Shown here: positions 1 through 64,000 of the stretch, piece after piece
Layout: each line of letters opens with the position of its first letter
Numbering within the stretch: the first letter of the stretch is position 1
DNA from: a virus
Virus record (IMG/VR): IMGVR_UViG_3300038443_002312
Coordinates: 51,674 to 115,673 of that record
Direction: 5' to 3' (one strand)
Length of the DNA: 64,000 nucleotides
Notes under the pieces: model-generated
The model's input: the letters and a program-made list of their open reading frames with translations, nothing else
Told to the model about the DNA's origin: nothing
Databases searched by the model: none
Made by a program: the position numbers and the translations under genes

Positions 1-124
1 CGCCCCGGCCACGTACAGGAGCCACAGGACGGCCAGGGTCAGGGCGGTGAGCCCGAAGGTCAGCCACTGATGCTCCCGCGCCGTCAGTTTCCGCCGCTCG
101 TCCGCCATGTGCCCTCCCGGCCCG

Positions 125-901
125 TCAGGCCGCCCCCGTGTCCATGAACCCGGTGAAGTCCATCCGCCCGGCCAGCCGGGCGAGGATCTTGACCTCCAGC
201 TGCCGGACCCGCTCGCGGGTGATCCCGAAGGTCGCCCCGACCGCGTCCAGGGTCAGCCCCTCGACGAACCGCAGGCGGACGACCTCGGCCTGCCGCGGGT
301 CGAGCCAGCGGTTGACCTCCCGCCAGAACGCCGCCCGGTCCAGGCTGGCGCCGCCCTCCTCGGTCGGGTCCCGCTCGGTGTCGTCCGCGAGCAGGGGCCC
401 GCGCGGCGACCGGGTGAGGTCCCCCTTCGTCGCCCCGATCGGCTGGTCGAGCGAGACCGGGCGGTGGACGTAGCGCATCTCGGTCTCGTTCGGGACCCGG
501 GCCCCGGCGTTCGACTCGCGGGCCCGGAACCGGCGGAGGCGCATCTCGACCCAGTAGGTGGCGTAGGTCAGGTACGACGTCCCGCGGGTCGGGTCGTACC
601 GCCGGGCCGCGAGGACCAGGCCCACGACCGCCTCCTGCCGCATGTCGTCGAGGGCCACCGCCGCCCGGTTCATCTGCCACCACCGGTACGCCAGCCCGAA
701 GGCCAGCGGGCGGAACCGGACGACGACCGCCTCGCGCTCCGGGGCGGTCAGGTAGGGCAGGTCGGCCGCGGGGCCGCCGTCGTCCGCGAGGCGGCCGAGG
801 GCCGCCTCGTCCGCCCCGTCCCACTCGACCGGGGTGGCCCGCCTCAGCGGGGGCGGGTCAGTTCCTCCAGCCGCCGCTCCCCCGCCGGGGTCAGCCGCCA
901 C
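125..901 (-). CDS. Phage-encoded sigma-70 family RNA polymerase sigma factor (start uncertain)
   Basis: Region 2 motif DDMRQEAVVGLVLAARRYDPTRGTSYLTYATYWV, VSLDQPIG, and region 4 HTH LTLDAVGATFGITRERVRQLE; nearest in-frame GTG used as start. Confidence 0.9.
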   Translation of the reverse strand: MAADPGGGAAAGGTDPPPLRRATPVEWDGADEAALGRLADDGGPAADLPYLTAPEREAVVVRFRPLAFGLAYRWWQMNRAAVALDDMRQEAVVGLVLAARRYDPTRGTSYLTYATYWVEMRLRRFRARESNAGARVPNETEMRYVHRPVSLDQPIGATKGDLTRSPRGPLLADDTERDPTEEGGASLDRAAFWREVNRWLDPRQAEVVRLRFVEGLTLDAVGATFGITRERVRQLEVKILARLAGRMDFTGFMDTGAA

Positions 902-1452
902 TTCGCCCCGGTCGACCACCCGGTCAGCTGGAACAGGTGGCGGTGGACCGCCATCGCGTTCCGGGTCGACTGGGCCGACCGGCCGACCGCCCGGGCCAGC
1001 ACGGTCACCTTGGTCGGCCCGCCCGCGAGCAGGCGGATCAGGCGGTCCACGACGTCGCCCCCGGCTGGGACCGGGTCCGGGGCGACGGCTTTTCCCGGTG
1101 GGGCCGCCGGGCGGTCCGGCCGCGGCGGGGGCGGGGCGAAGCAGGGGGCCGGGGGCGGTGGCCCCGGGTCCGGCTGGTCGGGGTCCGGCGCCCGGGCCGG
1201 CAGCGCGTCGACCAGTCGCGGCGGCGCGTCCCGGGCGACGACGACCAGGGCGGCGATGGGTCCGGCCTCGGCGACCACCCGGACGGCCTCCCGGCCCAGC
1301 AGGCGGGCCAGGGCGTTCCGCTGGGCCACGAATTCGGCCAGCCGCGCGTCGGCCGCCGCCAGCGTGTCCGCCGACACCCGCGGCAGGACCGCGAGGAAGG
1401 CGGCCCACGGGTCGCCTTCCGCCGCCGTCAGTTCTGCGGGCGACTCTCCCAC
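844..1452 (-). CDS. Hypothetical protein, possible C-terminal winged HTH
   Basis: 202 aa ORF in operon; C-terminal LIRLLAGGPTKVTVLARAVGRS...WRLTPAG. Confidence 0.6.
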   Translation of the reverse strand: MGESPAELTAAEGDPWAAFLAVLPRVSADTLAAADARLAEFVAQRNALARLLGREAVRVVAEAGPIAALVVVARDAPPRLVDALPARAPDPDQPDPGPPPPAPCFAPPPPRPDRPAAPPGKAVAPDPVPAGGDVVDRLIRLLAGGPTKVTVLARAVGRSAQSTRNAMAVHRHLFQLTGWSTGAKWRLTPAGERRLEELTRPR

Positions 1453-1466
1453 GGCCGATCTCCCCG

Positions 1467-1700
1467 TCAGTTGCTCTCGGTGGCCACCACGGCGTCCGGC
1501 CCGACCGGATCGCCCGCGTCGCGGAACTCCTTCAAAACCGCGAGCATGTCGTGCACCTCGCCCCGCCCGACCACGAGCAGGTAGTCGAACCCGGCCGCCT
1601 GGGCCGTCGGGATGCCGCCGCCGTCGACCGTGACGGTCAGTACGGGTTCCGCGGCCAGCCTCTCCAACCGGGCGACCACGTCCGCGAGCGTTTTCATCAC
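1467..1700 (-). CDS. Hypothetical protein
   Basis: 77 aa ORF with GGAGG upstream, co-oriented with neighbours. Confidence 0.6.
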   Translation of the reverse strand: MMKTLADVVARLERLAAEPVLTVTVDGGGIPTAQAAGFDYLLVVGRGEVHDMLAVLKEFRDAGDPVGPDAVVATESN

Positions 1701-1748
1701 CCCTCCGCCGGCCGGGCCGGCACGTTCACCAGTTCGAGCCGACCCCGG

Positions 1749-2143
1749 TCAGTTCCCGCCGACTCCCGGCCCCGCCCCGCCGAGCCCGCGGACGACCACG
1801 TGCCGCTCGTGCATGTCGCGGAGCACGGCCGCGTCGGCGTCGGACAGGCCCGGGATCTTCGCCGCGTCCACCACCACCCGGACGACGCCCGGCCAAAACG
1901 CTTCCCGCCGCCGGCACAGGGCGACCACGAACGCCAGGTCGGACAGGATCGCGGCCGCCGGGTCGCCCGGCTCGATGTCCTCCAGCCGCCGGGCCAGGTC
2001 GCACGGGTCGACCTCGACCGGGATCGCCTTCAGGGCGTCCGCGAGCCGGCTGTCTCGTACCGGGCGCGCCGGTCGCCCTCACCCCCGACCCCGCCGTCCA
2101 GGGCGTACTCCACGACGACCCGCAGTTTGACCCGCCCCTCCAT
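1749..2143 (-). pseudogene. Frameshifted hypothetical gene (or sequencing error)
   Basis: MEGRVKLRVVVEYALDG...RARYE continues as RLADALKAIPVEVDPCDL... only if one base is added near 2055; the span is 395 nt. Confidence 0.5.
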
Positions 2144-2172
2144 CGCACCCCTCCCGGCCAACCCGTTGGCCA

Positions 2173-2610
2173 CTAGCCCCGACCGTCCCCGGCCGGCGCG
2201 TTCGCCACCCGGACGTCGGGGGTGTTCTCGGCCATCTCCCGGAGGGCGCCCAGGTACCGGGCCCGCTCCTCGGCGTCCGCCGCCCGCCCCGCGACCACCC
2301 CGGCGTCGACCACCAGGACCGCCGGGGATGTCACCCCCGTCGTCCCGCCCCCGGCCAACCGCTGGACCACCGCCGCCGCCGTCAGGACGTCGTCAGCCGC
2401 CTCCCCGGCCGCCTCCATGAGCCCGAGCACCAGGTCCTCGGGCAAGACCTCCTCGCTCGCCAGGGTCGCCACCAGGGCGACCCCGATCGCCCGGCCGATC
2501 GCCTCCCCGGCCGGCCCGTTCACCCCGGCCTGCTCGGTCGTCTCGAACCGCCGGGCCCGCGACCCGTCGTCGAACTCCAGGACGAGCCGGAACTTCACCG
2601 TGTCGCCCAT
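2173..2610 (-). CDS. Hypothetical protein
   Basis: MGDTVKFRLVLEF..., GAGGGAGG SD upstream. Confidence 0.65.
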   Translation of the reverse strand: MGDTVKFRLVLEFDDGSRARRFETTEQAGVNGPAGEAIGRAIGVALVATLASEEVLPEDLVLGLMEAAGEAADDVLTAAAVVQRLAGGGTTGVTSPAVLVVDAGVVAGRAADAEERARYLGALREMAENTPDVRVANAPAGDGRG

Positions 2611-2640
2611 GTCGCCCTCCCTCGCCGCCACTAGGACCAC

Positions 2641-2832
2641 TTACCGCCGGGCCCCGAAGTACCACCGCACGAACTGCACGTAGGCCACCCCGAACCCGGA
2701 CCCCCAGACCGCGAACACGAACACCACCCCGTGCAGGGCCGGCGGCAGGGTCGCGGCCGCGGCACACGCCGCCACCCCCAGGCACCCGAACCCGAAGGCC
2801 AAGGGCTTCAGCCAGTCCCCCGCGTCGTCCAT
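2641..2832 (-). CDS. Small membrane protein (2 TM helices)
   Basis: Two hydrophobic stretches; start overlaps the terL stop. Confidence 0.55.
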   Translation of the reverse strand: MDDAGDWLKPLAFGFGCLGVAACAAAATLPPALHGVVFVFAVWGSGFGVAYVQFVRWYFGARR

Positions 2833-4463
2833 CACGCCGCCTCCAGGTCCGCCCACCCGAGTTTCACCCGCATGTCCGCCGCCGCGATCGCGATCCCCCA
2901 CGCCACCGCCAAATCGTCCAGCAGCGGGGCCGGGGCCGCGAGCGTGTCCGCCTCGATCGTGATGATCTGGTCGTACAGGTCCCGGGAGTGCACCACGCAC
3001 CGGTTCGCCGTGATCCGGCTCGCCGCCCGGTGGTACATGAGTTCCTTACTCCGCCCGTCCGTCGCCCACCCCTTGCCCCCGTCCGGCCCGTTCCCCAGGC
3101 TCGCGTCGTAGTCCCCCCGGTCCCGGACCGTGTGCCACCACGTGATGAACGCGTGCCCGTGGTTGTTCCGCTCCGGCATCACCCGGCACTTCGCCCCGGC
3201 CGGCTTCCGGTACCAGTCGCACAGGGCCGCCGAGTAACTGGCCAGGACCTCCGGCGTGTACTTCCCCCGGACGATCGCCACCTCCTCGCCCGACTCGTCG
3301 TCCACCACCACGAGCGCCGAGTCGCACGACGTCCGCAGGCCCTGGGCCGGGTCCCCGCCGATCGTGTACGCCCGCCCCATCTCCGGCACCCGGTACACCC
3401 GGCACCCCTGCTGGTGCTGGTACCCCGGCAGGGACGCCGGGCACCGGGCCTCGCCCTTCCCGTAGGTGGGGTGGTCCCACGCCGCCTTGGCCCGCGCCAA
3501 GGGCACCGGGTCCAGCGGCACGAAGACGTGCGAGCACCGGTCCTCCGGGAACCGCTTGTCCAACTGCGAGGCCGCCAGGGCCTCCTCGGGCGTGGCCGGG
3601 TACGACTCGTGGACCGCGTCCAGACTGAACGTCGTCGCCTTGCTGTGGGCCACCTGAGCCCGGTACCACGCCCGGGTCCGCTCCGGCCGCGCCCACCACG
3701 GCAGGAAGCACGCCGCCGCCCCCGGCAGGTTCCCCGCCCGGGCCTCCCGCCACAGGTTCTTGAACACGCTCCCCGGGGCCTTCTTGTCCACCCGGGAGAT
3801 CAGGAACAGTTTCCCCCCGTTGTCCACCGTCGGCTTGACCCGGGACAGGAGCACCTCCAGCTTCGGGATCAGGTCGCACTCGTCGATGACGGCGACCGAG
3901 GCCGTGTACGAGTCCCCGGCACTGGTCGGGAAGGCCCGGGCCGTCGCCCCGTTCGCCAGGAACCACTGGTGCCCGCTCTCCCCCTGGAGCTTCCCGCCCC
4001 GGGTGAACGACCCCGCCGGGTGCAGCCACGGCGGCAGGCGGACGAACATCCCCTTCAGCCGCCGCATCATCTCCAGGGCCTCGGTGTCCCGGAGGGAGAA
4101 CAGCAGGGCCGACGTCTGCGGGACGAAGAGGAGCATCCACAGCACGAACGCGAGGGCCAGCCAGGTCAGCCCGATCTGCCGGGGCTTGAGCACGTACACC
4201 TGGGAAAATCGCCTAAACTTCTGGAGCGGGTCGATCTGGGCCGGCCACAACTCGAACCGCACCCAGTCCCCGCCCACCGACTCCCCGAGCGACGTCGTCC
4301 TCGCCGCCACCTCGATACTGCAATACGTGCTGACGAAGTACCACGGGCTCGTCGCGCACTTCGCCGCCTCGGCCGCGACCACCTCCGCGGCCGGCTCGTC
4401 GTCCCACGCCGCCCAACTGGGGCGGACGTACCCCGCCACGGCCTCCTTACCCCGGGTCGCCAT
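2832..4463 (-). CDS. terL: Terminase large subunit
   Basis: Q motif LWPAQ, Walker A VLKPRQIGLTW, Walker B AVIDECD, nuclease IGGDPAQG...CDSALVVVD and DDLAVAWGIA. Confidence 0.9.
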   Translation of the reverse strand: MATRGKEAVAGYVRPSWAAWDDEPAAEVVAAEAAKCATSPWYFVSTYCSIEVAARTTSLGESVGGDWVRFELWPAQIDPLQKFRRFSQVYVLKPRQIGLTWLALAFVLWMLLFVPQTSALLFSLRDTEALEMMRRLKGMFVRLPPWLHPAGSFTRGGKLQGESGHQWFLANGATARAFPTSAGDSYTASVAVIDECDLIPKLEVLLSRVKPTVDNGGKLFLISRVDKKAPGSVFKNLWREARAGNLPGAAACFLPWWARPERTRAWYRAQVAHSKATTFSLDAVHESYPATPEEALAASQLDKRFPEDRCSHVFVPLDPVPLARAKAAWDHPTYGKGEARCPASLPGYQHQQGCRVYRVPEMGRAYTIGGDPAQGLRTSCDSALVVVDDESGEEVAIVRGKYTPEVLASYSAALCDWYRKPAGAKCRVMPERNNHGHAFITWWHTVRDRGDYDASLGNGPDGGKGWATDGRSKELMYHRAASRITANRCVVHSRDLYDQIITIEADTLAAPAPLLDDLAVAWGIAIAAADMRVKLGWADLEAA

Positions 4464-4784
4464 TCAACCCATCTCCCGCAGGGCCGCCTCGTACACCTTC
4501 ACCAGCCCGTCCCGGTCGGTCGGCTCGTCCCCCCGACAAATGGCCAGGACCGCCTGCCGGGCTTCGAGCAGGGGCCAGTCCGTTGGCAGAACCCGGTCCC
4601 CGAACGGGTCGGCGAAAAAGGCCGCGTCCGCCGTCGCCTCGTCGTCGGCCATCCCCTTGGCGGCCGCGAGGCAGCACCGCAGGCAGTACGAGCCCGCCCC
4701 GGCCGGGCACGTCTCCGGGTGCGGGTCGCCCCCGTCCCGGGCGACCGCGAGGGCCAGTTCCACCACCCGCCGGGCCGTGGTCAT
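4464..4784 (-). CDS. Hypothetical Cys-rich protein
   Basis: 106 aa ORF abutting terL. Confidence 0.6.
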   Translation of the reverse strand: MTTARRVVELALAVARDGGDPHPETCPAGAGSYCLRCCLAAAKGMADDEATADAAFFADPFGDRVLPTDWPLLEARQAVLAICRGDEPTDRDGLVKVYEAALREMG

Positions 4785-6460
4785 TCCGGGACCACCTCGA
4801 CCCAGTCGGTCCGGGTCGTGTACGCGTCGAGCCCGCCGGACTCCTCCGCCCGCAACCGGGTCATCCGCCCCGGTTCCGGCGACTCGGCCACCCGGTACAC
4901 CGGCCCGCCCCGGCTCGTCCGTACCCGGGTCCCGACCGGCACGTCTTCGAGGGCGAAGAGTCGCGTGGTCTCCGCCCCGGCCGTGACGTCCTTCGGCACC
5001 GGGTAGACCATCGCGCCTTCCCCGATGCAGGCCCTGACGTTGTGCCGGAGGTTGACCAGTTCCAGGACCCCCGGGCCCCGGTCACTGGCGGGACCGATCA
5101 CCCGGAACACCGTCTCTTTCTCCGGCGACTCGCGGAACCAGTCCCCCGGCTTCAGGTCGCCCGCCCGGACCGCCCGCGGGCCCGCGGTCGGCTCACCGGA
5201 ACCCGACTTCGTCTCACCGGCCGGTCCGCCCGCGGGTTCCGGGTAGACGACCGCGTCCGCCCCGACCCGCGTCTGCCGGTTCTCGGCGAGGTTCTTCACC
5301 GCCACGACGGCCGGGAGGTCGAGCGGGCCGACCACCTCGAAGACCGTCTCGGCCCCCGGGGAGCAGCGGAACCAGGCGCCCGGCTCCAGGTCGCGGGCCC
5401 GGACCGCCCCGGCCGGCAGGGGACTCGGCTCGGCCGGCCACGCCCCCGCCCCGATCACCTCGACCCGCGTCTCGGGGTCCATCCACAGCGTCCCGCGGTC
5501 GGGCACGTGGACCTCGACCCCCCTCAGGGAGTCGTACCCGCGGACCTTGTACACACCCCCGCCCGGCCGGGTGCGGACGACCGCCCCGGCGTCCAGGTCG
5601 CCGATCCGCACCAGCCCGGCGGCGTCGGGCCCGACCGCCGTCTTGTCCCGGGCCGGGGCGGCCTCCCTCGTCGCCTCGTGGACGACCTCGACCACCGTGT
5701 CGGTCGACTCCCAGGAGACGCCGCCGTCCGGGGCGGTCAGTTTGACCCCCTTCAGGGAGTCGTACCCGCCGACCGTGCTGGCCGGGTCGCCCGGATTGCC
5801 CCGGACCGCCGACCCCAGGGGCAGGTCGCCGAGCCGGGCCCGCCGCCCGGTGGGGAAGGGGACCTCCGCCTCGGCCCGGGCTCGCCGCCTGCCAAGCGGG
5901 ATTTCCGCCTGGACCCGACCGAGCAGGTCCGCGGCCAGTTTCACGCCGTCCCGGGACGCCTGCTCGACCCGCTCCTTCGCGGCCTCGACCGCCGCCAGAG
6001 CGGCGGGCACGTCCGCCTTAGCCGCCCCGACCACCTCGACGAACCGGCCGGCCGAGGCGTGCATCAGCGGTTCCCCGCCGGGCGTCTCCATCTGGACGTA
6101 GTTGGGCATCCCCTGGACCGCCGCCACCCGCTCGACCTCGCCGCCCGCGAGCGTCCGGACCAGCGTCCCCGGCGGGAGCTTGCCGAGGACCGCGAACAGG
6201 GGGGCGGCGGGCGCGGGGGCCGCCGCCTCCGGGACGACCCGCAGGGCCGCCGCCGGGAGGGTCGCGAGCCGCACGCCCCCGTCCGGCCCCATCCAGGCGA
6301 CCGCCACGTCCCCGGCCGCGAGCCGCACCGGTTCGACCCCGCCCTTGCGGTGGTTGTACAGGGTGTCCCCCGCCACCGCCGAGACGACCATCCGGACCCC
6401 GCCGTCCTCGGGTTCCGAGGCCAGCCGGACCACCACCCCCTTCGCCACCCCGTCGCTCAT
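4781..6460 (-). CDS. Protein with about six tandem ~50 aa beta-rich (SH3/KOW-like) repeats
   Basis: Repeats GDLxxGxxVR...V(Y/F)xV; GYDSLKGV/GYDSLRGV; DLEPGAWFR/DLKPGDWFR. Confidence 0.75.
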   Translation of the reverse strand: MSDGVAKGVVVRLASEPEDGGVRMVVSAVAGDTLYNHRKGGVEPVRLAAGDVAVAWMGPDGGVRLATLPAAALRVVPEAAAPAPAAPLFAVLGKLPPGTLVRTLAGGEVERVAAVQGMPNYVQMETPGGEPLMHASAGRFVEVVGAAKADVPAALAAVEAAKERVEQASRDGVKLAADLLGRVQAEIPLGRRRARAEAEVPFPTGRRARLGDLPLGSAVRGNPGDPASTVGGYDSLKGVKLTAPDGGVSWESTDTVVEVVHEATREAAPARDKTAVGPDAAGLVRIGDLDAGAVVRTRPGGGVYKVRGYDSLRGVEVHVPDRGTLWMDPETRVEVIGAGAWPAEPSPLPAGAVRARDLEPGAWFRCSPGAETVFEVVGPLDLPAVVAVKNLAENRQTRVGADAVVYPEPAGGPAGETKSGSGEPTAGPRAVRAGDLKPGDWFRESPEKETVFRVIGPASDRGPGVLELVNLRHNVRACIGEGAMVYPVPKDVTAGAETTRLFALEDVPVGTRVRTSRGGPVYRVAESPEPGRMTRLRAEESGGLDAYTTRTDWVEVVPE

Positions 6461-6572
6461 GGTGCCCTCACGCCGTGGATTCCGAGATTGTAACGGAGTG
6501 CCGTAGGCCACCCTCATCAACCGCAGCCCGCCAAAGGCTGATCGGTTAAGTTGCCATCAAGCAGGCAGCAGA

Positions 6573-7421
6573 CTACGCCGTGGAAGATCCCGTTTCCCAA
6601 CTCCGCCCGCAGGCGTCACACCGGACCTCCTGCGCGTCCCCGCCCTGCGGGCCGGTGTCGGACCGGGCGTACACCTTCCCCGCCGCCCGGCAGAACCGGC
6701 ACGGTTCGTCCTCCAGCCACGCCCAGTCCCCGAACCCGGCGGCCGCGGTCTCGGCCGCCGGGCGGAGGGGGGTCGCCCCCGCCGGCACGAACCGCCCGTC
6801 GCGGAACTCCGTCAGGGGCCGGACCCACGTCCCCGACGCCCCGCAGTAGACCACCACCGGGGTCATATCCTTCTCCAGGACCCCGCACGTGAGGACCTTG
6901 TACTCGCCCCCGGACTTCACGTGCCGCCACAACGACTCCGGCGGCGGCCCGTCCCGGGCGATCACCGCGTGCACCGCCGGCAGCGGGTCGCCGGCCAGCG
7001 GATTGGCAGGTGTGGCCGGGGGCGCGGCCCCCAGCACCCCCCGGACGGCCCGGGCGGCGGCCAGGTCGGCCGCCTCGACCGTCGGGTACTCCCGCCACCC
7101 CGGTCCCCGCTCGGTCCCGCCCCGGAGGGCCCGGAAGACGGCGGCCGGCAGGCACGGGTACGCGTCCCCCGGGTAGATCGTGGGGTCGTACCAGGCCGAA
7201 ACGGTCGTGTACGGGCTCCGGGCCCGGACCGCCCGGGCGAACGCCTCGGGCGGGTCGAGCCGGTCGACCTGGTCCGCCCGCTCCCGGTCCGCCCGCAGCC
7301 GGGTCACCTCGCCGAGCAATTTCAAGACCAGCCGGGACTTGCGGCACCCGACCGCCGACAGTTCCACGCTCCCGGCCCGGAGTTCTTCTTCCTCGCCGGC
7401 CGTGATGTTCTCGTCGCTCAT
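6573..7421 (-). CDS. DUF1653-like domain protein with C-terminal Zn ribbon
   Basis: WRHVKSGGEYKVL...VVVY...TWVRPLTEFRDGRF; CRFC...CDACG. Confidence 0.7.
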   Translation of the reverse strand: MSDENITAGEEEELRAGSVELSAVGCRKSRLVLKLLGEVTRLRADRERADQVDRLDPPEAFARAVRARSPYTTVSAWYDPTIYPGDAYPCLPAAVFRALRGGTERGPGWREYPTVEAADLAAARAVRGVLGAAPPATPANPLAGDPLPAVHAVIARDGPPPESLWRHVKSGGEYKVLTCGVLEKDMTPVVVYCGASGTWVRPLTEFRDGRFVPAGATPLRPAAETAAAGFGDWAWLEDEPCRFCRAAGKVYARSDTGPQGGDAQEVRCDACGRSWETGSSTA

Positions 7422-7440
7422 CGCCTTGCCCGTCAAGAGG

Positions 7441-7890
7441 TTAGTCCGGCAGGTCGCCCGCCGAATCGTAGGTGAACGCGCCCTCGCGGGCACCTTCCAA
7501 GCACCCGGCGTACCAGAGGAAGACGCCGAGCAAAAGCCCCGCCTGGCGGACCGAGTCGACGTTGTGCGGCAGGAGCACTTTCCCGCCGCGCGGGGCCCCG
7601 ATCCCGTCGGCGAGGTCGAGCCCGCAGGCGTTGCCGGGCACGGTGATGTGCTCCGGCCCCCACTCCCCGCCCGCCACCCGGACCGCCAACGGGTCGTCCG
7701 TCTCGAACCCGAACGCCTTGAGCCACACCGGGGCCAGTCGCCGGGCCGCCGCCCGGATCAGGTCGGGGGTGAGCCGCGCCCGCGCGACCTCGGCCCGCCA
7801 CGCCGGGTAGAGGCGGACGGCGGGGCCGCAGACCCCGCGGGCCGCGTCCGGGTGCCAGTCGATCCCGTAAAGTTGTTCGGGCACGGCCAC
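7441..7890 (-). CDS. Hypothetical protein
   Basis: Globular-looking part of ORF 7441..8085 from VAVPEQLYGIDWH; start uncertain. Confidence 0.55.
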   Translation of the reverse strand: MAVPEQLYGIDWHPDAARGVCGPAVRLYPAWRAEVARARLTPDLIRAAARRLAPVWLKAFGFETDDPLAVRVAGGEWGPEHITVPGNACGLDLADGIGAPRGGKVLLPHNVDSVRQAGLLLGVFLWYAGCLEGAREGAFTYDSAGDLPD

Positions 7891-7940
7891 TCCGCCTTGT
7901 ACACCGCCCACGCCGCACGGGTGGTACGTGACCACCCGGG

Positions 7941-8417
7941 CTACCGGTTCGCGTCCCGCCACTCGTCCACCCCACTGTTCGGGGCCACCGGGTCGGGCCG
8001 GGCGGCGGCGAGCAGGTCGCGGAGGTCCGCGTTCTCCCGCCGCAGGGCGGCGACCTCGTTCTCCAGCCCCAGCAGGTACGCCCACAGGTCGGCCATCACC
8101 GCCCGGGTTCGCTTGACCAGGTCCGCCCCGTTCACCGCCCCGTCCAGCCGGACCCGCTTCTTCTCGGCGGTCTCGGCCTGGGCGAGGCGGTGGACCGCGT
8201 CGTTCAGCCGCCCCAACTCGCTCGCCTTCGCCGCCAGGGCCGCCGTCAGCCGCCGCCGCAGCGGGGTGTCCGCCTTGGCGAGCCCGGCGACCCGGACCTG
8301 GATCTGGCGGTACTCCTCGCTCGCCCGGAGCCGGCGGGACTTGGCCTCGTCCTGGGTCGCGGGCTCTTTCCAGTCGCAGGGGTCGCCGACGTCGGGCGTC
8401 TTCGGGGTCTCGGTCAC
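7941..8417 (-). CDS. Hypothetical coiled-coil protein
   Basis: GTG overlaps the upstream stop; heptad-like helical sequence. Confidence 0.6.
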   Translation of the reverse strand: MTETPKTPDVGDPCDWKEPATQDEAKSRRLRASEEYRQIQVRVAGLAKADTPLRRRLTAALAAKASELGRLNDAVHRLAQAETAEKKRVRLDGAVNGADLVKRTRAVMADLWAYLLGLENEVAALRRENADLRDLLAAARPDPVAPNSGVDEWRDANR

Positions 8418-8806
8418 AACTCGTCTCGCTCGCAGGTCCAGCCGAACAGCACGCGCAGCACCAGGCGGCGGAGCCAGTTCGGCCGGGGCAGGAGTTCGCT
8501 CCCGGGCAGGACGACCGGCCGGCCGGCCGTGTCCCGGCCGGTCACGACCACCCACCCGGTCGGCCGCGGGGGCCGGTCCAACCGGCCCCCGGCGTGGGTC
8601 ATCGGGCCGGCCGGGTCCAGCCCGACCGTCGCCCCGGCCGGGTCGGCCAGCCCGGCCGACGCCAGCCGCCCCCGGGCGAAGTCCTCGACCAGCCCGACCG
8701 TCTTGTCCCCGCACGCGGGGCACGGGTCGGCGGGCGTCGATGCGCGGCAGGTGACGCACCACCGCGGCGAAACCGGCCGCGGCGGGACGGGGACTTCGGG
8801 GCTCAC
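8414..8806 (-). CDS. Zn-ribbon hypothetical protein
   Basis: CVTC...CPACG. Confidence 0.55.
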   Translation of the reverse strand: MSPEVPVPPRPVSPRWCVTCRASTPADPCPACGDKTVGLVEDFARGRLASAGLADPAGATVGLDPAGPMTHAGGRLDRPPRPTGWVVVTGRDTAGRPVVLPGSELLPRPNWLRRLVLRVLFGWTCERDEL

Positions 8807-8834
8807 GGGGACTCCGGGGCGACCGGTTGGCGAA

Positions 8835-9833
8835 TCACTGGCGGCCGGACTGGGCCCGCTTGAGGCCGGCCTCGAACTGCTTGACCGCGTCGATCGCGAA
8901 CGAGATGGCCGGGCCGGCCCAGTCCGTCACGTTCGCCGAGTAACCGGCCCGGACCCCGGCCTGGGTCACGTGGGCGAGCAGGGCCCCGGGCTGGCACAGC
9001 CTCTGGCCGGCCAGCTTGGAATCGTAGTCCCGCAGCCGGGCGTGCAGTTCCTGGCCGGTCGACGGGGCCGCCCCGGGCAGGCCGGGCCTGGGGAACTTCC
9101 GCCCGAACTGGGCGAACAGGTCCAGGACCGCCTTGTCGACCGCGGTCGACACCAGCCCGCGGGCCTTCTCGCCCTCGAACGCGTGCCACAGGGCCTCGAA
9201 CCCGGGCCGGTCCCGGAGGGCGGCGAACTGGTCCTGGTAGGCGCTGATGGCCAGGCGGTCGTCGTCGCTCATCCCGCCCGCGGGCGCGCCCGCCGTCGCC
9301 CCCTGGGCGGCCGGGTTCGCCCCCTGCCCCTGCCGCGGCGGGCCGGCCGAGTCGACCGCCCCCCTCCGCTGCTTGCCCGGGTCGGCCCAGTCGGGGAGCT
9401 GCGGGATCTGGGTGATCTGCTTCTTCTGGGGGTCGTAATCGACCCACACGGGCGGCAGGCGGTACAGGTACCGGCCGATGCCGAACTTGACCGCGGCCCG
9501 CTTGAGGGCGTCACTGAAACTCGCCTTGAGCCGGTCGCCGCCGTCGGGCTGCTCGCTCGGGGAACCGACGTCCTCCTTGGTCACCCACTCGCCGTCGACC
9601 CGGACGGACAGTTGGCAGACGACGCACCCGTCGTTCAGGACCTCGTAGTGGTCCTTCCAGTTCTCCGCCCCGAGCACGTCATCCAGCCGCTCCTCGACCA
9701 GCCGGGCGTCCACGTACGGGACGGCCATGGCCCGGTTGTTCTTCGCCGCCTGCGGCTTCCACTTGAGTTGCCGGGCGTCAAAGAACGCGGCCAGGGCCCT
9801 CATCTTCTCGGCGGTCGTCGTCCCCTCGCTCAT
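8835..9833 (-). CDS. Rad52/22 family (Sak/DdrA-like) ssDNA annealing protein
   Basis: YVDARLVEERLDDVLGAENW, KEDVG, KASFSDALKRAAVKFGIGRYLY. Confidence 0.9.
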   Translation of the reverse strand: MSEGTTTAEKMRALAAFFDARQLKWKPQAAKNNRAMAVPYVDARLVEERLDDVLGAENWKDHYEVLNDGCVVCQLSVRVDGEWVTKEDVGSPSEQPDGGDRLKASFSDALKRAAVKFGIGRYLYRLPPVWVDYDPQKKQITQIPQLPDWADPGKQRRGAVDSAGPPRQGQGANPAAQGATAGAPAGGMSDDDRLAISAYQDQFAALRDRPGFEALWHAFEGEKARGLVSTAVDKAVLDLFAQFGRKFPRPGLPGAAPSTGQELHARLRDYDSKLAGQRLCQPGALLAHVTQAGVRAGYSANVTDWAGPAISFAIDAVKQFEAGLKRAQSGRQ

Positions 9834-10153
9834 GGCAGACTCCCCTGGGCGGCCCGACGCAGCAGGTCGTCGAAATGCGTCCCGATCGCGGGGCCGACCG
9901 CCTCGGCCAGGCCCGGGATCTGGAGCCCCCGCGTCCGCACCGGGCCCTTCGCGTGCCGGAAGACCACGAGCCCGGCCCGGTCCAGGGCGAGCAGGTGCGT
10001 CACCACCGCGTTCGGGCTCCGGTACTCCAGGGCCGATTGCAGTTCCCGGACCGTCGGCGACTGCCCGCCGGTCCGGACCATGTAGTCCCGGACCGCCAGG
10101 AAGACCCGCAGCCGCGGGCCGGTCAGCCGGTGCTCGTCACCCACTCCCGACAC
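9830..10153 (-). CDS. LexA-like DNA-binding domain only (no S24 peptidase domain)
   Basis: LT.PR.RVF.AVRDY....GQSPTVRELQSALEYRSPNAVVTHLLALDRAGLV; 107 aa. Confidence 0.8.
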   Translation of the reverse strand: MSGVGDEHRLTGPRLRVFLAVRDYMVRTGGQSPTVRELQSALEYRSPNAVVTHLLALDRAGLVVFRHAKGPVRTRGLQIPGLAEAVGPAIGTHFDDLLRRAAQGSLP

Positions 10154-10177
10154 GTCGACCCCTCCGCGGACACCAGA

Positions 10178-10206
10178 ATCCTACGGCGGGCCTGTCGCTT
10201 TGTCCA
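10178..10206 (-). promoter_or_regulatory. Putative sigma-70 promoter TGGACA-17-TAGGAT
   Basis: Intergenic, upstream of the LexA-like/Rad52 genes. Confidence 0.5.
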
Positions 10207-10222
10207 GATCGGGAGGAAAGAT

Positions 10223-11029
10223 TTATGCAGTCGGGGGCGCGGGGCCGGGGGACGGCCCGGGGGGCGGCGGCGGGTCGGGCGGCTGGCCGTCGGGCGGCTG
10301 GTCGTCGGGCGGGGGCGGGAGGTCGGGGACCTTGGGCTCGGCGGCCAGGGCCTCGCGGGCGGCGTCCCGGGCGATCTGGTGCAGTTCGTCCTTCGACGCC
10401 CCGCCGCCCCGGGCCGTGCTCTCGGCCAGGGCCCGGTCCGACGCGTCCGGGTTGTCCAGCCCGTGAATCCGCCGCTCCAGGTCGGTCACCCGGACGAGGG
10501 TCGACACGAAGTCCATGACCGTCATCTGGTCGATCTTCATGGCCAGGCTGTTCGGGGCCTTGTCGTCGAGCACCCGCTGGGCGAACTTGGCGGCCATCGC
10601 CTGCCCGAGTTCGGCCATCCGGGCCTGCCGCTGGACGACGGCCCGGGTCTGGCGGACCTGCTCGGCCGTGGCCTCGGCCGCCATGAACGCGTCGTACGCC
10701 CGGGCCCGCTTGACCCACTCGTAGTCGCCGGCCGTCCGGTACATGGTCGAGTGCACGTACGCCGCGACCCGGGCGTCCTGGTCGACCGCGGCCAGGGACC
10801 CGAACCCGGCCTCGGTCTGCTCCAGGTACGCCCGGGCGGCCTTCGGGATCGTCCGGACGAGCGGGTCGATCCCGAGGTACAGGCGGAACTGGGCGAACGC
10901 CGTGGACGGCTCGTTCGGCTGGATCTGCCACGGGTCCAGGGCCGGGTCGTACGCGAACTTCTGGTTCCGCCGCTTCCGCGGGCCCGGCCGCGGGCGGTTA
11001 CTGGGCAGTCCCTTGGGCACGGCTGTCAC
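10223..11029 (-). CDS. Putative terminase small subunit-like protein
   Basis: PWQIQPNEPSTAFAQFRLYL...WVKRARAYD pattern typical of phage TerS-like proteins, followed by a helical region. Confidence 0.55.
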   Translation of the reverse strand: MTAVPKGLPSNRPRPGPRKRRNQKFAYDPALDPWQIQPNEPSTAFAQFRLYLGIDPLVRTIPKAARAYLEQTEAGFGSLAAVDQDARVAAYVHSTMYRTAGDYEWVKRARAYDAFMAAEATAEQVRQTRAVVQRQARMAELGQAMAAKFAQRVLDDKAPNSLAMKIDQMTVMDFVSTLVRVTDLERRIHGLDNPDASDRALAESTARGGGASKDELHQIARDAAREALAAEPKVPDLPPPPDDQPPDGQPPDPPPPPGPSPGPAPPTA

Positions 11030-11060
11030 TCGCTGGGGTCAGTGCCAACGGGTTGGCGGG

Positions 11061-12002
11061 CTAGAAGTGGGCCTCGCCGCCGCCCGCCGGGGCCCGCGGC
11101 CGTTCGGCCTCGCGGGCCAGGACGGTGGCCTCGCCCGGCTCCGGGGGCGGTTCCGAAACCCCGTCCTGGCCCGGGTCGGGGGGCGGGGCCCAGCCGATAT
11201 CTATGGCGATGCCCCGCCGCATCAGGTCGGCGACCAGGGCCCGGCCCTGGACCCACTTGGAGTTCGGGGACAGGTTGAAGAACGCGCAGAACTTCTCCTT
11301 CTCGTCGGGCGTCTTGAACACGAGCCCGACGTAGAACCCGTCCTTGGCCGCCTCGCCCGAGACGTCCTTGTACTCCTCCTTGGCGGCCTTCATGGCCCGG
11401 ACGGCGTCGGCGTCGGCGGCCGCCGGGTCGTCCTTCTTCGGGAAGATGTGGGCCAGGTCGATCCCGCCCAGGTCGGACACCTGCGAGTCGAGGATGGACT
11501 TGAGCCGGGCGGTGTCGAACCCGAGCAGGTCGACGTCGATCTGCGGGTCGACCAGGACGTCCTTGGCGAGCTTGTTCCAGTCGAAGAACCCCTGGGCCTC
11601 CGGGTTGTTCAGGACGACGTTGAGCTCCTTCTCCTTCGTCTCGTCCAGGTCGACCACCTTGACCTCGACCCCGTACCCCTCCTCCCGGCCGGCCTGCTGG
11701 TCGAGGATCGTCAGCCGCTGGTGCCCGCCGACCAGGTTCCCCGTCCGCTGGTTCCAGATCAGGTTCTCGACCATGCCGAACTCGCGCATGGACTTCTTGA
11801 GCCGGGACTGGCCGGACGTGTCGATCTGGCGGGGGTTGTACGGGGCCTTGTTGATCCGCTCGCGCGGGATCACGGTGGTCTGCCAGCGGGCGAACAGCGG
11901 GTGCAAGGGGGGCGGTTCCGGCCGGGCGGCGGCCCGGGCCGGCTCGGCGGGCTCGGGCGGGGCGGCGGCCTCGCGGGCGGTGGGCGGCTTGGTCTTGGCC
12001 AT
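11061..12002 (-). CDS. ParB/Srx N-terminal domain protein
   Basis: APYNPRQI...LKKSMREFGMVENLIWNQRTGNLVGGHQRL. Confidence 0.88.
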   Translation of the reverse strand: MAKTKPPTAREAAAPPEPAEPARAAARPEPPPLHPLFARWQTTVIPRERINKAPYNPRQIDTSGQSRLKKSMREFGMVENLIWNQRTGNLVGGHQRLTILDQQAGREEGYGVEVKVVDLDETKEKELNVVLNNPEAQGFFDWNKLAKDVLVDPQIDVDLLGFDTARLKSILDSQVSDLGGIDLAHIFPKKDDPAAADADAVRAMKAAKEEYKDVSGEAAKDGFYVGLVFKTPDEKEKFCAFFNLSPNSKWVQGRALVADLMRRGIAIDIGWAPPPDPGQDGVSEPPPEPGEATVLAREAERPRAPAGGGEAHF

Positions 12003-12033
12003 CGGTGCGGGTCGGGGGCTAGGGGTGAAGGGG

Positions 12034-12774
12034 TCAGCGCTTGACCTGGTTCTTGGCCCGCGGGCGGCCGGTCAGGCCGAGCTCGTGGCGGAGCAGTTCG
12101 GCCTCCGCGAACGGGAAGCGGGCGAGCACCTTCTGGTAGTCGGCCGGGTAGTGGTCTCGCAGGAAGACCAGGTCCCCGCCCTCCAGCCCGCCGCCGTACG
12201 AGTGCCCGATGTGGGCGTACTCGGGGGAGAGCGGGATGTCGTGCAGCTTCAGGTAGGTGACGACGTCCGCGTTACTCCACTCCGAGAGCGGGTAGCCGCG
12301 GCACGACACGAGCATGATCCCGTTGGACTGGTTGAGCATCGCCCGCCGCTGGAGGCTGTCGCACTTCTTCAGCCCGTGGGCGAACCACTTGATCCCGGTC
12401 TGCTTGTACACCGCGACCTCGACGTCCCGGATGCGCAGGTCGGGGATGCGGAAGTTCGAGGGCAGGTCGTCGTCCCGGAGGGCGGCGGCGGCCAGCCGGC
12501 GGGACAGGGCCCAGTGGGGCAGGCGGATGATCCGCCCGAGGGCCAGTTTCGCCCCCGCCCGCTCCTCCCAGTACCGCATGTACTGCTCGTGGAAGGACAG
12601 GCCGGGGGTGATGTACATGTAGAACGCGCCGACCCGCTTGAACCACTTCAGACAAAGGTCCATCATGCAGACGGAATCTTTTCCGCAACTGAACCCGACG
12701 TTGATCTCGTCGGTCTCGTAACGAAGCCGCCGCAGGACGTCCTGGGGGTCGGCCTGCGGCGGGACGGGCGGCAT
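12034..12774 (-). CDS. PAPS reductase/PP-loop family protein
   Basis: PP-loop VGFSCGKDSVCMMDL, GLKKCDSLQRR, YPLSEWS. Confidence 0.85.
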   Translation of the reverse strand: MPPVPPQADPQDVLRRLRYETDEINVGFSCGKDSVCMMDLCLKWFKRVGAFYMYITPGLSFHEQYMRYWEERAGAKLALGRIIRLPHWALSRRLAAAALRDDDLPSNFRIPDLRIRDVEVAVYKQTGIKWFAHGLKKCDSLQRRAMLNQSNGIMLVSCRGYPLSEWSNADVVTYLKLHDIPLSPEYAHIGHSYGGGLEGGDLVFLRDHYPADYQKVLARFPFAEAELLRHELGLTGRPRAKNQVKR

Positions 12775-12793
12775 GTTCGTTCACCGGCCGGGA

Positions 12794-13048
12794 TCAGCCG
12801 GTCTCCCCACTCCCCAGCATCCGGTTGACCCGGCGCCGGACCATCCGGCTCTGCGACGGCGTCCTGCCCGGGATGCCGGTCGCGATCCGGCCGGACTCCT
12901 GGACCGACCGGCGGGCGGCGGCGAACCGCTGGCTCGCCGCCTCGGCCCGGTTGACGCCCCCGGGCCCCATCCGCCGCGTCTGCCGGCGGCTCGCCGCGTC
13001 CGCCTTCTTCGTCGGCCGGCTGTTGCCCGGCGTGTTCCGACGCGCCAT
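12794..13048 (-). CDS. Small Arg-rich basic protein
   Basis: MARRNTPGNSRPTKK..., 84 aa, highly basic, directly upstream of the PP-loop gene. Confidence 0.6.
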   Translation of the reverse strand: MARRNTPGNSRPTKKADAASRRQTRRMGPGGVNRAEAASQRFAAARRSVQESGRIATGIPGRTPSQSRMVRRRVNRMLGSGETG

Positions 13049-13198
13049 TTCCTGCCTCCGTCCCGATTCAAGCCATCGGGTGGCTTGGGCCGACTTGCGG
13101 GCTCTCACCCGCTCACGCGCCCAGCTTTGTTGGACGGATCGCCGCGCTCCCGGCAGAACGGCCCCGGGGCCGCCCCGGGGTGTGATCGTTTCGACCGG

Positions 13199-14197
13199 TT
13201 ATACCGCGGCCGGCTCGCGGTGTCCAGACGGGTTGGTTTCGGGCGGCGGTTCGGCCAGGGGGGCCGCGAACTGGAGCAGGTCCGGGAGGCGCCGCCGGGC
13301 GAACCCGCCGGCCCGCGCAACCTCTGCCAGCAGTTTGGCTTGCCACTCGCCCCGGGGCAGGCGGAACAGCCAGTCCTTGACGTCCTCGTCGCGCTTGAGC
13401 CCGGGCAGGTCGACCGGGGCGACGGCGGCGGCCTTCGAGAACATGAGGGCCCCGGCCACCCAGGCGGCGTATTCGAGCCCGACCTCGTTGTGGTCGGGCA
13501 GGACCAGGACGACCCGGTGGCGGAACAGGTCGACGAAGTCCGGGGTCCACCGCCGGCACTTGGCCCCGCCCTGGGTGGTGGTCGCCAGGAACCCCAGCCG
13601 GCCGAGCAGGTCGGCCTTGCCCTCGCCCTCGACCCAGAGGCAGGGGCGGTCGGGGTAGGCGGCGAGCAGGTCGGCGTTGTACGGCCACCACCGGACCTCC
13701 GGCAGGTCGACCGCCCCGGCCGCGTTCTCCTCCGCCCGGACCCGCCGCCAGCCCCACCGCCCGCGGTCGGCGTACTGGCCGCCCAGGAGGCCGTACACCC
13801 ACGGGCCCTTGGGGTCGCCGTGCAGCCGCCGCCGGGGCTCGAACCGCTTCGGGTCGAACCGCACGACCTGGTAGGCCGGCTCCCCGTCCGGGTCGCGGTA
13901 GTCGTACCAGGCGACCTCGACCACCGGGTCGTCCCGCCGCCTCCGGTCCGGCGGGCCGATGTCGGCGAACGTCAGCCCGACCGCGGCCAGGACCTGCCTC
14001 TTTTCACACTTGCCGCGGCACGAAATAATCAAACGACCGTCCCGACCCAACATCAGGGCGAGGGACGGGTCGCGGTCGCCGTGCTTGTGCCCGGCCGCGT
14101 TCGGGCAGTGGGCCCACGCCTGGTTCTGGCCGAACGTGCGGTACCCCTTCAGGCAGGAGGCGAACCTCGGGAATTGCGACATCAGCCAGTCGGCCAC
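13199..14197 (-). CDS. DNA primase-like protein (Zn-binding + TOPRIM)
   Basis: CP..AGH..GDRDPSL...SCRGKC; YDYRDPDG..YQVVRF; WVEGEGKAD; VLPDHN; DVKDW. Confidence 0.85.
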   Translation of the reverse strand: MADWLMSQFPRFASCLKGYRTFGQNQAWAHCPNAAGHKHGDRDPSLALMLGRDGRLIISCRGKCEKRQVLAAVGLTFADIGPPDRRRRDDPVVEVAWYDYRDPDGEPAYQVVRFDPKRFEPRRRLHGDPKGPWVYGLLGGQYADRGRWGWRRVRAEENAAGAVDLPEVRWWPYNADLLAAYPDRPCLWVEGEGKADLLGRLGFLATTTQGGAKCRRWTPDFVDLFRHRVVLVLPDHNEVGLEYAAWVAGALMFSKAAAVAPVDLPGLKRDEDVKDWLFRLPRGEWQAKLLAEVARAGGFARRRLPDLLQFAAPLAEPPPETNPSGHREPAAV

Positions 14198-14236
14198 GGG
14201 CGGTCCCTCGGGTGGGTGCCAACGGGTTGGCGGGCG

Positions 14237-15694
14237 TCAGTGCCCGGCCCCGATTGTCTCCGGGTGGTTGGATTTAATCCAGTCCTGGGCCGCCCGGGCG
14301 GCCAGGACGTACTCGCGGGACGGGGTCATGTTGACCTCCTGGCCCGGGCGGTACGTGTCCCAGATGGCCTTGCGGATGTTCGCCGGGAGCTTCTTCCAGC
14401 AGCCGGCGCACCCCCACATGGCCGGCGGGACCTGCCGCCCGCAGCCCGGCCAGTGGCACGTGTGGTCCCGCGTCTGCCCCTGCCGGGTGACGTACTCGAC
14501 CTTGTCCTGCCGCGGGGTGAGGGCCGGGTCCAACTCGCGGAACACCTGGACCAGGAAGGACGCGACGAACGCCTCCAGCCCGCGGGCCCGGTGCTCGGCG
14601 TTCCCGGCCACGTTCAACACCTTGACGTTGTTCGCCCGGACCCAGGCCGCGACCCGGGAGGGACTCGCCGTGGTCGGGAACGAGACGTCCAGGAACGGCT
14701 TCTGGTTAGCCCGGCACAGGTCCGCCGTCAGCCTCTCGCCGGCCGAGTTCCAGTCGGCCGCGAACCGCAGGGTCCCGTCGGAGTCCCGGACGTTCGCGGC
14801 GGTCCGGTCCGGGTACTTCTCCGACTCGTGCTCGCGCATCCCGTACAGGGCCGCGAACTCGGGGTGCGGGCCGTCGAGGGCCGTCCACCCCCGGGGCATC
14901 CACCCCCCGGTGGGCAGGCCGCACGACCGGGCCGCGACCAGCCCGCCCCGGTCCGCCCCGGTCTGGCCGCCGGAGACCACCCTCGCCAGTTTGTGGACCG
15001 CCCGCACGCCCCCGCCCTCCTCGGCTTGTGCCCGGTCCTGCCACCGGACGAAGACCAGTTTGTCGCCCGCCTCGCCCCGCTCCCACGCCCCCCACGGGGC
15101 CCGCCAGTGGGCCTCCCCGAGCCACCGCCAGTGCCGGTCGCCGACCGGGAAGTCCTTGTCGAACGGGTGGGCCGCGTCGTGCACCAGCCAGTGCCGCGGG
15201 GCCGTCGCCGCCGGGTCGGCCTCGCCCCGGTGCGAGCCGGGCTGGACCTGCAAGAAATGGTCGCGGTCGGCCGACCGGGGTTTCAGGTGTTCCGTGAGCC
15301 GGTCCCAGAGGGGCTTGCACCGCCTCCACCACGCCGCGAGCGCGTCGCTCGGCCGGTCCGGGACGATCTTCAGGCGGCCCTCGGCCGGGACCCACTTGAG
15401 CCCGTAGCCGATCCCGTACAGGTCGCGGACGGCCTTCTCGGCCTGGTGGTCGAACGGGCCGGCCGCCTCGGCCGCGGCCGCCTTGTCGCCCGCCGTCTTG
15501 ACCTGCTCCGGCATCCAGCCGGCGGCGGCCAGCCGGGTCAACTCGACGCGGTGGATCGCGACCACCCGGGCCAGCGCGTCCGACACCTCGCCGGAGGCCC
15601 CGGGGGCCGCCGCGAGCGCAAAGGCCCCGTCCTCACCCACCCTCGGGACCAGCCCCCGGTTCAAGCAAATCGCGAACACGCTCTTGGCGTCCAA
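14237..15694 (-). CDS. Multidomain protein with SLOG (MoCo_carrier/cpYpsA-like) domain and C-terminal Cys/His domain
   Basis: VSGGQTGADRGGL, GGWMPRGW, RTAANVRDSDGTL, VLNVAGN; HTCHWPGC...WGCAGCW. Confidence 0.8.
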   Translation of the reverse strand: MDAKSVFAICLNRGLVPRVGEDGAFALAAAPGASGEVSDALARVVAIHRVELTRLAAAGWMPEQVKTAGDKAAAAEAAGPFDHQAEKAVRDLYGIGYGLKWVPAEGRLKIVPDRPSDALAAWWRRCKPLWDRLTEHLKPRSADRDHFLQVQPGSHRGEADPAATAPRHWLVHDAAHPFDKDFPVGDRHWRWLGEAHWRAPWGAWERGEAGDKLVFVRWQDRAQAEEGGGVRAVHKLARVVSGGQTGADRGGLVAARSCGLPTGGWMPRGWTALDGPHPEFAALYGMREHESEKYPDRTAANVRDSDGTLRFAADWNSAGERLTADLCRANQKPFLDVSFPTTASPSRVAAWVRANNVKVLNVAGNAEHRARGLEAFVASFLVQVFRELDPALTPRQDKVEYVTRQGQTRDHTCHWPGCGRQVPPAMWGCAGCWKKLPANIRKAIWDTYRPGQEVNMTPSREYVLAARAAQDWIKSNHPETIGAGH

Positions 15695-16121
15695 GGCCCG
15701 CGCCCTCCTCCGGTTCCGGGGCCATCACCACCTTCCGGTACCCGGCGTGGACGAGCCCGTCGTGCACGTCCCGGACGGCCTTCGCCCCGGCCGGGGTGTA
15801 CCGGACGTAGATCGTCGGCTGGACCGGGCTCGACGGCCTGATGACCCCGTTGACGGTCTCGACCAGCCGGCCCGCCGGCCACGCCCGCAGCCGCTTGCCG
15901 CCCGGGGCGTCCCACTCCAGGCGGACGCCGTCGGGCAGGGTGTCGTGCACGTGGGCGTGCTTGCCCTTCTCCGGGCAGCCGGCCAGCACCTCGGCCATGA
16001 CCGCCTTCGCCGCCTTGGCGGGGGTCATCTGGCCGACGACCTCGCACGTGCGCCCGCACCGCGCGCACCGCCCGGTGTGGACGATGCCGGCGGACTCGAT
16101 CTTGACCGGGACCAGGGGCAT
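15633..16121 (-). CDS. Hypothetical Zn-binding protein
   Basis: CARCGRTC; operon position. Confidence 0.55.
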   Translation of the reverse strand: MPLVPVKIESAGIVHTGRCARCGRTCEVVGQMTPAKAAKAVMAEVLAGCPEKGKHAHVHDTLPDGVRLEWDAPGGKRLRAWPAGRLVETVNGVIRPSSPVQPTIYVRYTPAGAKAVRDVHDGLVHAGYRKVVMAPEPEEGAGLGRQERVRDLLEPGAGPEGG

Positions 16122-16124
16122 ACG

Positions 16125-16964
16125 TCACCCGACCTTGCTCAGGGCGGCGGCGACCCGCTCGCGGGCGGCGGCCGCGTACTCCGGAACCCGCTCGACGCCC
16201 ACGCACCGCCGCCCGCCGCCCTCGCGGACGACCGCCTCCCCGGTCGTCCCGGACCCGTAGAACGGGTCGAGGACGAGCCCGCCCGGCGGGCACAGGTACC
16301 GGACCCACCACCGCACGAGGTCGAGCGGGGTCTCGGCCCCGTGCCGCCCGGCCTGGGTGTTCGGGACCGGGATCAGGTTCGGCGGGGTCACCCCGCCCCG
16401 GCGAACGGCGGCCGCGTAGCACGCCGCCTTGTCCACGCTCTGCCCGCTCGGCCCGGCCACCGCCACCCGGGCCCGGTGGTACTGGCGCTCCCCGGCCGAC
16501 CGGGCCGACTCGGCCCACAGGACCGCGCCCTGGGCGCGGTAGCAGTCGGGCGGGCCGAGCCAGACGCACGCCTTGACGCTCGGCCGCAGGAGCCCGGCGG
16601 CCGGGGCCCCGCCGACCGGCAGGCAGGCGAAGTTCCACCACCACGCGTCCTGGACCAGCCCCCACCGCTCGGCCCAGTCGAGCATGAACCGCAGCCACCA
16701 CGTCCGCATCCGCCCGACCCGCTCGCTGTTCGGCTGGATCACGAAGACCGCCGACCCGGTCGGCCTGAGCACCCGCCGGCACTCGGGGACGACCACGTCC
16801 ATGAGGGCGAACCACTCGGCCTCCGTCCACCGCCCGTAGTCCCGGTCGACCTCCGGGTACGGCGGGTCGCAGACCACGCAGTCGAACAGCCCGGCCGGGC
16901 ACTCGCCCAGCACCGCCCGGGAGTCGCCGCAGATCGCCCACACCGGCCCGCCGCCGTCGAGCAT
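16125..16964 (-). CDS. N4/N6 DNA methyltransferase (beta class)
   Basis: CDPPY precedes VLDPFYGSGTTG. Confidence 0.9.
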   Translation of the reverse strand: MLDGGGPVWAICGDSRAVLGECPAGLFDCVVCDPPYPEVDRDYGRWTEAEWFALMDVVVPECRRVLRPTGSAVFVIQPNSERVGRMRTWWLRFMLDWAERWGLVQDAWWWNFACLPVGGAPAAGLLRPSVKACVWLGPPDCYRAQGAVLWAESARSAGERQYHRARVAVAGPSGQSVDKAACYAAAVRRGGVTPPNLIPVPNTQAGRHGAETPLDLVRWWVRYLCPPGGLVLDPFYGSGTTGEAVVREGGGRRCVGVERVPEYAAAARERVAAALSKVG

Positions 16965-16967
16965 ACG

Positions 16968-17294
16968 TCACCCGTGTTTGACCGACCCGCCGGCCCGAAC
17001 GCTCCCGCCGACCGCCCCGCACGTGACCGACCCCCGGGCGTCGACCCCGCCGCCCACGTCCCCGCACGACACCGACCCGTTCGCGGACACTCGCCCGGAC
17101 ACCGACCCGTGGACCGTGACCGCCGCGTCCGAGTGGACGTCGGCCGCCGGCCCGGACCACTCGACGCGGACGACCCCGGACAGGCCGGTCACGACCTGAG
17201 TGTCGCCCACGGTGACGGTCCCGCCGTCGACCCGGACGCTCCTGCCGTCCGGGACCTCGACCCGCGTCCCGTTGACCACGATCACCGATGCCAC
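16968..17294 (-). CDS. Gly/Val/Ser beta-solenoid repeat protein
   Basis: Repeats V.A.GSV.CG.VGG. Confidence 0.7.
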   Translation of the reverse strand: MASVIVVNGTRVEVPDGRSVRVDGGTVTVGDTQVVTGLSGVVRVEWSGPAADVHSDAAVTVHGSVSGRVSANGSVSCGDVGGGVDARGSVTCGAVGGSVRAGGSVKHG

Positions 17295-17318
17295 GTGAGC
17301 CCCCTGCCAACTGGTTGG

Positions 17319-18125
17319 CTAGTCGAACACCCGTTCCCGCTCCATCCGCCGCAGGCACGCCTCGGGCGACTCCCCGCGGCGGAGTTCGTAACTCGCCCCC
17401 ACGCACCCGCCCTTCCAGCTGCCCGTCCGCTCGCCGACCTCGTCGGAGAACGCCACGTCGATGTACGCCCGGGTGCGTTTGGGGAACCACAGCCCGGCCT
17501 TCCAGAACAGCCGCCAGCACCAGGTCCGCCGCTCGGCCGTGACGGCCGCCTCGCGGACCTGGACCTCCCCGGACTGGAGCGTGTAGACGTAGGCGAACGT
17601 CTGCCGGTACGCGCCTTCGGGCTCGTCGTGGTACGGGTAGCGGAGCCCGTCCCGGGCCTGGTCGCCGCGGACGAGTTTGCCGCCGCGGAGGTAGCGGTGC
17701 CACCGCCCCAGCCGCGGCCGCCACGCCCGGGTCACTTCCTCGGTCACGACGAACCGCCCGTCGGCGAGCATCACCTCCCGCCGGACGTGCTCCATCGCCC
17801 ACGGCAGGTTCACGATCTTGCACCGGTCCCGCCAGTTCAGGTGCAGGCACCGGGATTCGGGGTCGAGCGTGAACCCCCACGTGTCCAGCATCGGGTCGCG
17901 GGGCGGCGTGCCCGCCCGCCGCAGGTCGACCCACAGGCAGAAGAGGTGCAGCACCCACCGCGGATCGTCGTCGAACTTGTGCAGGGCGACCGACCACCGC
18001 CAGGACGCGACCCGGACCCGGCCCCAGAACGTCCCGCGGGCCCCGAACCGGTACTCGCGGCCGTCGCGGGTCGCCGCCCGCACCCGGGCCGGCCAACTCA
18101 GGAGTCGCTTGATCGCCCCGAACAT
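17319..18125 (-). CDS. Hypothetical protein
   Basis: MFGAIKRLL..., 268 aa, Trp-rich. Confidence 0.65.
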   Translation of the reverse strand: MFGAIKRLLSWPARVRAATRDGREYRFGARGTFWGRVRVASWRWSVALHKFDDDPRWVLHLFCLWVDLRRAGTPPRDPMLDTWGFTLDPESRCLHLNWRDRCKIVNLPWAMEHVRREVMLADGRFVVTEEVTRAWRPRLGRWHRYLRGGKLVRGDQARDGLRYPYHDEPEGAYRQTFAYVYTLQSGEVQVREAAVTAERRTWCWRLFWKAGLWFPKRTRAYIDVAFSDEVGERTGSWKGGCVGASYELRRGESPEACLRRMERERVFD

Positions 18126-18136
18126 CGTGCTGCCCC

Positions 18137-19777
18137 TTACCCGGCCTGTTGTTTCGGCTTGATCCGCCCGGCCCGGATGCCGGCGATCACGCCGCTGGCG
18201 TCCTTCTTCGTCATCTGCCGGACCCGGTCCCGGTCCCAGCCGAGCTTGCCGACGATGGTGTCGACCTGGGCCGGGGTCGCGAGTTCCAACTGGGCCGGGG
18301 TGTGGGTGGCGGCGGGCGCGGCCCCGCGCGGGTCGAACAGGTCGAGGTCCGGCCCGACCTCGTACTGCACGGCCACCGCCCGGAGCTTCCGCCGCCGCTC
18401 GACCTCCTCCCGCAGGAGGGCCACTTCCGCCTCGGCCCGGCCGAGCACGTCGAGCACGTCGGCCGGGTCCCGGCCCGGGGGCGGGTCGCCGGCCAGGAGC
18501 TTGTTCGCGTACTCCCGGACGCCCGGGGCGTAGTCCCCGCCGAGCACGTCCACGCTGGTCAGCACCTTGCGGGCCCCGGCGGCGACGAAGTCCAGGGCGC
18601 ACGCCCACGGCTTGGCGCTCCCGGCGATGGCCGCGAGCCGCGGGCCCGGGTCGTCGGACCACAGTTCGTCCCGTCGGGCCGGGTCGTCCAAAAGACCGTC
18701 GAGGGGCCGCATAACTCGGCCAATAATTTGACTGATAAGGACGATGGACTGGGCCGGGCGGCAGACGGCCGCGACCGCGGCGTTGGGTAAATCAATTCCG
18801 ACCGTGACGACGTTGCAGTTGACCAGCTTCCGGTACAGGCCCGCGCGGAAGTCGGCGAACGCGGCCCCGCGCTCGACCTGGTCCTTGAGGTCGTCGGTCA
18901 CCCACCGGACGTTCCCGGGCTCGTACGCCTCGAACGCCTCCCACGCCCGCTTGACCCACCGCTTGCCCGGCCCGTAGACCAGGGTCGGGCGGTCCCCGGC
19001 CAGGTCGCGGACGGCCAGGGTCAGTTGGTGGAACGGGGCGGCCTGGGACAGGGCCTCGTCCAGGGCCTTCTTGTCGAAGTGCCCGAGCGCGTCGACGGCC
19101 ACCTTGTCCCACTCGATCCCGGTGACCCGCAGGGGCAGGGACCGGACCCCGCACAGCCACCCGGCCCGGACCATGTCGAGGACCTTGAGGTTGACCGCGA
19201 CCGAGTCGAACCCGCACGCCCGGCCGATCCCCTCGCCGCGGTCGTCCGCCCAGGTCGCACTCACCCCGCCCTGCCGGCACCGCTTGTTCTGCCGGAAGTG
19301 CTTGAAGATGTCCTGCCACCCCTTCGCGTGCGACAGGTGGCCCTCGTCCGCCAGGACGGTGTCGAACTCGTTCGGGTCGAAGCTCTTGAGCCGGGCCTCC
19401 CCCGTCTTCGTCCCCAGGGTCTGGACCATCGCGACGACGTACGGCGGCCGGTTGGCCCGGGTGTCCGCCCGGCTCTCGGCCTGCTCGCGGCCGATCCCGG
19501 GGGCCTTGAGGTAGCCGTTCTCGTCGGCGAACGGCTCGCCGACCGACGGGTCGAGCCGGTGAATCCAGCGGATGATCTGGTCGGCCAGTTCCCCGCGGTG
19601 GACCAGGTAGAGCGTCCGCTTGCGGGTCCGCTCGCAGCGGGTCTTGCCGATGTCGGCCAAGGGGGCCGTTTTCCCCGCCCCGGTGGGGAGGCTGATGAGC
19701 GGGTGCCGCCCGCCATCCATGTGCTCGCAGAAGACGCGGCTGGCGGTCGCCTGGTACGGGCGGAGGACGAAGGCCAC
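18137..19777 (-). CDS. SF2 DEAD/DEAH-box helicase
   Basis: LRPYQ, LPTGAGKT, DEGH, SAT, VGIDLP, QIIGRVMR. Confidence 0.92.
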   Translation of the reverse strand: MAFVLRPYQATASRVFCEHMDGGRHPLISLPTGAGKTAPLADIGKTRCERTRKRTLYLVHRGELADQIIRWIHRLDPSVGEPFADENGYLKAPGIGREQAESRADTRANRPPYVVAMVQTLGTKTGEARLKSFDPNEFDTVLADEGHLSHAKGWQDIFKHFRQNKRCRQGGVSATWADDRGEGIGRACGFDSVAVNLKVLDMVRAGWLCGVRSLPLRVTGIEWDKVAVDALGHFDKKALDEALSQAAPFHQLTLAVRDLAGDRPTLVYGPGKRWVKRAWEAFEAYEPGNVRWVTDDLKDQVERGAAFADFRAGLYRKLVNCNVVTVGIDLPNAAVAAVCRPAQSIVLISQIIGRVMRPLDGLLDDPARRDELWSDDPGPRLAAIAGSAKPWACALDFVAAGARKVLTSVDVLGGDYAPGVREYANKLLAGDPPPGRDPADVLDVLGRAEAEVALLREEVERRRKLRAVAVQYEVGPDLDLFDPRGAAPAATHTPAQLELATPAQVDTIVGKLGWDRDRVRQMTKKDASGVIAGIRAGRIKPKQQAG

Positions 19778-19810
19778 GGGACGACTCCGGAGGGACCGCG
19801 GAACCCGATC

Positions 19811-20035
19811 TCAGATCCCGCCGCCGTCGGCCGACAGCGGGCAGTCGAGGTGCCGCTCGCGGAACTGCTCCGCCTGCTGCTCGAACCGGGCCGGGGAGAA
19901 CGGCCCCCGGAGGTACCACTCGGCCCCGCACCGGGCACACCGCCCGGCCGGCCCGACCGGCCCGACCGGCTCCGGGGCCTCCCGCCGCCGGATCTCGGCC
20001 TTCAGGGCGGCCAGGGGGACGATCGACAGGTCCAT
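19811..20035 (-). CDS. Small Zn-finger protein
   Basis: CARCG...HLDC. Confidence 0.5.
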   Translation of the reverse strand: MDLSIVPLAALKAEIRRREAPEPVGPVGPAGRCARCGAEWYLRGPFSPARFEQQAEQFRERHLDCPLSADGGGI

Positions 20036-20502
20036 CAGCGCACCGGGGGTCGGAACACGGCCGGGCCGTCGACCCCCGCGATCACGACCGGGAAGATCAC
20101 GTCGGGGTCGAGGCACAGCGGGATCAGCCACCGCAGGTTCGGCACCACGTTCAGGGTCGGCAGGTCCCGGAGCGGGTGCCAGGCGGTCGGCTCGTCCGGG
20201 GCGTACGGCCGCATCGGGCAGATCTGCCGGGCCCGGCCGACGAAGAAGTGGACCGGGGACCCGCCCCGCCCGCGGAGGACGACGGCCTCCCGCCACTCCC
20301 CGGGGGTCGTCGTGTTCCCGGTCTCCTCCCGGAACTCCCGGACCATCGCGGCCAGGGGCGTCTCCCCCGGCTCGGCCGCGCCGCCGATCCCGTTCCACTT
20401 CCCCCGCTGCCACGCCGGCCGGGCCTTCTTGACGAGGGCGACCGACAGCCCGGAGTCGCCGATCAGGAAACCGGTCACGAACCGAGTCTCGGGGGTGGTC
20501 AT
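20035..20502 (-). CDS. NUDIX hydrolase
   Basis: Nudix box GGAAEPGETPLAAMVREFREETG. Confidence 0.92.
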   Translation of the reverse strand: MTTPETRFVTGFLIGDSGLSVALVKKARPAWQRGKWNGIGGAAEPGETPLAAMVREFREETGNTTTPGEWREAVVLRGRGGSPVHFFVGRARQICPMRPYAPDEPTAWHPLRDLPTLNVVPNLRWLIPLCLDPDVIFPVVIAGVDGPAVFRPPVR

Positions 20503-20515
20503 CGGCGCTCCCGCG

Positions 20516-20896
20516 TTAGCCCCGCATCCCGTGCGGCGACCGGACCACCCGGCCGCCCGCCTTGTACTTCCCGGGCCGCGGCCGGCCCAACTTGTCGGCC
20601 GGCCGGGCGTCCTCCGGGCGCGTGTACCCGGTCGCCTTCCGGCCGGCGAACGCCGCCTCCAGCGCGAGCCCGACCGCCTCCGCCCACGACAGGCAGACCC
20701 GCACGGCCCCGGTCGGGCTGGTCCACTCCCGCCGGGCCGGGGCGTAGGTGCCGACGACGACCGCGACCGTCTCGGGCCCGACCGAGTACGCCCGGCGGGC
20801 CACCTGGAGGGCGTGCCGCCCGCCGCCGAGGTCGACCACCCCGCCCCGGAAGTCGCGCATCCGGGCCCGGGCCGCCCTGACGTCGTCGCCGGTCAT
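20516..20896 (-). CDS. Hypothetical protein
   Basis: 126 aa ORF in operon. Confidence 0.55.
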   Translation of the reverse strand: MTGDDVRAARARMRDFRGGVVDLGGGRHALQVARRAYSVGPETVAVVVGTYAPARREWTSPTGAVRVCLSWAEAVGLALEAAFAGRKATGYTRPEDARPADKLGRPRPGKYKAGGRVVRSPHGMRG

Positions 20897-20929
20897 ACCG
20901 CCGCCCTCCGGGACCCGCCAACCCGTTGG

Positions 20930-22291
20930 CTACAGCTTCTCTTCCAGGTGCCGCAGGTGTTCGGCGGCCAGCCGCTTGAGGGTCGCGATGGCCGGGTCCC
21001 CGGCCTTGTCCAGGGCCTTGTACTGGTGGTCGCCGACGTGCCCGGTCCCGTGGCACGTCTCGCACCCCTTCGAGAACTTGCCGAGCCGGCCGTGCTCCTG
21101 GGCGCACACCGGGCACTGGGCGTACGGCCGGGCCTCGGCCAGGGTCGCGGCCATCTCGGCGAGCCCCGGGCACGAGTAGACCGTCTCCAACTCGCCGTCC
21201 TGCTCCTTGGGCCGGGCCTTGAGCAGATTCGGGTGCTTGTCGGCCGCCCGGGCCAGGCGATCCCCGCCCGGGGCGGCGGCCAGGGCCGACACCGCCTTCA
21301 TCGCCTGGCGGACCAGCCCGAGGGCCCGGTCGAACTCCTCCCGGGCCTTGAACTGCTCGATCAGCCTGTCCGACCCGAGCGGGTGGTCGGCCTCGTCGGT
21401 CTCGCCCCGGGACAGCTGGATCACCGCCCGGGCCGCGGCCGCGACGGCGATCTTCCCGTCGTCGAGCTTCTTCGCGATCTCCTCGGCCTTGGCCTTCTTC
21501 TCCGGGGACAGTTCGTCGGACTTCGCGGCGGCGAACACGAGCCGGGCCTGGCGGAGGGACTCCGGGTTGGTGTTCAGGGCCTCGGCCACCCGCTCCCGCT
21601 TGGCCTTGCCGCCGACCGGGGCCCGCTGGTACACCCGGTCGAGTTCCTCCTTCCGCTTGACCTTGTCCGACCACTTCGGGTCGACCCGGTCGTCGTTCTC
21701 GGCCATCTCGGCCGCGAGCACCCAGGCCAGCCGGTCGGCCTGCTCCAGGTCGGACGTGTCGACGATCCGGGCCGGGATCGTGTCGAACTTCAACTCGTCC
21801 CGGACCGCGACCGTCCGCCGCCCGCCGGCCGTCAGCCGGTAGGACCCGTCGGCGTCGGCCGGCTCGACCACGATCGCGTGCATCAGCCCGTTCTTGCCGA
21901 TCGACCCGGCCAGGTCCCGGATGCCGGGCATGTCCGACCGGTACCGGTTTTCGAGCCTCACCTTGTCGACCGGGATGTTCACGACCGGGAAGTTGCCCCA
22001 GTGCTTCTTGACCCAGTCGGTCGCCTCGACCCCCTTGACCTCGCCCGGGGCCGCCGCCGGGGCGGCGCCGTCCGCCGGGACGGCCGCCGGGGCCGGGGCC
22101 GCCTCCTCCGGCGTCCTGGCCTTCGGGGCCTTGCCCCCCTTGCCCGGCTTGGCGGCCTTCGCCTTGCCGGCCTTGCCCTTCTTGTCCGGCTTGGCGCCGG
22201 CCTTCCCGCCCTTGCCGCCGCCCTTGAGCGCCCCGAGGGCGTCCCTGACCATCCCCTTCCCGTCCTTCTTCGCCTTCGTCGCCGTGGTCAT
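20930..22291 (-). CDS. ParB/Spo0J-like protein with Lys/Ala-rich N-terminus and C-terminal Zn finger
   Basis: LAGSIGKNGLMHAIVV...LTAGGRR...AENDDR; HTH-like ERVAEALN; CPVC/CETC. Confidence 0.8.
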   Translation of the reverse strand: MTTATKAKKDGKGMVRDALGALKGGGKGGKAGAKPDKKGKAGKAKAAKPGKGGKAPKARTPEEAAPAPAAVPADGAAPAAAPGEVKGVEATDWVKKHWGNFPVVNIPVDKVRLENRYRSDMPGIRDLAGSIGKNGLMHAIVVEPADADGSYRLTAGGRRTVAVRDELKFDTIPARIVDTSDLEQADRLAWVLAAEMAENDDRVDPKWSDKVKRKEELDRVYQRAPVGGKAKRERVAEALNTNPESLRQARLVFAAAKSDELSPEKKAKAEEIAKKLDDGKIAVAAAARAVIQLSRGETDEADHPLGSDRLIEQFKAREEFDRALGLVRQAMKAVSALAAAPGGDRLARAADKHPNLLKARPKEQDGELETVYSCPGLAEMAATLAEARPYAQCPVCAQEHGRLGKFSKGCETCHGTGHVGDHQYKALDKAGDPAIATLKRLAAEHLRHLEEKL

Positions 22292-22333
22292 CGCCGCTGT
22301 CTCCCGCGAACTGGGGCGGCCGCGCCGCCCGGT

Positions 22334-22392
22334 GTTTAAGCTAAAGAAGTGTACGCCCCCGGGGCGCCCGGGGCAAGTGCCAAGATCTTGGC
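22334..22392 (-). promoter_or_regulatory. Promoter TTGCCC-17-TACACT with upstream GCCAAGATCTTGGC and downstream TTTAGCTTAAA operator
   Basis: Intergenic, upstream of the parB-like gene. Confidence 0.6.
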
Positions 22393-22400
22393 ACGCCCCC

Positions 22401-23291
22401 TCAGAAGTTCGTCCACAGGCAGTGTACTAACTTGCGCTTGGCATTACCGCCGGCCGCCGCGTTCGGGACCTGCTTCTCGTGCCGGGTCCAGTGGTGCAGC
22501 CGGGCGACGTCGTCGTACAGGTCCGACCGCAGGCCGGACAGGGCGAAGTGGGCGTTCTTGAGCCCGCCGAGCGTGTCGAGCAGGGCGACGTGCTGGGCCC
22601 GGGTGTACTCGAACCGGTACACGTCCGGGGCGGCCCGGGTCTCGGCCAGCCACGGCGGGTCGAGGTAAAAGACCGCCCCGGGGACGTCGTACTTGAGGCA
22701 CACGGCCGGGGCGTCCCGGTTGAGGACGAGGACCCGGATCAGGCGGGCGCGGACCTCGGGCAGGCGGTCGACCGCCCCGAGCAGGGCCGACACCTGCTCG
22801 TTCATCCCGCCGCGGAGGCGGGACTTGGTCAGCCCGGCGAACGCTTCCCCCGTGTCCGTCCGCCCGGCGAGACACTGCCGGCAGCGGACGAAGTAGCTGA
22901 CGGCGGCGCCGACGTGCGGGGCGGGGAACGTCCCCTTCTCGGCCAGGAGCCGCCGGTACTCGTTGCTCGCGGCGACCGCCCGCTCCCAGGCGGGCTCGGA
23001 GAACGGGGTCAGCTGGGCCCGGCGGAGGAAGTCGAGGAAGACCGCCTCCGGCCCGCCGAGGACGGCCCAGAAGTTGGTCAGTTCGCCGTCCAGGTCGTTG
23101 ACCACCTCGGACACGCCCTCGGGGTCGAGGGCGAAGAGGACCGACAGGCCCCCGGCGTACGGCTCGACGTACGTGGTCCGCGGGACCCGGCCGACGACCC
23201 CGGCGATCCACTGGGCGTTATAGTTCTGACCACCGTGAGTCTTTAAGGTAGTCTTGATTCGCGTGTATTTGGGCTTGGTCTTAGTCGGCAT
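22401..23291 (-). CDS. Dam-like (D12 class) DNA adenine methyltransferase
   Basis: YVEPYAGGLSV, EVVNDLDGELTNFW, FYLDPPW. Confidence 0.88.
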   Translation of the reverse strand: MPTKTKPKYTRIKTTLKTHGGQNYNAQWIAGVVGRVPRTTYVEPYAGGLSVLFALDPEGVSEVVNDLDGELTNFWAVLGGPEAVFLDFLRRAQLTPFSEPAWERAVAASNEYRRLLAEKGTFPAPHVGAAVSYFVRCRQCLAGRTDTGEAFAGLTKSRLRGGMNEQVSALLGAVDRLPEVRARLIRVLVLNRDAPAVCLKYDVPGAVFYLDPPWLAETRAAPDVYRFEYTRAQHVALLDTLGGLKNAHFALSGLRSDLYDDVARLHHWTRHEKQVPNAAAGGNAKRKLVHCLWTNF

Positions 23292-23835
23292 CGGGGGCCT
23301 CGTGGGCGATGCGGATGCGGCAGGCACAGCGGTAGGCCGGGGCCTGGAGGAACACCCACCGGACCCGCGGGTCGCGGCCGGTGTCCTTGACCCCGAGCCA
23401 GGCCGCCACGGTGTCTTTCACGGCCTTGAACGCCCGGGGTAAATTCTCGTCTTCGTCTAACTGCTTGCCGCCGAGCCGGGTCATCGTGACGACGGCCGGG
23501 AGCGGGAACGTCATGACCGGGAGGGCGGCCCGGACGGCCTCCTTGACCGCCGTCTTGCGGCCGATCTTCGCCCGGAGGCCGCCGCCGACCGCGGACCCGG
23601 CGTTCGCCTCGGACACCAGCCGGACGTTGACGTCGACCTCGACCACCAGGCGGGCCAGGGGCGGGCGGGCGGGCGGCGGCGTCTTGCCCCGGCGGGCCGG
23701 GGCGGGGGCCGGAACTCCCCCGCCCGCGGTCGCCGCCGGGCCCGCCGCCGGGGGAGAACCCCCGACGGTGACGGTCGCGGTCCCGCGCTTCAGGGCCGCG
23801 ATCATCTCGTCCACGTTCCCCCGGATGGTCGGCAC
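23281..23835 (-). CDS. RusA-like Holliday junction resolvase
   Basis: SEAN...VTMTRLGGKQLDEDENL..AFKAVKD.VAAWLGVKD. Confidence 0.65.
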   Translation of the reverse strand: MPTIRGNVDEMIAALKRGTATVTVGGSPPAAGPAATAGGGVPAPAPARRGKTPPPARPPLARLVVEVDVNVRLVSEANAGSAVGGGLRAKIGRKTAVKEAVRAALPVMTFPLPAVVTMTRLGGKQLDEDENLPRAFKAVKDTVAAWLGVKDTGRDPRVRWVFLQAPAYRCACRIRIAHEAPDAD

Positions 23836-23837
23836 GG

Positions 23838-24308
23838 TCAGCCTCCCCCGCCGAGTTCGGCCAGTTCCGGGCCGACCGCCTCGGGGTCGCCGGTCAGCCG
23901 CCACAGGTGCGAGCGCAGCTTCGGGAACATCGCCAACGCCTTGTCGGCGTACTCCGGGTCGTCGGCCAGGGCGACGGCCAGTCCGCCGAGGATCGGCCGG
24001 CGGTACGACGGCGGGCAGTTCCGGGCTTTCTCGGTCGCCTCGACCGCCTGGAGGACCTGGCTACACTCCGGACACCGGGCGTACGTGTCCTCGCGGCCGT
24101 GGTCGCACTCCCCGGGCCGGCACCGGCAGGCGCCGTCGTCGTCCGCGTGCGCACAGGTCTCGCGCTCGCGGTGGTAGACCTCCCGGTACGTCTCGCCGGG
24201 CAGGATCGGCCGGGCACACTCGCCGCAGGCGACGGGGGACGCGGCCACCGGGTCGGTGACCTCCGTCACCTCCGGGACGTACTCGTAGTCGTCGGCGCGG
24301 AAACACAC
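23838..24308 (-). CDS. Cys-rich hypothetical protein
   Basis: CGEC..PI.PGETY, CPEC. Confidence 0.65.
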   Translation of the reverse strand: MCFRADDYEYVPEVTEVTDPVAASPVACGECARPILPGETYREVYHRERETCAHADDDGACRCRPGECDHGREDTYARCPECSQVLQAVEATEKARNCPPSYRRPILGGLAVALADDPEYADKALAMFPKLRSHLWRLTGDPEAVGPELAELGGGG

Positions 24309-24318
24309 GGCGGAACTC

Positions 24319-24831
24319 CTAGACGATTCGCGGCAGGGCGGCCCGCGGGGACGGGACCCGGTCGACCGGCAGGCCGAGGGCCAGGAGCCCGCCGGCCGTC
24401 TCGCCGATGTCGACGAACCCGGCCCGGCGGTAGGTCCAGCCCCACGTCTCCCTCCCGCGGACCCGGGTCGGGCGGACGAACGCCCGGTCGATGAACGTCA
24501 CCATTGCGACGGGGCCGGCGGCCGACGCGACGGCCGGCGGGTCGCCCCAGACCGCCCGGGACGCCGCCACCGCCTGGACGATCAGGTCGGACGCCCGCCG
24601 CGGGGACTCGTTCCGGAAGCACGAGCACACCCACGCCCCGGCCCACGCGTGCTTGACGTACCTCGCGATCGGCCAGGACGACACCCACAGGGCGTCGGCC
24701 CGGTAGGTCAGGAGGACCACGCACCGCCCGGGCGGGACGAACTGCGGGGCGCCGACCTTCTGACGGTTGTAGTGCGCGTCGGCGAGCCGGAGGGCCCGCC
24801 GGTCGGCCCGGTGACTGGCGAACCAGTTCAT
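24319..24831 (-). CDS. Putative Mom-like GNAT-fold DNA-modifying protein
   Basis: LADAHYNRQ...CSCFRNES...SDLI..AV...MVTFID...GWTYRRAGF..IGET pattern. Confidence 0.5.
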   Translation of the reverse strand: MNWFASHRADRRALRLADAHYNRQKVGAPQFVPPGRCVVLLTYRADALWVSSWPIARYVKHAWAGAWVCSCFRNESPRRASDLIVQAVAASRAVWGDPPAVASAAGPVAMVTFIDRAFVRPTRVRGRETWGWTYRRAGFVDIGETAGGLLALGLPVDRVPSPRAALPRIV

Positions 24832-25301
24832 CGCCCGCGGTTGCCCCGGTCGCGGTGCTGGTGCTGCTGGTGCGCCGGTTGCCGGGGCTGGTTGGCGACC
24901 GGCGGGGCCGCCGCCTGGAGCGGGGCGGCCCCGCCGGGCCCGGCGGCCGGTTCCGGCGGGGCGGCCGGCGGCACCTCCGGCGGGGGCGGGTCGCCCGCCT
25001 CGGCGCCCGGGACGGCGTCCCGGGCGGCCGCGTTCGCCTCGGCCGCCGCCGCCGCGTTCGCCTCGGCCCCGAGGACGAACCGCATGGCCGGCCGGTAGTC
25101 CTTCAGGAAGACGGCGTCCCGCGACCGGTTCCACAGGTCGGCCATCTCCTCGAACTTGGCGACCGTCACCCCGGCCTCGACGAGCTTCAGCCCGCGGCAC
25201 AGGGCGCACGGCGTGGTCCGGGCGAGCCCCGGGTGGGGCGACAGGCCACCGCCCTTACAGTGCGGGCACTGGCGGTACAGTTTGTCGGCGCTCGGGGTCA
25301 C
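24828..25301 (-). CDS. Zn-finger hypothetical protein
   Basis: CPHCKGGG...CALCRG. Confidence 0.55.
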   Translation of the reverse strand: MTPSADKLYRQCPHCKGGGLSPHPGLARTTPCALCRGLKLVEAGVTVAKFEEMADLWNRSRDAVFLKDYRPAMRFVLGAEANAAAAAEANAAARDAVPGAEAGDPPPPEVPPAAPPEPAAGPGGAAPLQAAAPPVANQPRQPAHQQHQHRDRGNRGR

Positions 25302-25822
25302 GGCACGCTCCGAAAAGTCGACCAGATAAAATGGTTCCGGGGCTTGTCCGGGGTCGGGGTGAGCGTCCCCTTGCCGAACTTGGCCTCCGCCCACCGGGCC
25401 ACCACCGGCCGCAGGTGGGCGGCCGCCTTGTCCGGGTCGGCCAGGTCGTCGAACGGGGCGACGAACTCGACCGCGTCGTGGTGCAGGGCCTCCGACGAGG
25501 TCAGGACCGCCACCCCGCCGCCGGACGGGGCCCGGGACGCGGTGTGGCGGTGGACGACCACCACCACCCCCTTCAGCCGGACCGTCCCGTCCTGGTTCCG
25601 GTACACGTACCCGTCCCCCCGGTCCGGCCGCAGGTCGGTCGCCCAGAACAGCGTCCCGGGCCCGTGCAGGAGGCGGGCCTGGGCCGCCACCGCCCGGTAC
25701 TCGGCGATCTCGTACGCCTCGCTCCCGGGCCGCTCCCGGGCCAGCCGCCCGGCCGCCGGGTCCAGGACGACCCGCCGCGGGAACCCGTTGAGCATCACTC
25801 TGACCGTCGCGATCTCGGGCAT
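25298..25822 (-). CDS. Hypothetical protein
   Basis: 174 aa, GAGGT SD. Confidence 0.65.
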   Translation of the reverse strand: MPEIATVRVMLNGFPRRVVLDPAAGRLARERPGSEAYEIAEYRAVAAQARLLHGPGTLFWATDLRPDRGDGYVYRNQDGTVRLKGVVVVVHRHTASRAPSGGGVAVLTSSEALHHDAVEFVAPFDDLADPDKAAAHLRPVVARWAEAKFGKGTLTPTPDKPRNHFIWSTFRSVP

Positions 25823-25913
25823 GGGAACACCTCGGTTGGGCCGGTCGGTCGGGGCCCGTGCAGTCTACCCGCCGGCCCCGGCCCGATCCAGCCGAGCCGC
25901 CCGGGCCCGCGTG

Positions 25914-25992
25914 GTTTAGTCTAAAGGAATGGTACGCCCGGACAGGGCCGGCGTCAACGGCGCGGGGGCGAATTTTCTGCCAAGCCGTTGGC
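25914..25992 (-). promoter_or_regulatory. Promoter TTGACG-17-TACCAT with downstream TTTAGACTAAA operator and upstream GCCAA-N4-TTGGC
   Basis: Intergenic; same architecture as 22334-22392. Confidence 0.65.
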
Positions 25993-26420
25993 TAGAACCG
26001 GCCGGCGTCCTGGAGTTCTTGCAGCCGGTCCTTGAGGGCCCGGGCGGCGGTCGCCTCCCCGGCGAGGACGGCCCGGGCCAGGGCGGCGGCGACGGCGTCC
26101 GGGTCCGGCCGCGGGGCCAGGCGGGCGGCCTGGTGGGCGCGGACGGCGGCCAGCAAGCGGTCGGCGTCGTGCCGGGAAACGACTTTGGGGAGGGTAACCC
26201 CGGGCGTGTCGGAGGTCCCGTCCGGGACGTACGTCCCCATCCACACGCCGGTCGCGTCGTAGATCAGGGAGACGGCGGCGGCCGGGTTGTTGAGCCCGGG
26301 GGAGCCGTCGGTCTCGCACCGGAACGGCTCCCACTCGTACCACCGGTCGACGAGGGACCGGCAGACCAGGTCGACGGCGTCGGGGGCGGCCGCGGGCTTG
26401 CGGCCGAAGAGAAAGGCCAT
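25992..26420 (-). CDS. Hypothetical protein
   Basis: 142 aa ORF. Confidence 0.6.
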   Translation of the reverse strand: MAFLFGRKPAAAPDAVDLVCRSLVDRWYEWEPFRCETDGSPGLNNPAAAVSLIYDATGVWMGTYVPDGTSDTPGVTLPKVVSRHDADRLLAAVRAHQAARLAPRPDPDAVAAALARAVLAGEATAARALKDRLQELQDAGRF

Positions 26421-26429
26421 CGGGCGTCC

Positions 26430-26840
26430 TCACTGGTGGTCGTCGGGGTCGGCCGCCGGCTCCTGGACGCCCCAGATCGCGGCGGCGGCCGCCTGTTCGC
26501 ACGCGCGGGAACAGAACGCCGTCTTCGTCTCGAAATCGGGGCGGAGGGCCTTCATGGGGGTGCCGCACCAGCCGCACGGGCCCTCGACGAGTTGGGCCTC
26601 CAGCCAGGCGGCCTCGGCGGCCCGGGCGGCCTCCCGCTGGCCGGCCTCCCACTCGTCGTGCGCCGCCACGCACACCGGGGAGCAGCACCGGTTCCGCGGG
26701 TCGGACTCGTCCTTCGGAACCCGAACGCCGGCCAAACACACGGGGCAGGTGTCGTCGACCACCTCGGCCGGGTCCGGGTCAACGTCGTCCGGCCCGAGCC
26801 CCGCATCCCGCACGTGGTCCGCCCACTCGCGCCAGCCCAT
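26430..26840 (-). CDS. Cys-rich (double Zn-finger) protein
   Basis: CPVC..CCSPVC; CGWCG..FCSRAC. Confidence 0.65.
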   Translation of the reverse strand: MGWREWADHVRDAGLGPDDVDPDPAEVVDDTCPVCLAGVRVPKDESDPRNRCCSPVCVAAHDEWEAGQREAARAAEAAWLEAQLVEGPCGWCGTPMKALRPDFETKTAFCSRACEQAAAAAIWGVQEPAADPDDHQ

Positions 26841-26854
26841 GGCAGTCCTCCCGG

Positions 26855-27652
26855 TTAGTCGATCTCCCCGTCGTCCTCCCGGCCGAGCAACCGGACGGGC
26901 GGTTCGGCGGGAGGAGTCTCGGCCGCCGCCCGGCGGGTGTTAATCCGGGTCCACAGGGCACCGGCGGTCCGGGCCAGGGCCCGGAACTCTTCGCCGGGGT
27001 GCTCGGCGAGGAAGGCCCGCGCCCGGGCCGAGTCGGGCCCGCCCGACTCGTTCATGACCTCAGCGTACTGCCCCAAGAGTTTACCCACGGGCGGGGGCTC
27101 GTCCGCGTGGGCGGCAACCGCGGCCCGGATCTCCGCCCGGGCCGCGACCACCCGCGGGTCGGTCGGGTCCACCCCGACCGGGAGCACGTCCGCGGCCAGC
27201 CGCCAGAACGCCGAAACCCCCCGGCCGCCGCCGAACTCCCCGGACTCCTTCGCGGCCTCGAACGTCCCCAGCCAGTCGGCGGTGATGTCCGGGTCGCCGC
27301 CCCGCTCGCGGTCTTCCCGGGGGCCCAGGAACGCGTCCCGCTCGGCCCGGGTGTCGAACAGGACCATCTGCCCGTTCTCGACGATCCGGGCGTTCCAGTA
27401 CGCCCCGGCCCCGCTCATGTCCACGTGACACATCCGCGGGATCTCCGCGCACCGCCCGTACCCGCGGAGGGTGAACGGCCGCCAGTCCAGCGGGGGCAGG
27501 GCGGCCTCGGGCACGACCCGGGCCCGGCACTCGCCCTCCTCGCCCACAAATTCGACGACCGTGACCGGGCTCGGGACGGCGGGGGCCGCCCCGGGCAGGT
27601 CGGCCACCGCCCCGGGCAGGTAATTCCCTTTGTACGCGTGCAGTTTTCTCAT
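26855..27652 (-). CDS. Hypothetical protein
   Basis: 265 aa ORF. Confidence 0.6.
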   Translation of the reverse strand: MRKLHAYKGNYLPGAVADLPGAAPAVPSPVTVVEFVGEEGECRARVVPEAALPPLDWRPFTLRGYGRCAEIPRMCHVDMSGAGAYWNARIVENGQMVLFDTRAERDAFLGPREDRERGGDPDITADWLGTFEAAKESGEFGGGRGVSAFWRLAADVLPVGVDPTDPRVVAARAEIRAAVAAHADEPPPVGKLLGQYAEVMNESGGPDSARARAFLAEHPGEEFRALARTAGALWTRINTRRAAAETPPAEPPVRLLGREDDGEID

Positions 27653-27783
27653 GTTGGCCTGTTGGGGTCAGAGGAGGATCAGGCCGGGGGCCACGTTGGC
27701 CCCCGGCCGCCGCCGGGGCCGGCCAGCAGATTGCCAGCTACCCACCGGCCCCGGGCAGTCTCGCGGTCGCCGGATCGCCGCCG

Positions 27784-28143
27784 TCACAGTTTGACCCGCG
27801 ACCGGTCGCACAAAATCGTCAGGGCCCGGGCCGAGAAGTCGGCCGGGTCCTCCGGCTCGACGTCGGCCGGGTGGTCGGCGTACGGGAGCCCGCACTGCTC
27901 GCACACGCACCGGGCCCCGGCCCGGGTGAAGTTCCGCCGCAACTCCCGGACCTCCGCCGCCGGCATCGTCACCGCCTCGACCCGCAGGGCGACGGCCACG
28001 TACCGCTTGAGGGGCGGCCGCAGGGCGGCGGCCATGCGCAGGAGCTCCGGGATCACGACCCGGCCGCCCCTCCTCGGCCGCCGCAGGCCCCCGGTCGCGG
28101 CCAGGCGGGCCGCCGACCGGACCATCCGCTCCGTGTCGGTCAT
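27784..28143 (-). CDS. Hypothetical protein
   Basis: MTDTERMV..., GGAGGT SD, CVCEQCG. Confidence 0.6.
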   Translation of the reverse strand: MTDTERMVRSAARLAATGGLRRPRRGGRVVIPELLRMAAALRPPLKRYVAVALRVEAVTMPAAEVRELRRNFTRAGARCVCEQCGLPYADHPADVEPEDPADFSARALTILCDRSRVKL

Positions 28144-28154
28144 CGAAACACCTC

Positions 28155-28472
28155 CTAGAGCCCGTTGTCGCGGCCCAGGGGCGAGGGCCGCGGGAAATCG
28201 GAACAGCACGTCGGGCACGGGACGGCCGCCCCCATAGTCGACCGGGCCCCCTCCCCGTCCCCGGCGCAGTCCGGGCACACCACCTCGATCGCCCTCGCCC
28301 GCTTCCGCCCGGCGCGCGAGTTCCGGCACAGCAGTTCGACGTCCCCGCCGACCCACCGGATCGTCGCGAACAGGTCGGGCCCGCGGCGGACCGTGCCGAC
28401 CCGGAACGTGTCCCCGACGTCCTCGCGGACCACGTCGCCGGGATTCAGGGCCGTCAGTTGTTCCGGGGTCAT
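28155..28472 (-). CDS. Hypothetical protein with Zn finger
   Basis: MTPEQLTALNPGDVV..., CPDC/CPTC. Confidence 0.6.
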   Translation of the reverse strand: MTPEQLTALNPGDVVREDVGDTFRVGTVRRGPDLFATIRWVGGDVELLCRNSRAGRKRARAIEVVCPDCAGDGEGARSTMGAAVPCPTCCSDFPRPSPLGRDNGL

Positions 28473-28807
28473 TTCGGTGCCTCCGGCTTCTCCGGCCCCA
28501 GGGCCCCCAGCCCGGCCGCGGTGATCGTCCATTCTTCCGCGAAATCGCCGCCCTTCCCGTCGGCCGGTTCCACCAGCTTCCGGTCGATCAGCCGGTGGGC
28601 GGTCTTCCACCACACGAACACGTTGTTCTTGGGGACCTTGTCGAGCACCGCCCACCCGTACCCGCCGCCCATGTTCACCAGCCTCCGCCCGGATCGCATC
28701 GGCCCCAGGGCCGCGCGGTCGAGCGGGGTCAGCCGGGCCTTCTGGCCCGGGGCCGGCGGGGCCAGTTTCTTCCGCTTCGCCACCGCCCACCTCGCTTTCT
28801 CGGCCAA
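28469..28807 (-). CDS. Hypothetical protein
   Basis: 112 aa ORF. Confidence 0.55.
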   Translation of the reverse strand: MAEKARWAVAKRKKLAPPAPGQKARLTPLDRAALGPMRSGRRLVNMGGGYGWAVLDKVPKNNVFVWWKTAHRLIDRKLVEPADGKGGDFAEEWTITAAGLGALGPEKPEAPK

Positions 28808-28819
28808 CCGGTTGGCGGG

Positions 28820-29050
28820 TCACTCCGCCTCGAACACGGCGACGATGGTCTCGTTCAGTTCCGCCGGGCCCGTCATGAGCCGGTGGAAGGCGAACGAGTG
28901 CAGCCGGTACCCCCGGCGGCGGTTGACCTCCAGGACCTCCTCGAACTTCTGGCGGACGAACTCGGACGGGTCCCCCGCCCCCGGGCGCGCCCCGAACCAG
29001 TTCTTGGAAATCTCCGCCACGATGTACCGCTGTTTTCCGCCCTCGCGCAT
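28820..29050 (-). CDS. Hypothetical protein
   Basis: 76 aa, GGAGGA SD. Confidence 0.65.
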   Translation of the reverse strand: MREGGKQRYIVAEISKNWFGARPGAGDPSEFVRQKFEEVLEVNRRRGYRLHSFAFHRLMTGPAELNETIVAVFEAE

Positions 29051-29080
29051 CGCCGTCCTCCGGGGTGTGGGTGGGTGGGG

Positions 29081-30331
29081 TCAGTCGGCCAGGCGGCCGA
29101 GGGCCTGGAGCAGGGCGGCGGCCGCCCCGGCCCGGGCCAGGGCGGCCGCCCGGTCCTCGGCCAGTCTCCGGGCCTCCTCCAACTGGGCCTCGGCCGCCGC
29201 GAGGGCGGTCTTGGCCGGCTCGTGCCGGGCCCGGGCGGCCTCGCGGGCGTCCCGCGCCTCGGCCGCCTCGGCCGCCCGCATGTCGCGGACCCGGACCGCC
29301 GCCCGGAACTCCTCCTCGGCGCGGGCGGCGGCGCGGGCGGCCTGGGCGGCGGCCGCCTGCCGGTCCTCGTCCCAGGCGACGGCCTCGGCGTGCGCGGCCG
29401 CGAGCGGGCCGGCCTGGGCCCGGGCGGCGGCGGCGGCGGCCTCCAGTTCGCCGACCATGTCGGCCCCGGCCCGGCTGTCCCGGGCCAGCCCGAGCAGGCG
29501 GTCGAGCCCGGCGCGGATCTTGCCCTCGTCGGCCGCCAGGCCGGCCACCAGGGCCGCCAGGTCGGCCGGGGGCGGCGGGGCCGGGGGCGGCCCGCCCGGG
29601 GGCGGGTCGGCGGGAATCACCCCGGCGGCGCGGGCGACGGCCTCGTTCAGGTCCTGGGGCTTCACGTCCGTCCGCCCGGTGTTCAGGTCGATGTCGAACG
29701 TGTACGCGTTCCCGGCGACGGTCAGTTCCCACTGGCGGGGCCCGCGGAAGGCCCGGACGCGGACCGGGTCCTTCCGCTGGCTGGCGTTCCTGGCCCGGTG
29801 GCAGTCGCGGACGAAGGCCCGCCAGCCGAAGTCCCGGCCGTACGGGGTCCGGTCCAGGAAGGCGATGAGGGCGGCCTGCCCGAACTGGTCCCAGTCGTCG
29901 GCGGCCTCGTGCCGGACGTTGACGTTGGTGGTGACGAGCGCCTGAGCGGGTATCGCGAACGACACGTACGGCCCCCAGATGGACAGGAGTTTGTCGAACA
30001 GGCCGGCCGGGTAGGTCCGGTCGGCCGCCGCCGGGGGCGCCCCCCGGCGGCACAGGTCGCACGACTTGGTCGCCCCGTCGGCCAGGACCGAGGCGCGGAA
30101 GACGGCCATGAACCCGCACCGGCTGACGCACTTGTACACGGGCTCGGCCGCGAGACGGCCCTGGGCCCGGGCGGTGACCATCCAGTGCCCGACCGCGGTG
30201 AACGCCCAGTCGTACGCCCCGGACTGGTCGGGCGGGTTCTTCGGCGGCAGTCGCGGGTGCTTCTTGATCTTGCCCCGGACGTCGCCCAGGGCGTCTTTCC
30301 AGTTCATCGGTGCTCCCGGAGAGAGGACCAC
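29081..30331 (-). CDS. Hypothetical protein with C-terminal Ala-rich coiled coil
   Basis: 416 aa ORF. Confidence 0.65.
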   Translation of the reverse strand: MVLSPGAPMNWKDALGDVRGKIKKHPRLPPKNPPDQSGAYDWAFTAVGHWMVTARAQGRLAAEPVYKCVSRCGFMAVFRASVLADGATKSCDLCRRGAPPAAADRTYPAGLFDKLLSIWGPYVSFAIPAQALVTTNVNVRHEAADDWDQFGQAALIAFLDRTPYGRDFGWRAFVRDCHRARNASQRKDPVRVRAFRGPRQWELTVAGNAYTFDIDLNTGRTDVKPQDLNEAVARAAGVIPADPPPGGPPPAPPPPADLAALVAGLAADEGKIRAGLDRLLGLARDSRAGADMVGELEAAAAAARAQAGPLAAAHAEAVAWDEDRQAAAAQAARAAARAEEEFRAAVRVRDMRAAEAAEARDAREAARARHEPAKTALAAAEAQLEEARRLAEDRAAALARAGAAAALLQALGRLAD

Positions 30332-30361
30332 GGAACCCCGTCGCGGCCCGGAACGGAACGG

Positions 30362-30697
30362 TCAGACCCGGGTGACGACGTCGGCCCCGAGCATCCCGGA
30401 GGCGAACGCGACGGCGATCCGGTCGGCCAGGGCGGCGGCCTCGCCGCCCGCCCCGGTCGTCAGGTACAGCCGCGGGGACCCGTCCGGCCCGAGGACGGCG
30501 ACCCGGTAGAACCGGGTCGGGTTGGCGCAGACCTCGACCGACACCTCGCGCCCGTCCGGGCCCTTCGCCTCGTAGTACACGCACGGGACGAAGACCCCGG
30601 GCGGGAGTTTGTCCACCGGCCCGACCCACCGCCCCTTGGGGAAGTGGCCGGGTTCGTCCGGCTTGACCTCGTACGCCTTGGCCAGGAAGTCCGCCAT
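30362..30697 (-). CDS. Hypothetical protein
   Basis: MADFLAKAYEV...; upstream CCTCACGAGG resembles the early-gene start motif. Confidence 0.6.
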   Translation of the reverse strand: MADFLAKAYEVKPDEPGHFPKGRWVGPVDKLPPGVFVPCVYYEAKGPDGREVSVEVCANPTRFYRVAVLGPDGSPRLYLTTGAGGEAAALADRIAVAFASGMLGADVVTRV

Positions 30698-30735
30698 CGC
30701 CCGCCCTCGTGAGGAATGGATTTGCCAATTCGCTG

Positions 30736-31062
30736 TCAGATGACCGCGTTGTCCCGCGCCCACCGCTCGACCACCTCGACGTCGATGTACCCGCCCCGGT
30801 CCCGGACCCGGCCGAAGACCGCCTTCGGCACCCACCACTCGTCCCCGTCGTGCCGGACCAGGGCGGCCTTGTCGGTCTGCCGGACGACCGCCGCCCGGCA
30901 CAGCCACACCGTCCGCGGGTCGCCCGTGTCGGGGTCGACCGCGTCGTACGCGTCCGCCCGCGGGAGCGGCCCGTCCCCGATCACGCGGTGGGCCCCGGCC
31001 GCCCCGGGTCGCTCTCCCCGGGTGGCTGTCTCCTGTCTTTTGTTCGGTCTTGCTCGCGCCAT
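30736..31062 (-). CDS. Hypothetical phage protein
   Basis: RQTDKAALV...EWWVPKA motif. Confidence 0.6.
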   Translation of the reverse strand: MARARPNKRQETATRGERPGAAGAHRVIGDGPLPRADAYDAVDPDTGDPRTVWLCRAAVVRQTDKAALVRHDGDEWWVPKAVFGRVRDRGGYIDVEVVERWARDNAVI

Positions 31063-31504
31063 CGTCGCACCGATTCACCCCGGGACTCGGCCGGCCCCGG
31101 CAACTCTCCCCGGACACCCCACCGGCACACCCGGGAGGGCCACTCTTGGGGCGAAGGGGGCGGGCTGCGGACCGACCCCTGCCCGCAGGACAGGGGGCGG
31201 CCGTCTCGTACTCCCGGGTTTGAAGTCCGGCGGTATGAGACCGTCCCCGGTGTTTGGTTCGCGCATCCGGGGCTTTCACCCTGCGCGCCGCGGAGGTTGG
31301 AGCCGGCAAGGGTCGGACACAGTCCGGCTTTCCGCGGTACGGCAACCCGCGACCGGGCCGCCGGAACGTCTCTACTGGTTCTTCTGTCCGCCCGAGACGC
31401 GGCGGTCCCCAGTGCCCGCAGGCCGCCCGGGGTCGGCGTCTTGCCATTCGGAGGCTGTCCCGCCAACTGGTTGGCAGGTCGCGACGGTTTTGGGCAATGG
31501 GGTA

Positions 31505-31533
31505 TTGAACCGACGGACGTGTGAGGCTAGAAT
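31505..31533 (+). promoter_or_regulatory. Sigma-70 promoter TTGAAC-17-TAGAAT
   Basis: Near-consensus hexamers with 17 bp spacer in a non-coding gap. Confidence 0.7.
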
Positions 31534-31539
31534 TGCCCT

Positions 31540-31615
31540 CGCGTCGGTCGGTTCCCCTGCCAAGGGACCGTCGCACTCAGGACCGCGGTGGTTAGCGCCA
31601 CCGCGGTCTTTTTCT
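31540..31615 (+). ncRNA. Putative ~75 nt small RNA
   Basis: Lies between the promoter and an intrinsic terminator; no ORF; two hairpins. Confidence 0.55.
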
Positions 31616-31616
31616 T
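31581..31616 (+). terminator. Intrinsic terminator
   Basis: GACCGCGGTGG-TTAGCG-CCACCGCGGTC followed by TTTTTCTT. Confidence 0.75.
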
Positions 31617-31625
31617 CCCAAACAC

Positions 31626-32120
31626 TTATACCCCGGTCTGAGCGGACCGGCAACTCGTTTTCCCGGAAGGCGCGCCTTTGGGCCGCTTCGGTGGGGTCAT
31701 TTTCTTCGCCGCCCGGGCCCCCGCGGCCGGGTCGAACTCCTCGGCGTAGTACCGGCCGCCGCACCCGCGGCAGTCCAGGACGACGACCTTCTTGTACAGG
31801 CCCCCGGTCACGTTCTCGCCGGCCCCGCCGCACGCCGGGCACGGGGGCAGGTCCGGGTAGACGCCCGCCCACCGCCGGGCGGCGGCCAGGGCGGCGGCGA
31901 GGTCCGGGAACGGGGCGACCGCCGGGCCGGCGGTCGCGGGGGTGCGGTCGGCCTTGGTCCGCAGGTCGGTGATCCGGACCGTCCCGTCGAGGGCGTCCCA
32001 GACGGCGAACCCGCCGACCAGGGCGCGGAGTTTGGCGACCGGGAGGCCGAGCCGGTTCAGCGCCTGGCGGGCGGTGCGGTGGACCATGGCTTTCCGGGAC
32101 GGCGGGCGGGGCGAGGGCAC
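31626..32120 (-). CDS. Hypothetical Zn-ribbon protein
   Basis: CPACGG...CRGCG. Confidence 0.55.
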   Translation of the reverse strand: MPSPRPPSRKAMVHRTARQALNRLGLPVAKLRALVGGFAVWDALDGTVRITDLRTKADRTPATAGPAVAPFPDLAAALAAARRWAGVYPDLPPCPACGGAGENVTGGLYKKVVVLDCRGCGGRYYAEEFDPAAGARAAKKMTPPKRPKGAPSGKTSCRSAQTGV

Positions 32121-32123
32121 GGG

Positions 32124-32828
32124 TTACTCCTTCGGGGGGTCTCCGGTTTCGACACTGTGGGCGATGGCGTCCCAGATCTCGGGGTTGGGGTAGGCGTTGA
32201 GGTGGGCCAGCGGGGTCCCGTCCGGGGCCTCCGGGGCGGCCGGGCCGCCGCCCCAGTCCCGCCCGTCCCACGCCCACCCGGCGTCGGACAGGACGCCGGG
32301 CAGGTCGGGCAGGTAGTGCTGCGGGTACCCGGGCAGGCGGGCGGCCGACGCGTTCCCGCCCGGCGTCCCCCGGCTGGCCCAGACGAGAATCACCTTGTCG
32401 TACCCGAGCGTGTACTCCCGCAGCCCGACCCGCAGGGCGTGCTCGGCGTAGCACGCCTTCCGGCCGGCCTGCCCGCAGGCGGGGCACGCCGGGCACTTGC
32501 ACGACTCGGGCGGGTGCTTGCACACCGCGCACGCCCGCTCGGTCAACTTCACGCGCCACAACGCGGCGATCTCCGGGGCCCCGCCGACCGAGACGCCCAG
32601 GGCCCGGCCGCCGGGCTCGTCGGCCTCGTACAGCGTGACCGACCCGAGGCCGTCCTCGGCGAACATCCTCTCCAACTCGTCCGGCGTGGCGGCCTCGCGG
32701 GGCGGGTCTCCTTCGTGCGCGCCCCGGCCGATGTACCTCGCGTAGTAGATCACAGGAACTCCAGGGTGGGGGCGACTCTCAGGCGGCCGGCGCCCGGGCC
32801 TTGCCCGGGAAGTCGACCAAAGCGGCAT
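32124..32828 (-). CDS. Hypothetical Cys-rich protein (start uncertain)
   Basis: CAVC...CKCPACPACG. Confidence 0.55.
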   Translation of the reverse strand: MPLWSTSRARPGRRPPESRPHPGVPVIYYARYIGRGAHEGDPPREAATPDELERMFAEDGLGSVTLYEADEPGGRALGVSVGGAPEIAALWRVKLTERACAVCKHPPESCKCPACPACGQAGRKACYAEHALRVGLREYTLGYDKVILVWASRGTPGGNASAARLPGYPQHYLPDLPGVLSDAGWAWDGRDWGGGPAAPEAPDGTPLAHLNAYPNPEIWDAIAHSVETGDPPKE

Positions 32829-33198
32829 TCTTAGCGGGATCGGCGTCGATCGTCGCCTGGTCCCGCCGGCCGGCCGCGGTCCGCCGGTTGATCGTGGCGG
32901 GGCAGATGAGACCGAGTTGCCGGGTCAGGTAGAAGTGCCCCATGTCGAGGGTGTGGCACGTCTGGAGCCCGCACGTCGGGCAGGTGTTGACGTGCTGGTC
33001 GGCGCAGGCGCACCCCGACCGGTTGACCCGGTCGCAGAACGGGCAGGCGTTCTCCCGCATCCACACGGACCGCGGGGCCCCGCACCGGGGCTCGTACCGG
33101 GGGCGGGCGTGGGCCTCGCACTTCTGGTCGCGGCGGCCGTCGGTGGCGGCGAGCTTGGAATTGTCGACGCACCCGCAGGGCAGTTTCGGCGTGGGCAT
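32779..33198 (-). CDS. Cys-rich hypothetical protein
   Basis: GGAGGT SD; many CxxC motifs. Confidence 0.55.
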   Translation of the reverse strand: MPTPKLPCGCVDNSKLAATDGRRDQKCEAHARPRYEPRCGAPRSVWMRENACPFCDRVNRSGCACADQHVNTCPTCGLQTCHTLDMGHFYLTRQLGLICPATINRRTAAGRRDQATIDADPAKNAALVDFPGKARAPAA

Positions 33199-33267
33199 AA
33201 AACCTCCGTGCTCGGGCGGCCGGCGGGCATGATACCCGGCCGGCCGCGGGGGATGGAAGGCCCGTCG

Positions 33268-33852
33268 TCAGGCCGTCCCGCCGTCCTCGCGGCGGACGAA
33301 CGACCGGCCGAGTTTCGGGGTGACGGCGTCGGCGGCGGCCTGCTCGGGGTCGGCCCGGGCCGCCTCGGCCGCCGCCTTGACGGCGGCCTTGACGGCGGCC
33401 TTGAACCCCTTCTCGTCGCGGACGAGCTTGACCCCCTTCATGATCTTCGTCAGTTCCTCCTGGAACTTCCGGTCGGCCTCCGCCCGCCGCCGGTTCAGGT
33501 CGGCGAGTTTGGCCAGGGTCTCGTCGTCGGCGACGAAGTAGTCGTCGTACTTCCGCTTGAAGACGCGCTTCCCGTCGGCGGTGACGAGCTTGTTGTCGTG
33601 CCACTCGGCGGCGTCCACGACCTCGGCGTTGTTGCTGTAGAAGGTCAGGGATGTCGACACGGTGAACAGCCGGACGGTCGGGCGGCCGGCCTGGACCAGC
33701 CGGTCGATCGTCTGGAGGGTCGCTTTCTTGACCCACCGGCCGCCCCACTCGACGCAGAACTTGCCGTCCGGGGCGAGGTAGCCGGGGTGCGGGCCGTCGC
33801 GGAACAGGGTGGCCGTCTGGCCGTGGATCGTCACGGTCTTCGGTGCGGGCAT
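33268..33852 (-). CDS. Hypothetical protein
   Basis: 194 aa, GGAGG SD. Confidence 0.7.
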   Translation of the reverse strand: MPAPKTVTIHGQTATLFRDGPHPGYLAPDGKFCVEWGGRWVKKATLQTIDRLVQAGRPTVRLFTVSTSLTFYSNNAEVVDAAEWHDNKLVTADGKRVFKRKYDDYFVADDETLAKLADLNRRRAEADRKFQEELTKIMKGVKLVRDEKGFKAAVKAAVKAAAEAARADPEQAAADAVTPKLGRSFVRREDGGTA

Positions 33853-33891
33853 GTCGGGCCTCCGGGTGAAGCGGGCGAAGGGGCGGCCGGG

Positions 33892-34095
33892 TCAGGGGGC
33901 GGCGGGTGCCGCCTTCCCCTCCTTCTCGGCCAGGTGCTTGCGGATCTGCTTGTCGACCCGGCGGAGCCGGGCCCGGGCCTTGTTGGCCGCGGTCAGGGCC
34001 CGGCCGAGCCGGGCGTACCACCGGTCGAACTCGGCCCCGGCCTTCGCCTGCTTGTCCTTCAGGGTCGCCAGGACCGGGTCTGCTTTCTTGGCCAC
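33892..34095 (-). CDS. Small basic helical protein
   Basis: GTG start with GGAGGT SD. Confidence 0.6.
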   Translation of the reverse strand: MAKKADPVLATLKDKQAKAGAEFDRWYARLGRALTAANKARARLRRVDKQIRKHLAEKEGKAAPAAP

Positions 34096-34163
34096 GTGCG
34101 ATACCTCCGGGGATGGGTGGGCGAAGGGGCGGCCGGCCCGGGTGGGGGCCGGTCGCTGGGGGC

Positions 34164-35195
34164 TCAGCGGTCGACGACGACCAGGCACGTCTTGACGCCG
34201 GTCGAGCGGAACGCCCCCTCGAACGCGCCGTCCGGGAGGTCGTACCGCTCCCCGCCGACCTCGTCGAACCACTCGCGGAACTCCGCCGCCTTCCGGTCCG
34301 CCCGGAAGAACGGGCCGGTCGACATGACGGACACGAGTCGTCCGCCGGGCCGCAACAGGGCGTGTGCGTGGCGGACGTGCAGGATGTCCTGGCCACTTTC
34401 AAAGGGGGGATTGGCAAGAACCCGATCGTACAACTCGGCGCGGGCCGTCCAGCTTCTCCCGGTAGCGTCCATTTCAGATGGCAACTGTTCCGGGGCTGGC
34501 AACTGAAGGAAGTCCTCACCGATCACCGTGTGCCCCTTCGCGGTCAGGATCTCCCGCAATTGGTGGTTGATCTCGCACACGTCGACCGCCGCGTCGGGGA
34601 ACGCCCCGCGGACGGCGTCGGCGATGTCCCCCTTGCCGGCCGACGGTTCCAGGACCCGCAACCCGGTCTTCCCGAGGACGTCCGCCAGGTCGATCATCCG
34701 GGCGATGACCGGGGCCGGGGTCGGGAAGAACCCGGGGATCTGGGCGAACCGGACGCGGGCCTCCAGGTCGCGGATCTTCGCGACCCGCGCCGCCTCTTCC
34801 TGCGCCGCCTTGTCCTCCGGCGACTGCCGGCCGTCCAGCCACTCCCGCAGGGCGACGGCCGTCTTGCTCGTGTCGTGGAACTCCCCGGTGTCGCGGAGCG
34901 AGTAGTGCCCGCCGGAATGGTCGACGCGGGTGGCCAGCATGGCCAGGAGTTCCTTCTTGCCGGCGATCCCGCCCAGGGCGGGCGGGCACCGGCCGGCCTC
35001 GTGCGCGTCGGCCAGCTTGAGGAGCGCGCCCCGGACCCGGGCCAGGTGGTCGGCCTCGATCCGGGCCGACGCGGCCTGCATCTGCCGCTTCGGGGTGTTG
35101 TCGAGGCGGGGGTGGCGCTTGTCGGCGATTTGCTTGGCCAGCGTCTCGGCCAGCTTGCGGAACCGGGGGGCAATGCTCGCGGTCTTCGGTGGCAT
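34164..35195 (-). CDS. N6-adenine-type methyltransferase with N-terminal extension
   Basis: GFFPTP, VLEPSAGKGDIAD, ANPPF. Confidence 0.88.
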   Translation of the reverse strand: MPPKTASIAPRFRKLAETLAKQIADKRHPRLDNTPKRQMQAASARIEADHLARVRGALLKLADAHEAGRCPPALGGIAGKKELLAMLATRVDHSGGHYSLRDTGEFHDTSKTAVALREWLDGRQSPEDKAAQEEAARVAKIRDLEARVRFAQIPGFFPTPAPVIARMIDLADVLGKTGLRVLEPSAGKGDIADAVRGAFPDAAVDVCEINHQLREILTAKGHTVIGEDFLQLPAPEQLPSEMDATGRSWTARAELYDRVLANPPFESGQDILHVRHAHALLRPGGRLVSVMSTGPFFRADRKAAEFREWFDEVGGERYDLPDGAFEGAFRSTGVKTCLVVVDR

Positions 35196-35258
35196 GGGAA
35201 CCTCAAGGAAGGGTGGGCGGAGGGGCCGGCGGCCGATCTCTCGGGCCGCCGGCCGGGG

Positions 35259-35591
35259 TCAGGACAGCCAGGGGGTGCCGGTGTCGGTGGCCACGTGGGG
35301 CGCCGGCCGCGGGGCCGGCGGGGGCGGTTCGGTCAGGGCGGCGCCGACGTCCCGGCCGGTCCGGCTCAGGTAGGCGGCCCGGGAGATGGGCCAGAACCCC
35401 TCCTGGCCGTCGTTCTTCTCGGGGATCAACTCGGCCCGGTAGTGGGTCACGGCCGTCCGCTCGCCGCGGACCTTGCGGCCGGTGTGGGTGCCGGTGGTGA
35501 ACCGGACGCGGCCGGCGGCGGCCAGGGCGGCGATCGTCGTCACCTCCCCGGTCGCGGCGAGGCGGACCGGGGCGGTCAGGGCAACGGGCAT
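35259..35591 (-). CDS. Hypothetical protein
   Basis: GGAGG SD. Confidence 0.55.
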   Translation of the reverse strand: MPVALTAPVRLAATGEVTTIAALAAAGRVRFTTGTHTGRKVRGERTAVTHYRAELIPEKNDGQEGFWPISRAAYLSRTGRDVGAALTEPPPPAPRPAPHVATDTGTPWLS

Positions 35592-35671
35592 GGGGCCTCC
35601 GGGGTCGGGTCGGGCGGAGGGCCGGCCGGGCCCGGTGGGGGCGGCGGCCGGCGGGTGCCAGTCGGTTGGCG

Positions 35672-36163
35672 TCACTCCAGGTCCTCGCGGACGTCGGCCT
35701 CCAGCGTTTCCAGGGCCGCAATCGTGCCGCCGACCTTCTCGGCCACGGCGGCAATTTCGCTCTCCAGGGCCTGGAGGGCCTTGCGGTGCTCGTCGGCCGC
35801 GGTGCTGTCCTCCGGGGCGTCGGGGACCTTGATCGCGGTCAGCCGGTCCCAGGTTTTGTCGAGGTCCTTCGCCAGCCTGTCGGCGCGGGTGGTTACCGCC
35901 TCGAACACGTCGTCCGCGCCGGCCGCCTGGCCGGCGAACTCGTCGGCGATTTCCAGCAGGCGGCCGACGTTGACGGGGCGGCCGAGTGCGTGATTGGTCT
36001 TCTCGTACTCCAGGTCGTTGAGGAGGGCCTGGTGCTCAGGCGACAGGGGCCGCTTGGGTTTGCTCGGCTTTTTGGCCGGCTCCGGCGGGGCCGCGCGGCG
36101 GGGTTTGGCCGGCCGCTTGGCGGTGGCCGGGTTCGGGGCCGCGGGGGCTTTCTTGCGGGGCAT
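35672..36163 (-). CDS. Hypothetical protein
   Basis: MPRKKAPAA..., GAGAGG SD. Confidence 0.6.
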   Translation of the reverse strand: MPRKKAPAAPNPATAKRPAKPRRAAPPEPAKKPSKPKRPLSPEHQALLNDLEYEKTNHALGRPVNVGRLLEIADEFAGQAAGADDVFEAVTTRADRLAKDLDKTWDRLTAIKVPDAPEDSTAADEHRKALQALESEIAAVAEKVGGTIAALETLEADVREDLE

Positions 36164-36225
36164 GTGGGGGCCTCTCGGGGGATCGGGCAGGGGCCGGGCG
36201 GTGCGGGTGGCACCGGGCCGGCCGG

Positions 36226-36855
36226 TCAGGCGGCGGCCGCCGGTTTGCGGCGGCGTTTGCGGGGGCAGAGGGCCAGGGCGGCGAGGTAGGCGCGGACGTG
36301 CTCGGTCGGGTGGCCGTGCTCGTCGAGCCAGTCCGCGGCCGCGCCGATGCCGGCGGCGTCGTCCCAGGTGACGTGGGCCCCGCCGCCGGGGGCCGCGAAG
36401 AACGCGGCCCGGATGGCCGGGGTGAGTTCGGCCATCACCTGGGCGGCGAGCAGGGCCCCGCGGAACACCTCCGACGGGGTCGCCTTGGCCCAGCGGACGG
36501 CCGCCGTGCCGTAGCCGAACGGGTAGGCCGAGCGGTCGCCGCGGAGGCTCCGCGGGGCCGTCATGCGGGCCACGTGGATGAGCACGTACCGGGTGCGGGT
36601 CGCCGGGTCGGTGAGCCACGCGTAGCCGGCGACGGTGCACGTCCGGTGGGGGACCGGGAGGTCGGCCGCGTGGGCGTGCCGGGTCGCGACCCCGTGGCCG
36701 CTCGACGCCATGTGGAACTCCGGGTGCCGCCACTCGGCCGGCAGGACGTCCAGGGCCGCCAGCCGGTTGGCGTGGCCGGCGTTGGCCAGCTCGCACATCC
36801 GGCGGAGTTCCGCGTTGACGGTTTCGAGCGTCGGATTGACCAGTAGTTTCACCAT
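36226..36855 (-). CDS. Hypothetical protein straddling the left border of the GGG-free zone
   Basis: Start motif GGAGGTCCACACATG. Confidence 0.65.
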   Translation of the reverse strand: MVKLLVNPTLETVNAELRRMCELANAGHANRLAALDVLPAEWRHPEFHMASSGHGVATRHAHAADLPVPHRTCTVAGYAWLTDPATRTRYVLIHVARMTAPRSLRGDRSAYPFGYGTAAVRWAKATPSEVFRGALLAAQVMAELTPAIRAAFFAAPGGGAHVTWDDAAGIGAAADWLDEHGHPTEHVRAYLAALALCPRKRRRKPAAAA

Positions 36856-36922
36856 GTGTGGACCTCCGGAACACGTTCAAGACAGGCGACCGGACGGCGG
36901 TAAGGCGGTGCGGTCGGTGCGG

Positions 36923-37165
36923 CTAGGCCGCGCAGTAAGGCTTCCAGTTCCTGACTTGCTCTCCGTTGAACCATCGTCCTTCATCGTGGTACAGATCGAA
37001 TAGCCAACCGGATGACTTGAGAGATTCGGCCTCTCGCTTCGTATCGACCGTGGCCAGAGTTCCGCCGGACTTGTTACGCAGCCTCCATTTCCGGCCGTGT
37101 TTTTGGACGGTCCAACCGGACGGCGGATCGGCGTCATGTTCTTCCGGTGTTGCGTGCAACGCCAT
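36923..37165 (-). CDS. Small early hypothetical protein
   Basis: Start motif; MALHATPEE... Confidence 0.7.
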   Translation of the reverse strand: MALHATPEEHDADPPSGWTVQKHGRKWRLRNKSGGTLATVDTKREAESLKSSGWLFDLYHDEGRWFNGEQVRNWKPYCAA

Positions 37166-37226
37166 GTGTGGACCTCGCGAGGAAGAGAACAGGACCGGCC
37201 GGCGGACTTCTCCGCCGGCCGGCCGA

Positions 37227-37475
37227 TCACACTTGCTCGAATCCGAAGTAGTCGGCGCCGCCACGGCCATCCTGACAGTCCACTACGCTGTACGTCTCAT
37301 CCGGTTCGTCCGAGTTGAGGTACCGGATGATTAACCACCAGCGGCCATGTTCAAATAGCGTGTCGAACCGGCGGTTTCTGGACTGGCGGCCGAACTGCGC
37401 GACGGCGGCGCGTCGGACCGCGGTTTCCGTCTTCCGGTCGTCAACTTCCGACGGTAGCGGCTTGCTGGTCGTCAT
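37227..37475 (-). CDS. Small early hypothetical protein
   Basis: Start motif; FEHGRWW...TYSVVDC. Confidence 0.75.
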   Translation of the reverse strand: MTTSKPLPSEVDDRKTETAVRRAAVAQFGRQSRNRRFDTLFEHGRWWLIIRYLNSDEPDETYSVVDCQDGRGGADYFGFEQV

Positions 37476-37539
37476 GTGCGGACCTCGCGAGGATAGGACC
37501 AGGCGGCCGACCGGCAGTGAGGCACGGCCGGCCGATCGG

Positions 37540-37809
37540 CTAGTAACCGGCCATGCCGGTCGTATCTCGGCCGAGTCGGTTCAAGAGGTGATAGACCGCG
37601 TTCGCGGCATAGTTCGGTTGCATCCAAACGCCTTCCTCCAGGAAGCGTTCGGTAGCGTACAACTCCGGAAGGACGACCGTTTCCGGCTTCTCGCCGATTC
37701 GGATGTACAAGTCATTGCACCAGTCGGCAACCGTCGGCGCCGACCGTTCGTAGTATTCGGCAATCGCGGTTAGCTGCGCTTTGATGGACTCTATCCAGTG
37801 TTGCGCCAT
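37540..37809 (-). CDS. Small early hypothetical protein
   Basis: Start motif. Confidence 0.7.
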   Translation of the reverse strand: MAQHWIESIKAQLTAIAEYYERSAPTVADWCNDLYIRIGEKPETVVLPELYATERFLEEGVWMQPNYAANAVYHLLNRLGRDTTGMAGY

Positions 37810-37875
37810 GTGCGGACCTCGCGAGGATGGAACGAAGTCCGGCCGGTCCGCGGTGGCGGATTCCGGCCGGTGCGG

Positions 37876-38142
37876 TCATTCGTCGGCCTGGTCGTCCGGT
37901 TCGTCCGGTTCCACCAGGTCCGTTTCCGCGGTCTGATCAATCAGGACAAAAGAGGTGTCGTCGTCCGTGGCGCAAATGTGCAACTCGCCGGAACCGGTCC
38001 GCGAGTTGTACCGATAGGTAATCCGGATCGAAACACCTGAAACGGTGGCGCCGTCGGCCGTCCGGAACGGCAGGAAATCCACTACGGCGGAGCTGTCCGG
38101 CTGTTCGACCGTCAGTCGCGGACTCTTGCGGTCGTCTGGCAT
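37876..38142 (-). CDS. Small acidic early protein
   Basis: Start motif; acidic C-terminus. Confidence 0.7.
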   Translation of the reverse strand: MPDDRKSPRLTVEQPDSSAVVDFLPFRTADGATVSGVSIRITYRYNSRTGSGELHICATDDDTSFVLIDQTAETDLVEPDEPDDQADE

Positions 38143-38204
38143 GTGCGGACCTCGTGAGGAAGACAGGCGGACGCACCGGCCGGCGGCCGGACGCGTCCGA
38201 GGAC

Positions 38205-38492
38205 TCAGGCCACGCAATCGGCCGGAATCCGGAACTCGGACCGGAACGGCGCGTCGTCCAGGTCGGCCGACCAGTCAGACCGGCTGACGTCTCCGGCCTG
38301 GTTGCAGTGCGCGACGCGGACGGTCACACCGGCCGCGATCAGGCCGCGACAATACCATTCACAGTCACGAAATGAGCCTTGTACCAACCGCCGCGCGTGG
38401 CGGCCGGACGCCTTGAGGCGGTCGCCTTTGTTCACGGCAAACACGTTGGCGATGCCAACCTGGTAGACCAAATAGGCGGTGTGGACCGGCAT
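38205..38492 (-). CDS. Small early hypothetical protein
   Basis: Start motif; AYLVYQVGIANVF. Confidence 0.75.
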   Translation of the reverse strand: MPVHTAYLVYQVGIANVFAVNKGDRLKASGRHARRLVQGSFRDCEWYCRGLIAAGVTVRVAHCNQAGDVSRSDWSADLDDAPFRSEFRIPADCVA

Positions 38493-38560
38493 GACGGAAC
38501 CTCCGGAACGGAATCGAAAAAGGCGGCCGGCCGGCGGCGAGGCACGGTCGGCCGAGAAGA

Positions 38561-38764
38561 CTACTTGCGATACTGGCCGAGTTCGCACACCACTTGCCTA
38601 GTGTGATCGGTCAGGCTCGCTTTACACGTCGCTTTGGTTCCGGAGACGACCAGGACCGGCTGACCGTCACGCATTTCCATAAGCGCGAACTTGTGCGCGG
38701 CCGGAATGGTGCCGATGTTCTCGGACAGCCACCGCGCCGGAGAATTCGGAGCGCCGACAGGCAT
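38561..38764 (-). CDS. Small early hypothetical protein
   Basis: Start motif. Confidence 0.65.
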   Translation of the reverse strand: MPVGAPNSPARWLSENIGTIPAAHKFALMEMRDGQPVLVVSGTKATCKASLTDHTRQVVCELGQYRK

Positions 38765-38863
38765 AGCGAACACCTCGCGAGGATAGGACCAGTCGACCGG
38801 ACGGCAGTGAAGCCGGTCCGGCACAGGCGGCCGGCCGGCGGTGAAGCCGGTCCGGCCGAGAAC

Positions 38864-39403
38864 TCAGACGGCGGCCGCCATCAGGACCGCACCGGCCGCG
38901 GCACGTGCCGCGAGGTCGGTTTCGCGCCAGGACCACGGCGCCGCCTCCAATTCCGGCCACGGCTCGCGGCGCCACTGACGCGCGGCGCCGCTCCGGCACC
39001 AGGCCGCGTACTTCGCGGCCGGTTTGTGCCGCGCGTGGATTTCCTCGATCACGGCATCGCACAATTTCTTGGCGGCACACTCCGACCAGGCCGGATGCTC
39101 GCACGCCTGGTAGGCGTAACAGCGCGCGAGGTTGTACAGTTCGGCCGCGGTCGGCCGGTAGCCGCGGTCGGTCCACGTGTACGCTTCCAGGTGATCCGGC
39201 GATCCTGGCAGTTCGTCCGGCCGGTCGCGCGGATACCGGTAGGCCACGGACCGGACGTTCTCGGCCGCGAGCATCGCGCCGAGCGAGTCGCGGCCGATGA
39301 CGGCGCGGCGGTCGGCCGGCCGGATGATTCCGTCCGACGTGCCGTCGAGGATGCCGGTCACGAGTAGGTCAATGTGCACGTTGCTGACGACGAACGCACT
39401 CAC
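38864..39403 (-). CDS. Early hypothetical protein
   Basis: MSAFVVSNVHIDLLV...ENVRSV.YRY...CYAYQACEHPAW. Confidence 0.75.
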   Translation of the reverse strand: MSAFVVSNVHIDLLVTGILDGTSDGIIRPADRRAVIGRDSLGAMLAAENVRSVAYRYPRDRPDELPGSPDHLEAYTWTDRGYRPTAAELYNLARCYAYQACEHPAWSECAAKKLCDAVIEEIHARHKPAAKYAAWCRSGAARQWRREPWPELEAAPWSWRETDLAARAAAGAVLMAAAV

Positions 39404-39501
39404 GGCGGAGACCTCGCGGAACACCGGCCGCCGGACTGGCGGCCGGAAGCGGCCGGCGGCACTCCGGAGAGCGCCGCCGGCCCGGTTTTGGGCCGGCCGG
39501 T

Positions 39502-39912
39502 CTAGTTGTCCGAAACGACGTGCGCGAACGCCTCCGCCACGGCCGGCGGCCAACCGGACCACGTGGCGAGCGCCGCGAGGTCGGCCGGCTTACCGGACAG
39601 CGCGGCGCGGTAGGCCGCGTTCACCTCCGGAATCGAGCCGGTGAAGAACCGCGCTTTCTCGGACTGCCACGTGCGGCCGTCGGCGCCGGTATAGCTCGTG
39701 TGCGTCGGCACGTCCGGCGCGTCGAATACGACCACGGCGGCCGCGTGGCCGGACCTCTCCGGCCACGCGGCGATCGACCGGACGGCGGTGCCGTCGTCGG
39801 TCGGAACCACCAGGATCGTGGCGCCGTACCGCGCGTCCGGATTCTTCTGGCCGTAGATTTCTTTGACGGCGGCGCCGGTCGCCGTGGTCTTCTCGCGGAT
39901 GATCACTTTCAT
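39502..39912 (-). CDS. Early hypothetical protein
   Basis: 136 aa ORF. Confidence 0.7.
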   Translation of the reverse strand: MKVIIREKTTATGAAVKEIYGQKNPDARYGATILVVPTDDGTAVRSIAAWPERSGHAAAVVVFDAPDVPTHTSYTGADGRTWQSEKARFFTGSIPEVNAAYRAALSGKPADLAALATWSGWPPAVAEAFAHVVSDN

Positions 39913-40036
39913 CGGACGGACTCACCAGGAAGGAAAGGAACACCGGAACTGGAGGACTCCGCCACGTGGCGGAAGGCCGGACGGCCGGCCGGTAGGCCGG
40001 ACCGCCGGAAGTGCCGCCGGTCCGCTGGCGCCGTAG

Positions 40037-40252
40037 CTACGGCGCCGTTGGACCGGCCGGCCGATCGGACCTGGAGCCGTCGCCGGACTGGCTCTTTCTA
40101 GACCGATTGCGAGAGAAGAACGCGTTGATTTGCGCGAGCGACCGGCCGCCGTCGCTCTCCGGATGGTAGACGCCGGAACCGAAGCAGGCCGGACAGTCCG
40201 GATCGCCACAACACGGATACACCTGGTCGGCCGGTAGCGTCTGGTCGTCCAC
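40037..40252 (-). CDS. Small Cys-containing early protein
   Basis: Start motif with GTG; CCGDPDCPACFG. Confidence 0.55.
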   Translation of the reverse strand: MDDQTLPADQVYPCCGDPDCPACFGSGVYHPESDGGRSLAQINAFFSRNRSRKSQSGDGSRSDRPAGPTAP

Positions 40253-40291
40253 GTGCGGACCTCGCGAGGAAGGAAGGACCGGCCGGCGCGA

Positions 40292-40558
40292 CTACTTAGC
40301 GCCGCGCGTCCGGTCCAGGAGCTTCAAGGCCGTGTCGATCATGCGCGCCGTCGGCATCGCGCGGTATCGCGCCTGATTGTCCGCGCCTAGCTTGTCGTGG
40401 ACACCGACCACCAGGCCGGCCGTTGTCAGGTCCACCGTGATACCGTCGATTTTCGCGTAACTCTTGCGGTCCACAACCGACCGGAACGCGGCCACGCGCT
40501 CCTCTCCGGTCGCGCACGTATGGACCGGCGTTCCGCCGGTCCGCTTGACGGTTGACAT
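40292..40558 (-). CDS. Small early hypothetical protein
   Basis: Start motif; YAKIDGITVDLTTA. Confidence 0.7.
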   Translation of the reverse strand: MSTVKRTGGTPVHTCATGEERVAAFRSVVDRKSYAKIDGITVDLTTAGLVVGVHDKLGADNQARYRAMPTARMIDTALKLLDRTRGAK

Positions 40559-40625
40559 GTGTTCACCTCGCGAGGAAGGAAGCCAGGACCGGCCGGCGGA
40601 CTTCTCCGCCGGCCGGCCGGTCCGG

Positions 40626-42002
40626 TCAGTTCCGGACGGCCGCCGTGGCCAGCTGGTACGCGGTCTGTTTGATGTCGTCTCCGGCGCCGGAGATGACGCT
40701 TTCGAACCGCGCCGACCGCTTGGCTTCCTCGGACCTCGCACGGCTCTTGCCGCCGAGTTTGCCGTGGTCCACCGATTCGGTTACCGCGTTGAACGCGGAC
40801 CAGGCCGAACCGCGGATGCCGCCGACGCCGTTGGTGTCGGAGTGGTAGCGGTCGAGCACGTCCTCTAGCAGTTCCTTCCGGTGCTTGGCTTCCGCCTCCA
40901 ACCGCTTCTTTTCGTACTCCTGCTCCGCACGCGTCACCTTCAGAGTTCGCGCCACCGCGTCAATGCCGGTTTCGAGCTGCGCCGCCGTGATGTCGCACAC
41001 CGAATCGAGTAGGCCGTTGAAGTAGGCCAGCGGTTCCATCGGCGTTCGCGCCATCACTTCGGCCGACTCGCGGAACTCCTCGAACTCCTCCACCGCGAGG
41101 CCGAGCGCTTCGGCGGCCGCCTTGCGCTTCGCCTGGAGGTTGCCGGTGTGGCGGATCGTAATGCCTTTTGACCGGTCATCCTTGTCGGCCATCCGCAGCG
41201 TGTTCGCGCAGACCACGCGGTGCGCCGTCGGAAAGCACTTCGCAGCCTCCGTGCCGTCGTGCGCGTTCGTGAACAGCGCGAACGGCTTGATTTCGTCTCC
41301 GGCCGTGACACGGAACGCCTGCTTTGGCAGGTGTACCAGCATCCACACTTTCTTGCCGCCGTGGATCGCGCCGGCGGTTTCGTACCTGGCGCCGAACCGC
41401 TCTAACAGGCCGTCAAGGAACTTGAACGCGTCCTCGTTCTGGAACGGTTGGTACCGGCCGCCGACCGAACCGAGATAGGCGCCGGTGTCGTCGCGGCTGA
41501 TCGCGAACGTGTCCGGCGCCTGGATGACCTCGCCGCGCGCGTTGGTGAACGTCATGTCTCGCTTGCTCACCTTCCAGTTCAGGCCGGCGAGCGTGATTGC
41601 GTCGGTGGACGTTACCGCCGACTCGACGTTCACGCCGAGACCGTGCCACGGCGCCGCACCGGCCACCATCACCGATATCCGGCCACCGGACGTGTCCAGG
41701 CCGGCGCGGCGGATGGCGGCCGACATGATGACGGCGCGGTCATTCTCCGGTAGCGCCATCACCAGCGGATGGATTCGCGCCTGATAGACCGCGTCGGACT
41801 CGCCGGACTTCCGGCGCAGTTCCTGGTACGCGCCGCACCGGATCATTTCGCCAGGATCGGACAGACCGGCGACGTAGTTGATGCTGGTGATGTCGCGGTT
41901 GGCCGTGATGATCCGCGGCCCGGAGGCGGCCGGACCGGACGCCGGTTCGGACGTGCGGCCGGCGACGGTCGCGGCGAGCGCGGCGTTAATGAGATCGGAC
42001 AT
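40626..42002 (-). CDS. DUF932/TIGR03299-like phage/plasmid protein
   Basis: PWHGLG, AGLNWKV, YQPFQNEDAF, YETAGAIHGGKKVW, NAHDG, RVVCANTL, IRHTG, AWSAFNAVTE. Confidence 0.88.
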   Translation of the reverse strand: MSDLINAALAATVAGRTSEPASGPAASGPRIITANRDITSINYVAGLSDPGEMIRCGAYQELRRKSGESDAVYQARIHPLVMALPENDRAVIMSAAIRRAGLDTSGGRISVMVAGAAPWHGLGVNVESAVTSTDAITLAGLNWKVSKRDMTFTNARGEVIQAPDTFAISRDDTGAYLGSVGGRYQPFQNEDAFKFLDGLLERFGARYETAGAIHGGKKVWMLVHLPKQAFRVTAGDEIKPFALFTNAHDGTEAAKCFPTAHRVVCANTLRMADKDDRSKGITIRHTGNLQAKRKAAAEALGLAVEEFEEFRESAEVMARTPMEPLAYFNGLLDSVCDITAAQLETGIDAVARTLKVTRAEQEYEKKRLEAEAKHRKELLEDVLDRYHSDTNGVGGIRGSAWSAFNAVTESVDHGKLGGKSRARSEEAKRSARFESVISGAGDDIKQTAYQLATAAVRN

Positions 42003-42166
42003 TGTGGAACCTCCGGATAAGGACCGGCCGGCCGGTCCGCGGCACCACGCCACGGTTACCGGCCGGCCGAGTGAGGCGACCGGCGATTAGGCCGGTCGCG
42101 ACCTCGCGAGGAAGGATACAGGCGACGGACCGACCGGCCGGCCGGCCGGCCGAGTCCGCCGAGTGG

Positions 42167-42430
42167 TCAGACCGCGACCTCGCGCAACCGAGCGTACAGG
42201 TTGCGGAGTTGTCGGCGGTATTGCGTCTCGTTCGGCCGGACGTCCGGCGAGCGGACGGACCGGAAGCCGCCGTACTCCATCGTCCAATCGGCGAACGCGC
42301 GGACCATGCCGTCCGCGTGCGCCAGGTACACTTTCGGCCGGTCTTTCAGGTCCTGGACCAGGTGTTGCATTTCGTCAAGGTCTTGGTTCGCGTAGGTGTG
42401 GACACGCGTAACCGGAATCGCGGTGAGCAT
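42167..42430 (-). CDS. Small early hypothetical protein
   Basis: Start motif. Confidence 0.65.
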   Translation of the reverse strand: MLTAIPVTRVHTYANQDLDEMQHLVQDLKDRPKVYLAHADGMVRAFADWTMEYGGFRSVRSPDVRPNETQYRRQLRNLYARLREVAV

Positions 42431-42509
42431 CGGTAGACCTCCGGAGGAGCGAGCAAGGCGGCCGGTCCGCCGGACTGGCGGAGTCGGCCGAGTGCCAACC
42501 GGTTGGCAG

Positions 42510-42719
42510 TTACCGCACGTGCTCCAGAGTGCAGAGCACCGGCGGAGTTCCGAGGACCACGGCGGCCGATATGCTCTGACACTCGATCCATTCGTCCGAG
42601 TGCCACGGCTGCACTCGGATCGTTCCGTCCGAGTGCCGGAGGACCGGCCGGCCGTTGTCCAGTGTGTGCACGATTTCCATGACGTTCACCTCAGTATCCG
42701 AGGACTCGAAACCGGACAT
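42510..42719 (-). CDS. Small early hypothetical protein
   Basis: Start motif; alternative start at 42680. Confidence 0.55.
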   Translation of the reverse strand: MSGFESSDTEVNVMEIVHTLDNGRPVLRHSDGTIRVQPWHSDEWIECQSISAAVVLGTPPVLCTLEHVR

Positions 42720-42841
42720 AGGCTAGGACCTCCGGAAGCGTCACATAGCGGAACACTAGCACGGCCGAATCCTCCGGCGGACCGGCCGCACCAGGCGACC
42801 GCGAGCGGACCGGCCGGCCGGTAAGCCGAACCGGACCAGGT

Positions 42842-43108
42842 TCACACCTCTTTCGCTTCCGACCGGCCGACGTTCTTCCAGGATTGCACGTCTAGAATGC
42901 AGTCGCGCGACCGTTCCGACGGCGGATAGATGCGGAAGAGGCGGCCGGAATACGGATGCTCAAACATGCCGTCCTTCACCGTGGCCACGAAATCGTCGCG
43001 GTGGAAGTAGGCCGAACCGGTCACCTGGTTGTTGGCGATTTCGAACGTGACCGTGATATCGCGCCGCTCCGGCGCCGTGATACCGTCGTCGAACCGAACT
43101 ACCAGCAT
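42842..43108 (-). CDS. Small early hypothetical protein
   Basis: Start motif. Confidence 0.7.
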   Translation of the reverse strand: MLVVRFDDGITAPERRDITVTFEIANNQVTGSAYFHRDDFVATVKDGMFEHPYSGRLFRIYPPSERSRDCILDVQSWKNVGRSEAKEV

Positions 43109-43169
43109 GGCGGAACCTCGCGAGGAAGGAAGGCGGCCGGCCGGCGGTGAGGCACGGTCGGCCGATTGG

Positions 43170-43364
43170 TCAGTTAACCGCCTTATAGCAGTTGCACGGA
43201 AACTGATGAGCGATCCGGTTTAACCGGTCGTACTCCGCCTCTCCGACCAGGCGGACCAGGCCGGCGGCCGAAATCGTGTCAGACGTGCCGTCGGAGAACT
43301 TCACCGAAAAACCGGACCAGGACCAGGACCAGAGGATATGCGTAACCGTCGGAGTGGTCGGCAT
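43170..43364 (-). CDS. Small early hypothetical protein
   Basis: Start motif. Confidence 0.65.
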   Translation of the reverse strand: MPTTPTVTHILWSWSWSGFSVKFSDGTSDTISAAGLVRLVGEAEYDRLNRIAHQFPCNCYKAVN

Positions 43365-43429
43365 GGCGTACACCTCGCGAGGAAGGAACGAAAGCGGACC
43401 GGCCGGCGGCGAAGCCGGACCGGACCAGG

Positions 43430-43609
43430 TTAATCAATCGGAACGACCTCGGTTTCCGCTCTCCAGTGTTTCCGGTAGAACGCCGATAGCTCGTTTGCTT
43501 TGTCGGCATCGAACCGGACTGCCGTTTCGCTGTTGCCGATCCGCTCGCCTCTCTCGTGAATGAACCACGTCTGTCCTTCAGCAGTCACTTTTACGATGAA
43601 CTGTCGCAT
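43430..43609 (-). CDS. 59 aa protein absent from the ORF track (first gene of the leftward operon)
   Basis: Manual translation MRQFIVKVTAEGQTWFIHERGERIGNSETAVRFDADKANELSAFYRKHWRAETEVVPID. Confidence 0.55.
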   Translation of the reverse strand: MRQFIVKVTAEGQTWFIHERGERIGNSETAVRFDADKANELSAFYRKHWRAETEVVPID

Positions 43610-43645
43610 GAAACGGACTCTTTAGAGTGAAGGAATACAGGAAAG

Positions 43646-43711
43646 GCATCCGTTCCGGAATCGAACCGGACCGGCGGCCGAAACCGCCGGAGCGCCAACC
43701 GCTCGGATTGC
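43646..43711 (-). ncRNA. tRNA-like cloverleaf with UUCG tetraloop in place of the anticodon loop
   Basis: T-arm TCCGG-TTCGATT-CCGGA, closing stem GCAATCCG/CGGATGC, D-like arm AGCG/CGCT. Confidence 0.55.
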
Positions 43712-44070
43712 TCGCAAGCGAGCGTGCCAGACAGGCGACTCACCGGCCGCCTGTCTTGTGTTGTGGACGTCGTATCCGGCCTGTGGCGCCGGACAGCGGA
43801 CTAGAGGTTACACACCTGATTTGCCACCGCACGTGATTCCGCAGACTCTTTCCGGACCTGTGCGAGCGTCCGGCCAACCGACCGGTTTCGAGCAACGCGG
43901 CACACCTCTACCGGCTCTTGTGAGCCGTCTTAGTGTGTTCCACAACCGGCGGACCTGTGCGAGTGGTTTCGAGATGTCAAAGATCGGCGTGCCGACTGGC
44001 GGTTACCGCGTGCGGCCTACTCGGCCGGTCCTGTCATTCCGACCAGGCCGTTCGCCGCACCGGTGTAGAG

Positions 44071-44130
44071 GAGTTTATACTAAACTCTCTCTCTCGTGTC
44101 AACCGGTCCTGCCAATTTTTTGTCAGGCCG
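44071..44130 (-). promoter_or_regulatory. Leftward sigma-70 promoter TTGACA-17-TATAAA with A-tract palindrome upstream and operator over the -10
   Basis: Minus strand reads TGACAAAAAATTGGCAGGACCGGTTGACA...GAGTTTAGTATAAACTC. Confidence 0.8.
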
Positions 44131-44449
44131 GTTTGTCGCGGCCGGCCGGTTTGCGGACGGCCGGCCGCGGCGAGAGAAGACAAAGCACGGCGCGTGCCGT
44201 TCGGCCGAATCTTGCCAATAAATTGTCGGACCGGCCGGTTTCGCGTTATACGCTCGTCTGGCGGCCGACCGGCCGCGGCCGCAGCTGACCACGGTCCGCG
44301 GCCGACCGGACGCCACGCGTGCGTTAAACGCGTCCGCCGCCGGTTCACCGCCGGCGCGAATTCCGGCGGCCGAAACCGTGGCCGCCGGACGACCAGGACC
44401 GTGTACTAAATCTGTACAGAGTGACAGCCGGACGACCAGGCGGCCGGCC

Positions 44450-44508
44450 GGTTGCCAAAAAATTGTCAGGACCGGTTGATTTCCGGACGGCACCAGTTTA
44501 GACTAAAC
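44450..44508 (+). promoter_or_regulatory. Rightward sigma-70 promoter TTGATT-17-TAGACT with operator GTTTAGACTAAAC
   Basis: TGCCAAAAAATTGTCAGGACCGGTTGATT mirrors the leftward promoter. Confidence 0.75.
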
Positions 44509-44556
44509 AACCGGCCGGCGGACGGTCCGCCGGTGCATGTAGGTGAGGACTCGCAA

Positions 44557-44796
44557 ATGGCCAGATGGTTCCGCTGCGAGAGTCCGGAGGAGCTTGCGAA
44601 GCGCCGCAAGGCGCTCCGCCGGTTCCGGACGCAAAAGGAAGTGGACCGCGAGGTTGACCGGCTGATCGCGCTCGAATTGAGACACGAGGACATCCGCGAC
44701 AGCCTTCCGCATGAGTCGCCGGAATACTGGAAGGCGCACGATACCGCCGTCAAGTACCGCGAGCGTGCGCGGCTACTCATGCCACCAGGAAGCTAA
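44557..44796 (+). CDS. Small early hypothetical protein
   Basis: GAGG SD; MARWFRCES... Confidence 0.65.
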   Translation: MARWFRCESPEELAKRRKALRRFRTQKEVDREVDRLIALELRHEDIRDSLPHESPEYWKAHDTAVKYRERARLLMPPGS

Positions 44797-44833
44797 TCGG
44801 CCGAAACCACGGAAACCGGGCCGGAGACACGAA

Positions 44834-45250
44834 ATGAACCTGCCGGACAAAATCACCGAACGCGTCCGAGCGTGGCCGCACTGGTCACGCGCCGAGCGCC
44901 GCCGGTTGGATGAGATTACCGACGAAATCCTGGGCCACTGCGCGAACGGCACCGGTAACCGGTTCGTCCGCGAGTGGTGTAGCCGCGTGCTCGCGGACCT
45001 CTTCCGCGCGGCCGGCGGACCGGAGATTCCGCCGGCCGACCGGATTCCGACGCGCGAGAATGAGGAAGTCTCGTTCGCCGCGCACGGCCGGACGTTCGTG
45101 GTCAAGAAGTTGTACGGCGCCGTCTGGTTCCTGAAAGCGACGGACCAGACGCGCGGCCGGTTCGGCGACAAACAGCAAATTCGCGAGGATATCGAGCATG
45201 CAACCGAATTCGGAGTCCTGCCGAGTGCCACCGGCGCCGGCATCTACTGA
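44834..45250 (+). CDS. Early hypothetical protein
   Basis: MNLPDKITERVRAW... Confidence 0.65.
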   Translation: MNLPDKITERVRAWPHWSRAERRRLDEITDEILGHCANGTGNRFVREWCSRVLADLFRAAGGPEIPPADRIPTRENEEVSFAAHGRTFVVKKLYGAVWFLKATDQTRGRFGDKQQIREDIEHATEFGVLPSATGAGIY

Positions 45251-45635
45251 CGAACCGGTCGTTCTCACTCGCGGCGACGGCCGGACGCTTCCGGCCGTGG
45301 TCCTGGTGGCCGAGAACGGCAAACCGGATGTGTACCTGGTCGCGGCGCTGCCGTGCGACCAGGCCGGACACCAGTTTTTCGAGCTGATCGGCTACCGGCC
45401 GAAAGATGCCGGTTATGAGTCCGGAGTCCGCCGGTATCACACGATGGTAGCGGAACCGACGGCGGACCGACCGGCGGCCGGCTTGTGCGACTGCGCGTGC
45501 GGCACGTACGGCCACCGCGCCGGCTCCGACCGGACACCGACCGGTAAACCGTGCCGCCACGTGCGATTTCTTTCCGCTCTCTGGTCGCGAGGTGAGTTGC
45601 CGTGTCTACCGCAACCGAAACGATCCGCTCGGTAG
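45198..45635 (+). CDS. SWIM-type Zn-finger protein
   Basis: CDC..GTY...PCRHV. Confidence 0.65.
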   Translation: MQPNSESCRVPPAPASTDEPVVLTRGDGRTLPAVVLVAENGKPDVYLVAALPCDQAGHQFFELIGYRPKDAGYESGVRRYHTMVAEPTADRPAAGLCDCACGTYGHRAGSDRTPTGKPCRHVRFLSALWSRGELPCLPQPKRSAR

Positions 45636-45934
45636 TCGGATTCTGGAAGCTTTATCCGGAACACGGCTTGCCGGCCGAAATCGAGGTCCAAGACTGGAGT
45701 CCGGTTCCGGAACCGCTCCGCGGCCGGCGCGACTCTCGTATCGTCGTCGTCATCACGTTCGGCGTCTACGATCCGCCGTCGAACACGTGGCAACCGGCGT
45801 TCCTGTGCGAGTGTGACGACCGGACGGAAGCCAACCGCGTAGCCGGTCAGTGGACCAGGTTTGTCGATCGTCTCTGGCAAGAATTGCCGTCGCGCCACGA
45901 CATCGCGGCGCGGAAAACCGTCCGTCTCACCTAA
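45602..45934 (+). CDS. Early hypothetical protein
   Basis: GCGAGGT SD upstream of GTG. Confidence 0.6.
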   Translation: MSTATETIRSVVGFWKLYPEHGLPAEIEVQDWSPVPEPLRGRRDSRIVVVITFGVYDPPSNTWQPAFLCECDDRTEANRVAGQWTRFVDRLWQELPSRHDIAARKTVRLT

Positions 45935-45948
45935 CCGCGAGGTCCGCT

Positions 45949-46410
45949 ATGAACGCCAAACCGCCAGTCCTGCCGATCGCCGTGGCCGCGCCGCCGGACG
46001 TCCGGCCGGCCGCCGGAGACACGGTTCTATCCGTGCGCCAGCCGTTCGCCTGGCTCATCGTCCACGGCTTCAAGCCGTATGAGAACCGATCCTGGAATAC
46101 CAACTTCCGCGGCCGGTTGTGGATTCACGCGTCCACCAGGCGGCCGGCTATCTCCGACGATGAGGTTCGCGAGGAATTGAGCATGACGTACGGTCTTCCG
46201 CCGGACCTCGCGGCCGCCTACCGGCCGGTGTACGGCGCCATCATCGGCGCCGCGACCGTGGCGGAAGTGTTCTTCGGCCACAGCGTGCCGCGGCGCGATC
46301 TCGGTAACGTCCACGTGGACGAATCCGATTACCACTGGCTTCTCGAAAATCCGGCCGTCCTCCGGACGCCGGTGGTGATGACCGGCCGCGTCGGACTGTT
46401 CAAGGTGTGA
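45949..46410 (+). CDS. ASCH domain protein
   Basis: LSVRQPFAWLIVHGFKPYENRSW...RGRLWIHAS; GAIIG. Confidence 0.9.
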   Translation: MNAKPPVLPIAVAAPPDVRPAAGDTVLSVRQPFAWLIVHGFKPYENRSWNTNFRGRLWIHASTRRPAISDDEVREELSMTYGLPPDLAAAYRPVYGAIIGAATVAEVFFGHSVPRRDLGNVHVDESDYHWLLENPAVLRTPVVMTGRVGLFKV

Positions 46411-46481
46411 GACGGTCCGGCCGGCGGTCGGTTACCTGAGAGCGGACCGGCCGCCGGTCGGCCGGTCCGCGAGGTCCGCAG

Positions 46482-46805
46482 ATGACACGGTCTGAGGCGA
46501 ACCAGGTGCTCTCACGAGCGATGCAGCCGGCATCCTACCGCGTGCGGAAGGACGGCCGGTTCTGGTTCGTGACTGAGGCCGAAACGCTCGGCTTGTGGCC
46601 GAGCACGTTCAAGACGCGCAAGGCCGCTCTCGCGGCGGCCGACCGGAGCGGCGCCGCCGGTGGCGCCGGCCGCCCCGGTCCTTGCATTCACGGAACACTA
46701 TCATGGGGAAGCCGACCGGGATCGCTTGTGAGTCCGACGAGTGCGACGGTCGGGACGTCCCGACGGAATGCGGCCGGCCCGAAGAGTACCGTTGACCCCG
46801 CGTGA
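46482..46805 (+). CDS. Hypothetical protein straddling the right border of the GGG-free zone
   Basis: Start motif CCGCGAGGTCCGCAGATG. Confidence 0.6.
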   Translation: MTRSEANQVLSRAMQPASYRVRKDGRFWFVTEAETLGLWPSTFKTRKAALAAADRSGAAGGAGRPGPCIHGTLSWGSRPGSLVSPTSATVGTSRRNAAGPKSTVDPA

Positions 46806-46857
46806 CTGGCCGCCGACCGCAGTGGACGGCGGCTCACCCCGAACCGGAGACCTGACC

Positions 46858-47097
46858 ATGACGACGACCCAGACGACCTACTGGCTGATCGAGTCGACCG
46901 GTGACACCCGAATGGTCTGGAAGGCGAAGTCCCCGACGCTGGCCGGGGCGAAGAAAGAGGCCGGTGCCCGCCACGCAGTCTGCACCGGCGAGGGGCTGGG
47001 CGACGGCCAGACGATGCCGCGAGGGCAGCTGAAAATGGCCCTGGAATCGGGCCGCATCCGGATCGCAGACGGATCGAGTGCTGACGGCCTCTGCTAA
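46858..47097 (+). CDS. Hypothetical protein
   Basis: GGAG SD; MTTTQTTYWLIES... Confidence 0.6.
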   Translation: MTTTQTTYWLIESTGDTRMVWKAKSPTLAGAKKEAGARHAVCTGEGLGDGQTMPRGQLKMALESGRIRIADGSSADGLC

Positions 47098-47123
47098 CCG
47101 TACACCATCCGCCGTGGCCACCA

Positions 47124-47276
47124 GCCGGGAAGCACAACCGGAGCAAGCTGGACGAGTACGTGAAGGTCGAGCAGGAGGTGGGGAGCCGGTTCCGGGTCGA
47201 ACTCTCCTTGCTGGAGGTCCGGGACGCCCTGGAACGGGGGGACGAGCCGGGCCCGGTCCAGTCGTGGGAAATGTGA
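47124..47276 (+). pseudogene. Possible C-terminal remnant of a PAPS-reductase-family gene
   Basis: Start-less frame AGKHNRSKLDEYVKVEQEVGSRFRVELSLLEVRDALERG. Confidence 0.35.
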
Positions 47277-47318
47277 CCGACCGAACCGGCCGGCCCGGTT
47301 TTCCTCCGGAACCCTGAC

Positions 47319-47612
47319 ATGGCCAAGTACCGCCGCCCCGCACGCCCGACGTACGACCTGGTCCTGGCCGCCGGCCGGGTCGAGGTCTGGTCCAACCTGG
47401 AGCCCGACCCCGTCGTCCTGACCGACCAGGAGGCCGGGACCCGGATCATCCACTACCCGGCGGTCCTGGCCGCGTTGCAGGGCTTGATCGACCCGGCCGG
47501 GAAGCCGGCCGACCCCGCCGGTCCGGTCGCGGCCGCCCAAAAAGCCCTCGCGGACGCCCTGGTGGCGTCCGCCCCGGTCAAGAAGCCCAGCAAGAAGAGG
47601 CCGAGGAAATGA
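47319..47612 (+). CDS. Hypothetical protein
   Basis: 97 aa; stop overlaps the next start. Confidence 0.6.
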   Translation: MAKYRRPARPTYDLVLAAGRVEVWSNLEPDPVVLTDQEAGTRIIHYPAVLAALQGLIDPAGKPADPAGPVAAAQKALADALVASAPVKKPSKKRPRK

Positions 47613-48380
47613 CCCTGCCGCCGATCGCCCGGGATGCCGCCGGAATCGCCCACATTGTCGCCCTGTCGGGCGGCAAGGACTCGACGTGTATGTCGCTGGC
47701 CCTCAACGAACGGGAGCCCCGGCCGTACACGTACGTCTGCACCCCGACCGGGGACGAGCTGCCGGACATGCTCGCCCACTGGGCGGACCTTCAGGTCCGG
47801 CTCGGCCAGCCGATTGTCAGGCTGACGAACGGGACCCTCGCGTCCCAGATCGATGCGAACCGGATGCTCCCGAACGTGTTCGCCCGGTGGTGTACCCGGG
47901 TCCTCAAACTCCGCCCGTTCGGGGCCTTCCTCGAACGGGCCGCCCCGGCGGTGGCCTACGTCGGGCTGCGGCACGACGAAGAGGATCGGGAAGGGACGCA
48001 GCCGGGGGGGGGACTCGGCCGCGATCGGGACGGCAGTCGAACACGACTTCCCGTTCCGGCGGTGGGGCTGGGGCCTGGAGCACGTCCTGGACTATCTGAC
48101 CAACGTCGCCCGGGTCCGCGTCCCGGTCCGGACCGACTGTGCCCGGTGCCCGTACCAACGACTGGGCGAGTGGTACAACCTGTGGCTCAACTACCGGGAA
48201 GTCTTTCTCTCCGCGGAAGCCGACGAGGAGCGATTCGGGCACACGTACCGGACCAGTACCCGGGACTCCTGGCCGGCCGCCCTCAAGGACCTCCGGGCCT
48301 TGTTCGAGGCCGGGACGATCCCGGAGCGGTCGCTGAAGATGATGGAACGCCGCGACATGTGCCGGGCCTGTACCTTGTGA
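47609..48380 (+). pseudogene. PAPS reductase/PP-loop family gene frameshifted at a G9 tract (48004-48012)
   Basis: ALSGGKDST, RWCTRVLK, VGLRHDEEDR in one frame; FPFRRWGW, RTDCARCPYQ in the next; G8 would restore the frame. Confidence 0.8.
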
Positions 48381-48390
48381 GGGTTCTGCG

Positions 48391-49167
48391 ATGGCCGTCC
48401 GCGAGAAGATCCCCCGCCTGTCGGCCGCCGACCTCGTGCCGGGGTTCGACCCGCCCGTCTGGCACCGCCCGCGGCTCTACAAGGGGCACGGGGGCAATGC
48501 GTGGGGCGACCGGATCGAGCGCCGGGACCCGCACCGCCAGATCGCGGGCCGCCTCCCCTCCCCGCTCGGGCCGGCCTGGTGCGTGTCCCAAAAGCTGTGG
48601 GTCCTGAAGTGCCAGGCGGCGGCCGCGAAGGCCGTGTTCCACCGGGCGATCGGGACCGGCACGGCCGAGGACCGGCACGACCGGTACGATATCGCCCGGT
48701 TCGGCTGGGTCGGGGTCAAGTGGTACCGCGACGGGATCACCCTCGGCCGCGTCCTGGCCGACCTCGCCCGCCTGACGGTCGCCCCACCGCCCGAGGAGAA
48801 GACCGATTTCGCCTGTCTGTTCGACCCCGTCCCGGCCGCCCCGTCCGGGTGCAACGGCCGGTCCCGGAAGGACCCGCAGGTCGTCCGCTGGCAGGCCGGT
48901 CAGCCGTGGCGGTACGACCCCGATGTCGGCCGCGTCCCCGTCGAGCCGTTCACCGACCCGACGTACCAGGAGTTCGCCCGCGGCCTGCTCGGGGACCTCT
49001 TCGAGACGGCCCGGCTCAACGGGGCCGCCGGGGTCGCCCCGCCGGCCGGGGCCTGGCACGAGCCCGTCGCCCTCGCCTGCGCGGCCGACGAACTCGACGC
49101 GGCCGGCGACCGAACCGGCCTGGCCGCCCTCCTGCGGCACGCCGCGAACCCCGCCCACTGGACTTGA
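48391..49167 (+). CDS. Hypothetical protein
   Basis: 258 aa ORF. Confidence 0.6.
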   Translation: MAVREKIPRLSAADLVPGFDPPVWHRPRLYKGHGGNAWGDRIERRDPHRQIAGRLPSPLGPAWCVSQKLWVLKCQAAAAKAVFHRAIGTGTAEDRHDRYDIARFGWVGVKWYRDGITLGRVLADLARLTVAPPPEEKTDFACLFDPVPAAPSGCNGRSRKDPQVVRWQAGQPWRYDPDVGRVPVEPFTDPTYQEFARGLLGDLFETARLNGAAGVAPPAGAWHEPVALACAADELDAAGDRTGLAALLRHAANPAHWT

Positions 49168-49218
49168 TTTTGTCTAAATCAGGCCATACTCTTTAAGCGG
49201 ACTTGCCAAAGTGTTGGC
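49164..49218 (+). promoter_or_regulatory. Putative promoter TTGATT-17-TACTCT with GATTTTGTCTAAATC operator and GCCAAAGTGTTGGC
   Basis: AT-rich intergenic segment containing both palindromes. Confidence 0.5.
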
Positions 49219-49244
49219 AGGCCGACCCCCGAGGAACCCGACCG

Positions 49245-49793
49245 ATGGACAGTCGTCCGAGTGCCCGCCCGCCGGAGGCCCGCCCGCCCGCCCGGTCCGG
49301 CCCCAACCCCCGCCCGTGGGCCGGCCTGCCGCCGGCCGCCCGCCCGTCCGACGCCGCCGAGGGCGTCCGGACCGGGGTCTTCGTCCGCAGGTGGCAGGAG
49401 CAGGGCCGGGCCCACGGGGTCGTGGTCTACCTGTCCCTCGGCAAACTCTTTGCGGTCAAGGCCCAGGTCCCCCGCGGCGGGTCCGAGTGGGGTCCGGTCG
49501 GCGCCTCGACTTCCCCGGACGACGCCGACCTGGCCCGGGCCCTGGTCGTCCTGGTCGGGCCGGACGAGCAGTACGGGCGGGTCCGGGTCGGGGCGATGGG
49601 CCGGCACCCGGAGCACGACACCCTGGACGTCCCCGGCGGGCACGTCCGGGTGGTCGACCGGAACACCGGCCGGGCCCCGGCCCGGGAGATCGCCGAGGCG
49701 TACGTGCTCGAACTCCTGCGCGACCGGGTCCGCGAGCTGAGCCCGTCGGCCCGCGCCCGGGTGGCCGCCGAGCGGGCGGCCGCCGGGCAGTAA
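49245..49793 (+). CDS. Hypothetical protein
   Basis: ORF in operon. Confidence 0.55.
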   Translation: MDSRPSARPPEARPPARSGPNPRPWAGLPPAARPSDAAEGVRTGVFVRRWQEQGRAHGVVVYLSLGKLFAVKAQVPRGGSEWGPVGASTSPDDADLARALVVLVGPDEQYGRVRVGAMGRHPEHDTLDVPGGHVRVVDRNTGRAPAREIAEAYVLELLRDRVRELSPSARARVAAERAAAGQ

Positions 49794-49823
49794 CCCCGTC
49801 CTTTCCCCAACGGAGATCCCATC

Positions 49824-50375
49824 GTGAGCAACGACCTTGACGCCCGCGTCGAGCGGGACACCGGCCGAGGCGCCGCGGAACCCGAGCGGTACGCGGCGGA
49901 CGGCCAACTGCCCCCGGCCGTCCGGGCGGTCGTCGACCAGGGCCGCCGGGTCCTGGCCGAGCGGGCCCGGGCGGCCGCCGACCAGGCGCGGCGGGAGCGG
50001 GAGCAGGTCGAGACCGCCGTCCGGGAGTGGCTGGGGCCGATCGCCGCCCGGGCCCGCGAGATGGTCGGGCCCGACCTGGCCGGCTACCTCGCCCTCCCGG
50101 TCGCCGACCTGGCCGACGACGTGCAGAAGGGGTGGGCCCTCGACCGCCGCCACGAGGACGTGATCGTCGCCCTCCGGGCCCCGGGGTGCGTCGAGGTCAA
50201 GATGGTCTTCCAGCGGGACGAGACGGGCCGGTTCCGGCCGCCCGCCGGGTACGAGTTCCAGATCGCCCCGAACCGCGGCCGGTGCGGGTTGGCCTGGCCC
50301 GACCTGGCCGTGACCCTGGCGTGTGCCCGGGAGCGGTACCTGGAGCAACTGGAGGCGGACAAGGTCCCGCTCTGA
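49824..50375 (+). CDS. Hypothetical protein
   Basis: 183 aa, GGAG SD. Confidence 0.6.
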   Translation: MSNDLDARVERDTGRGAAEPERYAADGQLPPAVRAVVDQGRRVLAERARAAADQARREREQVETAVREWLGPIAARAREMVGPDLAGYLALPVADLADDVQKGWALDRRHEDVIVALRAPGCVEVKMVFQRDETGRFRPPAGYEFQIAPNRGRCGLAWPDLAVTLACARERYLEQLEADKVPL

Positions 50376-50430
50376 GGTGTGCGGGGTGTGCGGAAGTGAG
50401 GCAGGCCGGCGGGGCAACCCGCCGGCCTCG

Positions 50431-50691
50431 TTACTTGGCCCGGGACTTCGGCCGGGCCTTCTTGCCCCGGGCCGCCAGGCCCAGGCGGAGGAGGTCACGG
50501 ATCGCGGACGGCCGCTCCATCCCGGTCGCGGCCATGTGGTCCTGAATCCCGCGTTCGATGGCGTCGTCGACCACGGCGTGCGCGATCGGCCGCAGGGTGA
50601 CGGGGTTCCCGGTCGGGGTCCGGGCGGTCAGGGGCCGGTCGTGGGTCAGTCCCTGGACGAACGTGTCGTCGGCAGGCTTGGAGGTGTTCAT
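50431..50691 (-). CDS. Ribbon-helix-helix (CopG/Arc-like) DNA-binding protein
   Basis: IAHAVVDDAIERGIQDHMAATGMERPSAIRDLLRLGL. Confidence 0.6.
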   Translation of the reverse strand: MNTSKPADDTFVQGLTHDRPLTARTPTGNPVTLRPIAHAVVDDAIERGIQDHMAATGMERPSAIRDLLRLGLAARGKKARPKSRAK

Positions 50692-50723
50692 ACCGGCATT
50701 TTATTGCAAACCCGGTGCCGTGA

Positions 50724-51140
50724 TCAAGCCGCCCGGGCCGCCCCCGACGCGCCCGTAAGGGACTGCCCGACGGCCGGTTGCGGCGGGGCCAGGCTGTTCC
50801 GCTGGTAGGCGGTCAGGACGGACACGAGCAGGGCCGCCCCGGGCTGGACGAATTCGAGCGGGACCGGCGGGACGATCCCCTCCTGGATCAGCTTGTCGGC
50901 GGCCATCACCCGGTCGCGGTGACTGCCCCCGAGGGCCCCGCGGACCGCGTCCTGGACGACGGCCACGGCCTGGTTGAGGGCGGCCGGCGGGACGGCCCGG
51001 GTCGGGTCGACGACGGCCCGCTGGAACTCGGCGAACGCGACCCGGACGGCCCGGAAGAACGCCTCCCGGTTGCGGTTGGCGATCCCCGACGCGAACTCGG
51101 CGGCGGTGGCGAGGATGGGGTGGTCGGTCACGGACGGCAT
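50724..51140 (-). CDS. Hypothetical protein
   Basis: GGAGGT SD. Confidence 0.6.
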   Translation of the reverse strand: MPSVTDHPILATAAEFASGIANRNREAFFRAVRVAFAEFQRAVVDPTRAVPPAALNQAVAVVQDAVRGALGGSHRDRVMAADKLIQEGIVPPVPLEFVQPGAALLVSVLTAYQRNSLAPPQPAVGQSLTGASGAARAA

Positions 51141-51471
51141 TGGTGAACCTCCCTGCGGCGGGGTCGCCAGGGTCGCGACCCCGGCGAACCGAACGGAAAG
51201 TACGGGGACCCCGGGGCCTGGCCGAGCGGGCCGCCCCGGGCCCACGCCCACAGGGGCAGGCCGGGGGTGGCCGGCATGGCCGGCGCGGGCCAGGGGGCGA
51301 CGACCGGGGGATTGGGGCCGACGGGATGGGGGCAGGCCGGCGAGACGGGCGACAGGGGCGATGGCGTGGAGAGGGCGGCGAAGGGGAGCACGGCCGGGGC
51401 TCCGGGCGAAAAAGGGCGGGCGGTTCGGTCGGACAGGTTCCGGGCTGTCCTCCCTCCCCGCCCGCCCGGGC

Positions 51472-52389
51472 TCAGCCGACGTACGGCGGGTCACCGAACC
51501 CGCCGAGCCCGTCGGGCGACGGGGCGTAGTCGCCGTGGTCGGTCCCGTCGTACCCCCACAGGGTCGCCGACCCGTCCGGGTCGTGCACGGCGAAGACGTA
51601 GTCGGAGTCGACCAGGGGCCGCCCGGTGGCCTTCGGGTCGGCCACCGGGCCGCCGGTCACGTCCAGGGTGTACGAGGCCGTCGCCGACTGGCGGAAGCCC
51701 ACGGGGCCGACGAAAAAGTCCGCCAGCGGATTGCCGTCCGCGGAGTAGATCCCGACCCGCGGGCCCCCGCCGGCCATCGGCAGGACCGTGAACACGTCCG
51801 GCCCGCCCGGGTACTCGGCCCCGGCCTGGACGGTCAGCCCGCCGCGGAAGGTGAAGTCGCCGTAGGCGATGAACGAATACTGCGCGCCGGTGGCCGGGGT
51901 GAAGACGACGACCTGGTTCCCGCCCCCGGGGCCCGGGGTGATGACGAGCCGGTCCGGCTGGCCGGGGACCCGGATCGTGGTCAGGTCGCACCCGCCCGTG
52001 AACGCGGGCGAGTAGACGAACCCCGAGTAGATGACCTGCCCGATCCCGGGCGGCTCCATGATCGGGGTGCTACCCGCGTAGCGGCCGGACGGGACCAGCT
52101 GGACGCCGGTCAGCCCGCCGTCGTAGATGATCAGGTGCGAGGCCCCGCCGGAGCCCGCCTCCGGGATGTACGCCGTGCACTCGGCGTGGCCGGGGTAGAA
52201 GTTGCCGCTGGTGGTGACCACCGCCCCGGCGAACCCGGGGATCGGGGTGAACCCGGACACCCAGGCCGCCGGGTCGAACGCCGCGGGGGTCAGCCGGGCC
52301 TCGGCCTCTTCCGCCGCGAGGCGGACAGGCCGCGGAACCCGAACGGACTTGGTGGGCAGGGGCCGGAACATGGTAGCGAGCCGGAACAT
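51472..52389 (-). CDS. Planctomycete-type secreted protein (LEPR-XLL-like leader, FG-GAP-like repeats)
   Basis: RLAAEEAEARLTP; PGPGGGNQVVVF, FRGGLTV, GGGPRVGIY. Confidence 0.65.
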   Translation of the reverse strand: MFRLATMFRPLPTKSVRVPRPVRLAAEEAEARLTPAAFDPAAWVSGFTPIPGFAGAVVTTSGNFYPGHAECTAYIPEAGSGGASHLIIYDGGLTGVQLVPSGRYAGSTPIMEPPGIGQVIYSGFVYSPAFTGGCDLTTIRVPGQPDRLVITPGPGGGNQVVVFTPATGAQYSFIAYGDFTFRGGLTVQAGAEYPGGPDVFTVLPMAGGGPRVGIYSADGNPLADFFVGPVGFRQSATASYTLDVTGGPVADPKATGRPLVDSDYVFAVHDPDGSATLWGYDGTDHGDYAPSPDGLGGFGDPPYVG

Positions 52390-52489
52390 GGGGACTCTCG
52401 CCGAACTCAGGTGTGGCGGGCCGCGCCCGCCTGTCACCCGGTTATACGCACGCGACCGTCAGGTCTTGCAGACCCCGGACGGTTTCCGC

Positions 52490-52909
52490 CTATTGCCGGA
52501 ACGACTCGGGCCCGTTCAGGCCGCCGTGCGTCTGGCCCCAGGACGGCCCGGACGCGTCGGCCGGGTACTCCGGCCGGGGGGCCGGCAGGACGACCTCCTG
52601 CCCGCCCCCGGGGAGCGGGCGGCCGTCCGCCCGGAACCCCGCCTCCCGGATGACCTCCCCAGCGGTCGGCCCCTGGGGGCCGACCGGGACTTCCTCCCCG
52701 ACGGCCCGGTGGACCCCCGGGCGGGTCTCGACGACCAGTTGCCGGGCCTCGCCCGACGTCCGGTGGACGGTCACCCACCGGTACCGCGGGTACGCCGGGG
52801 CCGCGGGGTCGGCGACCCCGGCCCCCCGGCACGCCGGGCATGGCACGGGCTCGCCCGGGCCGGTCCGGATCGCCCGGACCCCGTCACACAGGTCGCACGG
52901 GTCGGCCAT
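52490..52909 (-). CDS. Zn-finger hypothetical protein
   Basis: CDLCDG...CPACRG. Confidence 0.5.
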   Translation of the reverse strand: MADPCDLCDGVRAIRTGPGEPVPCPACRGAGVADPAAPAYPRYRWVTVHRTSGEARQLVVETRPGVHRAVGEEVPVGPQGPTAGEVIREAGFRADGRPLPGGGQEVVLPAPRPEYPADASGPSWGQTHGGLNGPESFRQ

Positions 52910-52943
52910 AGTTTCTGTTCAGTCCAAAAAGTTACCGCGTCGG

Positions 52944-52975
52944 AACCGGGTTGCCAAGGGGCTGGCAACCCGGTT
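52944..52975. terminator. Stem-loop downstream of the secreted-protein gene
   Basis: AACCGGGTTGCCA-AGGGGC-TGGCAACCCGGTT. Confidence 0.5.
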
Positions 52976-52988
52976 ACCAAAAATCCGG

Positions 52989-53468
52989 TTAGAACCGCGT
53001 GACGATCCGCCCGCGGACGCGGGCCGGGGCGGCCGGGACCGCGACCGCCGGGACCGCGACCGCCGGGGCGACCCCGACGCCGGCCCCGATCCCGGAGAAC
53101 CGGGTCCGGGTCACGCCGTGGACCCCGCCGATCGCGTTCGCGCCGAACGCGTTGAACCCGACGCCGTGGGCGCCGATCCGGGGGCCGAACGCGTTCACCC
53201 CGAACGCGTTGAACCCGACGGCGTTACCGGCCACGCCGTAGCTGCCGTAGGCCACGCCCGGGACGAAGGCCGGGGCGACGACGACCGAGGGGACGACGGC
53301 GACCGAGGGGACGACCGCCGTCGACTGGACGACGGTCTGGCCGTAGGCCACGCCGGGGACGAGGGCCGGGGCGGCGGCCACCCCGGGGACGGCCGGGCAC
53401 GCCGGCTGCTGGGCCGGGGCGGCGGCGGCGACGGCCAGGACGGCCGCGAGCACAAGCATTACGCGCAT
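52989..53468 (-). CDS. Secreted low-complexity protein
   Basis: Signal peptide MRVMLVLAAVLAVAAAAPAQ; GFNAFG repeats. Confidence 0.65.
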   Translation of the reverse strand: MRVMLVLAAVLAVAAAAPAQQPACPAVPGVAAAPALVPGVAYGQTVVQSTAVVPSVAVVPSVVVAPAFVPGVAYGSYGVAGNAVGFNAFGVNAFGPRIGAHGVGFNAFGANAIGGVHGVTRTRFSGIGAGVGVAPAVAVPAVAVPAAPARVRGRIVTRF

Positions 53469-53514
53469 GGCAAAACTCCTCCAGAGGGTGCGGTCAATGG
53501 GCGAATGCGGGCGA

Positions 53515-54123
53515 TCACTTGCCGGCCGGGTCGGCCGGCGGGATCGGCGGGATCTCGGGGGCCCGGGGCTGGACGCCCGGCGGGGCCGGCGGGTTCGCGG
53601 GAACCGGCGGGGTCGCCGGACTCGCGGGGGTCGGGGCGACGGCCGCCGGCACGACCTGGACGCCCCCGACGACGGGGACGATCGCCGTGGCGTAGCTGGC
53701 GGTGTAGCCCGCGACCTGGTAGGTCGGGGACACGGTGAAGTTCACCGCGATCGTCGGCGAGCCCGGGACGACGAAGACGGCGGCCGGGACGACGACGGCC
53801 GGCGCGGCGTAGGTCGGGGCGGCGTAGGTCGCCGCGGAGTACGTGTACCCGCTCGCGTAGCCGGACGAGTAGCCGCCGCACCGGTGCTGGGCCGGGGACG
53901 TCCCGGCCCAAGCGAGCATTGCGACGATCGCGAGGGCGACCTTGGTCACGAGCTTGGAGTTACAGGCCACCATCGGCCGGTACGACTCGCCCGAGTTCGC
54001 GACGTCGACCGCCTGGAGGCTGACGTTACACGCGGTCTCGTTCTGGGACACGCTGGTCACCTCGAACTCGACGGTGACCCGGTCCCCGGCCCTGATCTCC
54101 TGGCCCTTGCTGTCGTGCGGCAT
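53515..54123 (-). CDS. Membrane/secreted protein
   Basis: Central hydrophobic helix, Tyr/Ala/Pro-rich tail. Confidence 0.6.
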   Translation of the reverse strand: MPHDSKGQEIRAGDRVTVEFEVTSVSQNETACNVSLQAVDVANSGESYRPMVACNSKLVTKVALAIVAMLAWAGTSPAQHRCGGYSSGYASGYTYSAATYAAPTYAAPAVVVPAAVFVVPGSPTIAVNFTVSPTYQVAGYTASYATAIVPVVGGVQVVPAAVAPTPASPATPPVPANPPAPPGVQPRAPEIPPIPPADPAGK

Positions 54124-54134
54124 GACGCCCTCCG

Positions 54135-54671
54135 TTACCGGACCTCGAACTGCTGGAACTGGGCCTTGACCTCGGGGGCGAGCTTGCGGCCCCGGGGCAT
54201 CGACCCGTCGGCCACGGCCTGGCGGACGCGGGTCTGGACGTACAGGGGCATGGGCCTGAGCGGCGCCCGGCCGTCGTCGTCGGCGAACAGGACGAGCCCG
54301 CCCCCCGAGTCGGCCGCGACCCCGGGGGCGTGGCACTTGCCGCAGTTGCCGGCGGCGAGCAGGGCGGCCGCGTCGGGCTTGCCCGGGGCCGGCGGGGCGA
54401 CCGCCCGCGGCCGGATGCCCACGGCCTCGCGGATCTGGGCGACGTCCGCCTGGATGGCGGCCATCTTCGCCCCGATCCGGGCCTCCAGCGCGTCCCCGTC
54501 GGCCTTCGACATCATCGGGTCGCTCACGAAGGCCCCGTACAGGGGGACCGTGACCGTCGGGGCCGGCTGGCCGTGCCCGGGCGGGGACGACCGGACCGGG
54601 CCCGAGCTAGTGGCGGCCATCGCCCACGCGCTCATCAGGAGGGCGGCGAACGAGGCGGCGCGGTTCGTCAT
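54135..54671 (-). CDS. Secreted c-type cytochrome-like protein
   Basis: Signal peptide, CGKCH, distal GSMP. Confidence 0.65.
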   Translation of the reverse strand: MTNRAASFAALLMSAWAMAATSSGPVRSSPPGHGQPAPTVTVPLYGAFVSDPMMSKADGDALEARIGAKMAAIQADVAQIREAVGIRPRAVAPPAPGKPDAAALLAAGNCGKCHAPGVAADSGGGLVLFADDDGRAPLRPMPLYVQTRVRQAVADGSMPRGRKLAPEVKAQFQQFEVR

Positions 54672-56131
54672 GGGGTGGCCCCCGCGAGAATCAGCATCAC
54701 GACGGGGAACCTCTCTTCCCAGTATTGCCGCGGGACCGCGATCGGGTCGTCGAGCATGAGCCCGACGAGCACCGGGTCGATCACCCGGCGCTTGGACGGG
54801 TCGGCCGGGTCGGGGTTGGCGTAGGCCCGGAGGCGGTGCCTGAACTCCCCCGGGGTGACCCCGCACTCGGCCGCCGCCACGGCCGGGGTGACCGGGTCGA
54901 GGTACCGCTGCCACACCCGCCGCCACGCCTGAGCCAGGGCCGCCGGCTTGAGCCCGCTGGCGTCATGGGCGGCCTCGGCGTGGTCCTTCTCGGCCCGGTC
55001 GAACTCGCGCTGAAGGGGAGCCAGGTACCCGCTGCGGATCTGGCGGGCCCGCTCCGGGTCGATCGCGTCCGGGGTGGCCAGGCTCGCCCCGGTGTTCGCC
55101 GCGTAGATCCGCCGGGCGTAGGCGGTGAACACCTTCAGCCCCGACCGGTCGTGGCACCCCCAGCACGAGTACCCGGCGTGAACGCGGTGGTCGGTGTTCG
55201 TCGCCCCGGTGTCGGTCGCGATGTCGTCCGGGGCACTGTCGACCAGGGCCCCCTGGCCGTTCGCGAGGACCCCGCACGGCTGGCCGTTCGGCAGCGGGAA
55301 GATCACCATCTGCGCGTCGAACTTGAAGTCGTCGAGCAGTTGCACGGTGACGTTCCGCTGCCCCTTCTTCGTCTTCGCGTCGCGCGTCTCGAACCAGGTG
55401 CCCTTGATCGTGCGGAGGAAGATGACGAGGCGGTCGACGTCCGGGTTCGCCACAGCGGATGCCGGGACCATCTCCAGCCGTTCGAGCCGTAGCTCACGAC
55501 TGCCCCTCCGGTCGAGCCGGGCGAAGTCCTCCACCGTCTTGAGCTTCTTGTCGCCGAACCCGAGGAAGTCGTAATACCCGTGCCCGTCCCGCCCCGCCTG
55601 GACGCCCGTCTGGAACAGGAACTCGTCGGCCCGGACGACCGGGGTCCGGCTCCCGGTCGCCTGGGTCAGTACGGCGAACGCGGCCGCGTCGGCCCCGAAC
55701 ATGGGGGAGAACGATTCCTCCCCGGCCACCTTCACGGGCACGAGGTGGTAGTGGTTGACCGGGGCCAGGGCCCCGAACACGCCGCGCTCCCACCGGTAGT
55801 CGTCGAGGTTGACGGCCCACAGCCACGGGGTGACCGGGCGGGGGCGGGCGATCTCGGCCTCCCGGGACAGCTTGTTGACGTGGTCGCTCGTGACGGCGTA
55901 CAGGTCGGCCAGGGCTTCGGGGTCGCCGGCCAGGTGCCGGGCGTCGAGGTACCGCGTCTGGCGGGCGACGTCGGGCGGCAGGCGGGAAATGTCGGCGGCC
56001 GCCGCCAGGGCCGTGGCCGCGAACGCGGGGGGACCGGCCGGCCGCGGGGCCGGGGCCGGCTCGACGGCCGGGACCAGCCCCGCGGCGGCCGCGAGGGCGA
56101 TCAGGATGACCAGGGTGCGGCTCACGACCAC
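54668..56131 (-). CDS. Secreted planctomycete-type protein with CxxCH
   Basis: Signal peptide, SCWGCH. Confidence 0.65.
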   Translation of the reverse strand: MVVSRTLVILIALAAAAGLVPAVEPAPAPRPAGPPAFAATALAAAADISRLPPDVARQTRYLDARHLAGDPEALADLYAVTSDHVNKLSREAEIARPRPVTPWLWAVNLDDYRWERGVFGALAPVNHYHLVPVKVAGEESFSPMFGADAAAFAVLTQATGSRTPVVRADEFLFQTGVQAGRDGHGYYDFLGFGDKKLKTVEDFARLDRRGSRELRLERLEMVPASAVANPDVDRLVIFLRTIKGTWFETRDAKTKKGQRNVTVQLLDDFKFDAQMVIFPLPNGQPCGVLANGQGALVDSAPDDIATDTGATNTDHRVHAGYSCWGCHDRSGLKVFTAYARRIYAANTGASLATPDAIDPERARQIRSGYLAPLQREFDRAEKDHAEAAHDASGLKPAALAQAWRRVWQRYLDPVTPAVAAAECGVTPGEFRHRLRAYANPDPADPSKRRVIDPVLVGLMLDDPIAVPRQYWEERFPVVMLILAGATP

Positions 56132-56159
56132 TCCGGAACACCGGCAACGGGTTGGCAGG

Positions 56160-57683
56160 TCACGCCGCCTGCGGGGCGGCGACCGGGGCCCTCTGGCCGT
56201 CGACCGCGGCCTCGATCCCGGCCAGGATCTCGGCCACGACCACCGCCGCGTGCTCGGCGTCGGCGATGACCTGGCGGATCTGGTCCAGGGTCGGGATCGC
56301 CAGCCGGGCGGACGCGGCCCCGGCCCCGGTCAGCAGTCCGGCCAGGGTGGCCAGGACGATCTGCTGGATCGTCTGGGTGTTGCCCGGGGCCAGGTACTTG
56401 AGCAGGACCTGGAGGGCCAGGCCGATCAACTGCCCGCTGCCGACCTGGACGCCCATCCCGGCCAGGACGGCCTTGAGGGTGTCGAGCAGCCAGACGAACA
56501 GCCGGCCGCCGCCCGCCGACGGGGGCGGGGAGGGGACGACCGGCGGGGCGACGGGCGGGGGGACGGGGGGATTGGGGCTCACGGGGGGGCTCACGGGAGG
56601 CGGGGGCGGGGAAACCGGCGGGCCGACCGCCCCGCCGAACAGGGCCGCCCACCGGCCCCCGTTCGGCACGCCGAGACCGGTGCAGGCGTCCGGGCCGACC
56701 CGGGCCTGGTAGTCCACGTTGTTCCCGGCGACGACGTCGGTCCAGGCGGCCCGGTTGGCCGGGGCCCAGGCGCTCGTCAGGAACCCGTCGGCCGCCGGGC
56801 CCTCGGCCGCGAGCAGCCCGGCGTACAGCGGGGCCACGGCGGACGTCCCGCCGACCACCTGCTGCACCCCGTTGACGTAGATCAGGTACCCGGTGCTGGG
56901 GTCGGCGTTCGCGGCCACGTCCGGGACCATCCGCCCGAGGCCCGCCTTCGGGGGCGCGGGGATCTGCCCCTGCTGGCGCGCCGGCACCGGGAAGATCGCC
57001 GAGAACCCGCCGCCGGTCCCCTCGCCGCCGCCGCTGTTCCAGACGATCTCGGAGTTGGCCGCCTTCGTCGTCCCCCCGCACGCGAGGACGTTCGGGTCCG
57101 AGGCCGGGTAGTCCGTGTTGTCCCCGGGGCCGCCGTCGCCCGAGTTGTTGTCCCCGGCGGCGGCCGGGTAGGTGCACCCGGCGGCCGCCCCGGCGGCGAA
57201 CTCGGCGGAAAACGCGGCCAGGGTCGCCCCCGGCCACGCCCCCTCGTACTGCCCCCACGAGCAGGAGATCCGCTTGCACCCGTCGGCCCGGGCCCGCCGG
57301 AACGCGGCCAAGAAGCCGGCGTCCGAGTTCCGGGCGCAGTACACCCGGATCTGGGCCGGGCGGTTGGTCCGGTAGGCGTACGAGCCGGCGGCCATCTGCA
57401 CGTCCAGGGCGTTCTCGCCGTCCGCCCCGGGGTCGGGGGCCGGGACGGCCCCGTCGACCGGGACCAGGACGACGACCGGGGCCGGCAGGCCGTCCCGGGC
57501 GGCCGCCAGCCTGGCGTCCTGCGGGTAGACCGTCCCGCCGAGCGAGATGATCGCGACCGGGGCGGTGTCGCCCGGGGCGGCCCCCTGGGCGAGGCCGTAG
57601 GCCGAACAGATCGAGGCCGGGGTGAAGGTCCGGGACACGGCCCGGGACGGGAAGTGGATGCGCGGCGCGAACCGGACGGGCAT
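56160..57683 (-). CDS. Peptidase S53 (sedolisin/kumamolisin) with Pro linker and hydrophobic C-terminus
   Basis: ENALD, SCSWG, AAAGDN, PDVAANADP, GGTSAVAP. Confidence 0.92.
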   Translation of the reverse strand: MPVRFAPRIHFPSRAVSRTFTPASICSAYGLAQGAAPGDTAPVAIISLGGTVYPQDARLAAARDGLPAPVVVLVPVDGAVPAPDPGADGENALDVQMAAGSYAYRTNRPAQIRVYCARNSDAGFLAAFRRARADGCKRISCSWGQYEGAWPGATLAAFSAEFAAGAAAGCTYPAAAGDNNSGDGGPGDNTDYPASDPNVLACGGTTKAANSEIVWNSGGGEGTGGGFSAIFPVPARQQGQIPAPPKAGLGRMVPDVAANADPSTGYLIYVNGVQQVVGGTSAVAPLYAGLLAAEGPAADGFLTSAWAPANRAAWTDVVAGNNVDYQARVGPDACTGLGVPNGGRWAALFGGAVGPPVSPPPPPVSPPVSPNPPVPPPVAPPVVPSPPPSAGGGRLFVWLLDTLKAVLAGMGVQVGSGQLIGLALQVLLKYLAPGNTQTIQQIVLATLAGLLTGAGAASARLAIPTLDQIRQVIADAEHAAVVVAEILAGIEAAVDGQRAPVAAPQAA

Positions 57684-57823
57684 GGCCTCGTCTCCCGGAC
57701 AGACGGGGTGGCGGGCCGCCAAACGGTTGGCGGGCCGCGGGGTGGTCGCGGCCGGACGGCGGGGCCCGGAACTCCCCGCCCGTCTCGTGTCCGGTCCGAC
57801 CGGGTGATCTCGATTGGTTAATC

Positions 57824-57851
57824 AGTGTACCGCCGCCGGGGCCCGTGTCAA
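57824..57851 (-). promoter_or_regulatory. Promoter TTGACA-16-TACACT
   Basis: Upstream of the S53 operon. Confidence 0.6.
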
Positions 57852-57926
57852 ACCCAGTCGACCGGGGTTGCGGGCGGGGCCGGCGGGCGGGAAGGTGGGG
57901 GTACGACCGTCCGAGGGGGTTCCGCC

Positions 57927-58337
57927 ATGCGCCGTTTCGCTCACCTGGCCGTCTGCCTGACCCTGGCGTGCGGGCCGGGCGGGCCGCCGGCCGGGCCGCC
58001 GGTCTACCTGCCCCGCCTCCAGGCCGTGGTCGCCGCGTACCGGGACCGCCGGCCCGAGGCCGACGCCGCCTGGACCGGCCGCCGGGTCCGGGCCGCCCTG
58101 CCGGCGGACGCGTACGGGGCCGGGGCCGGGGCGGTCACCTGGGCCCTCGGCCCGCCCGGGACGCCCCCGGCCGTCGTCTTCCGCCTGGCCCCGGGGGCCG
58201 GGGTCCCGCCCGGGCGGCCGGCCGTGGCCGTGGTCGGGGTGTGCCGCGGGGCCCGGGACGACGGGCTGGCCCGGGGTCACGGGGTCGGGTTCGTGGTCGA
58301 GGTGGTCGACTGCGAGGTCGCCCCGGCCTCGCCCTGA
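57927..58337 (+). CDS. Putative exported protein/lipoprotein
   Basis: MRRFAHLAVCLTLAC leader. Confidence 0.45.
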   Translation: MRRFAHLAVCLTLACGPGGPPAGPPVYLPRLQAVVAAYRDRRPEADAAWTGRRVRAALPADAYGAGAGAVTWALGPPGTPPAVVFRLAPGAGVPPGRPAVAVVGVCRGARDDGLARGHGVGFVVEVVDCEVAPASP

Positions 58338-58963
58338 TCGTCCTTGGCCCGGGGCATGGGGGCGAGCCCGGCCGGGTCGCCGGCCGGGCGGGCGTCGACC
58401 CGCCGGGTCAGGGTCTGGATGGCCTGGCGCAACTGGCGCATCTCGGCCTGGAACTCGGCCATCTGCCGGGCCCGGGCGTCCTGGTCGGCGGCCGCCTGCC
58501 GGCTCTGGGCCTGGAACGCGTCGAGCACCCGGTCCAAAATCAGCCTCGTCTTCTCCTCCGACGTCTCCCGGTCCTTCCACATCCGGTTGATCGCCTCCAG
58601 GGTCCGCTCGTTCGTGTCCGAGGCGACCCGGAGGGAGTCGCCCTGGCGGGCGTCCTCGCGGTGGCTCATGTCCCGCATGGTCAGGCCGACGATCAGGATG
58701 AGGAGGACCAGGATGGCGTTGACCATCCCCTGCCCGGTCATGGTGTTCATCCGCCCGAGCACCCGGTCGGCCGCGGTCCCGCTCTCGCGGACGAGGGACG
58801 CCGTCGCCCCCTGGGGGGCGTCGGGCGGGACGGCCGGGACCGGGAAGGTCACGCTCGGGGTCGACCCCGGGCCGACCGGGGCGGGGACCGGGACGTGGGT
58901 CCCGGTCGGGTCCGGGACGGGGTCCGGGGCGGCGGCGGCCGGCGGGAGCGGGTCGGTCGGCAT
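58277..58963 (-). CDS. Single-TM coiled-coil protein (possible lysis accessory)
   Basis: TM AILVLLILIVGL followed by a coiled coil. Confidence 0.6.
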   Translation of the reverse strand: MPTDPLPPAAAAPDPVPDPTGTHVPVPAPVGPGSTPSVTFPVPAVPPDAPQGATASLVRESGTAADRVLGRMNTMTGQGMVNAILVLLILIVGLTMRDMSHREDARQGDSLRVASDTNERTLEAINRMWKDRETSEEKTRLILDRVLDAFQAQSRQAAADQDARARQMAEFQAEMRQLRQAIQTLTRRVDARPAGDPAGLAPMPRAKDDQGEAGATSQSTTSTTNPTP

Positions 58964-59067
58964 GGCGGCGGTCCCGGTCTCGCGCCCGGAACCGCGCGGA
59001 GGAAGGGTGAGGGGTCGTTCGGGATGGGGTCATAGTGTACCCGCCGAACGGTCGGCCGGGAAGCCGA

Positions 59068-59364
59068 CTACCCGCCCGGGCAACCCGAACAGGGCGGTCG
59101 GGGCCCGGGCGGGCCCGGCGGGCGGCCGGCGTCATCGACCTCGGCCGCCCAGAGGCCCCTTGGGCAGGACTGCTCGCTCCACTCCGTCTTGAGCGCGAGG
59201 ACGCACCGGCAGTCGGCACACCACCCGGCCCGGTACTGGCCGCACGTGTTGGCCCGGCAGGTGGCCAGGCGGGCGGCCCGGACCTCGGCCGACACGGTCG
59301 GCGACCCGAGCTGGACGTGCCGGGTGAGGGCGGCGAAGAAGTCCCAGACGGCTTTAAGGGTCAA
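59068..59364 (-). CDS. Small Cys-rich protein
   Basis: C..C....C..CRC....K....QSCP.G.W. Confidence 0.6.
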   Translation of the reverse strand: MTLKAVWDFFAALTRHVQLGSPTVSAEVRAARLATCRANTCGQYRAGWCADCRCVLALKTEWSEQSCPRGLWAAEVDDAGRPPGPPGPRPPCSGCPGG

Positions 59365-60493
59365 AGTCGACCTCCACCCGGATGCAGTCGGAGACCCAGG
59401 TGGACGTCCCGTCCGGGTTGGGGATCAGGGTCGGCGGGTACGGGGACCCGTAGAAGAACCCGCCGCCGCCGAGCAGGTCGGCGGTGAACGCCATCGTCTT
59501 GCCGGACGGGTCGGTCTGGTACTGGGTTTGGGGGTACGTGCTGTTGTAGACGAGCGGGTCCTGGCCGGTCAGGTACGTGCCGAACCCGGCGTAGTGGTTG
59601 TCGACCCCGCTCGTGGTCGGGGCGAACCCGCAGTCCGAGCAGATGTCGACCCGGATCGAACTGTTCGGCCCGTCGATCGTCCCGGCCGCGCGGACGCCCA
59701 CGAACCACCCGTCGTACAGGGTGCCCGACCCCGTGATCTGGAAGACCGCGTCGTACGGGAACCCGTACGGGACGGGCGGGGTGCCCGACTGCCCGTTGGT
59801 CGCGATCTCCCCGCGGTAGGCGAACTCGGCCGGGACGAAGAGGGACCCCGGGCTGATCCCGAACGCGACCCCGCTGGGGTCGCACTTGGCCGGGGCCGGG
59901 AAGAACCCGCTCTGGGTGTGGAGCGGGACGCGGCCGGTGAAGATCAGCGGGCCCGGGGTGACGGTCCCGTAGAACCCGCCGAACCCGGCGTACTGGTACC
60001 GGTACAGGCGGAAGGTCACGCCCGACACCGCTCCGGCGACCGCCGGGTTGTTCCAGATGGCCGACTGCATGTAGAAGCCGACCCCCGGGTCCCCGCCGTT
60101 GACGAAGAACCCGGTCAGGTCCCCCCGGTCGTCCACGATCTGGGACAGCCCGACCGCCCGCCCGGCGAACCCCGGGTTGTAGTTCGGGGTGGTGACGACC
60201 ATGTACGGGGAGCAGTTCCGCACGTCGAGGAAGACCTGGTACTGGACCGGCCCGACCCGCTTGTCCGGGTAGCACGTCGTCCCGTCCGGGACGACGTCGA
60301 CCAGGGCGAAGTACCACGGGACCCCGTTGCGCAGCGGGTTCGGGTCGCCCGGGCCGTTCAGGTCCTTGACCAGGACGACGGGCCCGATCGACCCGTCGAT
60401 CGTGCTCTGGCCGTACAGGACGTCCGGCGACGAGATGAGCAGGGGGACGAAACAGCACGTCTTGCAGCACGGGCTGCACGGGTTGAGCATCAT
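59354..60493 (-). CDS. Putative tail/structural protein
   Basis: MMLNPCSPCC start; Gly/Tyr/Phe-rich beta composition; position downstream of the tape-measure-like gene. Confidence 0.5.
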   Translation of the reverse strand: MMLNPCSPCCKTCCFVPLLISSPDVLYGQSTIDGSIGPVVLVKDLNGPGDPNPLRNGVPWYFALVDVVPDGTTCYPDKRVGPVQYQVFLDVRNCSPYMVVTTPNYNPGFAGRAVGLSQIVDDRGDLTGFFVNGGDPGVGFYMQSAIWNNPAVAGAVSGVTFRLYRYQYAGFGGFYGTVTPGPLIFTGRVPLHTQSGFFPAPAKCDPSGVAFGISPGSLFVPAEFAYRGEIATNGQSGTPPVPYGFPYDAVFQITGSGTLYDGWFVGVRAAGTIDGPNSSIRVDICSDCGFAPTTSGVDNHYAGFGTYLTGQDPLVYNSTYPQTQYQTDPSGKTMAFTADLLGGGGFFYGSPYPPTLIPNPDGTSTWVSDCIRVEVDFDP

Positions 60494-61314
60494 GTGAGTG
60501 GGCAGTCGAGGGCCACGAACTCGTACCGCGAGCGGTTGGCCATCCACCCGATCGCGCAGTACGTCCCGGCGGGCATCGTCTGGTGCCAGCGGTTGTCGGT
60601 TTCAACCCGGACGGTCCCGAACGCCCCGGTCACGTCCACGAACCCGGTCGCCCCCGGGTTGACGGCCGACACGACGGTCCCGGTCAAATTCCACTGCCCG
60701 CCCTCGAACAGGAGGGCGGCCCCGTCGGCCGTCGGGAAGACCCGGGCCTTGGTCCACGGCCCGATCCACCGGTTGGAGTTCACCTCCCGGGCCGGGTGCT
60801 GGCTGGTCGTCCCGACGTACGGGTACCCGGTCAGTTTCGAGTCCGGCAGGAGCGGGCTCGACTCGTCCAGCCGGACCCACGGGTAGTCGGCCGTCCCGGA
60901 GGCCGGCAGGCCGGTGATCCGGACCAGGAACGACGGCCGGACGGCCGCCTGGGCCAGGTACAGCCCGCCCCCCAGGTCCTGGTCGACCCGGACCAGGTCC
61001 CCGGCCACGACCGGGCCGACCCCCGACGACACCAGGGCCTGGGCGACGAGCGGGTTCGGCGGCGGGGCCAGGTCGCCCATCAGGTCCCCGGCCCCGACCG
61101 GGGCCGACAGCCCGGGCGGGTTGACCGTCTGCTCGATGAACCAGACCAACTGGCCGTACTTGATCTGGACCGGGTCGGGGTACTGGTCCGCCCTCCCGAG
61201 GACGACCGCCCACGCCCCGGTCGCCGGCCGGGCCAGGACGCGGCGGGTCCCGGCCACGACCCGGCGGGCGAAGTCGGGCAGGTCGAACGGGCTGTTGTCG
61301 GACACGCCGGACAC
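60490..61314 (-). CDS. Putative tail protein
   Basis: 274 aa; operon position. Confidence 0.5.
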   Translation of the reverse strand: MSGVSDNSPFDLPDFARRVVAGTRRVLARPATGAWAVVLGRADQYPDPVQIKYGQLVWFIEQTVNPPGLSAPVGAGDLMGDLAPPPNPLVAQALVSSGVGPVVAGDLVRVDQDLGGGLYLAQAAVRPSFLVRITGLPASGTADYPWVRLDESSPLLPDSKLTGYPYVGTTSQHPAREVNSNRWIGPWTKARVFPTADGAALLFEGGQWNLTGTVVSAVNPGATGFVDVTGAFGTVRVETDNRWHQTMPAGTYCAIGWMANRSRYEFVALDCPLT

Positions 61315-61356
61315 CGCGGAACTCCTCCGGAGGCGGGGACCCTGCCAGCCCTTTGG

Positions 61357-62505
61357 CTACGGCGGGAGCGTCGTCGCCGGCATGAAGATCTGGGACTCGT
61401 CGGTATACGGGAAGAGGCCGTACTGGGCGATGGCGGTCGACGGCGGGACGACCAGCGGGCCGCCGTTCTGGCTGGCCGCCTGGGCCCGGGTGGCCGGGTA
61501 CCATAAATTATTGCCGCGGAACGGGACCAGGTTGTGGCCGCGGATGCCGTACCCGGGCTGGGCGGGGCTCGTCACCCCCGGGGGCGGGTTGAAGTACACG
61601 AACGGGACGTCGATGTCGCAGTAGTACGCCGGCCCGCCGACGAACTGGAGGGGGGCGACGTACTTCTTGATCTTCGGCGGCTCGAACAGGCACGTCCCGG
61701 GGTAGAAGTTGTCCAGGAACCAGCCCTGGTTGAGCTTGTTCATCGCCGTGTACAGGTTGGTCGGGATCATCGAGTAGAACGCGTAGTTGTACGGCACCCA
61801 CCGCCAGTGCAGGACGTACCGGATCTGGGAGACGATCGTCCCGAACGGGGCCCGGAAGGACGACGCCGTGGTCGTGTTCGTCCCGCCCTTCGGCCCGCCC
61901 GAAGACGTGTAGTCGTCCGCGTACCACATCTGGGCGGCCCCGCCCTCGGCCGCGAGGAACTGGCTCGTCGGGTCCTCCTCGACCCAGGTGTTCCGCAGGT
62001 ATTCGTACTGCGGGCCGGCGATCGCGCCGTCCTCCAGGAACCGCCACGGGTAGTTGGTGAACCCGAGGTTGAACCGGGCGATCTGGTAGGTCGCGCTGCC
62101 GAGGGCGGCCGAGATGCCCGGGGCGTACGGGTTGCGCTGGACGAACCCCTTGCCCCGGAACCGGACGCCCTTACAGGAGCACCGGGCGACCCGCAGCCAC
62201 GGGTAGTACGGGTGGGCGAGCGGGTTGACCCGCCGCAGGTTCATCCCGGGGTCGACGTAGCTGAACCCGACCGCGTACGCCATGAACAGGTACCGCTGGG
62301 CGAACGGCACGTCCACGACCAGGCTCGTCTCCTGCTCGGTGACGGAGAAGACGTCGTCCCACGGCGAGTAGTCGCCGACGCGCTCGTGCCAGTTGGCGAA
62401 CGCCTGCGTCTGGCTCCCGGGGATGACCAGGTTCGACAGGCCGTTGTCGCCCGGGCTGACGGCGAGCGTCCCGCCGCCGGACTGGTTGTCGATCGTCCCG
62501 CCCAT
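61357..62505 (-). CDS. Putative distal tail/baseplate protein
   Basis: Directly follows the tape-measure-like gene; aromatic beta-rich. Confidence 0.5.
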   Translation of the reverse strand: MGGTIDNQSGGGTLAVSPGDNGLSNLVIPGSQTQAFANWHERVGDYSPWDDVFSVTEQETSLVVDVPFAQRYLFMAYAVGFSYVDPGMNLRRVNPLAHPYYPWLRVARCSCKGVRFRGKGFVQRNPYAPGISAALGSATYQIARFNLGFTNYPWRFLEDGAIAGPQYEYLRNTWVEEDPTSQFLAAEGGAAQMWYADDYTSSGGPKGGTNTTTASSFRAPFGTIVSQIRYVLHWRWVPYNYAFYSMIPTNLYTAMNKLNQGWFLDNFYPGTCLFEPPKIKKYVAPLQFVGGPAYYCDIDVPFVYFNPPPGVTSPAQPGYGIRGHNLVPFRGNNLWYPATRAQAASQNGGPLVVPPSTAIAQYGLFPYTDESQIFMPATTLPP

Positions 62506-64000
62506 TACTTGCCCCCGGCCGCCAGGCCGCCCCCGATCGCCCCGCCCTCTTTCCGGTCGAAGTACCCGGCCGCCCCGGCCAGCCCGCCGAACGCCATCCC
62601 GGCCACCCCGGCCATGCCGCCGACCGCCATCCCCTTGAGCACCCCGCCGACCCGGTCCCGGACCTGCCGCTTGGACGGGATCGCGTCGACGATCTTCTTC
62701 ACGTCCCCGGCGATCCCGCCCAGGGTCGTGTTGATGGCCGAGACCGTGTCGGCGACCGTCGGCCCGGTCTGGTACGCGGCCGCGTACGTCGTCTTCGCCA
62801 GTTGGTCCGCCCCCATGAAGTGGGCCTCGGAGATCGCCGTCGCCCGGTGCCCGGTCGGCTTCTTGGCCTCGATCCCGAGGGCCCGCAGGGCCTCGGTGAT
62901 GGTGTTGACGATCCGGGTGATGACCTCGGCGAACTTCACCGCCAACTGGACGAGCAGGTTCATGAGCCCCATGACCGCGTCGTTCATGACCAGGGCCCCG
63001 GCCAGGGCGACGAGGGCCGCGGTCAGCTTGGCGACGGCGACGACGACCGGCATGAACGCCCGCATCAGGTCGACCACGAACCCCATGACCATCGACAGGG
63101 GCTCCATGAACGCCTCCAGGATCGACCCGAACGCCTCCATGAGTTGCCCGGCCTTGTCGAACATGACGGCGACGACCCCGCCGGCCGCCGCCAGCCCGGT
63201 CAGCCCGCCGAGGGCCATGCCAATCACTTGGCCGATCGCCGCCAGCCCGCCCGTGGCCGCGTCCAGGGCCAGGGCGAGCAGGTTGGCGGCGACGACCCCG
63301 CCCATGATCGCCCCGGCCATGATCCCGGCGGCCACCGCCATCGCCCCCATCAGGACCTTCGCCTTGTCGCTCATGCCCCCGAGGGCGTTCGCGAACACGT
63401 TGACGATCTGGGTGACGACCTGGAGGGCCGGGGCGAGCATCTGGCCGATGGTCGCCCCGAGGTCCTGGAGGGCCCGCATGAACTGGAAGGCGGTCCCCGG
63501 GTCGATCAGTTTGACGAGTTCGGCCAGCGCCGCGAACTGGCCGCCGATCCCGGCCAGGCCGACGACGAGTTCGCCCGCGAGCCGCGCCCCCTTGGCGAAC
63601 CCGTCGTTCAGGCTCGCGAGCACCCCGTTGAACTCGGCGAACGGGCCCTTCTTCTTGTCCTTCTTGTCCTTCGGGTCGGGGGCCGGGTCGGGGCCGGCGG
63701 GGCCGCCCGACCCGCCGCTCGGCTGGTTGACGACGGTGACCGGGAGCGGGCGGGGGGCGACGACGACGACCGGGGTGGGCATCGTCCCCGGGCGGCCGCC
63801 GCCCGGCTTGCCCGGCCCGGGGCCGGGCGGCGGGGGCGGGGGCGGCGGGGGCGGCGGCGGGGGTGGGGGCGGGGTGGGTTTGGGGTTGGGGGGCGGGGGC
63901 GGGGGGCTCGGGCCGGGCCCCGGGTTGGGGTTGGGCGGCGGCGGGGGCGGCGGCGGGGCCCCGGCGTCCGGCTCGACCCCGAAGTCGGCCGGGATCGGGA
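62505..64000 (-). CDS. Tape-measure-like protein (5' partial) with polyproline linker
   Basis: Ala/Gly/Met-rich amphipathic and hydrophobic helices; frame stays open through the poly-Pro tract to the window end. Confidence 0.6.
   Translation of the reverse strand, partial: PIPADFGVEPDAGAPPPPPPPPNPNPGPGPSPPPPPPNPKPTPPPPPPPPPPPPPPPPGPGPGKPGGGRPGTMPTPVVVVAPRPLPVTVVNQPSGGSGGPAGPDPAPDPKDKKDKKKGPFAEFNGVLASLNDGFAKGARLAGELVVGLAGIGGQFAALAELVKLIDPGTAFQFMRALQDLGATIGQMLAPALQVVTQIVNVFANALGGMSDKAKVLMGAMAVAAGIMAGAIMGGVVAANLLALALDAATGGLAAIGQVIGMALGGLTGLAAAGGVVAVMFDKAGQLMEAFGSILEAFMEPLSMVMGFVVDLMRAFMPVVVAVAKLTAALVALAGALVMNDAVMGLMNLLVQLAVKFAEVITRIVNTITEALRALGIEAKKPTGHRATAISEAHFMGADQLAKTTYAAAYQTGPTVADTVSAINTTLGGIAGDVKKIVDAIPSKRQVRDRVGGVLKGMAVGGMAGVAGMAFGGLAGAAGYFDRKEGGAIGGGLAAGGK

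Follow-up and report, generated by a model that had tools for sequence, protein, structure and literature searches.

The four co-oriented minus-strand genes between positions 10,223 and 13,048 of the viral DNA analyzed here (a stretch of 64,000 nucleotides, hereafter the window) are this phage's copy of a widespread, conserved module located at the start of the packaging genes. They encode an 84-aa basic ORF, a 246-aa PP-loop protein, a 313-aa ParB/Srx-like protein and a 268-aa small-terminase (TerS)-like protein, with intergenic gaps of 19, 31 and 31 bp from the basic ORF to the TerS-like gene. The features of this region are listed below, with the large terminase (TerL).

12794..13048, minus strand: small basic ORF, 84 aa from the ATG at 13048, with GGAGG 6 nt upstream of the ATG
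12034..12774, minus strand: PP-loop ATP pyrophosphatase of PAPS-reductase fold, 246 aa (PF01507, E 4e-9; phrog_2302 and phrog_424, E 1e-13)
11061..12002, minus strand: ParB/Srx-like protein, 313 aa (phrog_9353, E 3.5e-49; phrog_620, E 2.7e-23)
11044..11057: palindrome GCCAAC-N2-GTTGGC, within the 31 bp that separate the ParB-like gene from the TerS-like gene
10223..11029, minus strand: small-terminase-like protein, 268 aa (phrog_6299, E 1.3e-9)
2832..4463, minus strand: large terminase (phrog_5989, E 2e-20; phrog_2, E 7e-16)

A conserved gene order ahead of the terminase

A preliminary description of this DNA had reported four linked, co-oriented genes for a basic protein, a PP-loop protein of PAPS-reductase fold, a ParB protein and a TerS-like protein; all four are present, and the profile matches agree with these identities. 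It had also taken the occurrence of PP-loop and ParB genes near a terminase as the sign of a DNA-directed, packaging-linked module, and this view is upheld by recurrence of the gene order: a PP-loop gene followed by a ParB gene is found in about 45 of 57 related IMG/VR loci, with TerS and TerL next in the loci checked, where both follow ParB within about 2.5 kb. The loci that share this synteny are diverse (21–41% identity, 34–64% GC), and the same order occurs in a Clostridia MAG and in two cultured phages, Lactobacillus phage LR1 and Riemerella phage RAP44. The gene pairs of RAP44 (gp33/gp32) and LR1 (annotated as "PAPS reductase family protein" and "ParB-like nuclease") resemble those of the window in their families, their order and their place before TerS, TerL and portal, and the enzymes have 27–37% identity to the window PP-loop enzyme; very probably these pairs are the same module as the window cluster.

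The window copy differs from those of RAP44 and LR1 in that 5.8 kb of recombination genes precede TerL, and in that its ASCH gene (see below) lies 33 kb away and not adjacent. The large terminase is thus not next to the TerS-like gene but 5.8 kb downstream of it, beyond a LexA-like gene, an Erf/Rad52 gene and four others. The TerS-like protein itself is not homologous to the TerS of the relatives, a lack of homology that is usual for TerS. The palindrome that precedes the TerS-like gene has 33 matches across the window, where 0.19 are expected.

The enzyme, its ParB-like partner and the glycine-tailed peptide

PF01507 is the sole Pfam domain in the 246-aa PP-loop enzyme. Its PP-loop is intact (SCGKDS), and in an alignment of 14 homologues S29, G31, K32 and D33 are invariant; an invariant catalytic PP-loop implies ATP-dependent chemistry. 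Other invariant residues are P86-H87, D139-S140 and R143-R144. Only C41 is nearly invariant among the cysteines, and the 14-sequence alignment holds no conserved cysteine cluster, Fe-S ligands or cysteine dyad. The fold matches those of FAD synthase, APS/PAPS reductases, LarE, CysD and TilS (Z 11–13). CysH and CysD share the fold of the window enzyme (Z 11.6–12.8), but assignment to either family was rejected, as NCBIfam scores are 18 bits against a cut-off of 154 for the CysH PAPS reductase, with no conserved C-terminal cysteine in 14 sequences, and 22–30 bits against cut-offs of 195–413 for CysD. Many phages have the PP-loop/ParB pair (1,232 protein clusters at E<=1e-10), those of Lactobacillus, Riemerella, Pasteurella and Bacteroides among them. 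A profile of the enzyme finds 471 clusters at E<=1e-30; among the 150 of these listed, nearly all are stand-alone proteins of ~220–300 aa.

The ParB-like protein gave no Pfam match at E<0.01. Its N-domain (residues about 41–135, modelled with pLDDT >90) has NPR and GGHQR motifs that are invariant in 15 sequences, and in Foldseek searches matches pNOB8 ParB-N, CDP/CTPgS-bound ParB and Noc (E 6e-5 to 4e-4). ParB domains of this type occur in fusions with phage DNA methyltransferases (phrog_498, E 2e-25; PADLOC MTase_II, E 8e-20). For the C-terminal half, which is helical, the model has low confidence and no clear match was found. The partnership of PP-loop and ParB proteins suggested earlier is supported by a predicted complex with ipSAE 0.63, compared with 0.01 for the best of three controls; in the ipSAE benchmark 58 of 80 solved complexes reach that mark, as do 2 of 110 mismatched pairs. 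At least 47% of the contacts agree between runs, and the pLDDT of the partners is at least 67. In this model the invariant P86/H87 of the enzyme contact ParB helix 190–211, in which L201 and K205 are nearly invariant, and the conserved helix is accordingly predicted to dock on the PP-loop enzyme.

The module begins with a small protein that is disordered and very basic and whose C-terminal tail ends in glycine. In the window the ORF is rich in arginine and almost devoid of acidic residues (pI about 12), and its tail reads ...RRRVNRMLGSGETG; a shorter, 58-aa form starting at 12970 was chosen by a public gene caller. In at least 31 loci of relatives, a basic ORF that ends in RR[KR]S-x-GG-x-GG or in poly-G stands 0–60 bp before the PP-loop start. 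The window peptide has the tail LGSGETG, which ends in GSGETG rather than GG, and the canonical RRKS-x-GG-x-GG is absent from it. It has the position of the relatives' peptides (a 19-bp gap before the PP-loop gene), their composition and a tail ending in G, and the match is one of position, composition and tail only, no significant similarity to their sequences being found; nor was a sequence homologue of the window peptide detected.

The ASCH partner and the GGG/CCC-free zone

Two further features of the window lie at a distance from the cluster.

45850..46410, plus strand: ASCH-domain ORF, 186 aa (PF04266, 21.8 bits against a cut-off of 21.2; octapeptide GFKPYENR)
36754..46672: GGG/CCC-free zone, 9.9 kb, 66% GC (5 occurrences of GGG/CCC against ~717 expected)

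A fourth gene, which encodes an ASCH-family hydrolase on the opposite strand, regularly accompanies the module. All 13 complete genomes with the module that were examined have it (E 2e-11 to 1e-67), and none of seven related genomes that lack the module does (at E<1e-5); it usually stands tail-to-tail with ParB, and Pfam confirmed the domain in eight of ten module-linked ORFs tested. The window ORF is a candidate for this component: its Pfam match is barely above the cut-off, its octapeptide G-x-K-x-x-E-x-R is intact, and it matches a profile of module-associated ASCH proteins at E 7e-11, the sole such match in the genome. It is encoded on the strand opposite to the module, within the GGG/CCC-free zone and at its right edge. 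The same domain and octapeptide are found in E. coli YqfB, TthASCH and EOLA1, and the family strips N4-acyl groups from cytosine, tRNA included (PMC6972931; bioRxiv 10.64898/2026.02.27.708502), the Lys and Glu of the octapeptide being required for removal of N4-acetyl. Known substrates of these three proteins are free N4-acylcytidine and tRNA ac4C, whereas for the window protein we infer DNA, or a peptidyl or glycyl adduct.

The GGG-free zone noticed earlier is real, and a scan of the whole public record (115,673 bp) finds it to be the only one of its kind there. It spans the start of a long leftward transcription unit and a divergent rightward unit, contains the DUF932 gene as well as the ASCH gene, and lies 24 kb from the PP-loop/ParB cluster. 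Between ParB and TerL this phage has no purge, unlike an unrelated group of gut phages (TerL-related) in which GGA/TCC-purged zones are found in all five complete genomes with the module and in none of seven without it, a contrast that amounts to only about three independent lineages per side. Both purged words (GGG/CCC and GGA/TCC) include CC/GG. Counted by locus, a zone scoring >20 is present in five of seven module-carrying gut-phage loci and in no module-free locus whose upstream sequence is complete (highest score 9.8); two loci with incomplete upstream sequence, whose module status is undecided, also have a purged zone. Genomes with the module do not form a single clade in the TerL tree. 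The families that have exactly the distribution of the module are the PP-loop and ParB proteins, the ORF before them, ASCH, a 306-aa gene in the zone and a 69-aa ORF, and no others. Zone contents vary between sublineages; the gut-phage genomes share the distal zone as a homologous module, so that co-inheritance could explain part of their signal.

Of nine other complete genomes with the module, seven show no local purge of any 3- or 4-mer, and in 24 of 25 other loci the regions of ASCH genes are unpurged; the module does not, then, bring a word-free zone with it as a rule. Two proposals of the preliminary description are affected. That motif-free zones should go with the module across phages is true of the gut-phage group (5/5 with the module, 0/7 without) and fails in the seven unpurged genomes. 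That the module explains the zone in this phage draws indirect support from the ASCH partner inside the zone, and further support from the same co-occurrence, while the unpurged genomes and ASCH regions speak against it. The cluster as "writer of the GGG mark" is circumstantially supported and, on balance, somewhat doubtful.

A possible writer and eraser of a DNA mark, and its competitors

The module may best be explained, though only tentatively, as a late writer that activates the glycine tail of the peptide on DNA, with the ASCH protein as eraser; its substrate, chemistry and timing, and the causal link to the zone, are what we infer. Late in infection, the ParB-like subunit would keep the PP-loop enzyme on phage DNA through its conserved helix. 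The enzyme would spend ATP on activation of the peptide's terminal glycine carboxylate, or of another carboxylate, and the activated group would be passed to DNA, where the most plausible acceptor would be the exocyclic amine of cytosine in a short word, CCC/GGG in this phage. Because its family hydrolyses N4-acylcytosine, the ASCH protein could clear the mark from the DNA soon after the next infection begins, and the early region that has to be read from marked DNA, the ASCH gene included, would be kept free of the word, appearing as the GGG/CCC-free zone. The fully specified form of this scheme is rather unlikely: a late writer and early eraser of a new DNA mark, in which the C-terminal glycine of the peptide is adenylated and joined to cytosine N4 in CCC (here) or TCC (gut phages), so that packaged DNA would carry peptidyl or glycyl cytosines, which ASCH would strip after injection while the first-needed genes lie in the word-free zone. 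Known PP-loop conjugases act on a protein's N-terminal amine and not on a C-terminal carboxylate, and to our knowledge no PP-loop enzyme adenylates a peptide C-terminus. In favour of the scheme, Cap9 (acting on CD-NTase in type IV CBASS deazaguanylation) and QatC (acting on QatB) are PP-loop enzymes that conjugate to the flexible glycine terminus of an adjacently encoded partner protein (PMC13279940). They differ from the window system in that they are QueC-family enzymes with a zinc site that place 7-deazaguanine on an N-terminal glycine amine and serve host defence, whereas the conserved glycines of the phage-borne module are C-terminal. The window enzyme matches Cap9 chain 9nto_B weakly and over the PP-loop only (E 0.002), and membership in the QueC family was rejected, as Pfam finds only PF01507 and there is no zinc-binding cysteine cluster.

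Module and zone may instead be unrelated, a reading that deserves serious consideration without being likely. The zone would then be the first-entering or first-expressed anti-defence region, purged against a host system that recognises a GGG/CCC-containing target before counter-measures, and the module would act otherwise at packaging. The zone does start the long leftward transcription unit and does contain DUF932, a family typical of leading regions of conjugative plasmids; it is also absent from most module-carrying genomes. The relatives avoid palindromic restriction sites genome-wide (GATC, CTAG, GGCC, GTAC), and so are under restriction pressure. However, a bare strand-symmetric trinucleotide is not a known target of defence (we know of no defence system that recognises one), the module's ASCH partner sits within the zone, and in the gut-phage group zones accompany the module and are absent in its module-free relatives.

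Less probable is that the module regulates or assists late transcription or packaging and leaves no covalent mark on DNA, in the manner of IbrAB, with the peptide condensing DNA or assisting the terminase. Its fixed place directly upstream of TerS/TerL would suit such a role, as would the activation of prophage eib genes that genes from the IbrAB island are reported to cause. IbrA and IbrB of E. coli ECOR-9 are, like the window pair, a PAPS-reductase-fold protein and a ParB-like protein, encoded on a prophage-related island. IbrA is longer, with a second C-terminal domain, DUF3440. The earlier placement of the window enzyme with IbrA finds no support, since neither this extra domain nor an NCBIfam family at cut-off was found in it; the likeness seen is one of fold and ParB-like neighbour. 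The fold of the ParB N-domain is like that of CTP-binding ParB, Noc and KorB, which act as DNA clamps and regulators in published work, and this too favours regulation. Against it stand the catalytic PP-loop, with the ATP-dependent chemistry that its invariance implies, and the conserved glycine tail and hydrolase partner, which regulation leaves unexplained.

It is improbable that the PP-loop enzyme acts on a protein or small molecule in place of DNA, whether by ubiquitin- or Pup-like conjugation of the peptide or by making a peptide-nucleotide, with ParB as scaffold or NTPase and perhaps an anti-defence function. Cap9 and QatC are precedents for action on protein termini; the peptide is short, disordered and G-ended, resembling Pup or ubiquitin-like tails; and PAPS-reductase-like genes occur in Aca-regulated candidate anti-defence operons (2026 paper). 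But the ParB domain is of the type fused to DNA methyltransferases, the ASCH family acts on nucleobases, and the module has a late position, whereas typical anti-defence genes are early.

Sulfur chemistry is the last alternative. The literature routinely annotates such PP-loop genes as sulfur-metabolism (PAPS reductase, cysH-type) genes; for the PP-loop/ParB pair the annotation "sulfur-metabolism auxiliary metabolic gene" is almost certainly wrong. The preliminary description had drawn an analogy with Dnd/Ssp phosphorothioation, and DndB/DndC, SspD and BrxP do resemble the window: in them a PP-loop ATP pyrophosphatase from the same superfamily acts on DNA, and in Dnd its partner belongs to the ParB superfamily; the window differs from them in that it lacks the cysteine dyad and Fe-S ligands, has no DndA, DndD or DndE to be seen, and has a glycine-tailed peptide and ASCH instead. 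PADLOC found no DndC, SspD or DndB among the window proteins, its sole match being 27 residues of the BrxP PP-loop (E 1e-4), and no dndA/iscS, dndD or dndE was found among ~35 window and genome proteins scanned; the analogy is not supported. Phosphorothioation of Dnd/Ssp type, or an auxiliary cysH gene of sulfur assimilation, would match the PAPS-reductase fold with its ParB-like neighbour (as in DndC/DndB) and the usual annotation, but is very improbable given the want of DndC, SspD or DndB profile matches, of conserved cysteines for an Fe-S cluster or persulfide, and of a cysteine desulfurase, DndD or DndE among annotated genes, and given the pairing of the relatives' gene with ParB before the terminase in ~45 of 57 loci.

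If the late writer with an ASCH eraser is correct, a DNA mark made from a gene-encoded peptide and removed by a dedicated eraser would constitute a nucleic-acid modification of a new class. The kilobase zones of some phage genomes, in which one trinucleotide is purged from both strands, would then have an explanation as well; we know of no restriction or CRISPR pressure that accounts for such a pattern. Even without the link to the zone, a conserved four-part system that heads the packaging operon is a well-defined target for experiments, and cultured carriers are available.

The cluster and its PP-loop enzyme

The virus is represented by one record of 115,673 bp and 74% GC. The window takes up its right-hand 64 kb, and nearly all genes lie on the minus strand. 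The cluster of four co-oriented genes proposed in the preliminary description was confirmed, with intergenic gaps of 19, 31 and 31 bp. It is listed here with a neighboring gene.

12794-13048, minus strand: basic ORF, 84 aa, arginine-rich, pI near 12, GGAGG 6 bases 5' of the ATG
12034-12774, minus strand: PAPS-reductase-fold protein (the PP-loop enzyme), 246 aa; PF01507 E 4e-9, phrog_2302/424 E 1e-13
11061-12002, minus strand: ParB-like protein, 313 aa; phrog_9353 E 3.5e-49, phrog_620 E 2.7e-23
10223-11029, minus strand: small-terminase-like protein, 268 aa; phrog_6299 E 1.3e-9
14237-15694, minus strand: cpYpsA SLOG protein, 485 aa; circularly permuted YpsA SLOG domain PF12694 E 2e-38, C-terminal phrog_18063 domain

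Downstream of the cluster lie a LexA-like HTH gene, an Erf/Rad52 annealase, four further genes and then the large terminase (2832-4463); upstream are a primase and the cpYpsA SLOG gene, the latter two genes away, and both were rejected as parts of the system because they are not kept alongside it in relatives. The phage has no DNA match among known phages and no relative in a TerL scan, a metagenome scan found one relative at 36%, and the PP-loop enzyme has homologues of 54-61% identity on contigs up to 67 kb.

In the literature the PP-loop gene is usually labeled a sulfur "auxiliary metabolic gene", and none of the papers we located reports a measured function for the PP-loop/ParB pair; one states, on a source we could not trace, that a phage PAPS reductase assists in evading Dnd. 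An alignment of 14 homologues shows conservation of S29, G31, K32 and D33 (the PP-loop), P86-H87, D139-S140 and R143-R144, and no conserved cysteine set. Scores against the CysD and CysH NCBIfam models are 18-30 bits vs cut-offs of 154-413, and PADLOC returned no DndC, SspD or DndB match, its sole match being a 27-residue PP-loop match to BrxP. The analogy to phosphorothioation systems drawn in the preliminary description is not supported, and the profile scores and the lack of a cysteine set indicate that the protein is not an enzyme of either sulfate assimilation or phosphorothioation. No single PP-loop enzyme stands out among the many fold matches of the structural model (pLDDT 87): FAD synthase, APS/PAPS reductases, LarE, CysD, TilS and GMP synthase all fall at Z 11-13. 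Taken together, the low family scores, the missing Dnd/Ssp match and the many equal fold matches identify the protein as an ATP pyrophosphatase whose fold does not reveal its substrate.

A conserved phage module and its candidate fourth part

The cluster represents, in this phage, a conserved system of four parts, comprising a glycine-tailed basic peptide, the PP-loop enzyme and the ParB-like protein (the module), encoded before the terminase, together with an ASCH-domain protein. When 1.8 billion representatives were searched with a profile, 471 PP-loop clusters passed E<=1e-30 and, at the looser E<=1e-10, 1,232 did; nearly all of the best 150 clusters listed are stand-alone proteins of ~220-300 aa. 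In ~45 of 57 IMG/VR loci (relatives of 21-41% identity, 34-64% GC) the ParB-like gene directly follows the PP-loop gene, and the small and then the large terminase come next in loci whose downstream genes were checked; the annotations of Lactobacillus phage LR1 and Riemerella phage RAP44 show the same gene order. Among ORFs whose 3' ends lie immediately 5' of the PP-loop gene, a basic ORF was located in at least 31 loci (26-87 aa, 20-38% Lys+Arg, acidic residues almost absent), its tail being either poly-glycine or of the form ...RR[KR]S-x-GG-x-GG. The basic ORF of the window agrees with these peptides in position, composition and G-ended tail (...RRRVNRMLGSGETG); its tail does not have the canonical ending, and no sequence homologue of it was detectable.

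The N-domain of the ParB-like protein yields a confident model that resembles CTP-binding ParB, Noc and pNOB8 ParB, and its NPR and GGHQR motifs are invariant. The same ParB domain type occurs as a fusion in phage DNA methyltransferases (phrog_498 E 2e-25; PADLOC MTase_II E 8e-20). When each partner was supplied as an alignment, a predicted complex between the PP-loop enzyme and its ParB-like partner reached an ipSAE of 0.63, while the highest of three controls scored 0.01; 58 of 80 solved complexes attain this ipSAE mark, as do 2 of 110 mismatched pairs. The runs shared at least 47% of their contacts, with a partner pLDDT of at least 67, and the predicted contact places ParB helix 190-211, with its nearly invariant L201 and K205, against the enzyme face bearing the invariant P86-H87. 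The modeling supports binding of the two proteins to each other; a search for fused ParB/PP-loop forms in this PP-loop subfamily, which is weak evidence, found none.

The candidate fourth part was traced with a profile built from module-linked ASCH proteins. Each of the 13 complete module-carrying genomes has one ASCH gene (13/13; E 2e-11 to 1e-67), and seven related module-free genomes gave no match at E<1e-5. The profile also matches 30 of 58 loci, in most of which the ASCH gene and ParB are on opposite strands in a tail-to-tail arrangement, and Pfam confirmed the domain in eight of ten proteins tested. The present genome has a single match:

45850-46410, plus strand: ASCH ORF, E 7e-11; Pfam 21.8 bits vs cut-off 21.2

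This ORF lies at the right-hand end of the zone free of GGG/CCC, and its product has the octapeptide G-F-K-P-Y-E-N-R. ASCH proteins hydrolyze N4-acylcytosine compounds and remove N4-acetyl from tRNA cytidine, and the Lys and Glu of the octapeptide are the residues used for that chemistry (PMC6972931; bioRxiv 10.64898/2026.02.27.708502).

The GGG/CCC-free zone and purged zones in other phages

In this phage the zone (36754-46672, 66% GC) is extreme, with 5 GGG/CCC observed vs ~717 expected, and no second such zone exists elsewhere in the genome. Within it GGA is not depleted and CCGG/GGCC are enriched. It spans the first 8 kb of a long leftward transcription unit and a short divergent rightward unit, and contains, in addition to the ASCH-domain ORF, a DUF932 protein, relatives of which (42-49% identical, on the two IMG/VR contigs L065 and L066) lie in DNA with normal GGG/CCC content and no purge. 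Methyltransferase genes and a second ParB-type gene lie outside the zone.

40626-42053, minus strand: DUF932 protein, 475 aa, E 4e-50, inside the zone
34164-35195: SAM-methyltransferase-like ORF, just left of the zone
16125-16964, minus strand: adenine methyltransferase, PF01555, motif DPPY
22401-23327, minus strand: adenine methyltransferase, Dam-like D12-class, motif DPPW
20930-22291: canonical ParB_N protein, GGRR box, C-terminal zinc-finger-like CxxC pair
L060:515-3322 (genome 515-3322, outside the window): heptosyltransferase-like protein, 935 aa; TIGR02193 E 2e-11, methyltransferase-like C-terminal region phrog_6608 E 3e-9

GGG/CCC contains no adenine, so neither adenine methyltransferase can be the writer of a mark on this word; the 935-aa protein may glycosylate virion proteins. 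Separately, the window contains 33 sites of the palindrome GCCA(A/G)-N4-TTGGC, mostly GCCAAC-N2-GTTGGC, vs 0.19 expected (for example 2157-2170, 11044-11057, 14218-14231, 17306-17319, 20917-20930 and 42494-42507), and several copies that were checked fall in intergenic gaps. The ParB_N protein is a possible binder of these sites, which could alternatively be transcript hairpins.

Trinucleotide purging is absent around the ASCH gene in 24 of 25 other module-carrying loci, which speaks against a general rule, and no local 3- or 4-mer purge occurs in seven of nine further module-carrying genomes that are complete or nearly so, which means that having the module does not suffice to produce a zone. 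In the remaining two, the gut phages G001 and G002, GGA/TCC has been purged on both strands (e.g. 2 observed vs 76 expected from local base composition) from two zones, one lying between lysis genes and early regulators and the other between ParB and TerL; RBS-like sequences inside these zones avoid GGAG.

G001: 5238-8027 and 26338-27580, GGA/TCC-purged zones
G002: 22006-25021 and 42082-43683, GGA/TCC-purged zones
G011, G012 and G013: likewise (all IMG/VR gut phages)

In the group of phages whose large terminase is related to that of G001, five of seven module-carrying loci have 1.2-1.7 kb free of GGA/TCC between ParB and TerL, and no module-free locus with full upstream sequence does (highest zone score 9.8); such a stretch also occurs in two further loci that are truncated upstream and were counted in neither class. 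The correlation with motif-free zones across phages, which the preliminary description proposed to test, was examined on a small scale and held for complete genomes of this one other phage group, where purged zones occur in 5/5 with the module and 0/7 without it, but not for the other module-carrying genomes. All five have a distal zone of 2-4.2 kb, and four have the zone adjoining ParB. Module-carrying genomes occupy three places in the TerL tree, interleaved with module-free ones, so the comparison amounts to about three independent contrasts rather than twelve; the ParB-TerL stretch differs in gene content by sublineage and is purged in each. Very few pan-genome families are present in 5/5 module and 0/7 module-free genomes, namely the PP-loop gene and ParB, the ORF that precedes them, another ORF of 69 aa and two distal-zone genes, one of which encodes an ASCH domain (PF04266 E 4e-8 to 2e-9). 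The 306-aa, 133-aa and 69-aa genes that track the module in the gut-phage group have no tblastn homologue in the present genome.

Many module-carrying phages (loci L002-L059) lack one 4-bp palindrome (GATC, CTAG, GGCC, GTAC or ACGT) over 10-20 kb, which is ordinary restriction-site avoidance and suggests that the module gives no blanket protection from restriction. In the main rival explanation the zone reflects evasion of host defence in first-expressed DNA and just coincides with the module; we regard it as only slightly less likely than the explanation that we tentatively prefer.

Proposed working of the system

The explanation we prefer, though tentatively, is layered: a conserved four-part system whose mark would be made late and removed by ASCH. 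The complete writer and eraser chemistry is quite unlikely to be right in every part, and we infer each of its chemical steps. Cap9 and QatC come closest to a precedent: in both, a PP-loop enzyme modifies a partner protein at its glycine-bearing N-terminus; we know of no PP-loop enzyme that adenylates a peptide C-terminus. Late in infection, the ParB-like protein would hold the PP-loop enzyme on DNA, where the enzyme would activate the terminal glycine of the peptide and mark the cytosine of a short word (CCC in this phage) with an acyl or peptidyl group. ASCH would take the mark off early in the next infection, and the genes read first would be placed in DNA free of the word.

Follow-up and report, generated by a model that had tools for sequence, protein, structure and literature searches.

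A 9,950-bp interval in the genome of an uncultured high-GC soil phage is almost devoid of the trinucleotide GGG and its complement CCC, and we put the chances at about even that this reflects a previously undescribed DNA-acting factor, present in high-GC soil bacteria or in their phages, that recognizes the 3-bp word GGG/CCC and is blind to GGGCC. Positions are those of the window, the whole 64,000-nucleotide stretch of DNA that was analyzed, which forms part of a 115,673-bp record in which no second zone of this kind occurs.

36723 to 46672, no strand: GGG/CCC-free zone, 9,950 bp, 66% G+C.

The zone contains six GGG/CCC triplets (at 36753, 39481, 39490, 41919, 44818, and 44932), compared with 711 expected from base composition and 491 expected under a first-order Markov model. 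Codon shuffling of the zone genes predicts 176 ± 10 occurrences where 5 are present. Over the remaining record, the density is about 85 per kb (65 to 131 per kb in the flanks), and the number in the flanks is exactly neutral, with 2563 found versus 2563.5 after codon shuffling. The longest stretches lacking the word measure 95, 91, and 88 bp outside the zone, across the whole record, and 2,899, 2,728, 2,429, and 1,741 bp within it. Among trinucleotides in the zone, GGG/CCC alone is affected (ratio of 0.01, the next lowest being 0.71), and a screen of 4- to 6-mers there found no other word depleted to a similar degree. The initial annotation had reported the near-absence of GGG/CCC at 36.7 to 46.7 kb; the counts (6 versus 490 to 710 expected) bear this out, and the observed/expected ratios and codon-shuffled controls rule out an ordinary level in the zone.

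Classical restriction-site avoidance is partial, genome-wide, and directed at 4- to 6-bp, mostly palindromic words, whereas the word missing here is 3 bp long, non-palindromic, and excluded locally and almost totally, such that the purge exceeds ordinary site avoidance, as had been claimed. The bulk genome does show avoidance of the classical type, with CTCGAG found 0 times versus 38 expected, GGATCC 0 versus 27, CTGCAG 0 versus 10, and GCGC 405 versus 955.

The sequence of the zone is that of a predicted early module, in which about 22 small orphan genes (about 20 had been estimated previously) are arranged in two inverse units with a near-consensus host-type promoter.

36923 to 43609, minus strand: leftward unit, about 16 small orphan genes plus the DUF932 gene (GC3-based gene calls).
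40626 to 42002, minus strand: DUF932 protein P0001, 458 aa (Pfam PF06067, E = 4e-50).
44074 to 44102, minus strand: putative leftward early promoter, TTGACA-17-TATAAA (read from sequence; promoter scan).
44111 to 44124, no strand: operator-like GCCAA-N4-TTGTC, upstream of the leftward -35 hexamer (pattern search; inverted repeat I6).
44214 to 44227 and 44454 to 44467, no strand: further copies of the operator-like site (pattern search).
44476 to 44504, plus strand: candidate rightward early promoter, TTGATT-17-TAGACT (read from sequence).
44530 to 46410, plus strand: rightward unit, 5 genes (gene calls).
45850 to 46410, plus strand: ASCH-domain gene, last of the rightward unit (PF04266, E = 3e-4; phrog_3193, E = 3e-28).

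The leftward promoter scores 11/12 in the scan and is the joint best match in the record, which agrees with the earlier prediction of a strong host-type promoter, and the rightward promoter module mirrors it (inverted repeat I6, 93% complementary). Many genes of the leftward unit are equipped with a hairpin and the start motif GAGGTCCGCACATG, and the unit includes repeat families D1 to D8; apart from DUF932, it has no Pfam or PHROG match. Profile searches covered 20 zone ORFs with Pfam and six with PHROGs and returned DUF932 and ASCH alone, with no homologs of the T5 pre-early genes A1, A2, or dmp among the ORFs searched. The labels "modification-free" and "first-expressed," which the zone had previously been given, are treated here as hypotheses.

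The exclusion extends well beyond codons. The 2.28 kb of non-coding DNA in the zone contains 0 GGG/CCC versus about 190 expected, the 375 bp that separate the two divergent -35 hexamers contain 0 versus 23 to 28 expected, and the pattern holds for both strands and both transcription directions. Because coding DNA, non-coding DNA, and the untranscribed inter-promoter spacer are all covered, the ban acts on DNA, supporting the original proposal of a purge at the level of the duplex. A ribonuclease or RNA-binding factor acting on GGG/CCC in early transcripts might be considered, given that the zone would be the early transcribed region and that short-motif endoribonucleases exist (the MazF family and T4 RegB), but neither strand carries either word, in the oppositely directed units as well as in the spacer, which lies outside both early transcripts, rendering an RNA-level origin barely credible.

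The ban is also evident in the encoded proteins. Within zone proteins, tryptophan is followed by G, A, V, D, or E in 0 of 49 cases (19 expected) and methionine by glycine in 0 of 52. The DUF932 protein, which belongs to PF06067 (171 bits versus a family cutoff of 23), contains no W-[GAVDE] and no M-G, in line with the earlier observation that it lacks MG and WG dipeptides; WG does return just beyond the right border, at 46701 to 46706, as was also noted. It has 933 homologs at E ≤ 1e-20. The protein reads YV at a site where WV stands in 43 of 46 homologs and WS at a site where WA stands in 41 of 58. Because the word has been purged from both strands at a cost to proteins, some factor in the infected cell must read GGG/CCC on zone DNA.

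The few sites that remain are uniform in type.

36753 to 36757, plus strand: tolerated GGGCC, isolated.
39479 to 39483 (GGCCC), 39490 to 39494, 41917 to 41921 (GGCCC), 44818 to 44822, and 44932 to 44936: the other five tolerated sites.
36758 to 36771, no strand: copy of the palindrome GCCAR-N4-TTGGC with a CCGG center, 35 bp inside the left border; a second copy lies at 42494 to 42507.

All six survivors are isolated GGGCC/GGCCC, and those at 39481 and 39490 constitute the two arms of a single hairpin. Among all possible single-base changes in the zone, 13.7% create GGG/CCC, and 13.3% of these yield the exempt type, which was nonetheless found in 6 of 6 survivors (P of about 5e-6). The palindrome occurs genome-wide, and its center is frequently CGGG/CCCG in flank copies versus CCGG in zone copies. 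Since 13.7% of point changes would make a site, the ban must still operate or have ended only very recently.

The edges of the zone are knife-sharp, with the outermost flank sites at 36722 and 46673 and normal density attained at once.

36226 to 36855, minus strand: gene across the left border, a real gene with a GC3 of 0.96 and a cassette-type ribosome-binding site.
46482 to 46805, plus strand: ORF across the right border, with a cassette-type start and a poorly coding tail past 46672.

Both borders had been placed inside ORFs, which holds for the left one and is doubtful for the right, where the tail beyond the border looks non-coding. In the left-border gene, the ban holds through the first ~44 codons, whereas the remaining ones are saturated with GGG/CCC, as is apparent from the codon table; codons 21 to 44 have a flank-type GC3 of 1.0 yet contain no non-exempt site (P of about 0.007), such that flank-type codon usage and obedience to the ban occur together in the final 72 nt inside the border. 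The cassette start motif persists one gene beyond the border, there reading GAGGCCCCCACATG. Because both borders are spanned with zero mismatch in Logan contigs assembled independently from other samples, the joins are not assembly chimeras, a possibility that the initial annotation had raised.

Sharp edges at or inside ORFs, together with a right-border ORF tail that resembles a junction scar, are what a recent mosaic import would leave if the module had come from another phage under the ban and persisted here as an undecayed fossil. Composition points the same way: the zone has a G+C content of 0.66 versus 0.74 and a GC3 of 0.80 versus 0.96, where a simulated purge reaches just 0.90, and its tetranucleotide signature correlates with that of the remaining genome at an r of 0.13 to 0.26, compared with 0.45 to 0.79 for purged control chunks. 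Several observations, however, count against the module having lately come from a donor without GGG. Roughly one random substitution in seven makes a site, so that a divergence of 0.25% since import leaves a 4% chance of none; the sites that did survive are all of the exempt type, at the probability given above; the last 72 nt of the ban on the left carry flank-type codon usage; and the zone shares the genome-wide palindrome and a cassette start motif that runs past its border. The zone's lack of GCGC avoidance is not a foreign mark, because the ban itself raises GCGC, and a synonymous purge of flank genes lifts its frequency from 3.4 to 25 per kb. Import, which we regard as quite improbable, would still leave the reader of GGG/CCC to be explained, in the donor instead of in this phage.

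The depth of Logan contigs changes exactly over the zone. In run X6, depth is 9.2 to 10.4 in the zone versus 3.8 to 4.4 in the flanks (about 2.4×), with flat profiles within each compartment (G+C contents of 0.64 to 0.67 and 0.71 to 0.78), and in run X1, it is 22.2 versus about 13.5 (1.67×); these values were taken from contigs rather than reads, and the ratio varies by sample with no clean 2. The coverage step at the borders that the initial annotation associated with a terminus is therefore present, at about 1.6 to 2.4×, but a terminal repeat, flanks that are harder to sequence because they are modified, and GC bias are all compatible with it, and it fits a terminal repeat without proving it. 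CheckV rates the record, a linear fragment, at about 71% completeness, and the zone is internal to it, 17 kb from the nearer end. The large terminase of the record shares only about 25% identity with that of any cultured phage, and the matches are mostly to T4-like headful packagers.

Flanks would be modified if the phage altered its own GGG/CCC with an enzyme blind to GGGCC and kept its early genes free of the word for host RNA polymerase, the adduct hampering host transcription or regulator binding. The neutrality of GGG/CCC in the bulk genome fits such self-modification, and a sample-dependent lower bulk depth (the zone being 1.67× and about 2.4× higher) is expected of poorly amplifiable modified DNA. 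Candidate genes for DNA modification are also numerous in the record: three DNA methyltransferases (16125 to 16964, 22401 to 23327, and 34164 to 35195), two PAPS-reductase-like PP-loop enzymes (12034 to 12774 and 47609 to 48607, the second lying a short way past the right border, within the rightward unit), one ParB_N protein, and one cpYpsA SLOG protein. Recognition of a 2-nt target by a phage enzyme has precedent: DpdA of phage iggy inserts dPreQ0 at a strict GA motif (PMC10484667), showing that words of 2 to 3 nt can be read genome-wide by such enzymes. Unlike the case of the zone, we know of no motif-free early region reported for DpdA phages. Against this, no DpdA/TGT and no C5 methyltransferase was found in the 115 kb, a search of the 115.7-kb record (about 71% complete) with PF01702 (TGT/DpdA) giving no match where the control genomes all matched, and the methyltransferase adjacent to the zone looks like an N6-adenine enzyme. 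The known major-groove hypermodifications, those of T4, SPO1, and the 7-deazaguanine phages, are not known to block host RNA polymerase. Moreover, a per-site penalty that clears non-coding DNA and both strands equally is better explained by cleavage than by impaired transcription, and we consider self-modification unlikely.

Primases are the best-known trinucleotide readers on DNA, and flanking bases decide, as with the T7 GTC in GGGTC, TGGTC, and GTGTC. If GGG/CCC in a 5-nt context were the start word of the replicative primase, a word-free terminal repeat would be single-stranded on the lagging template and could form concatemers by annealing; both strands would then count, and the depth step would be compatible with the repeat. 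Yet the record yielded no match to a primase family, a single priming site is unlikely to be lethal, and a total purge costing conserved residues would not be expected, which makes a primase desert very improbable.

We favor, with a probability of roughly 40%, an early module under site-directed, nuclease-type attack while it is exposed, by analogy with the logic of first-step transfer in T5/BF23. The zone would be the phage's early module read by host polymerase, comparable to a pre-early region, and its two inverse units (about 22 small orphan genes) would fire from the central mirror-image promoter/operator pair. Strong selection on double-stranded DNA would clear GGG/CCC from the interval, sparing GGGCC alone. 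The likeliest cause would be a factor that acts on DNA at specific sites inside the infected cell, with a nuclease-type defense as the most plausible candidate, and that strikes zone DNA during the time in which this DNA is exposed and must function. The bulk genome would lie beyond its reach, through later entry or through shielding by module products, and neutral GGG/CCC in the flanks is what is expected if bulk DNA never meets the reader. That a nuclease is the reader, and a host one, is our inference, as is the status of the zone as a terminal repeat or as the first DNA to enter. To our knowledge, no bacterial nuclease has a 3-bp site, and a host possessing one would need to shield its own DNA at about 85 sites per kb. 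Also against an attacked early module are the internal position of the zone in a linear fragment, the depth ratios of 1.67 and about 2.4, and codon usage and a tetranucleotide signature that suggest a separate history; a weaker objection is that a terminase resembling those of T4-like headful packagers fits a fixed-end genome poorly.

The repeat of BF23/T5 measures about 9.7 to 10 kb and has its pre-early genes in two inversely oriented units (PMC10644984), and restriction is effective solely at sites inside the repeat (PMC10644984, citing Davison & Brunel 1979). The zone resembles it in its length of ~10 kb, in its two inverse units of small, mostly orphan genes under what appear to be strong host-type promoters, and in the absence from the region of words present elsewhere (6 versus about 490, with neutral flanks), lending support to the T5-like size and layout originally suggested. 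The pattern of harm in T5/BF23 is that defense sites matter inside this region only and are harmless elsewhere in the genome (PMC10644984). Whereas T5 modestly avoids ordinary 4- to 7-bp restriction sites, the zone excludes a 3-bp non-palindromic word, with about 490 sites missing. For T7-like phages, sensitivity to Type I systems is decided by sites in early-entering DNA, which is accessible ahead of synthesis of the anti-restriction product (PMC12455610), but in that case there is a single leading end with inward-facing promoters, the Type I site is bipartite, and no word is banned generally.

If real, the GGG/CCC factor could represent either host immunity of a new type or a phage DNA modification tied to sequence context, strong enough to reshape an entire 10-kb early module, proteins included, and might point to a general, unrecognized layer of phage-host conflict over 2- to 3-nt DNA words. 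Known motif avoidance in phages concerns 4- to 8-bp restriction sites and is usually partial, whereas in this phage a 3-bp word is depleted about 100-fold across 10 kb with abrupt limits and occurs at neutral frequency in the adjoining DNA, implying a short-word DNA reader that is absent from catalogs of defense and modification. The zone would mark which phage DNA this reader can meet, the GGGCC exemption narrows its specificity, and if the reader is a defense, the small orphan genes of the zone would be prime candidates for counter-defense.

Other early modules share traits of this type. In SPO1, the host-takeover module lies within a long terminal repeat and comprises about 24 small early genes, with strong ribosome-binding sites and numerous promoters and terminators. 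We know of no trinucleotide exclusion described for SPO1, whose DNA, unlike the zone case, is modified at every thymine and not at a sequence word. The long non-coding stretch is situated at the edge of the repeat in T5, whereas it is central in the zone.

Between positions 36723 and 46672 (9,950 bp), a zone holds 6 GGG/CCC triplets, as opposed to the 711 expected from base composition or the 491 expected from a first-order Markov model, so the near-purge claimed in the initial annotation stands. The codon-shuffled control proposed there leads to the same result: synonymous shuffling among the zone's own genes predicts 176 +/- 10 sites where 5 are observed, whereas the flanks are exactly neutral, with 2563 sites observed and 2563.5 expected. 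Outside the zone, GGG/CCC occurs at 65-131 per kb across the whole record, and the longest site-free gap is 95 bp. Both edges of the zone are abrupt. Among trinucleotides, only GGG/CCC is affected, and no other word of 4 to 6 nt shows comparable depletion in the zone. The literature searched contains no account of a phage region that lacks a trinucleotide.

The target of the ban is DNA. The non-coding DNA of the zone (2.28 kb) contains 0 sites compared to ~190 expected, and the 375 bp separating two divergent -35 hexamers, a stretch outside both early transcripts, contain 0 compared to 23-28 expected. Both words are missing on both strands and in oppositely directed transcription units. These features exclude codon choice and bear out the earlier proposal that the purge operates on the duplex, across coding and non-coding DNA and both transcription directions; they also make a reader of GGG/CCC at the RNA level very unlikely, the least probable of the readings weighed here.

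The ban also costs protein sequence. Sites formed by TGG followed by a G-initial codon, or by ATG followed by a glycine codon, have no synonymous escape. In zone genes, tryptophan is followed by G, A, V, D, or E in 0 of 49 cases (19 expected) and methionine by glycine in 0 of 52, compared to 84 of 204 and 11 of 161, respectively, in flank genes. The 458-aa DUF932 protein of the zone has YV at a position that reads WV in 43 of 46 homologues, and WS at a WA/WS position. Glycine and proline are also scarcer in zone proteins.

Each of the six sites left in the zone is an isolated GGGCC/GGCCC, and two of them form the arms of a single hairpin. In the flanks, CC follows only 23% of isolated GGG, and only 13.3% of the point changes creating a site in the zone would yield the GGGCC/GGCCC form, showing that this exemption is part of the rule (P from 5e-6 to 6e-4 across null models). 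Even so, GGGCC remains ~25-fold rarer in the zone than in the flanks. Either the specificity of the reader reaches two bases further, or modification of GGCC shields these sites.

The zone is organized around a non-coding center with two mirror-image modules, each consisting of an operator-like GACAA-N4-TTGGC, then AGGACCGG, then a -35 hexamer.

Features of the zone
43610-44451, central non-coding region
44102-44074, minus strand, leftward promoter TTGACA-17-TATAAA, joint best consensus match in the record
44476-44504, plus strand, candidate rightward promoter TTGATT-17-TAGACT

A promoter scan requiring T at the last -10 position gave 0 matches. Host-type promoter-like sites were also detected outside the zone, among them TTGACC-17-TAGATT at genome position 16855, which lies outside the window. 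The leftward unit comprises ~17 genes and the rightward unit five, in keeping with the roughly 20 small genes first described, the starts of several small open reading frames (ORFs) being approximate. Many leftward genes are small cassettes with a GC-rich hairpin and a palindromic ribosome-binding site, CCTCGCGAGG. Transcription continues into both flanks, on the left into a DNA methyltransferase and replication genes and on the right into a PAPS-reductase-like gene. The only recognizable zone proteins have DUF932 and ASCH domains; a protein atlas held no usable match for two zone proteins, PDB sequence searches were uninformative, and a comparison of small ORFs across the border revealed no paralogues.

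Three smaller features of the zone were observed. Downstream of the leftward promoter, ~450 bp (43610-44060) contain several hairpins and no convincing ORF and could be a leader or small RNA; an Rfam search gave no match above the gathering score. A GC-rich hairpin of 39 nt occurs twice, at 97% identity (37190-37228 and 40584-40622), and Logan assemblies of several samples break exactly at these two hairpins. An early 88-aa protein (37876-38142, minus strand) with a pI of 4.1 and 20 acidic and 7 basic residues is a candidate anti-restriction protein of the DNA-mimic type.

Of the possible single-base changes in the zone, 13.7% would create GGG/CCC, and neutral drift of 0.25% would leave a ~4% chance of zero sites other than the exempt GGGCC/GGCCC. 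Just inside the left border, the final 72 nt conform to the ban even though they are part of a gene whose codon usage is as extreme as that of the flanks (GC3 of 1.0); a gap of this kind would arise in flank DNA with a probability of ~0.007. The zone's conserved start motif, GAGGTCCGCACATG, extends one gene past the border, where it appears as GAGGCCCCCACATG, and the genome-wide palindrome GCCAR-N4-TTGGC has a CCGG center in its zone copies and often CGGG/CCCG in its flank copies. These three features point to selection in place, and a recent import whose GGG/CCC deficit is now a fossil is rather improbable. Compositional differences bear on the same question: G+C content is 0.66 in the zone versus 0.74, and GC3 is 0.80 versus 0.96, while a simulated synonymous GGG/CCC purge of flank genes lowers GC3 only to 0.90. 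With GGG/CCC words removed, the tetranucleotide signature of the zone correlates with that of the rest at r of 0.13-0.26, as opposed to 0.66-0.92 for untouched chunks and 0.45-0.79 for purged controls. The zone is thus a module with a separate history or a selective regime of its own, either of which is frequent in early accessory regions of phages. GCGC, which is avoided 3-fold in the flanks and not in the zone, with the switch at the right border, was rejected as a foreign signature: the same synonymous purge of flank genes raises GCGC 7-fold, from 3.4 to 25 per kb, so the ban itself accounts for the 11.5 per kb in the zone.

Joins and depth were read from Logan contigs. In sequencing run X1, two contigs span the left and right borders with 0 mismatches, and in run X6 another spans the left border. 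The joins are thus genuine, and the chimeric join considered in the initial annotation does not account for the zone. Contig depth in X6 is 9.2-10.4 in four zone contigs (G+C content of 0.64-0.67) versus 3.8-4.4 in three flank contigs (0.71-0.78), and in X1 it is 22.2 versus ~13.5. The resulting ratios, ~2.4 and 1.67, are unequal and do not fit a clean 2x. Three sources could each produce the step: the collapse of a terminal repeat, poor sequencing of modified bulk DNA, or a GC bias that acts like a threshold. GC bias is unlikely to be responsible by itself, because X6 depth is flat across G+C content within each compartment. One X6 contig stops at 46670, two bases short of the border. Several short joints and loose ends, one of them at 36735 in run X7, were discounted as spurious, having side lengths of ~20-25 nt and 88% likeness.

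The record (115,673 bp, IMG/VR, classed as linear, CheckV completeness estimate of ~71%) has a G+C content of ~74% and carries nearly all genes on the minus strand. The window makes up its final 64 kb. Candidate DNA-modification genes are densely present (three methyltransferases, two PAPS-reductase-like proteins, ParB_N, and the cpYpsA SLOG protein).

Selected features of the window
2832-4463, large terminase
8835-9833, Rad52-like protein
18137-19777, helicase
16125-16964, 22401-23327, and 34164-35195, three DNA methyltransferases
12034-12774 and 47609-48607, two PAPS-reductase-like PP-loop proteins
20930-22291 and 14237-15694, ParB_N protein and cpYpsA SLOG protein
2157, 11044, 14218, 20917, 28803, and 42494, example copies of the palindrome GCCAR-N4-TTGGC

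The phage itself might modify GGG/CCC and keep the genes read by the host free of the adduct. Its many candidate modifying enzymes favor this possibility, with which the variable depth ratio would also agree, but no enzyme with a plausible specificity for G/C runs was found, the record contains no detectable DpdA/TGT or C5 methyltransferase, and the methyltransferase adjacent to the zone resembles N6-adenine enzymes, leaving such self-modification doubtful. No primase was found in the record, which makes it highly doubtful that the zone is a desert of primase sites. Import, a primase-site desert, and an RNA-level reader are all less likely than self-modification or the reading to which we give the most weight.

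That reading, at a probability of roughly 40%, follows the logic of phage T5. The pre-early region of T5/BF23 is a ~9.7-kb repeat with two inversely oriented units, and type I and type II restriction is effective against these phages only with sites inside that region (PMC10644984). The zone is close to it in layout, with two inverse units, and in size (9.95 kb). By analogy, the zone may be an exposed early module, hypothetically terminal, that must function before the remaining genome comes under threat, and a cleavage-type reader would make any site anywhere in it fatal. Early exposure combined with fatal cleavage would explain both why the purge is uniform and total and why the word is neutral elsewhere. 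The weak points are that the terminal position is hypothetical and that no bacterial nuclease with a 3-bp site is known. Causes beyond the readings considered here retain a modest share of the probability.

The large terminase is at most ~25% identical to that of any cultured phage and at most ~54% identical to anything in a large protein collection; the lineage is therefore isolated. At least seven metagenome runs of soil and rhizosphere, produced by different studies, contain DNA of this phage, and none of the listed runs holding it is RNA derived. A megablast search with the zone gave no match among phages and plasmids. IMG/VR scans for relatives (queried with DUF932, a 232-aa zone protein, helicase, large terminase, P0074, methyltransferase, and two DNA motifs) gave only chance matches or DUF932 loci at 42-49% identity, and metagenome and genome scans only distant DUF932 loci. 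The variant protein P0122 is encoded on a 24-kb contig. GGG/CCC density is normal at all DUF932-relative loci retrieved, so a DUF932 neighborhood does not in itself entail the ban.

Outside the zone, several restriction sites are avoided across the whole record: CTCGAG, GGATCC, and CTGCAG are each absent (38, 27, and 10 expected, respectively), and GCGC is ~3-fold depleted even relative to codon-shuffled genes (101 versus 307). The palindrome GCCAR-N4-TTGGC has 77 matches in the window compared to 7.5 expected, 10-fold over chance. Its copies lie mostly at gene junctions and may serve the phage's ParB-like protein, or another regulator, as parS-like or operator sites.

Follow-up and report, generated by a model that had tools for sequence, protein, structure and literature searches.

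Two questions are raised by this locus: how a long block of phage DNA has come to be nearly devoid of the words GGG and CCC, and why the few copies surviving there share a single context. The source record is that of an uncultured soil phage (115,673 bp, 74% GC), from which the window, the whole stretch of DNA analysed, takes 64,000 nucleotides. Every GGG and CCC from position 36000 to 47500 of the window was enumerated. Between 36754 and 46672 on both strands (9,919 bp, 65.8% GC; hereafter the zone) five sites are present, where the zone's own dinucleotides predict 488 and the density outside it about 873. This equates to 0.5 per kb, against 88 per kb over the remainder of the record—a drop of approximately 175-fold. 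Gaps free of GGG/CCC extend to 2899, 2728, 2429, and 1741 bp within the zone, whereas the longest elsewhere in the whole record is 95 bp. An earlier note on this DNA had ended the zone at 44936; it continues rightward to 46672.

The zone and its edges are organised as follows:

36226 to 36855, minus strand: left boundary gene, with a zone-type leader and a first 102 nt without GGG/CCC.
36923 to 43609, minus strand: leftward array, made up of a DUF932/TIGR03299 gene (40626–42002) and some 16 further genes, mostly small, that match no family.
43610 to 44556, no strand: non-coding centre from which the two gene sets diverge; it holds three TGCCAA-N5-6-TTGTC repeats and no GGG/CCC.
44557 to 46805, plus strand: rightward genes, including an ASCH-like gene (45850–46410).

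The leader TCCTCGCGAGGT-N5-8-ATG recurs ten times in the leftward array, which also has GC-rich hairpins made of CCGG/GGCC, and the last rightward gene (46482–46805) carries the leader CGCGAGGTCCGCAGATG. The ban on GGG/CCC is equally strict for either strand, inside and outside coding DNA, and whichever way the genes point; the 947-bp non-coding centre is also free. Both zone edges fall inside genes, a feature newly recognised here: beyond its first 102 nt, the left boundary gene is GGG-rich with a GC3 of 0.96, and the right end at 46672 lies within the last rightward gene. A strict sigma-70 consensus scan of the zone returned no promoters. The zone is designated early from its layout only, and its gene content (DUF932 and genes without family matches) fits an early or accessory region. 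As to the host, the nearest homologues of TerL and of the DUF932 protein give no more than a hint of Planctomycetota.

Amino-acid changes have been accepted in the zone proteins to uphold the ban. Of 54 tryptophans, 0 precede Gly, Ala, Val, Asp, or Glu, against 21.3 expected (P = 1.7e-12); Met-Gly is absent, and Gly-Pro occurs four times where about 10–25 would be expected. Glycine is encoded by GGC (116 codons), GGT (35), and GGA (26), with GGG used once, and among proline codons CCG is used 132 times and CCC never. Runs outside the GGGCC context could be reached by roughly 3,500 single substitutions in the zone; none of these is present, which fits a large cost per site.

The complete list of surviving sites comprises CCC at 39481, GGG at 39490, CCC at 41919, GGG at 44818, and GGG at 44932, each within GGGCC or GGCCC, and the GGG at the left edge (36753) is likewise GGGCC. 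The earlier note had stated that all six overlap GGCC, and full enumeration upholds this; no GGG or CCC in any other context had been overlooked between 36754 and 46672. The sites are located as follows:

36753 to 36757, plus strand: edge site GGGCC, inside the gene at 36226–36855 (minus strand); the next GGG leftward (36722) is not GGGCC.
39476 to 39498, minus strand: intergenic hairpin past the stop of the gene at 39502–39912 (−23.5 kcal/mol, z −2.25).
41917 to 41921, minus strand: surviving GGGCC, formed by the Gly28 codon GGG and the CCG after it (Gly-Pro), where the N-terminal part of the DUF932 protein is not conserved.
44818 to 44822, plus strand: surviving GGGCC, intergenic, beginning 16 nt upstream of the ATG at 44834.
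44932 to 44936, plus strand: surviving GGGCC, spanning codons CTG/GGC/CAC of the gene at 44834–45250, where a synonymous change could avoid it.

Within the hairpin, CCC 39481 pairs with GGG 39490 as the loop-proximal pairs; being arms of one structure, the two are counted as a single event, giving four independent events in total. All survivors fit the sequence HGGGCCR, and the site in the DUF932 gene could have been avoided by using GGA or GGT at Gly28. Outside the zone, GGGCC accounts for 17%–23% of GGG/CCC; it makes up 13.5% of all GGG/CCC-creating single substitutions in the zone (14% of transitions) and 11.5% of the sites when codon usage from outside the zone is applied to the zone proteins. 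The probability that four of four events fall specifically in GGGCC is 3e-4, and that four share any one common dinucleotide is 3.2e-3 on the 3′ side and 3.3e-3 on the 5′ side (about 6e-4 with five events). GGGCG, which constitutes 19% of the mutational null against 13% for GGGCC and is about equally common outside the zone, is absent among the survivors. Drawn from four independent events in one genome, the common context is suggestive.

Chance and mutational supply could produce such a pattern, the survivors then being slightly deleterious new mutations awaiting purge, created from common words such as GGACC, GGTCC, or the CCGGCCGG type that stand one step from GGGCC. GGACC does occur at 5.95 per kb in the zone against 3.59, CCGGCCGG is found 34 times, and three survivors read CCGGGCC, which is one step from GGACC, GGTCC, or CCGGCCGG-type words; both coding survivors sit at synonymous-type sites, and the independent events number only four. 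The mutational null, however, already includes these routes and still assigns GGGCC just 13.5% of substitutions, and the probabilities stand against chance: 3e-4 for GGGCC itself and around 3e-3 when any dinucleotide, shared on one side, is allowed. Moreover, the compensated CCC/GGG pair of the hairpin needs two changes and thus points to long-term tolerance. Mutational supply is regarded as possible but unlikely.

GGGCC is itself strongly depleted. GGGCC/GGCCC occurs five times in the zone, compared with 42 expected under a dinucleotide model or about 146 from the density outside, and twice in zone coding DNA, compared with 43. The depletion is thus some 20- to 30-fold (21–29-fold) for GGGCC and more than 300- to 700-fold for other GGG contexts. 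The earlier proposal that the avoided site is GGG without a following CC is not supported by these counts: of the wider interpretation, the pattern favours a sequence-specific reader of double-stranded DNA (dsDNA), but not the exemption of GGGCC.

That note had also remarked on an abundance of CCGG and GGCCGGCC in the zone. The raw counts are as described, but the abundance largely follows from the ban. Relative to an order-2 Markov expectation, GGCC is found 196 times (158.5 ± 11.5 expected), CCGG 301 times (252 ± 15), GGCCGGCC 22 times (7.7), and CCGGCCGG 34 times (12.5). Intergenic DNA, which is 25% of the zone, carries 43 of the 56 copies of these two 8-mers. The CCGG/GGCC excess thus arises mainly from the ban and from the intergenic hairpins.

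The explanation tentatively preferred here, which falls just short of being judged probable as a whole, is that a dsDNA reader acts on GGG/CCC and finds GGGCC a weaker target. The zone would be a divergently arranged set of small accessory genes of the soil phage, which strong per-site purifying selection, acting directly on the DNA, has kept without GGG/CCC. Most likely, the reader would be a dsDNA-acting protein to which a single site is already costly; in the simplest case it would be a nuclease, either of the host or the phage's own enzyme for degrading host DNA. The segment would be exposed to this reader while the other parts of the genome are missing or protected, in the manner of T5 first-step-transfer (FST) DNA. 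GGGCC would be a poorer, though not a null, target, hence the presence of all five survivors in this context. We infer the nuclease-like agent, the temporal or positional exposure, and the intrinsic weakness of GGGCC as opposed to its masking by modification. A search of the record for candidate readers gave no match to Endonuclease_NS or HNH. Counting against this explanation are the small number of independent survivors (four, from one genome) and the absence of GCGC avoidance in the zone (GCGC O/E 1.04, compared with 0.42 genome-wide), which is surprising for DNA with the greatest exposure.

Avoidance of DNA structure was considered in place of a reader of the word itself, with G-quadruplexes (G4), i-motifs, R-loops, or slippage in heavily transcribed early DNA being selected against and the survivor context being incidental. 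The zone forms a dense transcription unit, the genome is 74% GC, and the survivors are isolated and unable to form a quadruplex. Canonical G4 motifs, however, occur at about one per kb elsewhere, so that roughly ten motifs would need to be broken and not some 870 G/C runs; GG-type G4 motifs in the zone number 143 against 145 ± 10 expected, and A/T runs of up to five are kept (AAA O/E 0.93). Isolated runs are banned even where amino acids change, whereas quadruplex avoidance would target clusters; slippage is a poor fit too. The earlier preference for an enzyme-recognised motif over slippage or quadruplex avoidance is hence supported by the retained A/T runs, the expected number of GG-type G4 motifs, and the protein cost, and structure avoidance appears scarcely credible. 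It is also very improbable that each survivor is retained for a local function—as a hairpin closing pair or a signal near a start codon—that outweighs its cost. Sites 39481 and 39490 do close a stable intergenic hairpin, 44818 begins 16 nt upstream of a start codon, and all six sites have a start codon within about 100 nt; yet about a dozen other zone hairpins are made without GGG/CCC, the fold around 44818 equals that of shuffles (z 0.04), the positions at both coding sites are of the synonymous type, in codons that are unconserved or ordinary, and, genes being short, distances below 100 nt from a start cover roughly half of the zone anyway.

Masking, the second option of the earlier note, is the alternative to an intrinsically weak GGGCC target: a GGCC modification (HaeIII-type m5C, m4C, or a GpsGCC phosphorothioate) would block the reader at GGGCC, with partial modification weakening the selection there. 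Dnd phosphorothioation modifies just a fraction of its sites. All survivors overlap GGCC, GGGCC is depleted less than other contexts, and outside the zone the phage encodes a PAPS-reductase-fold protein (the DndC fold), a cpYpsA SLOG protein, a ParB_N protein, and three methylases. These methylases, however, carry DPPY, DPPW, and NPPF motifs and are of the adenine type, and both the PF00145 C5-cytosine methylase and TGT are absent from the record, which is approximately 71% complete. Neither is a Dnd gene set (dndA–E, with the hallmark DndC) present, there being just the PAPS_reduct-domain protein (12034–12774), which weakly matches CysD-type models and not DndC, and the ParB_N protein. GGCC and CCGG exceed their trinucleotide expectation just 1.2-fold, with the 8-mers residing in hairpins. 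Full masking predicts no depletion of GGGCC, whereas GGGCC is far from free of selection and is depleted 21- to 29-fold all the same. The incomplete record and unassigned host leave room for partial masking, which is nonetheless held to be improbable.

Keeping first-exposed DNA free of sites is a known phage tactic. In T5 and BF23, restriction, CRISPR, and Ssp are effective only against sites within the ~9.7-kb FST region; the way in which the phages' own DNA escapes the pre-early destruction of host DNA is unexplained (PMC10644984). The present zone resembles this region in that small early genes make up a block of around 10 kb, the genome being some 115–120 kb long, and the T5 block, too, is kept free of nuclease, CRISPR, and Ssp sites and coexists with host-DNA destruction (PMC10644984). 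Here, too, the block is nearly rid of a word that is common elsewhere, GGG/CCC being at 0.5 versus 88 per kb. The T5 block, however, is a terminal direct repeat and avoids ordinary 4–8-bp sites of particular hosts, whereas the zone is internal to the contig and avoids, near-absolutely and at the expense of its proteins, a 3-bp word; no relation to T5 was seen by sequence. The record (~71% complete) is classed as linear and without end repeats, and exact-match contig-piece depth in run X7 is not doubled (4.3–6.1 in the zone and 3.3–6.7 in the flank, a low depth and thus weak evidence). Taken with the internal position of the zone, these observations do not support a T5-type terminal repeat. In Autographiviridae, motif presence in the first-injected (leading) region alone decides restriction sensitivity (PMC12455610). 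The site-placement logic is the same, and that region is variable and anti-defence-rich (PMC12455610); it differs in concerning a bipartite Type I site in few copies, at a genome end, with transcription-driven entry.

Enzymes with 2–3-bp or G-tract specificity exist, and viruses use some of them against host DNA while sparing their own: chloroviruses possess CviJI (RGCY) and Nt.CviPII (CCD), and EndoG prefers (dG)n·(dC)n tracts. Chloroviruses differ in that their own DNA is shielded by methylation and not by a site-free block, and no frequent-cutter family of the CviJI, Nt.CviPII, or EndoG kind was found in the record. Restriction-site avoidance and PAM depletion are alike in that selection removes short words read on either strand. 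They are, however, usually genome-wide and mild, on 4–6-bp palindromes or PAMs, whereas the depletion here is local, ~175-fold, and of a non-palindromic 3-mer; classical Type II site avoidance (palindromic sites of 4–8 bp, genome-wide) accordingly does not describe a ban confined to the zone. The mild, genome-wide kind is represented in this genome by GCGC.

No description of a near-absolute, protein-reshaping ban on a 3-bp word was found in the literature searched, and we know of no reader of any 3-bp word. A novel reader of GGG/CCC in dsDNA within this phage–host pair, costly enough at each site for 10 kb of genes to have been recast to avoid it and weakened where the word overlaps GGCC through either intrinsic specificity or partial GGCC modification, together with a zone that forms a physically or temporally separate genome compartment (for example, an internal first-exposed segment), is considered doubtful. 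On that reading, the reciprocal escape from GCGC avoidance and the shared edges within genes would mark the zone as such a compartment. If replicated, the GGGCC rule would be the first indication of what a G-run reader recognises. In a survey of plasmid leading regions, palindromes were not consistently depleted (PMC13478746). In the present genome, the zone alone escapes the true palindrome avoidance, that of GCGC—also newly recognised here—and this escape could reflect a block of different ancestry.

Enumeration of every GGG and CCC delimits a zone, at window positions 36754-46672 (9,919 bp, 65.8% GC), in which only five such sites survive, against 488 expected from the zone's own dinucleotides. 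The rest of the 115,673-bp record carries 88 GGG/CCC per kb with a largest gap of 95 bp; gaps inside the zone are 2899, 2728, 2429 and 1741 bp. Among 3-mers, CCC/GGG alone has an abnormal frequency in the zone (observed/expected 0.01 versus 0.81 elsewhere), and its near-absence is alike on both strands, in both gene orientations, and across the 947-bp non-coding centre. The depleted stretch extends beyond position 44936, where the earlier note had ended it, to 46672. That note's claim that every GGG/CCC in the zone lies within GGGCC or GGCCC is borne out by the full enumeration, with zero sites in other contexts. The survivors and the left-edge site are as follows:

36753, GGG at the left edge, in GGGCC
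39481, CCC, survivor in GGGCC or GGCCC
39490, GGG, survivor in GGGCC or GGCCC
41919, CCC, survivor in GGGCC or GGCCC
44818, GGG, survivor in GGGCC or GGCCC
44932, GGG, survivor in GGGCC or GGCCC

The neighbouring sites beyond the zone, at 36722 (left) and 46673 (right), are not GGGCC. A sequencing or assembly artefact is ruled out by recovery of the same sequence in several runs; zone sequence is present in ten soil or rhizosphere sequencing runs. The four runs examined contain no variants in the zone (only identical pieces, at low depth), none of the pieces listed from sequencing runs bridges a zone edge, and no RNA dataset containing the zone is listed. A literature search found no description of a GGG/CCC-free phage region.

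Of about 3,500 non-GGGCC runs that a single substitution could create, the zone has none, which points to a high cost for each site, like that of a cleavage site. The ban is met chiefly through synonymous codon choice: glycine is encoded by GGC 116, GGT 35, GGA 26, and GGG 1 times, and proline by CCG 132, CCA 9, CCT 5, and CCC 0 times, whereas GGG is the commonest glycine codon in the rest of the record. Protein sequences are affected too. As TGG followed by a G-starting codon always gives GGG, tryptophan followed by glycine, alanine, valine, aspartate, or glutamate is prohibited: such pairs number 0 of 54 versus 21.3 expected (P 1.7e-12), compared with 38% in the rest of the proteome. Met-Gly pairs are absent from zone proteins, Gly-Pro pairs number 4 versus about 10 expected from composition or about 25 from the density in the rest, and glycine and proline are each about one third rarer.

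Hypermutation by a CCC-directed deaminase is unlikely: no reading frame is broken, and most replacements are synonymous choices that keep G/C (CCG, GGC) rather than C-to-T products. Slippage does not fit, with A/T runs normal in the zone. Nor does quadruplex avoidance: the rest of the record has about one canonical G4 motif per kb, and GG-type G4 motifs in the zone number 143 versus 145 ± 10. The earlier note's preference for an enzyme-recognised motif over slippage or G-quadruplexes thus holds in its exclusions; for its positive part, we consider it reasonable to infer an enzyme-like reader, that is, a factor acting on GGG/CCC in double-stranded DNA.

The common context of the survivors is probably more than chance would supply. 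GGGCC-type sites account for 17-23% of the GGG/CCC found elsewhere in the record, for 13.5% of the 4,086 one-base changes able to generate GGG/CCC in the zone (14% for transitions), and for 11.5% of sites once zone proteins are recoded with codon usage taken from outside the zone. CCC 39481 and GGG 39490 base-pair next to the loop of a single intergenic hairpin (-23.5 kcal/mol, z -2.25), and the survivors therefore represent four independent events. Four events would share any one 3′ dinucleotide with probability 3.2e-3, and any one 5′ dinucleotide with probability 3.3e-3; for five events sharing one dinucleotide the value is about 6e-4, all values allowing for post-hoc choice of context. GGGCG accounts for 19% of the mutational null versus 13% for GGGCC, and elsewhere in the genome the two are about equally common, yet no GGGCG survives in the zone. 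On the basis of four events in one genome, the GGGCC rule is probably real. No survivor is dictated by protein sequence: Gly28-Pro29 of the zone-encoded DUF932 protein is written GGG CCG, while the other three Gly-Pro pairs of the zone use GGT or GGA; site 44932 spans codons CTG/GGC/CAC; and site 44818 and the hairpin sites (39481 and 39490) are non-coding.

GGGCC is itself purged, with five GGGCC/GGCCC sites in the zone versus 42 expected from dinucleotides or about 146 from the density in the rest. In coding DNA of the zone, recoding predicts 43 ± 5 GGGCC and 329 ± 15 sites in other GGG/CCC contexts; 2 and 0, respectively, are observed. Depletion is about 21-29-fold for GGGCC and >300-700-fold for the remaining contexts, so the avoided word is not 'GGG not followed by CC', as the earlier note had proposed. 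GGGCC is at most a weaker target. Purged less than any other context, it offers a helpful, albeit thinly supported, clue to reader specificity.

The alternative that a GGCC modification masks GGGCC, which would have to be partial, can be set against the candidate agents encoded by the phage:

16125-16964, 22401-23327, and 34164-35195: three methylases of adenine type, with motifs DPPY, DPPW, and NPPF
12034-23327, minus strand: DNA-modification-type cluster comprising PAPS-reductase-fold, cpYpsA SLOG, N6_N4 methylase, helicase, ParB_N, and Dam-like methylase proteins

The NPPF methylase (34164-35195) adjoins the zone, and the cpYpsA SLOG protein matches PF12694 (1.6e-38). None of the PAPS-reductase-fold, cpYpsA SLOG, or ParB_N proteins (window 12-23 kb) matches Dnd models, and no C5-cytosine methylase, tRNA-guanine transglycosylase (TGT), Endonuclease_NS, or HNH protein is found in the record, the completeness of which CheckV estimates at about 71%. 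Masking thus lacks support from this incomplete record, in which no C5-methylase was found, the methylases are of adenine type, and the Dnd models are unmatched.

The abundance of CCGG and GGCCGGCC, also remarked on earlier, is genuine in raw counts, but order-2 Markov expectations and hairpin placement give no evidence of a methylation target. GGCC occurs 196 times versus 158.5 ± 11.5, and CCGG 301 versus 252 ± 15, only about 1.2-fold; two 8-mers, including GGCCGGCC, are about 2.8-fold above expectation (22 versus 7.7 and 34 versus 12.5). The intergenic quarter of the zone contains 43 of these 56 8-mers, which form the stems of numerous hairpins. Excluding GGG and CCC from GC-rich DNA necessarily raises the counts of CCGG, GGCC, and GGCCGGCC.

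Reciprocal behaviour is seen for a second word, which is avoided everywhere but in the zone. The observed/expected ratio of GCGC outside the zone is 0.42 overall and 0.28-0.63 in each 5-kb bin of the record, against 1.04 in the zone, and switches at 35.3k-36.8k and 45.8k-47.3k (1.5-kb bins); for CTAG the contrast is similar but weaker (0.46 versus 0.83 in the zone). Zone and rest thus diverge in opposite senses for two words, and do so at common edges. Under the simplest account the zone would just be the DNA with the greatest exposure; that does not fit, because such DNA should avoid GCGC as well. Each compartment might instead encounter its own set of DNA readers, or the zone could be a block with a separate evolutionary history, such as a module moving between phages; a GGG/CCC reader would still be needed under both.

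The zone and its edges are organised as follows:

43610-44556: non-coding centre, 947 bp, with three TGCCAA-N5-6-TTGTC repeats
44099-44125, about 44214-44232, and 44453-44479: the TGCCAA-N5-6-TTGTC(A/G)G repeats, two of which form a 27-nt inverted pair, 93% complementary
43609 to 36923, minus strand: leftward array of about 16 mostly small genes with strong hairpins between them
44557 to 46805, plus strand: five or six rightward genes, one ASCH-like (weak match)
36226-36855, minus strand: left boundary gene, first 102 nt GGG-free, then GGG-rich, GC3 0.96
46482-46805, plus strand: right boundary gene, 191 nt GGG-free, then 9 GGG/CCC in 133 nt
36161-36176, minus strand: C-run leader GAGGCCCCCACATG, outside the zone

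Lying between divergent gene sets, the TGCCAA repeats look like operators or iterons. Many leftward genes are headed by the leader TCCTCGCGAGGT-N5-8-ATG, present in ten exact or near-exact copies at sites between 37172 and 43383. The sole recognisable leftward product is the DUF932/TIGR03299 'phage/plasmid-like' protein, a variant of which, differing by 1 residue, exists on a 24-kb contig; apart from this and the weak ASCH match, zone proteins have no match in Pfam, PHROGs, NCBIfam, or ESM Atlas. The zone contains no Rfam families, and terminator-like sites only at chance level. A strict sigma-70 scan gave no promoter in the zone, and hence its designation as an early region is drawn from layout.

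Each edge cuts an ORF that is headed by the zone-type leader and has a GGG-free 5′ part and a GGG-rich 3′ part. No homologues of the boundary genes were found; residues 76-107 of the right boundary ORF weakly match a repeat in an unrelated 886-aa protein, and this ORF may therefore be a read-through chimera. The next gene leftward (35672-36163), the first with no part in the zone, shares this leader layout, with the C-run GAGGCCCCCACATG replacing GAGGTCCGCACATG. The gene-array style thus persists past the edge where the ban ends, which suggests that position or a recombination joint, and not gene function, sets the edge.

Relatives were sought around DUF932 loci (two in IMG/VR, then 60 by profile; 10 in JGI metagenomes; four in GTDB genomes). 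No comparable zone is present in 74 DUF932 and 80 TerL neighbourhoods, where the largest-gap ratio is ≤3.8 versus about 25 here, and MCP and leader-motif scans found no relatives. The closest known parallel is first-step-transfer DNA in T5/BF23, where restriction, CRISPR, and Ssp act only on sites within the ~9.7-kb pre-early block, and how phage DNA is spared while host DNA is destroyed pre-early has yet to be explained (PMC10644984). The zone differs in being internal and in lacking a doubled terminal repeat; a collapsed terminal repeat was rejected on depth, which is not doubled in the zone, albeit this is weak evidence. Autographiviridae provide another case of site-dependent first-entering DNA in their leading region (PMC12455610), while palindrome depletion in plasmid leading regions is not consistent (PMC13478746). 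Unlike both phage systems, the zone has as its word a 3-bp non-palindrome, its ban is nearly absolute and changes proteins, and a second word (GCGC) behaves oppositely in it.

The virus is represented by a single IMG/VR record, classed linear, with 74% GC (the window being bases 51,674-115,673) and nearly all genes on the minus strand. Its portal, major head protein, head protease, and large terminase establish it as a tailed phage, one far removed from those in culture (top portal match 22-26% identity). The nearest named homologue of TerL is in a Gemmataceae MAG, and for DUF932 the nearest genomic homologues come from MAGs of Pirellulaceae, Phycisphaeraceae, and Planctomycetaceae and from one Ohtaekwangia MAG; together they give a weak hint of a planctomycete host. 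A phage-encoded sigma-70-family protein with regions 2 and 4 (window 125-1408, minus strand) implies that later genes are served by host core polymerase with the phage sigma factor. Near the head genes, at record 515-3322 (minus strand, outside the window), lies a 935-aa fusion of family-9 glycosyltransferase and TylF-type O-methyltransferase domains, which may have a role in virion or DNA glycosylation. Cumulative GC skew reaches its minimum at window about 31,836 (record 83,509), about 5 kb left of the zone; gene orientation is unchanged there, and the minimum may mark a replication origin or terminus.
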